Positions 1 through 37,078 of a stretch of DNA of 37,078 bases are shown here, one piece after another. Origin of the DNA: Planctomycetia bacterium (lineage in GTDB: Bacteria; Planctomycetota; Planctomycetia; Pirellulales; UBA1268); NCBI GenBank assembly GCA_009926295.1, contig RFPF01000003.1, forward strand, positions 1-37,078, given 5' to 3'. The position numbers were made by a program, and so were the translations under genes. Numbering within the stretch: position 1 is the stretch's first letter; each line of letters starts with the position of its first letter. The notes below the pieces were generated by a model. That model was not told the origin of the DNA. It ran no database searches and saw nothing but the letters and a program-made list of their open reading frames with translations.

Positions 1-2664
1 GGCGTAGGTCGCGATGCCCAGCGGCAGCGACGGCTCCACCTCCGGGCGGATCGACAGCGTCCGCCCCGCGAGCGGCTGGTCGATCACGCCCTCCTCGTCG
101 AGGCAGCACTCGATCCGCTCGGGCGTGACGCGGATCCGGATCGAATACCACCGACCCGTGTCGAACGCGCGGTAGAGCGTGGTGCCGTTGCGGGCCGCAT
201 CGAGGCCGTCGATGCTCGACAGCCCGACGACACTGCCCCCCCAGCCGCCCACGATCAGGCTGCACGGGTCGTCTCCCACCGGGAAGGTGAGCCCGCAGAA
301 GAAGTCTCCGCCGTCGCGGCGCTGGGCCTCCAGCACGAGTTCGTAGTTCTGGCGCGGAAAATCGCCGGTCCACGTGATGCCGCTGAGATCAGCCCCCATG
401 CCGATCTCGATCGCACCGTCCACGACGGACACCTCCCCCTCGCCGCCGAACTGCGTGGGCTTCCACCGCCCGAGCCCGCCGCCGTCGAACATCGGCCGCC
501 ACCCCCCGTCGCCGGCTGCGGTGCCGCCGGGAGCCGCGATCTCCGCCAGGAGCGCTCCCGCGGCATAGACCTTCTCCAGGGCCGCCCGGATTCCCGGGGC
601 AGCGACCGCCACGGCCCGGGCCCGCACGTCGTCGTAGGCGACGTCGAGGGCGAGCGACTGGATGTTGCCGTCGAAGATGAGCCCCACGAGCTCACCGCGC
701 ACGTTCACGACGGGGCTGCCCGAGTTGCCGCCGATGATGTCCGCCGTCGAGACGAAGTTGAAGGGGGTTTCGAGAAAGGCGGTGTCGCGTTCGAGCACGG
801 GCCGCAGGTCGCGCCACTTCGGCGGCAGGTCGAACGGGGGCGTGTCGTGCTTCGCGGCCGCCCGGGCGAAGAGGCCGCGGTAGTCGGTGATCGCCGGCAC
901 ACGTCGCCCCTCCTCCTCGTAGCCCGCCACCGTGCCGTACGCCAGCCGCAGTGTGAAGGTGGCATCCGGATAGTTGCTTTCACCCCCGGCCGCAAACACC
1001 GCCTCGGTGAGTTCGGCATGGGCCTGCCGCTTCAGCTCGCCTGCCGCCTCCACGATCTTCCTCAGTGACCGCGACTCGGCGTCCACGGTGCGGGCGAGCG
1101 CGAGCATCGGATCGGCGGACGCCGCCACGGCCGCCTTGCCGCCATCGTAGAGAGCGCGCCTCGTATCGGGCCGGCTGCCCCCGGGCCTCTTGCCGAGCCC
1201 GGTGCCGGCCACCAGTTCCGCGGCCCGCTCGCGCGGCGACTTCCCGGCGAACACCTGCACCACGAGCGGGTCGTCGGCCCCGAGCGCCGCGGCGAGGGCC
1301 GTGAGCGAGTCGGCGAGTTTCACCACCTCGAACGCGTCGTAGATCGGCTCCGGGGAAAAGAGCTGGAGTTCGAGCGACGCACGGTTGGAGTCCCGATATT
1401 CCCGGAGCCGCTCGCCGCTCGGCTTCGCCGCCTCCTCTGCGGCCCGCAGGAGCATCCGCGCATTCGCGAAATACTGGCAATTGAATCCGACAGCACCCTC
1501 GAGCATCGCGTGTCGGAGGGCCACGCGGGCGAGATCGTCCTCGGCACGGTCGATCCGCTCGAACGGCGACGGCCCCGCCTTGGCGGGTCTGGCTGCCAGG
1601 AGCGTTCGCAGCCGCGCCTCATCGGTCCGCTTCCGCGCCAGGAGCGTGGGCTCGAGGAGCGCCGCAAGCAGCCCCTCGCGGTTCTTGCGGGCATTCTGCA
1701 CGCCGAAAAGATCGCCCATCGCCTGCCGTCGCTCCTCGGGCCCCTCGCCCGCGTAGGCCGCATAGAGCGATTCGAGCCTGTTGATCGTCGCGAGCGCGAA
1801 CGGCACCTGCCGGTCCCGCATGGCGACGAGTTCACGCACGGAGTTGGCCCGGTCGGTGTGGCCTGGATGCCCCGACACGAAGACGAGGTCCCCTGGCTGC
1901 GCTCCCCGCGCGGCCCATGCGAGGTGGTGCGGTACCCGGGCCGGTCGACCCTCCTCGTATGCCCGGAAGAAGCACACGTCGAGGTTGTACCGCGGAAATT
2001 CGAAGTTGTCGGCGTCGCCGCCGAAGAAGGCGATCTGCTGCTCCGGGGCGAACACGAGCCGCACGTCGGTGTACTTCTTCGCGCGATAGAGGTGGTAGCG
2101 GCCTCCCTGGTAGAGCGTGACCACGTCGCTGCGGAGGCCCGTGCCGGCGAGCGACTCCTGCTCGATCTCGGCCATCACGCGCCGCCGGGCGGCGAACGCG
2201 GCCTCGGAATCCATCCCCGGCGTCACGGCCTCCTGCACGCGGGCCGTCACGTCCTCGATCGAGATCAGCACGTTGAGCTCGAGGTCGAGGCAGCGCACCT
2301 CCTCCTCGCGCGTGGCGGCGTAGAATCCGTCGCGGTACAGGTTGCGGTCGGGCGTGCCGAGCTTCTGGAGGGCGTCGGCACCCACATGGTGGTTGGTGAG
2401 CACGAGTCCGTCGGCCGACACGAACGAGCCCGAGCCTCCGGAGTTGAACCGCACCGATGCCTGCTGGAGGTGCGTGAGCCAGTCCGGCGTGATCTTCTCC
2501 TGCCCGAGTCCGGCGGCGTGGTCGCGTTCGAGCAGCGCGAGCGGCGGATGGCTGAACAGCCACATGCCCTCGTCGGCCAACGCCACGGCGGCCCACGGCC
2601 ACTCGGCGACGAGGAGGCAGAGCGGGAGGAAGCGGAGCACGGCCAGCGGGGAGGCGAGCGGCAT
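1..2664 (-). CDS. S46 family dipeptidyl peptidase (DPP7-like) with C-terminal DUF1080 domain; 3' end truncated by window edge
   Basis: Manual translation of segments in one frame from ATG at 2664 to base 1 (888 codons; not in the ORF track because no stop lies in the window). Signal peptide then ADEGMWLF, VLTNHHV (catalytic His), FFGGDADNFEFPRYNLD, YPDATFTLRL, DIIGGNSGSP (catalytic Ser), GLIFDGN. Continues in frame into WRPMFDG...NYELVLEAQRRDGGDFFCGLTFPVG...GGWGG, typical of DUF1080. Confidence 0.9.
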   Translation of the reverse strand, partial: MPLASPLAVLRFLPLCLLVAEWPWAAVALADEGMWLFSHPPLALLERDHAAGLGQEKITPDWLTHLQQASVRFNSGGSGSFVSADGLVLTNHHVGADALQKLGTPDRNLYRDGFYAATREEEVRCLDLELNVLISIEDVTARVQEAVTPGMDSEAAFAARRRVMAEIEQESLAGTGLRSDVVTLYQGGRYHLYRAKKYTDVRLVFAPEQQIAFFGGDADNFEFPRYNLDVCFFRAYEEGRPARVPHHLAWAARGAQPGDLVFVSGHPGHTDRANSVRELVAMRDRQVPFALATINRLESLYAAYAGEGPEERRQAMGDLFGVQNARKNREGLLAALLEPTLLARKRTDEARLRTLLAARPAKAGPSPFERIDRAEDDLARVALRHAMLEGAVGFNCQYFANARMLLRAAEEAAKPSGERLREYRDSNRASLELQLFSPEPIYDAFEVVKLADSLTALAAALGADDPLVVQVFAGKSPRERAAELVAGTGLGKRPGGSRPDTRRALYDGGKAAVAASADPMLALARTVDAESRSLRKIVEAAGELKRQAHAELTEAVFAAGGESNYPDATFTLRLAYGTVAGYEEEGRRVPAITDYRGLFARAAAKHDTPPFDLPPKWRDLRPVLERDTAFLETPFNFVSTADIIGGNSGSPVVNVRGELVGLIFDGNIQSLALDVAYDDVRARAVAVAAPGIRAALEKVYAAGALLAEIAAPGGTAAGDGGWRPMFDGGGLGRWKPTQFGGEGEVSVVDGAIEIGMGADLSGITWTGDFPRQNYELVLEAQRRDGGDFFCGLTFPVGDDPCSLIVGGWGGSVVGLSSIDGLDAARNGTTLYRAFDTGRWYSIRIRVTPERIECCLDEEGVIDQPLAGRTLSIRPEVEPSLPLGIATYA

Positions 2665-2713
2665 GCCCGCAGAGTATCCGAAAGCCCGGCCGCCGTCCCG
2701 GCCCTTCGAGGGC

Positions 2714-2742
2714 TTGCCGGCAGTAGTGTTCATGCGTACACT
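2714..2742 (+). promoter_or_regulatory. Putative sigma70 promoter for comM/yifB (TTGCCG-17-TACACT)
   Basis: -35/-10-like hexamers with 17-nt spacer in an AT-richer intergenic region about 60 nt upstream of ATG 2802. Confidence 0.45.
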
Positions 2743-2801
2743 TCCACGACGACGGCCGTTTCGGCCGCGACGATCCCCACCATCACAACGAGGGTGCTCC
2801 C

Positions 2802-4340
2802 ATGCTCGCCCGACTCCGAACCTTCTCGCTGCTCGGCATCGACGCCGTGCCGATCGACGTCGAAGTCGACGTGTCGGCCGGAGCCCTGCCTGCCACCGTA
2901 CTTGTCGGCCTTCCCGATACGGCCATCCGCGAGAGCACGCACCGTGTGGCGCGGGCGATGGTCAACTCCGGCTTCAACCGCCCCAACGACCGGATCGTCG
3001 TCAACCTCGCCCCGGCGGAGATTCCCAAGCAGGCTGCCACGTTCGACCTCCCGATCACGCTCGGCATCCTGGCGGGGAGCGGGCAATTCTCCTCGCAACG
3101 ATTCGACGACTACGCCGTGGTGGGTGAACTGTCGTTGGAGGGCTTCACGCGGCCGGCCCGCGGCGCCCTGTCGATGGCGATCGCCGCCGCCCGCCAGAAG
3201 CGGCTGCGGGGGGTGGTGGTTCCCACCGCGAGCGCAACCGAGGCAGCCGTCGTCGAGGACGTCGAGATCATTCCCGTCTCGACGCTCTCCGAGGCGGTTC
3301 AGTTCTTCTCCGGCGATCTCGACATACCCCCCACGCCACCACGGGTGACGGAGTGGTTCGACCGCTTCGCGAACTACGACGTCGATTTCGCGGACGTCAG
3401 GGGACAGGAGGCGGCCAAGCGTGCGATCTGCGTCGCAGCGGCCGGGGGACACAACGTGGCCATGCTGGGGCCGCCTGGGGGCGGCAAGACGATGCTCGCC
3501 AAACGCATCCCCACGATCCTGCCCCAGCTCACGGCCTCCGAATCGATCGAGACCACCCGCATCTACAGCGCCCTCGGCCTCGTTTCCCCAGGTCAGCCGC
3601 TGCTGGCCACGCGGCCGTTTCGCGCCCCGCATCACACGATCTCGGAGGCCGGCCTCGTGGGCGGCCGGTCCATCCCCATGCCTGGCGAGATCAGCCTCGC
3701 TCACAACGGCGTCCTGTTCCTCGACGAACTGCCCGAGTTCAACCGGCGCACGCTCGAGGTGCTGCGGCAGCCGCTGGAGGACGGCACCGTGACGATCAGC
3801 CGCGCCCTCACGACGTCGCGTTTCCCGGCCGACTTCATGCTCGTGGCGGCCTTCAATCCCTGCCCGTGCGGCTACCGCGGCGATCCCCGGAGGCAGTGCC
3901 AGTGCACGCCGCCGCAGGTCGAGAAATACATGGGTAAGGTCTCCGGGCCGCTGCTGGATCGGATCGACATCCATTTGGAGGTTCCCGCGGTGCCGTTTCG
4001 CGAACTCTCGGCCGCACGGCCGGGCACGTCGAGTCGCCAGATGCGGGAGGCGGTGCTTTCCGCCCGAACGCGGCAGGCGGAGCGTTTCGCCGGTTTGGCG
4101 ACGCGATCCAACGCCAGGATGACGAGCCGCGAGGTGCGAGAGTTCTGCCCGCTCGACCCCCCCGCCGTCGACCTCCTCCGCGGCGCGGTCTCAGATCTCG
4201 GCCTCTCCGCCCGCGCCCACGACAAGGTCCTCCGTGTGGCTCGTACCGTCGCCGACCTCGACGGAGCCGATCGAATCGGCGCCGGCCACGTGAGCGAGGC
4301 GATCAACTACCGCCTGCTCGACCGCAGCCTGTGGACCTGA
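2802..4340 (+). CDS. comM: YifB/ComM family Mg-chelatase-like AAA+ ATPase
   Basis: N-terminal Lon-like domain (VNLAPAEIPK), Walker A GPPGGGKT, PFRAPHHT, GEISLAHNGVLFLDELPEF, NPCPCG zinc site, SGPLLDRID, LSARAHDKVLRVART. Confidence 0.93.
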   Translation: MLARLRTFSLLGIDAVPIDVEVDVSAGALPATVLVGLPDTAIRESTHRVARAMVNSGFNRPNDRIVVNLAPAEIPKQAATFDLPITLGILAGSGQFSSQRFDDYAVVGELSLEGFTRPARGALSMAIAAARQKRLRGVVVPTASATEAAVVEDVEIIPVSTLSEAVQFFSGDLDIPPTPPRVTEWFDRFANYDVDFADVRGQEAAKRAICVAAAGGHNVAMLGPPGGGKTMLAKRIPTILPQLTASESIETTRIYSALGLVSPGQPLLATRPFRAPHHTISEAGLVGGRSIPMPGEISLAHNGVLFLDELPEFNRRTLEVLRQPLEDGTVTISRALTTSRFPADFMLVAAFNPCPCGYRGDPRRQCQCTPPQVEKYMGKVSGPLLDRIDIHLEVPAVPFRELSAARPGTSSRQMREAVLSARTRQAERFAGLATRSNARMTSREVREFCPLDPPAVDLLRGAVSDLGLSARAHDKVLRVARTVADLDGADRIGAGHVSEAINYRLLDRSLWT

Positions 4341-4394
4341 ACCCCCGAAATATCAGCCTCGACTGCTGGCGGAGGCATGTGCGAAACTCCCGTC

Positions 4395-5135
4395 ATGACG
4401 GTGCCGCTCCGACCCCTCGCTCCCTCCCCCGACGACTCGCGGCCGGCCATGGACGGGTGGGATCGCAGGACGCTCCTCGGCTCCGCAACGGCCCTGGCGA
4501 TCCTCGGTGCGATGGCTCTGGCGATCGATCTGCCGGTCGCGGAATGGTGCAAGATGGGCGGCGTGCCCAAGGAACTGCAGCGATTCCTCAACTTTTCGGA
4601 GGTCTTCGCGCATACGATGGGTGCCGCGGCACTCCTCGCGACGGCGCTCGTGCTCGACCCCGGATTGGCCTTCCCGTCGCTGCGGTGGCCGGCGATCCGC
4701 TGGCCGTCGTTCCAGCCGTCGGTGGAGCGGGAGCGGATGGCCCGCATGATCGGTGCGACGGCCTGCGGCGGGCTGGCGGTCGATGTCGTCAAACTCCTGG
4801 TGGATCGGGCACGCCCCCGGGCCATCGACGTCGCGGCCCAGTCGTCGGCGCTCGCGACCTTCGGCGTCGTTCCCGCCACCGGCAGCCATTCAGACGCCAA
4901 CAGTTTCCCCTCGGGGCATGCCGCCGTCGCCTGCGGTCTGTTGGCGGCGCTGGCGTGGCGGTATCCCCGCGGGCGGTGGCTGTTCATGCTCTTCGCCGCG
5001 AGCGCCGCCCTGCAGCGAGTGGCAACGGCGGCACACTACCCCAGCGACGTGTGCCTCGGTGCGGCCCTGGGCCTCGTCGGGGCGGCGATCTTTCTCGCGG
5101 GCCGGCCGGAATCAGCCATCTCCAGGGAGGCGTGA
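4395..5135 (+). CDS. PAP2 family membrane phosphatase
   Basis: Motifs C1 KLLVDRARP, C2 FPSGH, C3 QRVATAAHYPSD, plus several hydrophobic helices. Start uncertain (4377 or 4395). Confidence 0.85.
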   Translation: MTVPLRPLAPSPDDSRPAMDGWDRRTLLGSATALAILGAMALAIDLPVAEWCKMGGVPKELQRFLNFSEVFAHTMGAAALLATALVLDPGLAFPSLRWPAIRWPSFQPSVERERMARMIGATACGGLAVDVVKLLVDRARPRAIDVAAQSSALATFGVVPATGSHSDANSFPSGHAAVACGLLAALAWRYPRGRWLFMLFAASAALQRVATAAHYPSDVCLGAALGLVGAAIFLAGRPESAISREA

Positions 5136-5160
5136 GGGTTGGATGAGATTTTGCAGTCGT

Positions 5161-5190
5161 TTGGCACGCGTCTCGCGTTCTTGATACGAT
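5161..5190 (+). promoter_or_regulatory. Putative sigma70 promoter (TTGGCA-18-TACGAT with TG extension)
   Basis: Hexamers seen upstream of the receiver-domain gene (ATG 5245). Confidence 0.4.
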
Positions 5191-5244
5191 CGTGCGTCGC
5201 ACACAGGTGATCGTTCGCCGGATCGACCACACCGGATTGCCAGC

Positions 5245-5709
5245 ATGCCAACCCAGAAACGCTCGCGGAAAGTCGCCGCCCCTGCGGAGGCCCCCGATCG
5301 CGACGGCCCAACGCCGGCTGCCGCAGCCAAGGCGGGCGTTGCCGGCGGCGGCAAGCGGGTGCTCCTCGTCGACGACGACGTCGAGATCATCGAATCGATG
5401 AAGGCGGTTCTCGAGTCGAAGGGATACGAGATTTTGGTAGCGCGTGACGGCAACCAAGGGCTCGTGCTCGCCGAGCAGGAAAACCCCGACCTCGTCGTGC
5501 TCGACATGATGATGCCGAAACGCAGCGGGTTTCTCGTGCTTGAACGGCTTCGTCGCAGCCGCTCCGTGCCGCTGCGCGTGATCATGATCACCGCCAACGA
5601 GGGCAGCCGTCACAAGGCGTACGCCGAGATGCTCGGTGTCGACGACTACATCCGCAAGCCGTTCGCGATGGACAGGCTGCTGGACAGCGTGCAGCGGCTG
5701 CTTTCCTGA
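5245..5709 (+). CDS. Single-domain response regulator (CheY-like receiver)
   Basis: VLLVDDD acidic pocket, PDLVVLDMMMP (phospho-Asp), IMITA, YIRKPF. No output domain; low-complexity N-terminal tail. Confidence 0.92.
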   Translation: MPTQKRSRKVAAPAEAPDRDGPTPAAAAKAGVAGGGKRVLLVDDDVEIIESMKAVLESKGYEILVARDGNQGLVLAEQENPDLVVLDMMMPKRSGFLVLERLRRSRSVPLRVIMITANEGSRHKAYAEMLGVDDYIRKPFAMDRLLDSVQRLLS

Positions 5710-5779
5710 GCGGATTCGACCCCCACCGGGCCCCCGCAGCATCCGCAATCTGGGCAGGATGCGCAGCGAAAGCCTGAGA

Positions 5780-5808
5780 TTGACCCGGTTTTGACCGCCG
5801 CCTACATT
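5780..5808 (+). promoter_or_regulatory. Putative sigma70 promoter for dnaG (TTGACC-17-TACATT)
   Basis: Near-consensus -35/-10 with 17-nt spacer in the intergenic gap. Confidence 0.55.
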
Positions 5809-5850
5809 CCGGCGGTGACCTGAGCGCGGCTGGTTCCAGGGAAGGTTGGC

Positions 5851-7713
5851 GTGCCCATTTCTCCGGTTTCATCGTCGTCCGTGGCCGGAACGTCGCTCCA
5901 TGACGACGCCAAGGAGCGGGTGCGCGACGCGACCGACATCGTCGATCTGGTGGGTACGTACTTCGCGCTGCGTCGCGCCGGCAAGGCCATGGTTGGCCTG
6001 TGCCCATGGCACGAGGACTCCCGGCCCAGCTTCCACGTGAATCCCGAGCGGCAGACGTTCCGCTGCTGGGTCTGCAACGTGGGCGGGGATGTCTTCAGTT
6101 TCCTCATGCGGATGGAAAAACTGGAGTTCCGCGAGGCACTGGAGCATCTCGCCGAGCGGGCTGGCATCCAGCTCACCCGCGGCCGCGGACCATCCACCGA
6201 CGAAAAATCCGCGTTGCTCAAGGCCCTCGCGTGGGCCGCCGAGCGATTCGCTGGCTGCCTTCAGCATGGCGGGGAAGCCGGCGCGGCCCGCGACTACCTC
6301 GCCGAACGCGGCCTCTCCGCCGAGACGATCGCGAAGTTCCAGCTCGGGTTCGCCCCGCCGGCGTGGGACTGGCTGCTGCGACAGGCTTCTGCCGCGGGAA
6401 TCCCCACTCCCCACCTCGCCCGCACCGGTCTGGCCGTGGAGCGGCAGGATCGCTCCGGTCACTACGACCGGTTTCGCGACCGGGTCATGTTCCCGATCCG
6501 CGACCCGCTGGGCCGCTGCGTCGCGTTCGGAGGCCGCGTGCTCCCGGGCGCCGCGCCCGACGCCGCCAAATACATCAACTCGCCGGAGACGCCGCTGTTC
6601 TCCAAGAGTTCCATGCTCTACGGGCTCGACACGGCCCGCGACGCCATGACCGCCTCGCGCCGCGCCGTCGTCGTCGAGGGCTACACCGACTGCCTGGCGG
6701 CACGCCAGGCCGGCGTCGACGACGTGGTGGCCGTGCTCGGCACCGCCCTTGGAGAGAAACACGCCAAGCTGCTGCGTCGCTATGCCGATCGCATCGTGCT
6801 CGTCCTCGACGGCGACGACGCAGGCCGCCGCCGTGCCGACGAGATCCTCGACGTGATCCTCGCCGAGCCGATCGACGTGAGGATCGCCCGCCTTCCTTCG
6901 GGCGTCGATCCGTGCGAATTCGTCCTCGACCGCGGTCGTGACGCCTTCGAGGCGCTCCTCGACGCCGCGGTGGATCCACTGGAGTACCGCATGGATGAGG
7001 CGGTGGCGAGGCTGGCCGGCCGCCGGGGTGACGACGCCGTGCTGGCGGCCGTCGAGAGCGTGCTCCGCCCTCTCGCGAACGCGTCGGAACGCTCGCCCCT
7101 GAGCCCGTCTCAAAGGCAGCTCCGCGAGGACCAGGTGCTCGGCCGCCTGTCGCGCCGCTTCGGGCTTTCGCGCGACGCGCTGCGCGAGCGGCTTCGCGAG
7201 CTGCGGTCGCAGCGGGTGGTGCCCGTATCCGCTCCTCCGGGCGACCGTCCCGAGGCGCCGGCGGTCGGCCGTCTCCCGGCGTGGGACCGCGAGGTGATCG
7301 AGGTGCTCGTCGGCGTTCCCGACGGCATCGGGCTGATCGTCCGCGAGGTGCCCGCGTCGGATCTCGAAACTCCCGAGGGACGCGCCGTGCTCGAGGCCGC
7401 GCGGCGCATGCACGACGCCGGCAAGCCGGTCGCCCTGCCCGGGCTGCTCCTGGCCATCACCGACCCCGCTCTCCAGAGCCTGCTCGTCGCCGTCGATGAA
7501 TCGACCTCCGCGCGGGGGCCGGTCGATCCGGCCGAGCGGCTGCACCACCTCGAGGATGCCCTGCGACGCCGCTCCGCCCAGCGGCAGGCGCACGAGAGCA
7601 CCCTCGCACTGAAATCCTCCGGGCTGGATCCCGGCTCGGAGGCGGCTTTGTTGGAGCGACTCGTCGCACAGCGGCGGGTCGCCCAGGGCATGTCCGAACC
7701 CAAGGATGGGTGA
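5851..7713 (+). CDS. dnaG: DNA primase
   Basis: Zinc finger CPWHEDSRPSF...CWVC, DRFRDRVMFPI, KYINSPET, TOPRIM VVEGYTD and LDGDDAG. True start may be GTG 5881. Confidence 0.96.
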   Translation: MPISPVSSSSVAGTSLHDDAKERVRDATDIVDLVGTYFALRRAGKAMVGLCPWHEDSRPSFHVNPERQTFRCWVCNVGGDVFSFLMRMEKLEFREALEHLAERAGIQLTRGRGPSTDEKSALLKALAWAAERFAGCLQHGGEAGAARDYLAERGLSAETIAKFQLGFAPPAWDWLLRQASAAGIPTPHLARTGLAVERQDRSGHYDRFRDRVMFPIRDPLGRCVAFGGRVLPGAAPDAAKYINSPETPLFSKSSMLYGLDTARDAMTASRRAVVVEGYTDCLAARQAGVDDVVAVLGTALGEKHAKLLRRYADRIVLVLDGDDAGRRRADEILDVILAEPIDVRIARLPSGVDPCEFVLDRGRDAFEALLDAAVDPLEYRMDEAVARLAGRRGDDAVLAAVESVLRPLANASERSPLSPSQRQLREDQVLGRLSRRFGLSRDALRERLRELRSQRVVPVSAPPGDRPEAPAVGRLPAWDREVIEVLVGVPDGIGLIVREVPASDLETPEGRAVLEAARRMHDAGKPVALPGLLLAITDPALQSLLVAVDESTSARGPVDPAERLHHLEDALRRRSAQRQAHESTLALKSSGLDPGSEAALLERLVAQRRVAQGMSEPKDG

Positions 7714-7814
7714 GGGTGCCCGCCTCGTCGCTGCAATCGATCCGCCGCGGACTTCACCCAGGCGGATCGGGGGGCGGTGCGCGAGTGACGGTACGATGGT
7801 GAAGGAGACCCTCG

Positions 7815-9524
7815 ATGAGCATGCCCAACAGGATCGCGACCCAGGCCAGAGCCCTTCCGGCAACCGATGCCCGCAGCGGTGGCGCGCCGGCCACGCACGG
7901 TGACCACGAACTCACGGCCCTCGTCGCCACAGGCCTGTCGCAGGGCTATCTGACGTTCGACCAGGTCAACGCCTTCCTGCCCGACGAGGCGGTCGATCCC
8001 GAGAAGATCGACTCGCTGCTCGTCGCCCTCGAGGAGAAGGGAATCGATCTCGTCGACACGCCACCCGTCGCGGAATCGGCCGACGTTCCTGCGGCGCCCG
8101 TCAAGCCGCGACGTGACGAGCCGATCACGACCGCACCGTCGAACGCCGCCAACGACCCGATCCGCATGTACCTCGCCCAGATGGCCGAAATCCCGCTGCT
8201 CACGCGGCAGGAGGAGATCTCTCTGGCGAAGAGGATCGAAGTGACGCGGAAGCGGTTCCGCCGGGCGATCCTCGGCTGCTCTTATTCCCTCCGGGCCACC
8301 GTCGACACGCTGAAGCGGGTGCACGAGGGTGGCCTCCCGTTCGACCGTACGATCAAGGTGTCACTCACGGAGCGGCTCACGAAGGAGCAGATCCTCGCGC
8401 GGATGCCGCACAACCTCGCCACCCTCGACCACCTCATCGGGCAGAGCAGGGCCGACTTCCGCCTGCTGATCAGCAGGCGTACACCGCCCGCCGAGGCACT
8501 CGCGGCGCGAATGCGCTTTCGGCGGGCTCGTGCCAAGTCGCTGACCCTCGTCGAGGAACTCAGCCTCCGCACCCGGCGCGTGCAACCGCTGATGAAACTC
8601 TTGCGGGGCATGTCGTCGCGGATGGACCGGCTCCAGCAGGATCTGCGGGCGCTGGCCCACGGCGAAGGCTCCCGCGACGACCGCGCGGACATGCGGAAGG
8701 AACTGCGGGATCTGATGCTCACCACGCTGGAGAGCCCCCGGTCGCTGCGCACGCGGGTGGGGACGCTCGACAGGCTGCGCGACGAATACGAGGCCGCCAA
8801 GCGCAACCTCTCGGCGGCGAACCTGCGCCTGGTGGTCTCGATCGCGAAGAAATACCGCAACCGTGGCCTGTCCTTCCTCGACCTCATCCAGGAGGGCAAC
8901 ACCGGGCTGATGCGCGCGGTCGACAAGTACGAGTACCGCCGTGGCTTCAAATTTTCGACCTACGCGACCTGGTGGATCCGGCAGGCGATCACCCGCGCGA
9001 TCGCCGACCAGTCGCGCACGATCCGCATCCCGGTGCACATGATCGATGTCCTGTCGAAGCTGCGCACGACCGCCAAGAAGCTGCTCCATGAGTTCGGCCG
9101 CGAGCCGAGCGTCGAGGAGATTGCCCAGGCGGCGGGCGTCGGGCTCGAGGAGGCCCGCCGTGTGATCGACATGGGACGGCAGCCGATGAGTCTCGATCGG
9201 CCCGTCGGGGAAAGCGAGGACGCGAGCTTCAGCGAGTTCGTCGAAGATGTCGGCACTGCGAGCCCCACCGAGTCCACCACGACCGGCCTGCTCAAGGACC
9301 GCATCGAGTCGCTCCTCAAGACGCTCACCTACCGTGAACGGGAAATCATCCGCCTGCGCTACGGGCTCACCGACGGGTACACCTACACGCTCGAGGAGGT
9401 GGGGCGGATCTTCCGCGTCACGCGCGAGCGGGTGCGTCAGATCGAGGCGAAGGCCGTGAAGAAACTGCAGCATCCGGTGCGGTCGAAACAGCTCGAGGCG
9501 TTTCTCTCAGGCGTGGACGGCTGA
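7815..9524 (+). CDS. rpoD: Primary-type RNA polymerase sigma-70 factor
   Basis: AAGGAG RBS; region 1.1 GYLTFDQVN, 1.2 [10 protein letters not shown], 2 [42 protein letters not shown], 4 TLEEVG...[13 protein letters not shown]. Lies directly after dnaG. Confidence 0.93.
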
Positions 9525-9540
9525 ACGTCGAGGCCTGCCC

Positions 9541-9578
9541 CTCGACCGGCCGATGCCCGGTTTTTTCGGCCGGTCGAG
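9541..9578. terminator. Stem-loop downstream of rpoD (probable terminator or stabiliser)
   Basis: Perfect 13-bp inverted repeat CTCGACCGGCCGA / TCGGCCGGTCGAG with 12-nt loop, 16 nt after the stop. No clear 3' U-tract. Confidence 0.55.
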
Positions 9579-9682
9579 CGGGGCCGCGACGGCGGCGCGG
9601 CATTGTGGTGGCCCACTTCCACGCGCTGCTACACTCGGGTCCCGGCGGATGGACACACCGTCCCCGATCCCGAGGAGCACGC

Positions 9683-10390
9683 ATGGCACTCGCCGTCTCA
9701 GCCGACGCCCTTCGCACCCTGCACCGACTGCAGCGTCAGATGACCGACCTGCGCGAGCAGCTCGCCGCAGGGCCGCGGCAGCTCGCCGTCGGCTCGAAGC
9801 AGGTCGAGGCCGCCGAGTCGGCCCATGCCGCCACGCTCGACGAGATCAAGAAGGCCAAGATGGCGGTCGACCAGAAGCAGCTCCAGCTGCGGTCGGCCGA
9901 ATCGAAGATCCTCGACCTCGAGGCCAAGCTCAACGCCTGCAAGACCAACCGCGAGTATCAGACTCTTCGCGACCAGATCGCCGCCGACCGGATGGCGACC
10001 AAGGTGCTCGAGGATGAGATCCTCGAGGCCCTCGACCGGCTCGACACCGTGAAGCGGAACGTCGCGCCGGCCGAGGCGGAGGTCGCCGCGGCGAAGAAGC
10101 GGCTCTCGGAGACGAGGGCCAAGGTCGACGGCGAAGCGACGCGGCTCGAGGCGGAGGTCGCCCGCATCCGGGCCGACCTCGATTCCGCCGAGAACGACCT
10201 GCCGCACGACTCCCGCGAGGTCTACCACCGGATCGTCAAGAGCAAGGGTGCCGACGCCATGGCGGCCGTCGAGGGGGAAAGCTGCGGCGGCTGCTTCCAG
10301 CAGCTGACCGGCAACATGCTCGCCGAGCTCTCGATGGGCCGCGTCGTCCCCTGCCGGGGCTGCGGCTGCCTGCTCTACGTGACCACCTAG
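9683..10390 (+). CDS. Coiled-coil protein with C4-type zinc ribbon (DUF164 / CT398-like)
   Basis: GAGGAG RBS before ATG 9683; long heptad coiled coil, KTNREYQTL, CGGC...CRGCGCLLY. Position after dnaG-rpoD is typical for this family. Confidence 0.88.
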   Translation: MALAVSADALRTLHRLQRQMTDLREQLAAGPRQLAVGSKQVEAAESAHAATLDEIKKAKMAVDQKQLQLRSAESKILDLEAKLNACKTNREYQTLRDQIAADRMATKVLEDEILEALDRLDTVKRNVAPAEAEVAAAKKRLSETRAKVDGEATRLEAEVARIRADLDSAENDLPHDSREVYHRIVKSKGADAMAAVEGESCGGCFQQLTGNMLAELSMGRVVPCRGCGCLLYVTT

Positions 10391-10462
10391 CGGGTGCCGA
10401 CGATTCGCGTCGGCGGCCCGATCCCGTTCACCAAGGACCCGTTCGTTTCCGGAAGCCCCGTC

Positions 10463-10942
10463 ATGTCAGACCGCATCCCGATGACCCGCGTCGGCTACGA
10501 CAAGCTCAAGGCCGAGATCGACCACCTCAACACCGTCGAAATGCCCAAGCTCGCGCAGCGGGTCGCGGCGGCCCGGAGCGAAGGCGACCTCAGCGAAAAC
10601 GCCGAATACCACGGCGCGCGGGAGAGCCAGGGGTTGATGCAGGCAAAGATCAATCTCCTCGCCGACAAGTTGGCCCGCGCCGTGATCGTGGAGCGGCCCA
10701 AGGAGGCGACCGACGAGGTGGTGTTCGGTGCCACGATCGTCGTCAGGGATCTGAAGTTTGGGGACGAGGAAATATTCGTGCTCGTCGGAGCCGGCGAGGA
10801 GGACTACGACGCCGGCCGGATCAACGTGGCGAGCCCTCTCGCGCAGGGCCTGCTCGGACGCCGGGTCGGCGAGAAGGTCTCGATCGACGTGCCGGCGGGC
10901 ACGATGAAGTTCGAGATCCTCGAGGTCCGTTTCGACGACTAG
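10463..10942 (+). CDS. greA: Transcription elongation factor GreA
   Basis: IPMTRVGYDKL, EGDLSENAEYHGARE, VVFGATI, SPLAQGLLG. Confidence 0.95.
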   Translation: MSDRIPMTRVGYDKLKAEIDHLNTVEMPKLAQRVAAARSEGDLSENAEYHGARESQGLMQAKINLLADKLARAVIVERPKEATDEVVFGATIVVRDLKFGDEEIFVLVGAGEEDYDAGRINVASPLAQGLLGRRVGEKVSIDVPAGTMKFEILEVRFDD

Positions 10943-11670
10943 CCCGCCACCACGCCCTCCCAGAGGGCGCTGCCCACGCGCACGAGGGTGGCACCCTCGA
11001 GGATCGCGGCCTCGAAGTCGTCGCTCATCCCCATCGAGAGTTCGACGAGTTCCGCCGCGTCGCCGAGTCGCTCCCTCATCCGGTCGCGCAGCATCCGCAG
11101 CCTCGAGAACTGGCGCCGGGCGGAGTCCACGGTTTCGTCAGGAACGCTCGCCATGCCCATGAGTCCACGCACGCGGACGTGGGCCAGCCCGGCGAGCGCG
11201 GCCAGCAACGGCTCCGCCTCCGTCTCCGCCACGCCCGTGCGTCCCGGATCGCCGGCGAGGTTCACCTCCACGAGGACGTCGCAGGGCCTGCCGAGGAGTG
11301 ATGCCTCCTCCTCGATGGCCTCGGCCAGCCTCAGGCTGTCGAGCGAGTGGATCAGCGAGACGAGCCCGACCGTGCGGCGCACCTTGTTCCGTTGCAGGTG
11401 GCCGACGAGGTGCCAGCGCGGCGGCGGATCGAGACCCTCTAGCGCGGAGGCTTTCGCCCACAGGGCCTGCGGCCTGCTTTCCGCGAGGTCGGTACACCCG
11501 GCCGCGAGCAGCCGGGCGGCCCAGTCCGGCGACACGTACTTCGTCACGCCCACGAGGCTCACGGAGGCGGGGTCGCGCCCGGCCCTGCCGCAGGCGTCGG
11601 CGATCCGCCCCCGGACCGCGTCGAGATTCGCCCGGAGCCCCGCCATGGAGATGTCGTTCACGGGATTCAT
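10939..11670 (-). CDS. yggS: PLP homeostasis protein YggS/PROSC
   Basis: LVGVTKY (PLP Lys), WHLVGHLQRNK, IHSLDS, GLMGMA, LSMGMSDDFEAAILEGATLVRVGSAL. Start set at ATG 11670. Confidence 0.93.
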   Translation of the reverse strand: MNPVNDISMAGLRANLDAVRGRIADACGRAGRDPASVSLVGVTKYVSPDWAARLLAAGCTDLAESRPQALWAKASALEGLDPPPRWHLVGHLQRNKVRRTVGLVSLIHSLDSLRLAEAIEEEASLLGRPCDVLVEVNLAGDPGRTGVAETEAEPLLAALAGLAHVRVRGLMGMASVPDETVDSARRQFSRLRMLRDRMRERLGDAAELVELSMGMSDDFEAAILEGATLVRVGSALWEGVVAG

Positions 11671-11690
11671 CGCCCCGGCGACTGGCGCGC

Positions 11691-13511
11691 CTACTCGATT
11701 TCGAGCGTTCGCGACACCACGCCGTCCCCACCGATGCGGCCGACGAGGAACTCGCACGACAGGTTGCAGCCCAGCACGCTCCGGTTCCTCGGCAGGTCGA
11801 GGGATCGATAGAGCAGCCACTGCTCGAGCCCCGACTGCACTCGGAACCCGGCCGCCTGGTGGCGGGGCAGGTTCCGCCTCGTGTCGGCCACGGTGAGTTG
11901 TCGCCAGGTGAGCGGTCGCCCGATCCTCGCAGGGCGGCAGTCGAGCCAGAGGGGAGAGTAGAGCCGTCCGCCCGGCGAATCCTGACGCAGGACGAGCCTG
12001 CCATCCCCGGCCTCGAGCCCACCCGCCGCCGGGGCCGCGGTCCATTCAGGCAGCGCCAGCGGCAGGGCGAGGAGCCGCATCGTCGTATCGTAAACGACGA
12101 CCTCCCGCGTTTCCTCGGCGGTCTCCGCCTCCAGCGCGCTTCCGAGCGAAATCCCCGACTCGATCCGCAGCGGCGCGGCACACGGGCCGGCCGTGGTCGT
12201 GATCGCATCGGCCAGCAGCACGACGGCGTCGCGAGCGAGAACCACGACCTGCCGCTCGAGCCTCAGATCCCCTCCGAGCGGCGCCGTGATCTCGAGGAAC
12301 GCCGCCTTGCGGTCCGACTCGAAGCCCGACACGGTCCAGGGGCCCTCCGCCTCGAGGGGCCGACCGTCGCACCAGACGCGCCACGACCACGGGCCGTCGA
12401 CCAGCAGCCTGTCGCCCGTCGCCACCTCGAGCCGCGGCACCGACTCCCGATAGTCCACCAGCACCCGCACGGAGTCGCGTTGCCAGCCGGTGCGGATCAC
12501 CGCCGTGGCGGAGTCGGCTGCGTGGAGGTCGCGTGGGAGGAGCCGCTTCGCCCTGCGCGAATCGATCTTCCGCGGCGGCTTGCGGAGCGCCGCCGCCGTG
12601 CGCGCGATGGCGCCCCGCTCGCCTTGGGCGGCATCGAGCAGCGGTTGAGAACACGACGCCGGCAGACGCCCCGCACCGGTGAGCGTGCGGCCGTGCCCGC
12701 CGAGCAGCCGCAGGGCCATGACCAGCGCCACCCGCCAGCGTTTTTCCGTGGCCTCGTCCCACGGCTCCGGTCCGCCGGTGGCGGCGGCCGCCTCGCGGAA
12801 CGCCGTCCAGCGCACGACCCTCTCGACGACTGCCGCCGAGCCGAGCGGCTCTCCGGAGATCGCCACCGCGCCGTCGTTCGAGACGAGCCTGCCGATCTCC
12901 TCGGCGAGCGCCGCGTTGGCGTCCCCCTCCAGGCACCGGCACGCCTCGATGTCGCGAAACAGCCGCGCGAGGGTCACCACGAAACGCGCCGGGGTGGTGT
13001 CGCGTGCCCGCAGGTCGTCAGATCCCTGCCGTGCGATCTTGACGAGTCGCTCGAGCAGTCCGCCCGCCGAGCCGCCCGCCCTCCGGGTGCGGGCGAGCCA
13101 CGCGAGCCCCCACGTCGCTGCCTCGCACGACAGCCAGCCCTCCTGCGGAGAGGCGCCGCACCGGGGGTCGTCGAGGCACTCCCCGAGCAGCCCCTCGATG
13201 AACGCGATCCCGCGCACGTCACGCGAGCCGTGGGCCACGAGCCGCGCGAGCCGGCGCAGCCGCCGCCGCCCCGGCAGCGATTCGCTCAGTTCCGCGAGCA
13301 CGCCGATCCTGCGGGCGGCAGCGCGGGCCTTGACCTTCATCGGCTGGCCGGCGTTCGGGGCCGAGGTCCGGCGGCTCGCCGTTGTGGAAGCGAGACCTGC
13401 GGCCGCGGCGGTCCGGTCGGCGGACGCCTTCCCCGGCCGGGCGGCCTCGGCCTCGCGGCCGGATGCTCGGCGGTTCCGACGGCGCTGGTCATCCTTCTTC
13501 GTCGCGGGCAT
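11691..13511 (-). CDS. Hypothetical protein, 606 aa; possible degenerate heparinase II/III-like fold
   Basis: Coding-like GC3 bias; basic N-terminal tail, helical middle, beta-rich C-terminus starting AVIRTGW, ending LTWRQLTVAD...QWLLYRSL...EFLVGR. Ends 20 nt before yggS. Family assignment is weak. Confidence 0.7.
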   Translation of the reverse strand: MPATKKDDQRRRNRRASGREAEAARPGKASADRTAAAAGLASTTASRRTSAPNAGQPMKVKARAAARRIGVLAELSESLPGRRRLRRLARLVAHGSRDVRGIAFIEGLLGECLDDPRCGASPQEGWLSCEAATWGLAWLARTRRAGGSAGGLLERLVKIARQGSDDLRARDTTPARFVVTLARLFRDIEACRCLEGDANAALAEEIGRLVSNDGAVAISGEPLGSAAVVERVVRWTAFREAAAATGGPEPWDEATEKRWRVALVMALRLLGGHGRTLTGAGRLPASCSQPLLDAAQGERGAIARTAAALRKPPRKIDSRRAKRLLPRDLHAADSATAVIRTGWQRDSVRVLVDYRESVPRLEVATGDRLLVDGPWSWRVWCDGRPLEAEGPWTVSGFESDRKAAFLEITAPLGGDLRLERQVVVLARDAVVLLADAITTTAGPCAAPLRIESGISLGSALEAETAEETREVVVYDTTMRLLALPLALPEWTAAPAAGGLEAGDGRLVLRQDSPGGRLYSPLWLDCRPARIGRPLTWRQLTVADTRRNLPRHQAAGFRVQSGLEQWLLYRSLDLPRNRSVLGCNLSCEFLVGRIGGDGVVSRTLEIE

Positions 13512-13613
13512 GTGGCGTCACCGTGGGAAACTGGGGGAGGACCCTTCTGCGGACGGCCGTGACCGCGGTATGGTAGCGGAGGTTCTGATCCTCATCCACG
13601 GGCTGCCGCCGAG

Positions 13614-14303
13614 ATGTGCCTCCGCCGCCGACGCCTGCTCGTGCTGGGACTGACGCTGGCCGCGGCGGCACTCCTGCCGGTGCGGGCGTGGAGCGAGCCC
13701 GCCGATCTGCATCCCGAGCTCAAGCGGCTTTCCCCGGCCGAGGAGGTCTGGGTCGATCGCAATCGCGGGGAAGTGGTCGTCGGGGGACGGATCGCGCTCG
13801 ATCGCGGCCCCATCGAGTTCTTCGCCTGTCCCGAAGGCACGAAGGAACACGAGTCGATCGTCGCCACCCGGGCCTCGGCCCGGCTGATCCACGCCGCCCT
13901 GCTCGCCGTCGGCCTCGTGCCGGGAAAACCGGTCTCGTTCGATCCCGCCTACGTGGCGGCCTCGGGGCCCCGTGTCCGCATCCGCATCCGCTGGAAGGCT
14001 GCCGACGGCACCACCAACACGATCGACGCCCGCACGTGGGTCCGTGACGTCAGGACGGATAAACCGCTCGACGCCGACTGGGTGTTCGCGGGCAGCAGTT
14101 TCTGGACCGATCCCGCCGACGGCACCGAGTATTACCAGGCCGATGGGGGCGACCTCGTCTGCGTCTCGAACTTCCCCACCGCCATGATCGACCTCCCGGT
14201 GGAAAGTTCGCAGTCGAACGAGGCGCTGCTCTTCGAGGCCTTCGCGGGCCGTGTGCCGCCGCGCGGCACCTCCGTCGAGATGGTGCTCTCGGCGGCGCCA
14301 TGA
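13614..14303 (+). CDS. Secreted YdjY-domain protein
   Basis: Signal peptide (RRRRLLVLGLTLAAAALL); GPIEFFACPEGTKEHESIV, IHAALLAVG, WVFAGS, GDLVCVSNF. Confidence 0.65.
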   Translation: MCLRRRRLLVLGLTLAAAALLPVRAWSEPADLHPELKRLSPAEEVWVDRNRGEVVVGGRIALDRGPIEFFACPEGTKEHESIVATRASARLIHAALLAVGLVPGKPVSFDPAYVAASGPRVRIRIRWKAADGTTNTIDARTWVRDVRTDKPLDADWVFAGSSFWTDPADGTEYYQADGGDLVCVSNFPTAMIDLPVESSQSNEALLFEAFAGRVPPRGTSVEMVLSAAP

Positions 14304-14318
14304 GCCTTCCCGCCGGCC

Positions 14319-15167
14319 CTACCCGATGCGGCAGTGCGCCAGAATGTCTGCGGCGTTCGCCGCATACCCGGTGTAAAACGGCCCGAATTCCGCATATCGA
14401 GCGCTCGCCTCGTCGAACCTCATCGTGTACACGATGTCCTTGAGGAAGTCGGGACGCCGCGCCCAGAGCGTGACGCCCCACTCCCAGTCGTCGAGGCCGA
14501 CGCTCACGGTGATGAGCTGCGTGACGCGGCCGCCGAACGACATCCCGGTGCGACCGTGCTCGGCCATCAGCCGGCTGCGGTCCTCGAACGGCAGCAGGAA
14601 CCAGTTCTCCCCAACCTCGCGCTTCTTGTTCATCGGGTAGAAGCAGGCGTTCGGCCAGGGCGGCAGGTCGGGCTCGATCCGCGCCTTCCGCATCGCCGGC
14701 TCCCTGGCGGCGTAGCCCTGCACCTTCGCCTTGTAGGCCGCGCCGTCGGGCGACTCGCCCTCGTCCACGAGTCGCTTGGCGTACTGCTCGACGTTCGGTA
14801 CGTACTCGCTCACCTCGGTGAGGCCGACGAACGAGTAGGTCGGCACGACCACCGACCCGAGGCCTCCGGAGAGCAGCCGCTGATGGACTCCCTCGACCAC
14901 CATGGGCGAGGGATCCATGGCCACGACGCCGAAGTCGGCCTTGTGGCCCGCCACGATCCATGCCTGGAGCCGCCGCGGCGCGTCGGATGCGGCCGGGTCG
15001 AGGACCGCGGCGAACCTCCGCCTCACGTCTTCGAGGCCCGCCACGCTCAGCTTCCCGAGCCGGCCGCGGTCGAAGGAGTAGAAGGAGTGCGTGACGTGCC
15101 ATCCCTTCGACGGCTCCAGTGACACCTCGTCGGTCTGCGGTTCGGTTTCGGGGCGGGCGGGCTGCAT
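14319..15167 (-). CDS. chdC: Coproheme decarboxylase (chlorite dismutase family)
   Basis: GHKADF, FYPMNKKR (ChdC Y-P-M-x-K motif), ENWF, EHG (proximal His), VTQLITVSVGLDDWEWGV, MRFDEASARYAEFG. Confidence 0.85.
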   Translation of the reverse strand: MQPARPETEPQTDEVSLEPSKGWHVTHSFYSFDRGRLGKLSVAGLEDVRRRFAAVLDPAASDAPRRLQAWIVAGHKADFGVVAMDPSPMVVEGVHQRLLSGGLGSVVVPTYSFVGLTEVSEYVPNVEQYAKRLVDEGESPDGAAYKAKVQGYAAREPAMRKARIEPDLPPWPNACFYPMNKKREVGENWFLLPFEDRSRLMAEHGRTGMSFGGRVTQLITVSVGLDDWEWGVTLWARRPDFLKDIVYTMRFDEASARYAEFGPFYTGYAANAADILAHCRIG

Positions 15168-15325
15168 GCGGCGAATTTCCGGAGTTTCTCGCCCGCGAAG
15201 TCTACGCCCGCGGCCCGTGCATTCCCAGTGGCGGCGCGAGGCGTGCGGCTGTCCAAGCGTCGCGTCGCCACGATAAGATTGGGGGGCAGGAACGAACCGA
15301 GTACACGCACCAGGGGAGATCGACC

Positions 15326-15598
15326 ATGGGACAGGCGATCGTCGATCCGCAGGAACTGCGGCGTTTCGCCCAGCGACTGCGGCATTTCAGCAACGAGGTC
15401 ATGACCCAGATGCAGACGGTGCAGCGGCAGCTCGCCGCCCTCGGCGCCAGTTGGCGCGACCAGGAACACCAGAAGTTCCAGGAGGAGTTCGAACAGCAGC
15501 TCAACACGTTCGGCCGATTCGTCGAATCGACGGGCGAATACGTCCCCTACCTGATCCGCAAGGCGGAGCGGGTGGAGGAATACCAGCAGCAGCGCTGA
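15326..15598 (+). CDS. WXG100 family (ESAT-6-like) protein, W-R-D variant
   Basis: GGGGAG RBS; 90 aa; IVDPQELRRFAQRL start, central ASWRDQEHQKF turn, helical hairpin size and pattern typical of WXG100. Confidence 0.88.
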   Translation: MGQAIVDPQELRRFAQRLRHFSNEVMTQMQTVQRQLAALGASWRDQEHQKFQEEFEQQLNTFGRFVESTGEYVPYLIRKAERVEEYQQQR

Positions 15599-15609
15599 CA
15601 ACTCCCCAG

Positions 15610-16218
15610 ATGTCCACCCAGGCCGATGTCAAATCGCTCGACACGCTCGCCTTCGTGAAGGCCGCGCTCGCGGCCTACGCCCACGAGAGCGCGGGGGCCC
15701 TCGACGAGATCGAACTCGAGGGCCGCAAGGCCGTCGACTACATCACCGTCGACCAGGCGGCCTTCTGGAAGGCGGAGGTGCGGAGGTGCAACGATCTTGT
15801 GAACCAGGCGATCAAGGATCTCGAGCACTGCCGGGCCTTCAAGAAGGTGGGCGACAACCAGCCCTCCTGCGCCGAGGAGAAAAAGGCGCTGGAGAAGGCG
15901 CGGGCGAAGCTCGCCCGCGCCGAGCGAAAGGCGGAGGCCGTGCGGCGCTGGACGCCGGTCGTGCTCCAGCAGTTTCGGGAGACGTGCGTGCGTCTCGTGC
16001 ACTTTCGCGAAGTGGTCGACGTCGACTGCCCGAAGGCGATCGCCCGGGTCGAGCGGATGCTCAGGTCGCTCGAGGCGTACGGCCAGCTCTCCGGGCCACG
16101 GCCGGACTCGACCGACGCCGCCGGCGGGAGCGCGGCGGCTGTGACGCGGCAGATTGAGGAAGCCCCGTCCGGAACGTCCGCCGCGCCGGTGGTGGACGAC
16201 GCGGGGGCGGCGACATGA
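15610..16218 (+). CDS. Hypothetical helical protein (202 aa) in WXG100/FtsK operon
   Basis: ATG 11 nt after the WXG100 stop; amphipathic coiled-coil sequence; stop overlaps the next start (ATGA). Confidence 0.8.
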   Translation: MSTQADVKSLDTLAFVKAALAAYAHESAGALDEIELEGRKAVDYITVDQAAFWKAEVRRCNDLVNQAIKDLEHCRAFKKVGDNQPSCAEEKKALEKARAKLARAERKAEAVRRWTPVVLQQFRETCVRLVHFREVVDVDCPKAIARVERMLRSLEAYGQLSGPRPDSTDAAGGSAAAVTRQIEEAPSGTSAAPVVDDAGAAT

Positions 16219-16451
16219 AGCACTTCGACCTGTCCAGTGGAGCGGCGAAGATGGCGCTGGCCCTCAAGCAGCTCGACCTGAAGTGGGAGACTGCCAAGGA
16301 GACCTGGAACGACTCCACCAGCAAGGCCTTCCACAAGGAGCACATCGAGCCGCTGATGCCCGAGGTCAAGCAGACGCTCGAGGCGGTGGGGCGGCTCGCA
16401 GAGGTGCTGGCCCGGGCTGCCCGCGACGTGAGCGACCAATTCGATGGCTGA
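16215..16451 (+). CDS. Small WXG100-like helical hairpin protein (78 aa, W-N-D)
   Basis: LKWETAKETWNDSTSKAF aligns with the WRD turn of 15326-15598; translationally coupled on both sides. Confidence 0.78.
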   Translation: MKHFDLSSGAAKMALALKQLDLKWETAKETWNDSTSKAFHKEHIEPLMPEVKQTLEAVGRLAEVLARAARDVSDQFDG

Positions 16452-19400
16452 AGCCCCCGCCGAACCGGCTCCCGACACCCCCTACGATCGCGACGTGCTC
16501 CGGGCACAGATGGCGACGCTGCGCAGCGAGGCTGCGGCCCGGGCGAAGCTCGAGAACGAGATCGCGGCGGAACACGAGGCCGAACGCACCGCGGCCCAAG
16601 CCGACTCCGACCAGAAGCTCGCTGCGACCCGCGAGAAATATGCGCGGGAGATCGACGCCACCCGGCGGGAGTACGAAACGGTGCTCCAGAAGGTGGCGGC
16701 CCAAGCCGCAGCCGAGCAGAAGAAGCTCGACGAGCAGCGCAAGGGCTTCGCCGCCACGATCCTCCGCACCTGCGCCGCCCAGGAGAAGCAGCTCAAGGAC
16801 GACGACCAGTTCGAGGACTCGACGTTCCGCGACACCTGGAAGGACAAGCGCAAGGAACCCAACCAACGCCACGCCCGGGCGGAGAAGGAACTCACCCGCA
16901 CGCTCGCGCAGCTCGACGAGGCGGACCACAAGAGCCTCCAGGCGCTGGCCGGATGGCGGATCACCCCGCCGCCCGAGCCCGGCGACCAGGCTTCACTCGA
17001 CTCCTCGGCCCCGCTCGAATCATCCCCGCCGGCCGGAGACGTGCTCGCACAGCTCGAGCGGCTTCGGGCGGAAATCGTCGAGGCGGCCGCCGCGCTCTGC
17101 GGCCTCGCCACGGCTCGCACGGCGTTCTCCGGGGGCACCCTGGGCGCGGCGATCGTCCTGCCGATCGTCGCCGCTCTCGCCGCCGCTGCGGCAACCTTCT
17201 TCCTCGTGCCCGGCGACATGCAGCTCCGGTCGATCGTGGCGGGCACCGTCGCACTCCTCGTCGCGGGACTCGGCGCCGGACTGTCCGTGGTGCTGGTCGG
17301 GAGGCTGCGGAAGCGGGCTCGGGCGGAGGCCGTCGACCTGCGGGCGAGGCTCGGCGGCGAGATCACCCGCGCCCGCCGCCTGCACGCCGCGGGCCTCCAA
17401 TTCATCAAGGCCCGGCGCGACGACCAGGCCCGCGAACTCGAGGAGCGGTTCAATCGCGAGGTCGCCGAGCGGGCCGCCGTGCTGCAGGCGAAGCTCGCGG
17501 AGGCCGTCGCCCGAAAGGACAAGCAGTCGGCCGAACTCGAGGCGAAGTACCATGCGAAGGTCGCCGAGATCGCCCGCAAGCGGGATTCCTCGAAGCAGGC
17601 CGCCGAAGCGAAGTATCCACCCCGCTTGGCGGCCCTCGAGACCGGCTGCCGGGAGGATCTCGCCCGCCTCGAGTCGGCCAAAGTGGAGCGGCTGGCAGCC
17701 GCGGACGCCCGCCGTGACCAGCGCTGGCGGGAGATGACGGACCGCTGGCGTGAGGCCCGCACCTCGACGGCTGCGGTGTACGAGGAGGTGAGCCGCATCG
17801 ACGCCGAGGCGTTTCGTGGCTGGGAGGCCCTTGCCGACGAGGCCACCCCGCTGCCGGTCGCCTGCCCGCAGGGCCTGCGGTTCGGAACCCAGTCGCTGAC
17901 GCTCGAAAAGGTTCCCGGAGGCGTCTCGCCGCATGCCGAGCTGAACGCGTTCGGACCGGTATCGTGGACACAGCCGGCACTCGTGCCCTTTCCACGCCAC
18001 GCATCCCTCCTCATCAAGACGACGGCCGACCAGAAGGAGACGGCGTCGGCCATGATGCAGGCCCTCATGCTCCGCATCGCCAGCGGCATCCCGGCCGGGC
18101 AGAGCCGCTTCACGATCATCGACCCGCTCGGCCTCGGCAAGCAGTTTGCAGGCTTCATGCATCTCGCCGATCACGACGAACTGCTCGTCACCAGCCGCAT
18201 CTGGACGGAGCCGCAGCAGATCGAGCAGCGGCTCGCCGACATCACCGAACAGATGGAGGTGGTCATCCAGAAGTACCTCCGCAACGAATACGAGTCGATC
18301 GGGGACTACAACGCCGATGCCGAGGTGCCGGAGCCCTACCGATTCGTGGCCGTCGCCAATTTTCCCGCGAACTTCACGGAAACGAGCGCCCGGCGGTTGG
18401 CGAGCATCGCGGCCAGCGGCGCCCGCTGCGGCGTCTACCTCGTCCTCTCGGTCGACACGAAGGCGGCGCTGCCGTCCGACTTCAGCCTTGCCGACGTCGA
18501 GAAGCACTCCACGACGCTCGTCCTCAAGGACGGCACGTTCACGTGGACCGACCCGGAATTCTCCAGGTGGCCGCTGACCGTCGAGCAGGCGCCGTCCGAC
18601 GAGGTGTTCACGCAGATCATCCAGCGGGTGGGGAAGGCCGCCAAGGCGGCCAAGCGGGTGGAGGTGCCCTTCGACCGCGTCGCGCCGAAGGAGGAGGACT
18701 GGTGGAAGGGGAGCACGGCGAGCGAGGTGCTCGCGCCGCTCGGCCCGGCCGGGGCGAAGAAGCTGCAATACCTCAAGCTCGGCAAGGGCACGAGCCAGCA
18801 CGTGCTCATCGCCGGCAAGACGGGCTCCGGAAAATCGACGCTGATGCACGCCATGATCACGAGCCTGGCGTTGCAATACAGCCCCAACGAGATCCAGTTC
18901 TACCTCATCGACTTCAAGAAGGGCGTCGAATTCAAGCTCTACGACCACTACAAGCTGCCGCACGCCCGGGTGATCGCGATCGAGAGCGAGCGCGAGTTCG
19001 GGCTCTCGGTGCTCGAGCAGCTCGACCGCGAGCTCAAGCGCCGCGGCGACCTGTTCCGCGACCTCGCCGTGCAGGACGTGGCTGGGTTTCGCGCCACCGG
19101 CCACGCCGACCCGATGCCGCGGATCCTCCTCATCATCGACGAGTTCCAGGAAATCTTCGTCGAGGACGACAAGTTGGCGCAGGAGGCGGCCCTGATCCTC
19201 GACCGGCTGGTGCGTCAGGGCCGTGCGTTCGGCATGCACGTGCTCCTCGGGTCGCAGACGCTCGGCGGCTCCTACAGCCTCCCCCGCGCCACGATGGGGC
19301 AGATGGCGGTGCGGGTAGCGCTGCAGTGCAACGAAGCCGACTCCAGCCTGATCCTCTCGGAGGACAACACGGCGGCCAGGCTGCTCACGCGGCCGGGCGA

Positions 19401-20616
19401 GGCGATCTACAACGACGCCAACGGCATGGTTGCCGGCAACAACCCGTTCCAGGTGGTGTTTCTCAACGACGAGCGCCGCGAGCGCTACCTCGGGGCCCTT
19501 CGGGCCATGGCCGATCGCCGCACCGACATCCCCGCCGTGCCCCGGATGGTGTTCGACGGCAACGAGGCGGCCGATCCCGCGGGCAACCCGCTGCTGCGCG
19601 AACTCCTCGCCACGAATACCGTCCACGGACGCGAGTTGACGGCGCCCCTGGCGTGGCTCGGTGACGCGATCGCGATCAAGGATCCCACCGCGGCCATCTT
19701 CCGCCGCCAGGGAGGCGCCAACATGCTCGTGGTCGGTCAGCGCGAGGATCTCGGCACCGCTCTGCTGGCGATGTCGATCGTGAGCCTCGCCGCCGGGCAC
19801 GACCCGCACCCGGGCGGGGGCACCGGACGCCCGGCGCGGTTCGTGCTCTTCGAGCCGGCGATCGCCGAGGAGAAGCCGGAGATCATGCTCGCGTCGCTCG
19901 CCGGGAACCTGCCGCACGACGTCGAGGTGGTGGGGCGGCTCGGCGTCCCCGACGCCATGGAGCGGGTCGCGGCCGAGGTGCGACGGCGCGTCGATGGCCA
20001 GGTGCTCGACGGCGAGGCGGTGTTCGTGGTGATCCGCGACCTGGCCCGCTTTCGCGAGCTCCGCAAGGCCGACGACGGCTTCGGCTTCTCTTTCGGATCG
20101 GAGAAGAAGGTTGGGCCGGCACAGCACTTCCTCGACATCCTCAAGGACGGCCCCACCGTCGGCATCCACGTGCTCCTGTGGTGCGATTCGCTCACGAACC
20201 TGATGCGCACCTTCGAGCGGGGCGCCCTCAAGGAGTTCGAACTCCGCGTGCTCTTCCAGATGAGCGGCTCCGACTCCAGCCAGCTCATCGACAATCCGCT
20301 CGCGAGCAAGCTGGGGCCGCAGCGGGCCCTGTTCATCCACGAGGAGACGGGCACCTTCGAGAAGTTCCGCCCCTACGCCTTCCCGAGCCCCGCGTGGCTC
20401 GCCGGCCTGTCGGCCCGGCTCCGCGAGCGGCCGCAGGGCACGCCGGGAGAGCGACCGGCCGCGGCCGCATCCCCGCAGCCGCCGCCATCGGCTGCTGCGG
20501 AGCAGGGCGAGACGTTCGACTTCGGCTTCGGCGGCGCGGAGGGCGAGTTCAACTTCACGAAGTTCCTCGACGATCCGCCGAATCCCGGTGCCGACCCGAT
20601 CCCGCCTGCGCCTTAG
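16444..20616 (+). CDS. Membrane-anchored FtsK/SpoIIIE-family ATPase, EccC/EssC-like (T7SS-type)
   Basis: N-terminal coiled coil, two TM helices (~17130-17300), coiled coil, degenerate RecA-like domain (FTIIDP...SGARCGVY), intact domain HVLIAGKTGSGKS / YLIDFKKGVEF / LLIIDEFQ / QGRAFGMHVLLGSQ, and a third degenerate domain (NMLVVG...DGPTVGIHV). Confidence 0.9.
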   Translation: MAEAPAEPAPDTPYDRDVLRAQMATLRSEAAARAKLENEIAAEHEAERTAAQADSDQKLAATREKYAREIDATRREYETVLQKVAAQAAAEQKKLDEQRKGFAATILRTCAAQEKQLKDDDQFEDSTFRDTWKDKRKEPNQRHARAEKELTRTLAQLDEADHKSLQALAGWRITPPPEPGDQASLDSSAPLESSPPAGDVLAQLERLRAEIVEAAAALCGLATARTAFSGGTLGAAIVLPIVAALAAAAATFFLVPGDMQLRSIVAGTVALLVAGLGAGLSVVLVGRLRKRARAEAVDLRARLGGEITRARRLHAAGLQFIKARRDDQARELEERFNREVAERAAVLQAKLAEAVARKDKQSAELEAKYHAKVAEIARKRDSSKQAAEAKYPPRLAALETGCREDLARLESAKVERLAAADARRDQRWREMTDRWREARTSTAAVYEEVSRIDAEAFRGWEALADEATPLPVACPQGLRFGTQSLTLEKVPGGVSPHAELNAFGPVSWTQPALVPFPRHASLLIKTTADQKETASAMMQALMLRIASGIPAGQSRFTIIDPLGLGKQFAGFMHLADHDELLVTSRIWTEPQQIEQRLADITEQMEVVIQKYLRNEYESIGDYNADAEVPEPYRFVAVANFPANFTETSARRLASIAASGARCGVYLVLSVDTKAALPSDFSLADVEKHSTTLVLKDGTFTWTDPEFSRWPLTVEQAPSDEVFTQIIQRVGKAAKAAKRVEVPFDRVAPKEEDWWKGSTASEVLAPLGPAGAKKLQYLKLGKGTSQHVLIAGKTGSGKSTLMHAMITSLALQYSPNEIQFYLIDFKKGVEFKLYDHYKLPHARVIAIESEREFGLSVLEQLDRELKRRGDLFRDLAVQDVAGFRATGHADPMPRILLIIDEFQEIFVEDDKLAQEAALILDRLVRQGRAFGMHVLLGSQTLGGSYSLPRATMGQMAVRVALQCNEADSSLILSEDNTAARLLTRPGEAIYNDANGMVAGNNPFQVVFLNDERRERYLGALRAMADRRTDIPAVPRMVFDGNEAADPAGNPLLRELLATNTVHGRELTAPLAWLGDAIAIKDPTAAIFRRQGGANMLVVGQREDLGTALLAMSIVSLAAGHDPHPGGGTGRPARFVLFEPAIAEEKPEIMLASLAGNLPHDVEVVGRLGVPDAMERVAAEVRRRVDGQVLDGEAVFVVIRDLARFRELRKADDGFGFSFGSEKKVGPAQHFLDILKDGPTVGIHVLLWCDSLTNLMRTFERGALKEFELRVLFQMSGSDSSQLIDNPLASKLGPQRALFIHEETGTFEKFRPYAFPSPAWLAGLSARLRERPQGTPGERPAAAASPQPPPSAAAEQGETFDFGFGGAEGEFNFTKFLDDPPNPGADPIPPAP

Positions 20617-20658
20617 GCCGGGATCGAGCCCGCTGCATCGTGGCCCCGCGCGGCGGCA

Positions 20659-21975
20659 TCAGCGCCGCAGCGTGTCGCTCGTGAGATGCCCGAAGAGCGT
20701 TTCGCGACCCCGCAGCACGTAGAACTTGAGCGGACCGAGGTTGTCCTCGCGGGCCTTGTCGAGCACGTACACCACGTTGTCGCCGGTGATCGTCTCCCAC
20801 ACGTGCAGGCCCACGAGGATGTCCCCGGCCCGAATGCCCTGCTCCGTCGCCGGACCGTCGTCCCGAACCTCGCGAACGAGCAGCCCGCCGCGGTATCGCG
20901 ACTGCAGCTTCTGCACCCTGGCAAGTGGCACAGCCTCCACCCGCAGGCCGAGCTCGAGCCAGCACCGCTCCTCGACGGTGAGCGACAGGTCGCGGGCGGC
21001 CGCCAGCGGCAGGTCGAGTCGCTCCTCGGCGCCGGCCCGCAGGACCGTCACCGGCACGCTGTCGCCCGCCTTACGGCCGAGTAACGCCCGCTCGAGGTCG
21101 AGCTGGCTCGCGACGGGCAGGTCGCACACCCGTGTGATCACGTCGCCGGCCTTCACGCCGATCGTCTCCGCGGGACTCTCCCCGTGGACGGCCTCGACGA
21201 CGACACCTCGTTGGCCGTCTCCCCTGCCGACGATGCCATGCCACGTACGGTCGACCCGCTCCACCGAGAGCAGTTCCGTCACCACGGCGAGCGCCTTGTC
21301 GATCGGGATCGCGAATCCGATACCCTGAGCCCCGGCACGAACCGCCACGTTGATCCCGATCATCTCCCCGTTGATGTTGAGGAGCGGCCCGCCGGAATTG
21401 CCGGGATTGATGCTGGCATCGGTCTGGATGAGGTCGTCGTAGCGTTGCGTCCGGCTCACCTCGACGTCGCGGTGGAGAGCCGAGATGATGCCGCGCGTCA
21501 CCGTGTGCTCGTAGCCGAACGCGTTGCCCAGGGCGAGCACCGTCTCGCCGATCATGAGGTCGCTCGACGTCCCGATCGTGATCACCGGGAGCGGGGCGTC
21601 GGCCGCGACTTTGATCACCGCGAGGTCGGTTCGCGGATCGTGCGAGACGAGCGTCGCCGACACCGTCCTGCCGGATGCGAGCGTGACCTCGATCCGCCGC
21701 ACCCCCTCGACAACGTGGTAGTTTGTCACCACGTACCCGCGGGGGTCGATCACGACCCCCGTGCCCATGCCGTTGACCTTCCGCTGCTCGGCGCCGGGGT
21801 CATCCTCACCGGCCGGGACGAACTTCTGGCCGTGGATGTTCACGACCGAGTCCCGCGTCGACTCGATGGCCCGGACGATGGCGGTGCGCCGCGACTCGAC
21901 CGCGGCCGCCGGGCGGATGAGCGCGGCGCCGCACGCGATGGCCGCGACCACGGCGAAGAACCGCGTACACCGCAT
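20659..21975 (-). CDS. HtrA/DegP-like trypsin serine protease with two PDZ domains
   Basis: Signal peptide; TNYHVV (His), DLAVIK (Asp), TDASINPGNSGGPL (Ser); two PDZ-like repeats (SPAETIGVKAGD, GPATEQGIRAGD). Confidence 0.93.
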   Translation of the reverse strand: MRCTRFFAVVAAIACGAALIRPAAAVESRRTAIVRAIESTRDSVVNIHGQKFVPAGEDDPGAEQRKVNGMGTGVVIDPRGYVVTNYHVVEGVRRIEVTLASGRTVSATLVSHDPRTDLAVIKVAADAPLPVITIGTSSDLMIGETVLALGNAFGYEHTVTRGIISALHRDVEVSRTQRYDDLIQTDASINPGNSGGPLLNINGEMIGINVAVRAGAQGIGFAIPIDKALAVVTELLSVERVDRTWHGIVGRGDGQRGVVVEAVHGESPAETIGVKAGDVITRVCDLPVASQLDLERALLGRKAGDSVPVTVLRAGAEERLDLPLAAARDLSLTVEERCWLELGLRVEAVPLARVQKLQSRYRGGLLVREVRDDGPATEQGIRAGDILVGLHVWETITGDNVVYVLDKAREDNLGPLKFYVLRGRETLFGHLTSDTLRR

Positions 21976-22182
21976 GTGGCTGTTGTCCCGTGACGATCCC
22001 GGCCCCGACCGCGCTCCCGGGGCGGCCCCGACCGGCCGCTCGCACCGCCGCGCAGCGTCCTGCCGTGGAGGTTGGATCGGACGACGGCGTCCGCCTATTC
22101 ACCGCCGCCGCCGCGGCCCGATACAGTTTTCCAGCCGCGTTCGCGGCACCCTTTCCGGTGGGGGGTGCGGATCGAAACGCCG

Positions 22183-23394
22183 TCAATCCCTGCCGCCCGG
22201 GCCAGATTTCCTCACGCTCCCGCCCGGGGCGGGCGGTGCGATCAGGAGGGGCAGGAGCTGCAGCGCGAGAAACAGCCCCAGCACGGAGAGCACCAGCGTT
22301 GGCCAGGCGGCGGCGATCCGCTCCCCGAGGCCCCATCCCGCCTCCCGGGCGACTCCGCCGAGCAGCGTCGCGACGAGCAGCACGAACAACCCCGCGAGCA
22401 CGATCCCGCACCCCAGCGACGCCATCGTCCCCTTGAAGGTGCCGATCTCTGAGAATTCCTCCTGGTGGAGGTCGATGCTCCGGCCGCGGGCCACGCTGCG
22501 AGGAACGGTCTCGGCGATCTCGATCGCCCGCGCGGCGTCATCCCAGCCCGCGGGGGCCACCGCCCCGCCGGACCGGCCGTCGTCCGCGACGACGGCGAGG
22601 ATCGCGGCGCCGCGATCGAATGCGACCCGTTCGGCCGGGCCCGGCCCCGACCAGGTCCACTCGGCGGCAGGTCCGCCGGGAATCTCGACGGTCCGGCTCG
22701 CCCTCGAGCCCACGAGCGTGATCGTGAGATCGTCGGCATCCCCCCGAACCACCCGCCATGTGACGGGCAGTGCGGCGCCGCCGGTGAATCCCACGGCCAG
22801 CGTCGCCCACGCGCTGGCTGGATCGGCGCCACCGAGCGTCGAGAGCCTCCGCGGATCGCCCGCGAGGGTGCGGACGAGGTCCGCGTCACGGGCCAGGTGC
22901 AGGAGAACGCTGTCCCGGCTGCGGTCGGCAAGCCGCCGCGTCATCTCCACCGTTTCCAGGACGCCGAGCGGGCCGCCCCCGGCGAGGGACGCCTCGATCT
23001 CGGCACGGAGCCGGCTCACGAAAGGATGCAATCGATCCGGCAGGAACGGCACGAGCCGGGCGCCGGAGTCCTTGCGGATCATGTCGAGTTCGTAGGCCCA
23101 GAGCATGGAGAGTTCGAGCGGCTGAGAGAGCACGAGCGTCCGCCCCGCCTGCACGAGCTTCCTGACGGCCTCCGACCGCGACTCCCCCCAGCCCTCCCCG
23201 CCGACCAACACCACGTCGCCGGCTGCCGCATCCATCAACGCCTCCCACGGCACCGTGCGGACCGTCGGCGGCACGACCCCTCCGGCCGCCCCCGCGGCCA
23301 CGTCGCAGGCAGCCGCGAGCTCGTCGCCCCGGGCGAGCGCAGCCCGCAGCACGGCCGCCACCTGCGCGTCGATCCCGAGCACCGCGATTTTCAT
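22183..23394 (-). CDS. Gfo/Idh/MocA-like (probably degenerate) protein with two C-terminal TM helices
   Basis: Begins MKIAVLGID (Rossmann-like beta1 without GxGxxG); DVVLVG, LVQAGRTLVLSQP, WDDAARAIEIAE...SVARGRSI; then hydrophobic GCGIVLAGLFVLLV and LVLSVLGLFLALQLL. Start set at ATG 23394. Confidence 0.72.
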   Translation of the reverse strand: MKIAVLGIDAQVAAVLRAALARGDELAAACDVAAGAAGGVVPPTVRTVPWEALMDAAAGDVVLVGGEGWGESRSEAVRKLVQAGRTLVLSQPLELSMLWAYELDMIRKDSGARLVPFLPDRLHPFVSRLRAEIEASLAGGGPLGVLETVEMTRRLADRSRDSVLLHLARDADLVRTLAGDPRRLSTLGGADPASAWATLAVGFTGGAALPVTWRVVRGDADDLTITLVGSRASRTVEIPGGPAAEWTWSGPGPAERVAFDRGAAILAVVADDGRSGGAVAPAGWDDAARAIEIAETVPRSVARGRSIDLHQEEFSEIGTFKGTMASLGCGIVLAGLFVLLVATLLGGVAREAGWGLGERIAAAWPTLVLSVLGLFLALQLLPLLIAPPAPGGSVRKSGPGGRD

Positions 23395-23458
23395 CGCCCC
23401 ATTGTTGGCGGGGCGGCCCCACTTGACCAGCCGGCCGCGACGCGACGACGATCGGTGC

Positions 23459-24655
23459 ATGCATGCCGAAGTCATCGCCATCGGCGACGAACTGACGACG
23501 GGCCAGCGGCTCGACACGAACAGCCAGTGGATCTCGCGGGAACTGGCGGTGATCGGGATCCCGACGTCGTTCCACACCACCACGACCGATTCGCTCGACG
23601 ACGGGGTGGCTGTGTTCCGGGCCGCCATCGAGCGGGCCGACCTCGTGATTGCCACCGGCGGCCTCGGCCCGACGGCCGACGACCTCACCCGCGACGTGCT
23701 CGCGCTGGTCGCCCACGAGCCACTCGAACTCCGCACCGACGCGCTCGCCGCGGTGGAATCGCGGTTCTCGCGCCGCGCGGTGCCGATGCCGGAGAGCAAC
23801 CGTCGCCAGGCGCTCTTTCCGCGCACGAGCCGCGTGATCCCGAATCCAGACGGGACCGCCCCGGGGATCGACATCGAGATTCCCCGGCTGACGACCGGCA
23901 CGAGTCGCGTCTTCGCCCTCCCCGGCGTCCCGGCGGAAATGAAGGTGATGTGGTCCGGCACGGTCCTGCCCGCGCTCGCTTCCTGCCGCCCCGGCGGTGG
24001 CACGATCCTCTTCCGGCGAATCAAGTGCTTCGGCGCCGGCGAGAGCGCGATCGAGGCGCTCCTGCCCGACCTCATCCGCCGGGGCCGCGACCCGCTCGTG
24101 GGCATCACCGCACACGAGGCCACGATCACGCTGCGCATCGCGGCCCGGGGCCGCGACGAGGCCGCCTGCCGGGCCCGGATCGAGCCCACGGAGGACCTGA
24201 TCCGCGCGACGCTCGGCGGCCTCGTATTCGGCGTCGACGATGATGAACTCGAGGATGCGGCCCTCGCCGCGCTTACCCGCTCCGGCGGCTCGCTGGCCAC
24301 GGCAGAGATCGCCACCCGCGGGCGGGTGGCCACCCTCGCCTCGGAGGCCGCCGCCCGGTCCCCTTCGGCGTGCCTGCGCGGGAGCCTGGTTCTTCCCGAC
24401 CACGATGCGGCAACCGCGGTCGCCCTCGCCGAGCGAGCCCGGCGCGAGACGGGGGCGACCCACGGCCTCGGCATCGGTCAGGTGGGGGTGGTCGACGGCG
24501 TGGAGCAGGTGGGTATCGCGCTCGTCGGGCCGCACGGCACCCGCGTGGAGGAGCATCGGCTCGGCGGCGCCGGCACCGTGAGGCTCGCCCGTGCCGCGAA
24601 GACGGCGCTCGACCTCGTGCGCAAGAGCGTACAATCGGGCGGCCCCGCCTCATGA
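23459..24655 (+). CDS. cinA: CinA family protein (molybdopterin-binding-like domain plus degenerate PncC domain)
   Basis: AEVIAIGDELTTGQRLDTN, ATGGLGPTADDLT, NRRQA, NPDGTAPG, LPGVPAEM, GAGES. C-terminal domain reads AEIATRG instead of AESCTGG. Confidence 0.88.
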   Translation: MHAEVIAIGDELTTGQRLDTNSQWISRELAVIGIPTSFHTTTTDSLDDGVAVFRAAIERADLVIATGGLGPTADDLTRDVLALVAHEPLELRTDALAAVESRFSRRAVPMPESNRRQALFPRTSRVIPNPDGTAPGIDIEIPRLTTGTSRVFALPGVPAEMKVMWSGTVLPALASCRPGGGTILFRRIKCFGAGESAIEALLPDLIRRGRDPLVGITAHEATITLRIAARGRDEAACRARIEPTEDLIRATLGGLVFGVDDDELEDAALAALTRSGGSLATAEIATRGRVATLASEAAARSPSACLRGSLVLPDHDAATAVALAERARRETGATHGLGIGQVGVVDGVEQVGIALVGPHGTRVEEHRLGGAGTVRLARAAKTALDLVRKSVQSGGPAS

Positions 24656-25770
24656 ACACGCCCATCGCGACGTCCGCCGCCTCCCGACGCACCCTCGTTC
24701 TGGCGATCGGGCTGGCGGTCCTCGTCGGCATGATCGCCTGGCCCTCTTTCGTGGCCCGGATCCACTACGCCCGCACCCGCGCCGAACTGGCCGCCATCCG
24801 TGACGCCGCCATCGGCGCGGAACTCGCCCCCGTCGGCAAACTGTTCACGACGCTCGCCCGCGTGATCGGGCCAGCCGTCGTCAACGTGACGTCGAGACGT
24901 CGCGTGCTCACGCTGGCCGACGAGATCGCCGCCCTCGCCGGCGCGGTGCCCCAGGGCGTGAACGACGAGTCGGTGGGATCGGGCGTGATCATCGAGTCGG
25001 ACGGCACCATCATCACCAACTACCACGTCGTCGCCCGCAGCGACGAGATCGACGTCGCGTTGGCCGACGGCAGGCGGTTCCAGGCGCGGCTGGTCGGCGC
25101 CGACGCCGCGACCGATCTGGCAGTGCTCACGATAGACGCCGGTGGCCTGCCGAAGGCCGAGTGGGGAGACAGCGACTCGGTGCAGGTCGGCGAGATGGTC
25201 TGGGCGATCGGCAATCCTTTCGGCCTCGACCGCACGCTGACCTACGGAATCGTGAGCGCGGTCGGCCGTCGCGGGGTGATCGAGAATCCGCTCCAGGAAT
25301 TCCTTCAGACCGACGCCGCGATCAACCCGGGCAATTCCGGCGGGCCGCTCGTGGACGTGCATGGCCGCGTGATGGGAATCACCACGGCGATCGTGGGGAA
25401 GGACTACACGGGCATCGGCTTCGCCATCCCGAGCAACACCGCCCACCGCGTCGCCGACGAGATCCGCCGCACCGGGCACGTGGAGAGGGGATACCTCGGC
25501 ATGGCGCTGCAGGCGCGGGCTCCAACGCTGCCGGGCGGATCCAGCGCGATGGTGGCGGCGGTCGAGCCGCATTCGCCGGCGGCACTCGCGGGCATCGCCC
25601 CCGGCGACATCGTCACGGCGTTCGACGGCGAGGAGATCCGCGACCCCGCCGCCCTCGTGCTCCTGCTGACCCGCACCGAGGTGGGGAAGGAGGTGCCGAT
25701 CGACGTGCAGCGCGGCTCCGAATCGCTCTCGCTGTCGGTGCGAGTCGGTCGCCGGCCCCGTGAAGGATGA
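24652..25770 (+). CDS. HtrA-like serine protease, N-terminal TM anchor, one PDZ
   Basis: TM helix, GSGVII, TNYHVV, DLAVL, TDAAINPGNSGGPL, GYLG PDZ. ATGA overlap with cinA. Confidence 0.92.
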   Translation: MNTPIATSAASRRTLVLAIGLAVLVGMIAWPSFVARIHYARTRAELAAIRDAAIGAELAPVGKLFTTLARVIGPAVVNVTSRRRVLTLADEIAALAGAVPQGVNDESVGSGVIIESDGTIITNYHVVARSDEIDVALADGRRFQARLVGADAATDLAVLTIDAGGLPKAEWGDSDSVQVGEMVWAIGNPFGLDRTLTYGIVSAVGRRGVIENPLQEFLQTDAAINPGNSGGPLVDVHGRVMGITTAIVGKDYTGIGFAIPSNTAHRVADEIRRTGHVERGYLGMALQARAPTLPGGSSAMVAAVEPHSPAALAGIAPGDIVTAFDGEEIRDPAALVLLLTRTEVGKEVPIDVQRGSESLSLSVRVGRRPREG

Positions 25771-25783
25771 GGACCGGCCGCCC

Positions 25784-26719
25784 ATGGAAAGAGAGTTCGT
25801 GGCCGACCTGCTCGCGAGGATCCCCGCGGACCCCCGGCTGGAGGTGCCGCCAGGCGACGACGCCGCCGTGCTCCGCCCTCCGGCCCGGGCCCGCACCGTC
25901 GTCACCGTCGACATGCTGATGGAGGGCACGGACTTCATCCTCGGGCCCGACTGCCAACCCGCCGCCGTCGGCCACAAGGCACTCGGCGTGAGCCTGAGCG
26001 ACCTCGCGGCGATGGGGGCCCGGCCCGAGGCGGCGTTCGTGGCGGTGGCGTTGCCCCGACGCGGGGGCAACGCGATCGGACGCGGCATCGCCGACGGCAT
26101 CGCCGCCCTCGCCTCGGTGCACGGCGTCGCACTCGCCGGCGGCGACACGAACGCGTGGGACGGCCCGCTCGTCGTCAGCACGACGCTCCTCGGAAGCGTC
26201 GCTCCGGGCCGGGCCTGGCGCCGCGACGGTGCCAGGCCCGGCGACCTGATCGTCGTCACCGGCGCCTTCGGCGGCAGCCTGCTCGGCCGCCACCTGCGGG
26301 TCGTGCCGCGGATCCGCGAAGCGCTCGCGATCGCGGCTCGCTACGAGGTGCACGCGGCCATCGACTGCAGCGACGGCCTTGCCCTCGATCTCGCCCGGAT
26401 GATGGCGGCCAGCGGCACGCGGGGAGTCGTCAGGACGGCCGCCGTTCCGATCCACGCCGACGCCCGTCGGCTCGCCGATCGCGACGGGCGCTCCCCGCTC
26501 GACCACGCCCTCGGCGACGGCGAGGATTTCGAACTCATCCTCGCCCTGCCCCCCGACGCCGCGGAGGCGCTCGCAGCCGCGGCGGGCCAGCCCCCGCTCG
26601 ACCTCGCGATCACGGCGATCGGCACGGTCGAGGAGGGCGCCGGACTCGTCGCGGAGGCTCCCGACGGCAGCCGCACGCCGCTCGAGCCACAGGGATACGT
26701 CCATGGCTTCGATTCCTGA
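25784..26719 (+). CDS. thiL: Thiamine-monophosphate kinase
   Basis: GDDAAVL, VDMLMEGTDF, GHKALGVSLSDLAAMGA, GGDT, IDCSDGL, GEDFEL, GYVH. Confidence 0.93.
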   Translation: MEREFVADLLARIPADPRLEVPPGDDAAVLRPPARARTVVTVDMLMEGTDFILGPDCQPAAVGHKALGVSLSDLAAMGARPEAAFVAVALPRRGGNAIGRGIADGIAALASVHGVALAGGDTNAWDGPLVVSTTLLGSVAPGRAWRRDGARPGDLIVVTGAFGGSLLGRHLRVVPRIREALAIAARYEVHAAIDCSDGLALDLARMMAASGTRGVVRTAAVPIHADARRLADRDGRSPLDHALGDGEDFELILALPPDAAEALAAAAGQPPLDLAITAIGTVEEGAGLVAEAPDGSRTPLEPQGYVHGFDS

Positions 26720-27215
26720 CGGCCCGCGCGCGGTGGCCGTCGCCGTCGACGACGAGGACGAACTCTCCCGCCTCGCGGGGCGGATGGCCGCCGCGCTGCC
26801 GGAGCGGGCATTCGTCACCCTCGAGGGCGACCTCGGCGCCGGCAAGACGACGCTCGTGAAGGCCATCGCTGCTGCGTCGGGAGGCGATCCGTGCGAGGTC
26901 GTCAGCCCCACGTTCGGGCTCATCCACGTGCACGAGTTCCCGCGCGGACGCATCGTACACGCCGACTTCCATCGCCTCGCGTCCGCCGCGGAGCTCCGTG
27001 AGACCGGCTGGGAGGACGCGGTCGCGACGCCGCCCGGCTGCGGCTGCTGGGTGTTCGTCGAATGGCCCGGACGGATCGTGGAATCCCTTCCCGCCGCCCG
27101 GCTCGACGTCGCGATCGCGATCGATTCTGAGCGCGGCCGAACGCTCGCGTTCACGGCCCGGTCGCCGGCGTACGACTCACTGGTGGACTCGCTGCGGAAT
27201 TGGCCGCGAGCGTGA
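26703..27215 (+). CDS. tsaE: tRNA t6A biosynthesis ATPase TsaE
   Basis: LEGDLGAGKTT, VSPTFGL, HADFHRL, VEW; follows thiL. Confidence 0.92.
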   Translation: MASIPDGPRAVAVAVDDEDELSRLAGRMAAALPERAFVTLEGDLGAGKTTLVKAIAAASGGDPCEVVSPTFGLIHVHEFPRGRIVHADFHRLASAAELRETGWEDAVATPPGCGCWVFVEWPGRIVESLPAARLDVAIAIDSERGRTLAFTARSPAYDSLVDSLRNWPRA

Positions 27216-27999
27216 TCAACTCGCGGGTGATGGCACCCGTGAGCATCTCCTCGAGCGCCATGAGCGCGCGGGCCGCCGGCACGCCGTCGATGAGGCGATG
27301 GTCGGCGAGCAGCGTCACCCGCATCCTCCCGGCGTCGTCGAGTGGGTCGTAGGAGAGGCTGCTCGTGAGAAACGTCGGGTGGCCGCGGTTGGAGCAGCCC
27401 TCACCCGCAAGCGTGGAGAGGCTGAACGTCCCGATCCGCAGCGCCCGCTTCGCGGAGGCCGACCGGAGGTTCCAGCGGAGCACGATTCTCCGCAGTAGAC
27501 GCGGTACCATGCGCAGTTCCAATTGCCGTCGGAACACCTCCTCGACGGGTTCGACCATGTGGCGGCTTACGAGAGCCTGCAGATCGGGCAGGGCAAATGC
27601 GTCCGGCTCGCGGATTCTCGCCCACCAGATCGCGTCGGGGTCGAGATTCCGATCGGCCGCGGGCGTCTCTTCCCCCCGGGGGCGGCTCAGGGCCAGTGAC
27701 GCCACGCTCACCGGGCTCGTCGCCCACCGCGGACGGCCGACCAGCGGAAGCAGCGCCGGCACGATCCAACTCCGCAGTGCGGGCCGATCACGGGCCACCA
27801 GCGCGTAGGCCTTGAGAAAGATCGCGGCCCATCCGATACGCACGCCGCAGCGCCGCCGGGCCTCGTCGACCACGCCCAGACGCATCAGCCGCTCCACCGG
27901 GAACACGGGAATGCGCCGCGAGAGCCGCACGATGTCGGCCACGAGCAACCGCTGGGCATCGAGGCGGCGCGTCGTGATCGTGAGCGGTTCGCCGGTCAT
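27151..27999 (-). CDS. Stand-alone 2-oxoacid dehydrogenase E2-type acyltransferase catalytic domain protein
   Basis: IFLKAYALV, GTFSLSTL, LLADHRLIDGVPAARAL (DHRxxDG motif). No lipoyl or E3-binding domain. Confidence 0.78.
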   Translation of the reverse strand: MTGEPLTITTRRLDAQRLLVADIVRLSRRIPVFPVERLMRLGVVDEARRRCGVRIGWAAIFLKAYALVARDRPALRSWIVPALLPLVGRPRWATSPVSVASLALSRPRGEETPAADRNLDPDAIWWARIREPDAFALPDLQALVSRHMVEPVEEVFRRQLELRMVPRLLRRIVLRWNLRSASAKRALRIGTFSLSTLAGEGCSNRGHPTFLTSSLSYDPLDDAGRMRVTLLADHRLIDGVPAARALMALEEMLTGAITRELITLAANSAASPPVSRTPATGP

Positions 28000-28063
28000 G
28001 GACGAGGATCGTACCGCCGTGGGGAACCGGCACGAAAGAGAGGTTTTTCGCTAGACTGAGTCG

Positions 28064-28609
28064 ATGCGGCTCGAATCCACCAGCACGCTGCTCGCCGTCG
28101 TCGATATCCAGGAGAGGCTCCTGGCTGCGGTGCCGGCCGGCCCCCGGGTGGTGCGCGGAGCGATGCGTCTGGCGGCGGCGGCCCGCCTGCTCGACGTGCG
28201 GATCGCCGCCACGGAGCAGTATCCACGGGGTCTGGGGCCGACGCCGGCCGAACTCGCGGCGCTCCTGCCGGGCCCATCGGCGAAGACGGCATTCAGCAGC
28301 TGCGGCTGCGCGCCGTTCGCGACGCTCGTCGATGCTTCCACGCCGCCGATCCGGGCGGTCGTCCTGTGCGGCCTCGAGACCCACGTGTGCATCGCGCAGA
28401 CGGCACTCGACCTGCTCGCGCGCGGCATCTGGGCCTTCATCGCCGTCGACGGCGTTGCGTCACGCCGCGACATCGACCACGACGTGGCCCTGCGGAGGCT
28501 CGAGTCGGCGGGCGCGGTCCTCACGACCACCGAGGCGATCCTGTTCGAATGGCTGCGCGACTCGGCCCATCCGCATTTCAAGGCGGTTCAAAAACTCGTG
28601 CTCGATTGA
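28064..28609 (+). CDS. Isochorismatase family cysteine hydrolase
   Basis: VVDIQERL (Asp), TEQYPRGLGPT, KTAFS (Lys), GLETHVCIAQT (Cys). Confidence 0.93.
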   Translation: MRLESTSTLLAVVDIQERLLAAVPAGPRVVRGAMRLAAAARLLDVRIAATEQYPRGLGPTPAELAALLPGPSAKTAFSSCGCAPFATLVDASTPPIRAVVLCGLETHVCIAQTALDLLARGIWAFIAVDGVASRRDIDHDVALRRLESAGAVLTTTEAILFEWLRDSAHPHFKAVQKLVLD

Positions 28610-29448
28610 AGCGGAACCACGTCCACCGGCGGCGTCGTGAGATCGACGCCGTCTTCGGGGAGCGGCCGACCGATGAGTTTCCGCAGGGCGGCGAGTTTCA
28701 CGGCCGCCACGGGCTCACCATCTCGTTCGCGTCCCGGTGCGGAACCGAAGCGGATTTTCCGGCCCGCGGAATCGGTGAGCATCCACGTGCGCACCCCGTC
28801 CGCGACGACCGGCCGGCACTCCGCCAGGCCGAGCGCCGTCCAGTCGGAACCCACGACTGCCGCGATCGCGGCTCCCTCCTCGACCACGGCATCCCCCCAC
28901 CGGGCGCCCTCGGGGCCCTGGGGGCTGGAGTCGATGCCCGCCAGCCGCGGATAGCCGGCCGCCGACTCGGCAGAGAAGTCGGCGCTCGGCAACACCACCG
29001 ATTCGGCGTCGACGGCGAGGAGCCCGCCCTTCACGGCGACCATCGCCGCCGGTTCGCGGCACACCACCTCGACCACCGCTCCCGGCGGGTGCTGGAGCCG
29101 TACGCCGACCACACGCTTCACCCACGGGTGCGTGTCGAAGGCGCGGGCGAGCCTCGTGGCCAGCTCAGGGTCGGTGAGCGGCAGGCCGTGGTCGAGGCTG
29201 GCAGCCTTGAGCGCCTCGGCCTTCACGTCTGCGCACACCCAAGGCGCCACGCCGCGCACTTCGATGCGTGCCGGCTCGAGCAGATTGGCCTCGCGCCAGG
29301 TCACGTCGTCGCCGTACTGCCGCCACACCCAGCCGACACCGACGGCCGCCGCGAGCAGCACCGCGACGCCTCCGACACCCGCCCGCCGCCTCGTGAGAAA
29401 CGGCGCCGCGGCGGTCGGAACGGGGGGACGACGCGGGGATCCGTTCAT
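28588..29448 (-). CDS. ftsQ: FtsQ/DivIB-like protein (single TM plus POTRA)
   Basis: Short basic cytoplasmic tail, one TM, FDTHPWVKRVVGVRLQHP...VEVVCREPAAMV...LAVDAESVVLP (FtsQ-like pattern). Located directly after murB. Confidence 0.65.
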   Translation of the reverse strand: MNGSPRRPPVPTAAAPFLTRRRAGVGGVAVLLAAAVGVGWVWRQYGDDVTWREANLLEPARIEVRGVAPWVCADVKAEALKAASLDHGLPLTDPELATRLARAFDTHPWVKRVVGVRLQHPPGAVVEVVCREPAAMVAVKGGLLAVDAESVVLPSADFSAESAAGYPRLAGIDSSPQGPEGARWGDAVVEEGAAIAAVVGSDWTALGLAECRPVVADGVRTWMLTDSAGRKIRFGSAPGRERDGEPVAAVKLAALRKLIGRPLPEDGVDLTTPPVDVVPLQSSTSF

Positions 29449-29459
29449 CGCTGCCCCGC

Positions 29460-30368
29460 TCACCACATCTCGATCTGGGGCGTGAGTTCGACGCCGAGCC
29501 GCTCCCGCACCCGCGCCCGCACCGCCTCGACGAGACCGCGGACGTCGTCGCTCGAGCAGCCGGGGTGGGCCACCACGTAGTTCGCGTGGGCGGCGTACAC
29601 GCTGGCCTCGCCCACCCGCAGATCCCGGCCGCCGGCCTGATTGACCAGCGACTCGGCCGTCGTCCCATGGGGATCCTTGAACATCATGGCAACACTGCGG
29701 GCCCCGGACGGCTGCTCCGACCGCTGCACGATCCATTCCTTCTGCATCCGCTTCGTCAGTTGGGCGGGGCTCTCCTCGTCGAGTTCCAGTCGGCAGCCGA
29801 CCACGACCCCGTCGTCGAGGTTGCTCCACCGCGACCGGAACGCGAGGCGGGCGCCGCTGCGCACCTCGACGTCGCCCGTCGGCAGCATGATCCGCACCTC
29901 GCGCACCCGGCCTCCGAGGTCGCCGCCGTGGCCTTCGGCGTTGCCAACGACGGCACCGCCCACCGTGCCGGGCACGCCCACCAGTGTCTCGAGGCCCGAA
30001 AGCCCTGCCTGAACCGCCGCCGACACGAGGTGCACGAGCTTCGCACCGGCGCCGGCGCTGATCGCCGGCCGCTGGACGTCGATCGCACAGAACTGCGGCG
30101 CCGAGAGCCGAACCACCATGCCAGCGAAGCCCGATGCGGGCACGAGGATGTTCGATCCGCCGCCGATCACCCGCAACGGAATGCCCCGCTCCTGGCAGCG
30201 CTTGACCACGCGTCCCAGTGCCTCGACGTCGACCGGCTCGCAGAAGAAGGCGGCCGATCCACCGATCCCCAGCCACGTGTGCCGCGCGAGGGGCTCGTGA
30301 CACGAGACGGCGAGGCCGAGATCGTCGAAGGGTGTGTCGGGCACGGCGGTCTTGGGACCCTGCTTCAT
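29460..30368 (-). CDS. murB: MurB (type II) homolog with substituted catalytic residues
   Basis: EPLARHTWLGIGG, IGGGSNILV, GLETLVGVPGTVGGAV, HANYVV. Start set at ATG 30368. Confidence 0.88.
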   Translation of the reverse strand: MKQGPKTAVPDTPFDDLGLAVSCHEPLARHTWLGIGGSAAFFCEPVDVEALGRVVKRCQERGIPLRVIGGGSNILVPASGFAGMVVRLSAPQFCAIDVQRPAISAGAGAKLVHLVSAAVQAGLSGLETLVGVPGTVGGAVVGNAEGHGGDLGGRVREVRIMLPTGDVEVRSGARLAFRSRWSNLDDGVVVGCRLELDEESPAQLTKRMQKEWIVQRSEQPSGARSVAMMFKDPHGTTAESLVNQAGGRDLRVGEASVYAAHANYVVAHPGCSSDDVRGLVEAVRARVRERLGVELTPQIEMW

Positions 30369-30441
30369 CGCTGCGGACTCCGGCGCGGGACGACTTCGTA
30401 TTCTGCCGCGGCGGCCCCGGCCGCGCCTATGCGAAGCCGTC

Positions 30442-31917
30442 TCAGGCGGCCCGGTTCCGGCCCCACGTCGCGGGGTGCGCCAACTGCAGCCAGCCGTCCA
30501 CGAGCATCGACAGCGACGCTTCGGCCGGATCACCGGGGTCGCCGGGGATGCCGCCGCCGGCGGGTGCCCTGCCGAGCACGAGCACGCAGTCGCCCGGGCC
30601 GGCCCGGGACAGCAGCCGGTCGAGCCGGGCGTAAGCCGAGAGCGACTCCCCCCGGGCGTCCTCTTCGAGCACGGTCGCCGGAACCACCAGCGTCTCATCG
30701 CACCAGCGAGCGGCGCGGACCGCGAAGCGCGGCGACGGATCGACCGCGGCGACGAGCCTCTGCTCTGCGACGAGGATCAGCCGGCCGGGCGTGAGGCGGC
30801 GGAGGCTCGCCAGGGTGGCCGCCAGCGCGTGGCCACTCGTCGGCTGATCGACGAAGACGGCGGCCCGCTGCCCGCGGTCGATCCGCTCCAGCCGCCCCGG
30901 CACGCCGCCCGCGGCCTCGAGTCCGCGGGCGATGCGCTCGAGCGGGACGCGGTGCGTCAGCCCGACCGCCGCCGCCAGGACCGCGTCGCGGGCGAAGGCG
31001 GCGGTGGGCACCGCGAGCGAGACGGCCGCGGCATGGCTTCCCGCCGTGAGCAGGACGGTCTGACCGTGGAGCGACCGCTCCACCGGGACGGCACCGACCT
31101 CCGCCCCGGGCCGCAGTCCCGCGGCCACGCGCGGCCCGTGGTGCAATTCGGCGAGGCGGCGCGTCCGCCGGTCGTCGGGGTTGAACACGAGGCATCCGTC
31201 GGGCGCGAGGCTCTCGAGGATCCGCCGCTTGATGCCGTGATAGGCCGCCGTGGTTCCGTGCAGGTCGAGGTGGGCCGTCGCCAGGTTCGTGACGACGACC
31301 GTTTCCGCGACGACTCCCGCACAGCAATGCCTGGCGAGCATCTCGCTCGACACCTCCACGACCGCGTGCGAACAGCCCGAGGCCGCGAGGCGCCGCAGCC
31401 ATCCGGCCAGCACCTCCGGCCGGTCGAGGTCCGCGGCTTCCGGCAGCGTGCCGTCGGCATCGAGGCATCCGAGGTCGGAAAGAACCCCCACGCGGAGCCC
31501 CGCCTCCGCGAGCACGGCCGCCGTGAGCCACGTCGTCGTCGTCTTGCCGCTCGTTCCCGTGACGGCGACCAGTCGCAGACGACGGGACGGATCGCCGGCG
31601 CAGGCGTGGGCGAGGCGGGCGAACGCCCAGCCCGAATCTGGCACGATGCACAGCGGGACGCCACCCGTGGGAACCATCCTCTCGGCGACGACGGCCGCGG
31701 CACCGCGGGCCAGCGCCCGCGCGACGAGCTCGTGGCCGTCGCCGGACCGCGTCGTCTGAGCCACGAACACGTCGCCCCTCCGGCAGGCGGTTGCATCCGC
31801 CGTGAATCGCAGGGCGACGATGTCGTCGCAGCCCACGAACCGCGTTCGTTGAAGCACCGCGGCGAGGGAAATCCCCGGGACGTCCGCACTTTCGGGCAAC
31901 GGATCAGCGTCGAGCAT
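30442..31917 (-). CDS. murE: MurE-like Mur ligase with divergent C-terminal domain
   Basis: AGGAGG RBS before ATG 31917; DGHELVARALARGA, VAVTGTSGKTTT, VEVSS, TNLATAHLDLHG, VPGRLERI. Confidence 0.8.
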   Translation of the reverse strand: MLDADPLPESADVPGISLAAVLQRTRFVGCDDIVALRFTADATACRRGDVFVAQTTRSGDGHELVARALARGAAAVVAERMVPTGGVPLCIVPDSGWAFARLAHACAGDPSRRLRLVAVTGTSGKTTTTWLTAAVLAEAGLRVGVLSDLGCLDADGTLPEAADLDRPEVLAGWLRRLAASGCSHAVVEVSSEMLARHCCAGVVAETVVVTNLATAHLDLHGTTAAYHGIKRRILESLAPDGCLVFNPDDRRTRRLAELHHGPRVAAGLRPGAEVGAVPVERSLHGQTVLLTAGSHAAAVSLAVPTAAFARDAVLAAAVGLTHRVPLERIARGLEAAGGVPGRLERIDRGQRAAVFVDQPTSGHALAATLASLRRLTPGRLILVAEQRLVAAVDPSPRFAVRAARWCDETLVVPATVLEEDARGESLSAYARLDRLLSRAGPGDCVLVLGRAPAGGGIPGDPGDPAEASLSMLVDGWLQLAHPATWGRNRAA

Positions 31918-31980
31918 GTGGGCCTCCTGCCGCTTCACGAGCTCCGCCCGCGGCCTTCCCTGGCCCGAGCGCCGCACGGC

Positions 31981-32008
31981 ATTGTCAGCGGCCGTCGATG
32001 CCGGTCAA
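31981..32008 (-). promoter_or_regulatory. Putative sigma70 promoter of murE-murB-ftsQ (TTGACC-16-GACAAT) with upstream AT tracts
   Basis: Hexamers on the minus strand about 65 nt upstream of the murE ATG; A/T tracts at 32032-32059. Confidence 0.5.
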
Positions 32009-32104
32009 TCCGCGTTCGGGCCCGCGCGGGCGAATTTTTTAGTCAACCCCAAAAAAATCCGGCGCCCCGCCTGCCCATTCCCCGGAAAGCCTCGAACCGG
32101 GCCG

Positions 32105-32983
32105 TCAGCGGGGGGCGAGATTCTCCAGATGCGCCCGCAGGCCCGCGTTGTAGTTCACGACGCCTCCCTCGAGATGGGCGAGGCGGGCGGAGAGCGGGGC
32201 CGTCTGCGCGTCGCGACGCAGGTCGGTGAGGTAGTCCTGCAGGATTCGCTTCCGTTCCGGGGTCGTGTTCAGGAGCCAGTGCACCCAGCACCACGACTCG
32301 GCGTATTCGTCCTGCGAGAGATCACCCGCCGAGTGCAACGACTCGAGGCGTTCCAGGTCGATCCTGCACGTGCCCTCGACGAGCCGACCGGCGAGGTGGG
32401 CGAGGTGGGCATCGTGCCGCCCCTGTTCGCTGCGGGGCAACTCGAAGTATTCGGCGATTCCCTCGTCGAGCCAGAGCGGAACCGAGGGGACGACGGCATG
32501 AAGGTAGCCGTGCGTCGTCTCGTGGCGGAGATCCTCGGCGATCCGATCCTGCCACGGCGCGAAGACGGCGAGTCGGGTGTCGGTCTCGACGAAGAACGCC
32601 CTCCGAACCGGGAATCCGGGGAAATACCGGCTCGCGAACCGGTCGTAGCGATCCTGGCTCTCGAAAAGATAGAGGTGCACCGGCTCGTCGGAAATCGGCA
32701 GCCCGAGCCGCTGGCTCACCTCAGTCCGCAGCACGTCGAGCTCGCGCACGAGGCGATGCTGGCCGGCCAAGGGAAAATCGGCATGGATCACGAGTTGGCC
32801 CGCCACGACCTCGCTCCGTTGCGGGAGTTCGGAGGCGGACGACCAGCCGGCGTTCGCAGCGGCATGGACGAGCGTTGAATCGACGAGCGGCTGCGGAGCG
32901 AGCATCGCGAACCGGGCGCAGCCGGCCGCGAGCCCGGCACAGGCACAGGCAATGCATACGGTTCCAGCGGGTCGACGGGACAT
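32105..32983 (-). CDS. DUF1570-family putative zinc metallopeptidase, probable lipoprotein
   Basis: LAAGC lipobox-like signal; RRAFFVETD, LRHETTHGYLH (HExxH), PLWLDEGIAEYFE (third zinc ligand), YAESWCWVHWL. Confidence 0.8.
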   Translation of the reverse strand: MSRRPAGTVCIACACAGLAAGCARFAMLAPQPLVDSTLVHAAANAGWSSASELPQRSEVVAGQLVIHADFPLAGQHRLVRELDVLRTEVSQRLGLPISDEPVHLYLFESQDRYDRFASRYFPGFPVRRAFFVETDTRLAVFAPWQDRIAEDLRHETTHGYLHAVVPSVPLWLDEGIAEYFELPRSEQGRHDAHLAHLAGRLVEGTCRIDLERLESLHSAGDLSQDEYAESWCWVHWLLNTTPERKRILQDYLTDLRRDAQTAPLSARLAHLEGGVVNYNAGLRAHLENLAPR

Positions 32984-32994
32984 GGGCAAGGAGG

Positions 32995-33891
32995 CTAGCG
33001 GGACCGCACGGCCCCACCAAGGCCAGTCGGGACACGGTTTTCGCGACCCAGACGCTCCACCCGCCGCAGGGTTCCTTCGAGGCTGTCGAGGGCGACCGGC
33101 CGGGCGAGTACGGCCGCTGCGCCCGCTCGGATGGCCGCCTGCGTAGAATCGCCGCGCGGGAATGATTCCAGCAGCACGATGCCGAGGTTGGGACGGTTGG
33201 CGGCAAGCATCCGCAGCCAGGCGACGTCGTCGGCCTCGATGACGACCGCATCCCACACGAGCAGCGGGCTGGAGGCATCGAGTCTCGGCCGCCCGACCGT
33301 CGAATCCGCCACCCGCCGGCCGGCACCGGCGAGGAGGTCGGCGAGGCCCTCGAGGTCGGCACCCCGGCCGCCGGCGAGAGAGACCGCCCCTCCCCGCTCG
33401 CTCCGGGCCGAATCGACGACGGCCGCGACCGCGTCCACCAGCCGCTCCTCGCGGCGGGCCGTCGCCGGCGTACCCAGCGCGCCGGCGCGTCCCCGGGCGG
33501 AGTCCGCCAGCCAGCACTCGAGTTTCCCCGGAACGTCGTGCCACGAGACCTCTTCCATGCCCGCGAGTGATGGGCCGCTGCGCCGTCGCCCGTCGCCCAG
33601 GCTCGTGACCACTCCGACGAGCGTCGCGAGGGGCCAGCGTCGCGCCACATCCACCGCCGCAGCCTGCTGCCAATGCCCCGGCCGGTCGGCGGCGAACATC
33701 ACGATGGCGGGCGGGCGGGCTTCGTCCCCGTGCACCGCCTCGGCCACCGTGCGGAACGCCACGAGATCGACGCGGCCAGCCACAGCGGCGCGCACGAGGC
33801 CGAGTTCGGTGCCGCCCTCATCCCCGAGCCACACGCAGCGCGGCCTCCCGGCCTCGTGCGACGGAACGGACGCTGGAGACGGTAACGACAT
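32995..33891 (-). CDS. Hypothetical protein with degenerate receiver-like domain(s)
   Basis: C-terminal PLLVWD...IVLLESFPR...AIRAGAAAVLARPV resembles a CheY fold. Sits 8 nt after the phoH stop. Confidence 0.65.
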   Translation of the reverse strand: MSLPSPASVPSHEAGRPRCVWLGDEGGTELGLVRAAVAGRVDLVAFRTVAEAVHGDEARPPAIVMFAADRPGHWQQAAAVDVARRWPLATLVGVVTSLGDGRRRSGPSLAGMEEVSWHDVPGKLECWLADSARGRAGALGTPATARREERLVDAVAAVVDSARSERGGAVSLAGGRGADLEGLADLLAGAGRRVADSTVGRPRLDASSPLLVWDAVVIEADDVAWLRMLAANRPNLGIVLLESFPRGDSTQAAIRAGAAAVLARPVALDSLEGTLRRVERLGRENRVPTGLGGAVRSR

Positions 33892-33899
33892 GCCACCGA

Positions 33900-35228
33900 T
33901 TACAACAGTTCGCTCGCGAGGTCGGCAAGCGCCGAACGCTCGCCCTTCTCGAGGGTGACGTGGGCGTAGAGCGGCTGCCCCATCATCCGGTTGATCACGT
34001 AGGAGAGGCCATTGGAGAGCGCATCGAGATACGGCTGGTCGATCTGGCAGACGTCCCCCGTGAACACGATCTTCGTTCCCTCGCCCGCCCGCGTGATGAT
34101 CGTCTTGATCTCATGGGGGGTGAGGTTCTGCGCCTCGTCGACGATGAAGAAGATCCTCTGCAGGCTGCGGCCGCGGATGTAGGCCAGCGGCGTGATCTGG
34201 AGCTTCTCGGTCTCCCGCATCTCCGTGACCCGCTGGGCGGCCTGCGTGTTCTCGCCGCACTGATGACGGATCACGGTGAGGTTATCGTAGAGCGGCTGCA
34301 TGTAGGGATCGAGCTTCTCTCCCACGTCACCGGGCAGGAAGCCGAGATCGCGGTTCGACAGCGGCACCACCGGGCGGGCGAGGAGGATCTGCCGGTACTT
34401 CTGCCGGCACTCGAGCGCGGCGGCGAGCGCGAGCAGGGTCTTGCCGGTGCCCGCGGTGCCGGCGATCGTCACGAGCTTGATGTCGTCGTCCATGAGTGCC
34501 CGGAGCGCGAACGACTGCTCGGCGTTCCGCGGCGTGATTCCGTAGCAGGAGAGCTTCTCCACCCGCGTGAAGGCCCGCGATGCGGGCCGGTAGGTCGCCA
34601 GCGCCGACTTGCTGCCGTTGCGAAGGATGAAGTTCTCGTTCGCAACGGGCCGTGGGACGTGGGCGAACTCCCCGGCGGGAACCCCTCCCTCCGCGTAAAA
34701 GCGGTCGATCGTCTCCGAGTCGATCCCCTCCACCACCCGCTTGCCCGTGTACAGCTTGTCGAAGCTCTCGACCTTGTCGGAGGTGTAGTCCTGCGACCTG
34801 AGGCCGAGCGACTTCGCCTTCATTCGCAGGTTCGTGTCCTTCGACACGAGGACCACGGGACGGTCGGCGTGCTCGCGCTGCAGGCGGAGCGTGTGCCCGA
34901 GGATGCGGTGGTCGGGAGTGTCCTGGAGAAACGACTCGTGGAGCCGGTCGTCCGTGCAGCCGCCGAGCACCACGCGGATCGAGCCCAGGCCGTCTCCGAG
35001 CGGACTGCCGTCCGCCGAAAGCACGTCGCCGGTGAGCGAGTCGAGCCGCCGCAGGAACTCGCGGGCCTGGAAGTTGAGGTTCTCGTTGCCTCGCTTGAAC
35101 TGGTCGAGCTCCTCGAGCACCGTGATCGGAATCGCGACGTCGTTCTCCTCGAAATTTCGGATGCAGCCGGAATCGTGCAGGATCACGTTCGTGTCGAGCA
35201 CGAACAACTTCGGCCGGGCATCCCTCAT
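33900..35228 (-). CDS. phoH: PIN-PhoH (PhoH2-type) protein
   Basis: GGAGG RBS; [33 protein letters not shown]; PhoH ATPase [46 protein letters not shown]. Confidence 0.95.
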
Positions 35229-35350
35229 GGCACCTCCAGGGGCTTTCGATCGGTGGCGGTCCGGGCCGGGATGGTAGCGGACCATGGCCCGCGCGGGGAT
35301 GGCGCTTTTCGGCCACGCAGCGCGATATGTGAGCGTTGCGTGAAGGCCCC

Positions 35351-35510
35351 GGCTCGGGGTTGCCCCGGACCGTCTCGCCGGACGTTCGCCTTCGCCCTCC
35401 GGGCTTCGGCTCGCTCGGATCTGCCCGCGCTGGCGGGAGCGCCTCCGCTTGGCCATCCATGGCTTCGCTGGTCGGATACGCCGGCTCGACGGCAGGGGCA
35501 ACCCCTCGCC
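35351..35510. repeat. ~160-bp palindromic, multibranch-structured element
   Basis: Terminal inverted repeat GGGGTTGCCCC (35356-35366) / GGGGCAACCCC (35495-35505) with imperfect extension; internal hairpins GCC-TTC-GCCC-TCC-GGGC-TTC-GGC, CCCGC-GCTG-GCGGG, GCCAT-CC-ATGGC. Confidence 0.55.
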
Positions 35511-35523
35511 TCCCCACGCCCGC

Positions 35524-35545
35524 GTAGGACAGGCTTCAGCCTGTC
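35524..35545 (+). repeat. GTAG-type REP palindrome
   Basis: GTAG followed by GACAGGCT-TC-AGCCTGTC (8-bp perfect stem), just downstream of the GNAT stop. Confidence 0.65.
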
Positions 35546-35560
35546 ATGCCCTACGCCGTC

Positions 35561-37078: not shown

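Follow-up and report, generated by a model that had tools for sequence, protein, structure and literature searches.

We identified, in the 37,078-nt stretch of DNA analysed here (the window), a four-gene operon that is very probably the planctomycete form of a separate, little-studied type VII secretion system (T7SS)-like lineage, distinct from both T7SSa (Actinomycetota) and T7SSb-j (Bacillota). Its four co-directional genes encode the WXG100-family protein WXGa, the helical protein p202, the small protein WXGb and an FtsK/SpoIIIE-type ATPase (Table 1). An 11-nt gap separates WXGa from p202, p202 and WXGb overlap in an ATGA, and WXGb overlaps the ATPase gene by 8 nt. Scans for promoters and terminators turned up nothing. 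G+C is even along the window, at about 0.65-0.75 per kb, and no toxin, immunity or mobility gene was found in the operon or its flanks. The neighbourhood of the operon is of a housekeeping kind, with RpoD, CinA and chdC. The relatives carry the names of Pirellulales, Planctomycetia or Planctomycetaceae MAGs, and an Omp85/BamA gene is present in the own genome (E 2e-41), which fits a diderm. A sequence-only reading of this DNA had described the four genes with the same spacing, the divergent chdC and convergent HtrA-type protease, the diderm, planctomycete-like host and an operon free of toxin and immunity genes with no mobility genes nearby, and all of these points were borne out.

Table 1. 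Features of the operon, its ATPase domains and its flanking genes, in positions of the window.
Feature	Position	Strand	Basis
chdC, chlorite-dismutase family, divergent	14319-15167	-	E 1.6e-50
Shine-Dalgarno-like AGGGGAG	15312-15318	+	Read from sequence; 7 nt 5' of the first gene's ATG
WXGa, 90-aa WXG100-family protein	15326-15598	+	PF06013
p202, 202 aa, long helical hairpin and disordered tail	15610-16218	+	AlphaFold2; no Pfam model
WXGb, 78-aa helical protein, weakly WXG100-like	16215-16451	+	PF06013 below cut-off; position conserved
T7SS-type FtsK/SpoIIIE ATPase, 1390 aa	16444-20616	+	Pfam, NCBIfam, PDB, Foldseek, VIA-align, tree
ATPase residues 1-225, N-terminal helix/coiled-coil composition and Pro-rich linker	16444-17118	+	Composition, alignment
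ATPase residues 226-289, two-helix membrane hairpin	17119-17310	+	Kyte-Doolittle window scan
ATPase residues 290-470, second region of helix/coiled-coil composition (putative stalk)	17311-17853	+	74.6% A/E/R/K/Q/L/D; inferred
ATPase residues 500-745, degenerate P-loop-like domain, no Walker A	17941-18678	+	VIA-align
ATPase residues 746-1030, sole active-looking domain	18679-19533	+	Walker A/B, PF01580
ATPase residues 1040-1325, degenerate FtsK-like domain, Walker A lost	19561-20418	+	hhalign, VIA-align
ATPase residues 1326-1390, Pro/Gly-rich tail	20419-20613	+	Alignment, composition
HtrA-type protease with PDZ domains, convergent	20659-21975	-	

WXGa matched the WXG100 model PF06013 with an E-value of 2.2e-10 and 41.1 bits against a cut-off of 27.3, and it is the sole WXG100 gene of its own genome. 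WXGb matched the same model weakly (E 1.2e-3, 19.5 bits) and below the cut-off; the earlier description of both proteins as WXG100 or WXG100-like thus held for WXGa, but for WXGb it came down to a weak resemblance. The W-x-G motif is absent from both, WXGa having W-R-D and WXGb W-N-D in its place. The W-R-D of WXGa is invariant in 12 orthologues, and its C-terminus carries an invariant R-K-A-E-R ... Y stretch. All 12 aligned orthologues are exactly 90 residues long, with a mean column identity of 74%, and across 44 loci the median identity of WXGa is 86.7%, exceeding that of the adjoining chdC in every case (44/44). The position of WXGb was conserved in all loci examined for gene order.

The AlphaFold2 model of p202, based on 98 sequences, has a mean pLDDT of 87.7 and consists of two helices (residues 8-77 and 88-160) and a disordered tail (161-202). 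The high-confidence prediction for p202 is thus a helical hairpin of about 70 residues per arm, in keeping with the helical character ascribed to the gene from its letters. It had no family match in Pfam (E up to 0.1) or NCBIfam, and the 98 family members showed no consistent Pfam match; with 666 close relatives and 1474 cluster representatives, p202 founds a large, undescribed family without a Pfam model. Foldseek returned no match at E up to 1e-3, and the best VIA-align matches were generic hairpins, YscO, PspA/Vipp1 and Smc among them, at Z 9-11, values that according to VIA-align itself are common for any long helical hairpin. The Pfam LXG model did not match p202 either, and p202 resembles LXG domains in position and shape only. 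All of the long p202 homologues scanned (9/9) carry a C-terminal Imm33-like domain.

The ATPase is a membrane-anchored protein with three P-loop-like domains in the order degenerate, active, degenerate, and with one Walker A and one Walker B motif. Its first 225 residues are poorly conserved in sequence while their length is kept; residues 1-170 are 74% A/E/R/K/Q/L/D with little P/G, and from this composition the region is probably in part coiled coil. No FHA domain was among the 18 Pfam families listed for the protein at E up to 0.1. The membrane hairpin is formed by two hydrophobic helices (226-259 and 261-289) with almost no loop between them, so that both ends lie on one side, and about 400 residues of the ATPase are of coiled-coil composition. 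The domain at 500-745 occupies the place of the 'DUF' domain of EccC/EssC and is highly conserved (mean column identity 69%); its hhalign comparison with the active domain was not significant. The active domain has its Walker A motif, GKTGSGKS, at residue 791 (nt 18814-18837) and its Walker B motif at 895 (nt 19126-19143), and holds the single FtsK_SpoIIIE stretch of the protein (PF01580, residues 761-939, E 1.6e-31), upholding the family name that it had been given beforehand. The domain at 1040-1325 aligned with the active domain by hhalign (probability 95.5%, E 1.4e-8, 208 columns). In VIA-align comparisons with an ATPase model of middling quality (pLDDT 68.4, pTM 0.44, 11 sequences), model residues 1-262 matched EccC D3 at Z 14.3, the YukB DUF region at Z 12.5 and RecA-like folds at Z 10-11, model residues 265-842 matched D2-D3 of EccC at Z 21.3 and of EssC at Z 21.1, and the active domain superposed on the FtsK motor with Z 22.4 and an rmsd of 3.1 over 255 residues. 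The Pro/Gly-rich tail is limited to the window's own family.

The affiliation of the ATPase was consistent between methods in pointing to EccC and EssC. Its best NCBIfam names were EccCa, EssC and EccCb (E 1e-29 to 1e-32, against 4.6e-7 for FtsK), and it scored under all the curated cut-offs, with 110.8 of 509.15 bits for EccCa, 101.8 of 346.55 for EccCb, 104.9 of 778.4 for EssC and 27.9 of 1566 for FtsK. The best PDB sequence matches of the active domain were EccC from T. curvata (E 2.3e-33) and the EccC5 D1 region, with FtsK at about 1e-11, and the top Foldseek match was the EccC cytoplasmic domain (E 3.3e-24, 868 columns). In a tree of the active domain, which has long branches and four EccC/EssC rows, the 11 planctomycete ATPases formed one clade (support 97/96) and grouped with five plasmid-borne ATPases of other phyla (98/97); this larger clade was sister to the four EccC/EssC D1 domains (95/95; joint support 97/95) and not inside them, with FtsK as the outgroup. 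The split from planctomycete and proteobacterial FtsK was supported at 99/98. With a WXG100 gene beside a membrane FtsK/SpoIIIE ATPase nearer to EccC/EssC than to FtsK, the operon would, judged by sequence, count as a T7SS in the broad sense.

Canonical T7SS components were sought in the own genome, which is 94% complete, and in relatives that include the one-contig genome G035. EssB/YukC (PF10140) gave no match in the own genome and five relatives, EsaA (TIGR03929) none in five genomes, and EsaB/YukD (PF08817) none in the own genome, the sole one searched for it; all three controls were positive in B. subtilis. EccB (PF05108) was not found in the own genome and five relatives, nor EccD (TIGR03920) in the own genome, again the sole one searched, with both controls positive in Corynebacterium. 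EccE (PF11203) had no match in five genomes, yet its control also matched nowhere. The kinship with T7SS claimed from the sequence is therefore upheld by the true WXG100 member and by the ATPase, which is nearest to EccC/EssC in NCBIfam, PDB and the tree, and the claimed lack of canonical accessory parts also stands for EssB/YukC, EsaA, YukD, EccB and EccD in the genomes searched. The idea of a stripped-down T7SSa or T7SSb, however, has to be given up, the ATPase belonging to a separate three-domain clade with plasmid-borne WXG-FtsK modules.

With T7SSa/ESX (EccC, EccB, EccD, EccE, MycP; EsxA/EsxB) the operon shares a WXG100 gene, two small helical-hairpin genes and an FtsK/SpoIIIE ATPase with a two-helix anchor, whose active domain matches EccC D1 best. 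It differs in that EccB and EccD were not found, the small proteins have no W-x-G motif, and the ATPase forms a separate clade and, in a model of the middling quality noted above, has three P-loop-like domains and one Walker A, whereas EccC is described as having four FtsK-like domains (PMC10765036). With T7SSb-j (EssC/TsxC, EsaA, EssA, EssB, EsaB/TsxB; LXG toxins) it shares, as far as that system is described in the parts of the literature used here, the logic of a long helical N-terminal carrier accompanied by two small WXG100-like partners, whereas the planctomycete ATPase has no FHA domain, EssB/YukC, EsaA and YukD were not found, and p202 has no LXG match. The T7SSc-j survey deals, in the sections drawn on here, with Gram-positive phyla only (PMC11217815).

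The closest non-planctomycete relatives of the ATPase are plasmid-borne, in Helicobacter, Caballeronia, Deinococcus and Rhodococcus. They go with the 'minimal' WXG-FtsK modules known from Gram-negative bacteria and some actinomycete plasmids, which include the Helicobacter pylori HP0062/HP0066 type and the TerY-P-triad-associated WxG-FtsK genes. Profiles of the window's three ATPase domains matched in order in all five plasmid ATPases, and the WXGa profile matched four of the five loci (E 1.6e-22, 2.2e-12, 4.7e-9 and 2.4e-6, nominal database 1000), with WXGa-family proteins of 87-89 aa, and had no match at the R. pseudokoreensis plasmid locus. The Helicobacter plasmid carries, in order, an 89-aa WXG100-like protein that retains W-G-D, a 340-aa protein, a SUKH immunity gene, a 77-aa protein and the ATPase; the 340-aa protein, in the position of p202, has a WHH/colicin-DNase C-terminus. 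The order WXG, long protein, small protein, ATPase is common to the Helicobacter and Caballeronia modules and the planctomycete operon, and the N-terminal part of a 314-aa Rhodococcus neighbour matched the p202 profile (E 4.2e-5). CARF, VWA, PP2C, Ser/Thr kinase and AAA proteins surround the Caballeronia module, and some related ATPases of other phyla adjoin Hsp70-TPR-GrpE. In contrast to the minimal-module ATPases, which have 823-947 aa and no clear membrane helices (that of Rhodococcus AH-ZY2 has 1322 aa and a different N-terminus), the planctomycete ATPase has about 470 extra N-terminal residues, comprising a membrane hairpin between two coiled-coil-like regions. In Deinococcus and R. pseudokoreensis the ATPase has beside it a small coiled-coil protein, encoded separately and bearing a membrane helix at its C-terminus, which by analogy may stand in for the fused planctomycete N-terminus. 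Moreover, the planctomycete middle gene is toxin-less and has no immunity gene, unlike that of Helicobacter, and the planctomycete system is chromosomal and widely conserved in its phylum, while the minimal modules are plasmid- or island-borne. WXG100 with FtsK in Gram-negative bacteria has already been published as the 'minimal set' of T7SS in the portions of two papers used here (PMC4978471; PMC10765036), one of which speaks of 'a limited number' of Gram-negative WXG100 genes beside FtsK/SpoIIIE, of function not confirmed (PMC10765036); what is new is the planctomycete form, in which we define a third ATPase architecture and a conserved partner family, p202.

The module is by no means a rare or sporadic find in planctomycetes. 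A chromosomal, single-copy system, it is present in 23 of the 24 genomes of the window's family and, of 16 further families sampled from the order, in 8; p202 was found in 32/41 relatives and in 41 genomes of a phylum-wide sample of 301. Relatives of WXGa are encoded at more than 580 genome loci, and close relatives of the ATPase fall into at least 7982 metagenomic clusters at 90% identity, mostly named FtsK. The four-gene order was kept in 11/11 loci, in 74 of 75 evaluable loci and in all seven loci elsewhere in the phylum (7/7), a recurrence that puts the arrangement far beyond chance. Conservation of the order across Planctomycetota, which had been proposed as a check, was thus seen in nearly all loci examined, but one family of the same class has the four genes scattered megabases apart, all of them retained. 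The native, inherited look of the system noted before agrees with this wide conservation of a chromosomal single copy.

We read the operon as a toxin-less, chromosomally fixed member of the separate T7SS-like lineage, and slightly favour a mechanism in which it would export a helical-hairpin complex to the periplasm. T7SS toxins are described as being exported together with two small partners of WXG100-like type (PMC9600955; 10.64898/2026.08.24.746431, both as consulted in part). In a similar manner, WXGa, WXGb and p202 might assemble in the cytoplasm as an elongated helical bundle, with p202 acting like the LXG-type carrier domain of T7SSb toxins and carrying just a short disordered tail. According to the part of the survey used, the WXG100 signal sequence is bound in a pocket of the EccC/EssC ATPase domains (PMC11217815), and the invariant C-terminus of WXGa could likewise dock on the degenerate C-terminal ATPase domain. 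The ATPase would oligomerise, its two-helix hairpins making the sole channel, and the single active domain would drive the folded bundle through the cytoplasmic membrane. Because no outer-membrane part is evident, the periplasm or envelope is the likely destination, and the strong sequence conservation, the single copy and the lack of a toxin are more suggestive of a housekeeping role in the envelope than of warfare.

Several observations speak against export. We know of no precedent, from ESX structures, for a hexamer of hairpins with twelve helices as the sole channel. Since the five closest non-planctomycete ATPases have no clear membrane helices, the lineage as a whole may not form translocons, or may depend on an anchor protein encoded separately. 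The very high conservation of WXGa is unusual for a secreted effector, and Imm33-like domains, named after immunity proteins, which act inside the cell, make odd cargo on the p202 homologues. The lack of W-x-G in both small proteins and the NCBIfam EccC/EssC scores far under their cut-offs also count against T7SS-like export.

In a non-secretory alternative, somewhat doubtful in our view though with an appreciable chance, the coiled-coil arms of the ATPase and the hairpin proteins would make up a complex at the membrane that remodels or regulates, for example in budding division, membrane invagination or envelope stress, with the WXG100-like proteins as cofactors and not passengers. It would suit a single-copy, toxin-less operon among RpoD, CinA and chdC whose WXGa evolves more slowly than the adjoining haem-synthesis enzyme at all 44 loci, as well as the some 400 ATPase residues of coiled-coil composition, the Imm33-like fusions in some p202 homologues and the other-phyla ATPases without clear membrane helices. 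The Hsp70-TPR-GrpE or VWA/PP2C/Ser/Thr kinase/CARF neighbours suggest cytoplasmic signalling or chaperone contexts, and the ESX-dependent development of Streptomyces counts in the same direction. However, for both the WXG100 protein and the ATPase the closest characterised relatives are parts of export systems, the Helicobacter toxin-immunity pair at the cargo position is hard to explain without export, and the p202 matches to YscO, PspA/Vipp1 and Smc lie in the Z range reached by any long hairpin.

It is improbable that the operon is a conflict system like its plasmid relatives, exporting toxins against competitors or serving in anti-phage defence. The WHH nuclease with SUKH in Helicobacter and the CARF/VWA/PP2C/kinase/AAA surroundings in Caballeronia would agree with such a role, as would the placement of H. 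pylori WxG and FtsK genes in a TerY-P triad island, reported in the part of PMC4978471 used here. PADLOC matched the ATPase domain to SspH (2.3e-27) and mad8 (5.7e-23), but these matches were confined to the generic FtsK-like domain and the small proteins had no credible match. Furthermore, the operon and flanks lack toxin, immunity and mobility genes, copy number is one and G+C is even, and presence in nearly all genomes of the window's family, together with retention even where the genes lie scattered over the chromosome, is the opposite of patchy, island-like defence genes. It is very improbable that the ATPase is an FtsK paralogue acting as an additional translocase on the DNA of the chromosome or a plasmid, with the small genes as unrelated neighbours: public records do call the protein 'DNA translocase FtsK' or 'cell division protein FtsK' and the active domain has the RecA-like motor fold of FtsK, but the FtsK model score and the tree set the ATPase apart, the small genes are linked to it throughout the phylum as well as in other phyla, and a separate true FtsK is present in each of the four relatives' genomes searched, with FtsK-like pieces at two contig ends in the own genome.

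In teaching, T7SS is presented as belonging to Gram-positive bacteria and mycobacteria. Going beyond the export mechanism, the operon could represent an ancient housekeeping type VII-like branch that works in a diderm and has the ATPase as sole membrane part, its own helical hairpins as the channel and a constant, toxin-less three-protein bundle as passenger, serving planctomycete envelope or endomembrane biology; we consider this broader picture unlikely. If it were true, it would reveal the irreducible core of T7SS, and both the plasmid versions with toxins and the systems of Gram-positive bacteria would be elaborations of that core. Forms that range from toxin-carrying on plasmids to toxin-less on the chromosome make a natural series, which bears on the minimal translocon and on the role of WXG100 proteins without a toxin, and one cultured carrier of the module, Singulisphaera sp. 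Ch08, is usable for experiments.

The ORF list bore out the four co-directional genes described in the sequence-only reading, with the same coordinates, gap and overlaps, and Pfam bore out the flanking genes, a divergent chdC on one side and a convergent HtrA on the other (see the table). A Shine-Dalgarno-like AGGGGAG, read from the sequence, lies 7 nt 5' of the WXGa ATG, and a scan of 14900-21000 for promoters and terminators, a kind of scan that is uninformative for this phylum, gave none. RpoD and CinA are encoded further out in the window. The lack of mobility genes noted from the sequence also stood, and the G+C content was even along the window; the possibility of a mobile operon was rejected on these grounds and because the operon is conserved. 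The 229-aa protein and chdC were both beside the operon in the 5 loci fetched from the window's family, and chdC was divergent beside WXGa in most named loci of that family; chdC was not found beside the operon in 6 loci from other families. The long antisense frame inside the ATPase gene, like other long out-of-frame ORFs overlapping real genes, was read as a non-gene, a by-product of the ~70% G+C.

Features of the operon region in the window, and related loci in other genomes and plasmids (L-handles denote fetched loci)
Feature	Sequence	Coordinates	Strand	Description
229-aa protein	window	13614-14303	+	N-terminal hydrophobic segment; no Pfam family
chdC	window	14319-15167	-	beside operon
WXGa	window	15326-15598	+	90 aa; ORF list
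p202	window	15610-16218	+	202 aa; 11-nt gap after WXGa; ORF list
WXGb	window	16215-16451	+	78 aa; ATGA overlap with p202; ORF list
ATPase	window	16444-20616	+	1390 aa; 8-nt overlap with WXGb; ORF list
Antisense frame	window	17020-20340	-	1106 aa; inside ATPase gene
Related module	Caballeronia sp. SBC2 plasmid (L107)	2943-14765		42% identity to active ATPase domain
Related ATPase	Rhodococcus sp. AH-ZY2 plasmid (L106)	6709-15824		42% identity to active domain, E 8e-70; 1322 aa
Related ATPase	Deinococcus actinosclerus plasmid			38% identity to active domain
Related ATPase	R. pseudokoreensis plasmid (L126)	1761-7749		37% identity to active domain
Related ATPase	Helicobacter sp. NHP19-012 plasmid			34% identity to active domain
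Split ATPase	Isosphaeraceae MAG (L104)	9351-12593		three ORFs (475, 625 and 239 aa)
Third FtsK_SpoIIIE-domain gene	one relative (L114 = G016:C1)	1034528-1037998		1794-aa frame, E 2.9e-34

The assembly to which the window contributes one contig totals 3.25 Mb in 472 contigs and is 94% complete. An Omp85/BamA gene was identified in this genome (E 2e-41), with a control that matched only diderm-type reference genomes. WXG100 had one match in the whole source genome, and FtsK_SpoIIIE matches occurred at two contig ends, which we read as the true FtsK broken by assembly. The relatives are labelled as Planctomycetia, Pirellulales or Planctomycetaceae MAGs, many of lake origin, and near-identical DNA was found in 20 sequencing runs from 8 studies, mostly freshwater.

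p202 was present in 32 of 41 relatives' genomes, in 23 of the 24 genomes of the window's family and in 8 of the 16 further families sampled in the order, and its profile matched in 41 of 301 genomes sampled evenly across the phylum. All 11 loci fetched from the order had the genes in the sequence WXGa, p202, WXGb, ATPase. WXGa alignment yielded 80 named loci, 75 of which had at least 1500 bases downstream and were evaluable, and tblastn detected the full four-gene order in 71 of these. Profile searches placed p202 in position in three of the misses, all Isosphaeraceae loci and among them that of the cultured Singulisphaera sp. Ch08 (E 1e-57 to 1e-61), which brings the order to 74 of 75 evaluable loci; in the fourth the contig stops just past WXGb. 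Seven loci taken from other families in the phylum all kept the order as well. The synteny of the sequence-only reading held in these sets, but a single family within the same class departed from it: ATPase, p202 and WXGa lie megabases apart in two of its one-contig genomes (at 2.50, 4.30 and 5.92 Mb in G082:C1, and at 0.24, 0.71 and 2.66 Mb in G181:C1; loci L127-L130). WXGb accompanies p202 in one of the two, while in G181 the neighbourhood of p202 yielded no WXGb. WXGa and p202 are on separate contigs in a third genome of this family and still adjacent in a fourth, from a sister genus (G286); the scattered genes are retained as single, well-conserved copies. Across the 44 loci with all genes, median identity to the window was 86.7% for WXGa, 72.6% for chdC, 72.0% for WXGb, 66.8% for p202 and 65.9% for the ATPase, and WXGa exceeded chdC in 44 of 44; as the genomes are kin, this comparison is descriptive rather than a test. 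Taken together, these results show that conservation of the operon in this diderm phylum is strong and mostly vertical-looking. The split ATPase of L104 could reflect assembly frameshifts or a decaying gene.

We then compared the small proteins with known families. WXGa belongs to Pfam WXG100 (E 2.2e-10, above the curated cut-off), whereas the match of WXGb, which the sequence-only reading had called WXG100-like, was weak (E 1.2e-3). In 12 aligned orthologues WXGa is exactly 90 aa long, with an invariant W-R-D where W-x-G is expected and an equally invariant C-terminal R-K-A-E-R ... Y stretch; WXGb carries a W-N-D motif and is less conserved than WXGa. p202 matched no Pfam family, and no family was consistently present across 98 members, although its relatives are many, with 666 among 90% clusters at E <=1e-3 and 1474 representatives among 50% clusters, of which 725 at E <=1e-10. 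Comparisons by hhalign of WXGb with WXGa, p202 with WXGa and p202 with WXGb gave nothing significant (probabilities 0.6-4.5%). An AlphaFold2 model of p202 from a 98-row alignment (mean pLDDT 87.7; ~98 along the helices) predicted a single long hairpin made up of helices 8-77 and 88-160, with a disordered tail after it, consistent with the helical-hairpin fold proposed from the sequence. Foldseek found no PDB match to this model at E <=1e-3. VIA-align against 48,161 chains gave an Smc coiled coil as the top match (Z 11.2) and YscO, RipA, colicin and PspA/Vipp1 at Z 9-11, all generic antiparallel coiled coils; no function was drawn from these matches, since VIA-align reaches this Z level commonly with long helices. 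When WXGa, WXGb and p202(1-165) were modelled as a complex with p202 as the partner, the scores were 0.78-0.79, and a control in which an unrelated protein took the place of chain 1 scored higher, 0.83, so the prediction speaks neither for nor against binding.

Ten long p202 homologues were scanned for additional domains. All nine of 339-380 aa (P0137, P0155, P0166, P0200, P0205, P0206, P0242, P0243 and P0247) had an Imm33-like domain (PF24719) at the C-terminus that scored over the cut-off, and the tenth, of 292 aa, was without it, indicating that the p202 hairpin is able to act as an N-terminal module preceding another domain. The protein atlas also holds a planctomycete cluster of 433 members with this domain.

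The ATPase has one Pfam FtsK_SpoIIIE stretch, at residues 761-939, in agreement with the first assignment. Its top NCBIfam ranks were EccCa, EssC and EccCb (E 1e-29 to 1e-32, all far under the cut-offs), and NCBIfam FtsK matched at E 4.6e-7. PADLOC and PHROGs returned generic FtsK-domain matches only; the active domain (747-1027) matched the phage family PHROG 1358 'FtsK/SpoIIIE-like protein' (1382 positions) at E 1.4e-49, more strongly than any NCBIfam EccC/EssC family. A hydropathy scan revealed two neighbouring hydrophobic helices within residues 226-289. Residues 1-170 and 290-470 are ~74% A/E/R/K/Q/L/D with scarce Pro/Gly, and their length is kept while their sequence is poorly conserved; judging from composition, we infer coiled coils flanking a membrane hairpin whose two ends are both in the cytoplasm. 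A single Walker A (791) and a single Walker B (895) were identified. The C-terminal domain has lost its Walker A but is a homologue of the active domain by hhalign (probability 95.5%, E 1.4e-8), and the first domain is highly conserved, with no significant hhalign profile similarity to the active domain. Residues 475-1330 gave a structural model that was middling in quality (pLDDT 68.4) but displayed three alpha/beta domains, and its best Foldseek match was the T. curvata EccC cytoplasmic domain (E 3.3e-24, 868 columns). VIA-align matched the middle domain to the FtsK motor (Z 22.4), the last two domains to EccC D2-D3 (Z 21.3), the first two to EssC D2-D3 (Z 21.1) and the first alone to the YukB DUF region (Z 12.5), and the active domain aligned by sequence with the D1 region of EccC5. 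The homology, conservation and model data together indicate a build of degenerate, active and degenerate domains, one domain short of the four that a 2023 review gives for EccC (PMC10765036).

The absence of canonical accessory parts held for five of them in the genomes searched. Searches of the source genome and of up to five relatives, one of them a one-contig genome, detected no YukC/EssB, EccB or EsaA, and a search of the source genome detected no YukD or EccD. Controls for these searches matched in B. subtilis or C. glutamicum; the EccE control itself matched nowhere, making that result uninformative.

In a tblastn search of 72,556 plasmids with the active domain as query, five records were clearly closer to it than any EccC/EssC (~30% identity, E 1e-16 to 1e-21). 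The three window-domain profiles matched all five plasmid ATPases in order, and the WXGa profile matched an 87-89-aa neighbour in four of the five loci. IQ-TREE analysis of the active domain (28 rows, 284 columns), a small sample for which the program warns of long branches, united 11 planctomycete ATPases in one clade (97/96) and joined these with the five plasmid ATPases (98/97). This group was sister to four EccC/EssC D1 domains (95/95; joint support 97/95), and planctomycete and proteobacterial FtsK fell outside (99/98). The kinship with T7SS envisaged by the sequence-only reading stood, but as a lineage of its own, sister to EccC/EssC and with three domains. These results show that the operon belongs to a T7SS-like lineage with its own architecture. 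The L114 protein formed a lone branch between FtsK and the T7-like ATPases.

Gene order in the plasmids bears on the role of p202. The Helicobacter locus encodes an 89-aa WXG100-like protein, a 340-aa protein with a WHH/colicin-DNase C-terminus, a SUKH immunity protein, a 77-aa protein and the ATPase, and the Caballeronia module encodes a WXG100 protein, proteins of 436, 113 and 76 aa and the ATPase. In Rhodococcus AH-ZY2, the N-terminal part of a 314-aa neighbour matched the p202 profile (E 4.2e-5). We propose that WXGa, WXGb and p202 would form a helical bundle, that the degenerate C-terminal ATPase domain would recognise it through the WXGa C-terminus, and that the single active domain would drive the bundle into the periplasm through a channel built from the hairpins of the ATPase itself. 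A reading of p202 as a carrier is supported by its domain fusions and by the Helicobacter locus, where a toxin-immunity pair occupies the position of p202.

No clear membrane helices were found in the five plasmid ATPases; in Deinococcus and R. pseudokoreensis, a small separate coiled-coil protein with a C-terminal hydrophobic helix adjoins the ATPase. Three points argue against export: the related ATPases look soluble, WXGa is extremely conserved, and some forms of p202 are fused to a domain of immunity type. These three points keep well alive a non-secretory, membrane-associated role, unlikely as we judge it on balance. A conflict system is less likely than that role and rather improbable, and a DNA pump hardly deserves credence. 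The observation of a minimal T7SS-like operon was confirmed, and the interpretation given in the sequence-only reading was supported in part.

Sutcliffe's 2011 listing reportedly included Planctomycetes, which the phylum list in a citing paper leaves unconfirmed. That list, in the passage concerned, names Cyanobacteria, Lentisphaerae, Proteobacteria and Verrucomicrobiae (PMC6471051). We found no description of the planctomycete system in the literature, where Sutcliffe 2011, Unnikrishnan 2017 and Anantharaman 2012 were represented by passages citing them. PMC12419801 and, going by its title and abstract, PMC12586116 (type VII secretion and Planctomycetota) were unrelated to it, PMC3239186 (WXG100 and Planctomycetes) gave no description of it, and 'secretion system', 'type VII' and 'WXG' are all absent from a 2025 FEMS review of the phylum. 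The survey defining T7SSc-j is restricted to Gram-positive phyla (PMC11217815), and the 2023 review states that WXG100 genes adjoin an FtsK/SpoIIIE gene, in limited numbers, in certain Gram-negative species, with a secretion role as yet unconfirmed (PMC10765036).

A 2016 H. pylori pan-genome paper regards WxG plus FtsK as a minimal T7SS set, gives HP0062/HP0066 as an example along with a cluster that includes an HNH-superfamily nuclease, and ties one WxG-FtsK copy to a TerY-P triad island (PMC4978471). The Caballeronia module, with a VWA gene before it and CARF, VWA, PP2C, Ser/Thr kinase and AAA genes after it, fits that 'TerY-P triad' description (PMC4978471). The Rhodococcus sp. AH-ZY2 ATPase, with a distinct ~500-residue N-terminal part lacking a membrane helix, lies near two TerD-family-annotated genes and a DUF475 gene. 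The H. pylori paper has 'DnaK homolog, WxG100 family' among its co-occurring clusters (PMC4978471), and there may be a recurrent chaperone link to WXG-FtsK modules. On the R. pseudokoreensis plasmid, Hsp70-family, TPR and GrpE genes lie directly 5' of the related ATPase.
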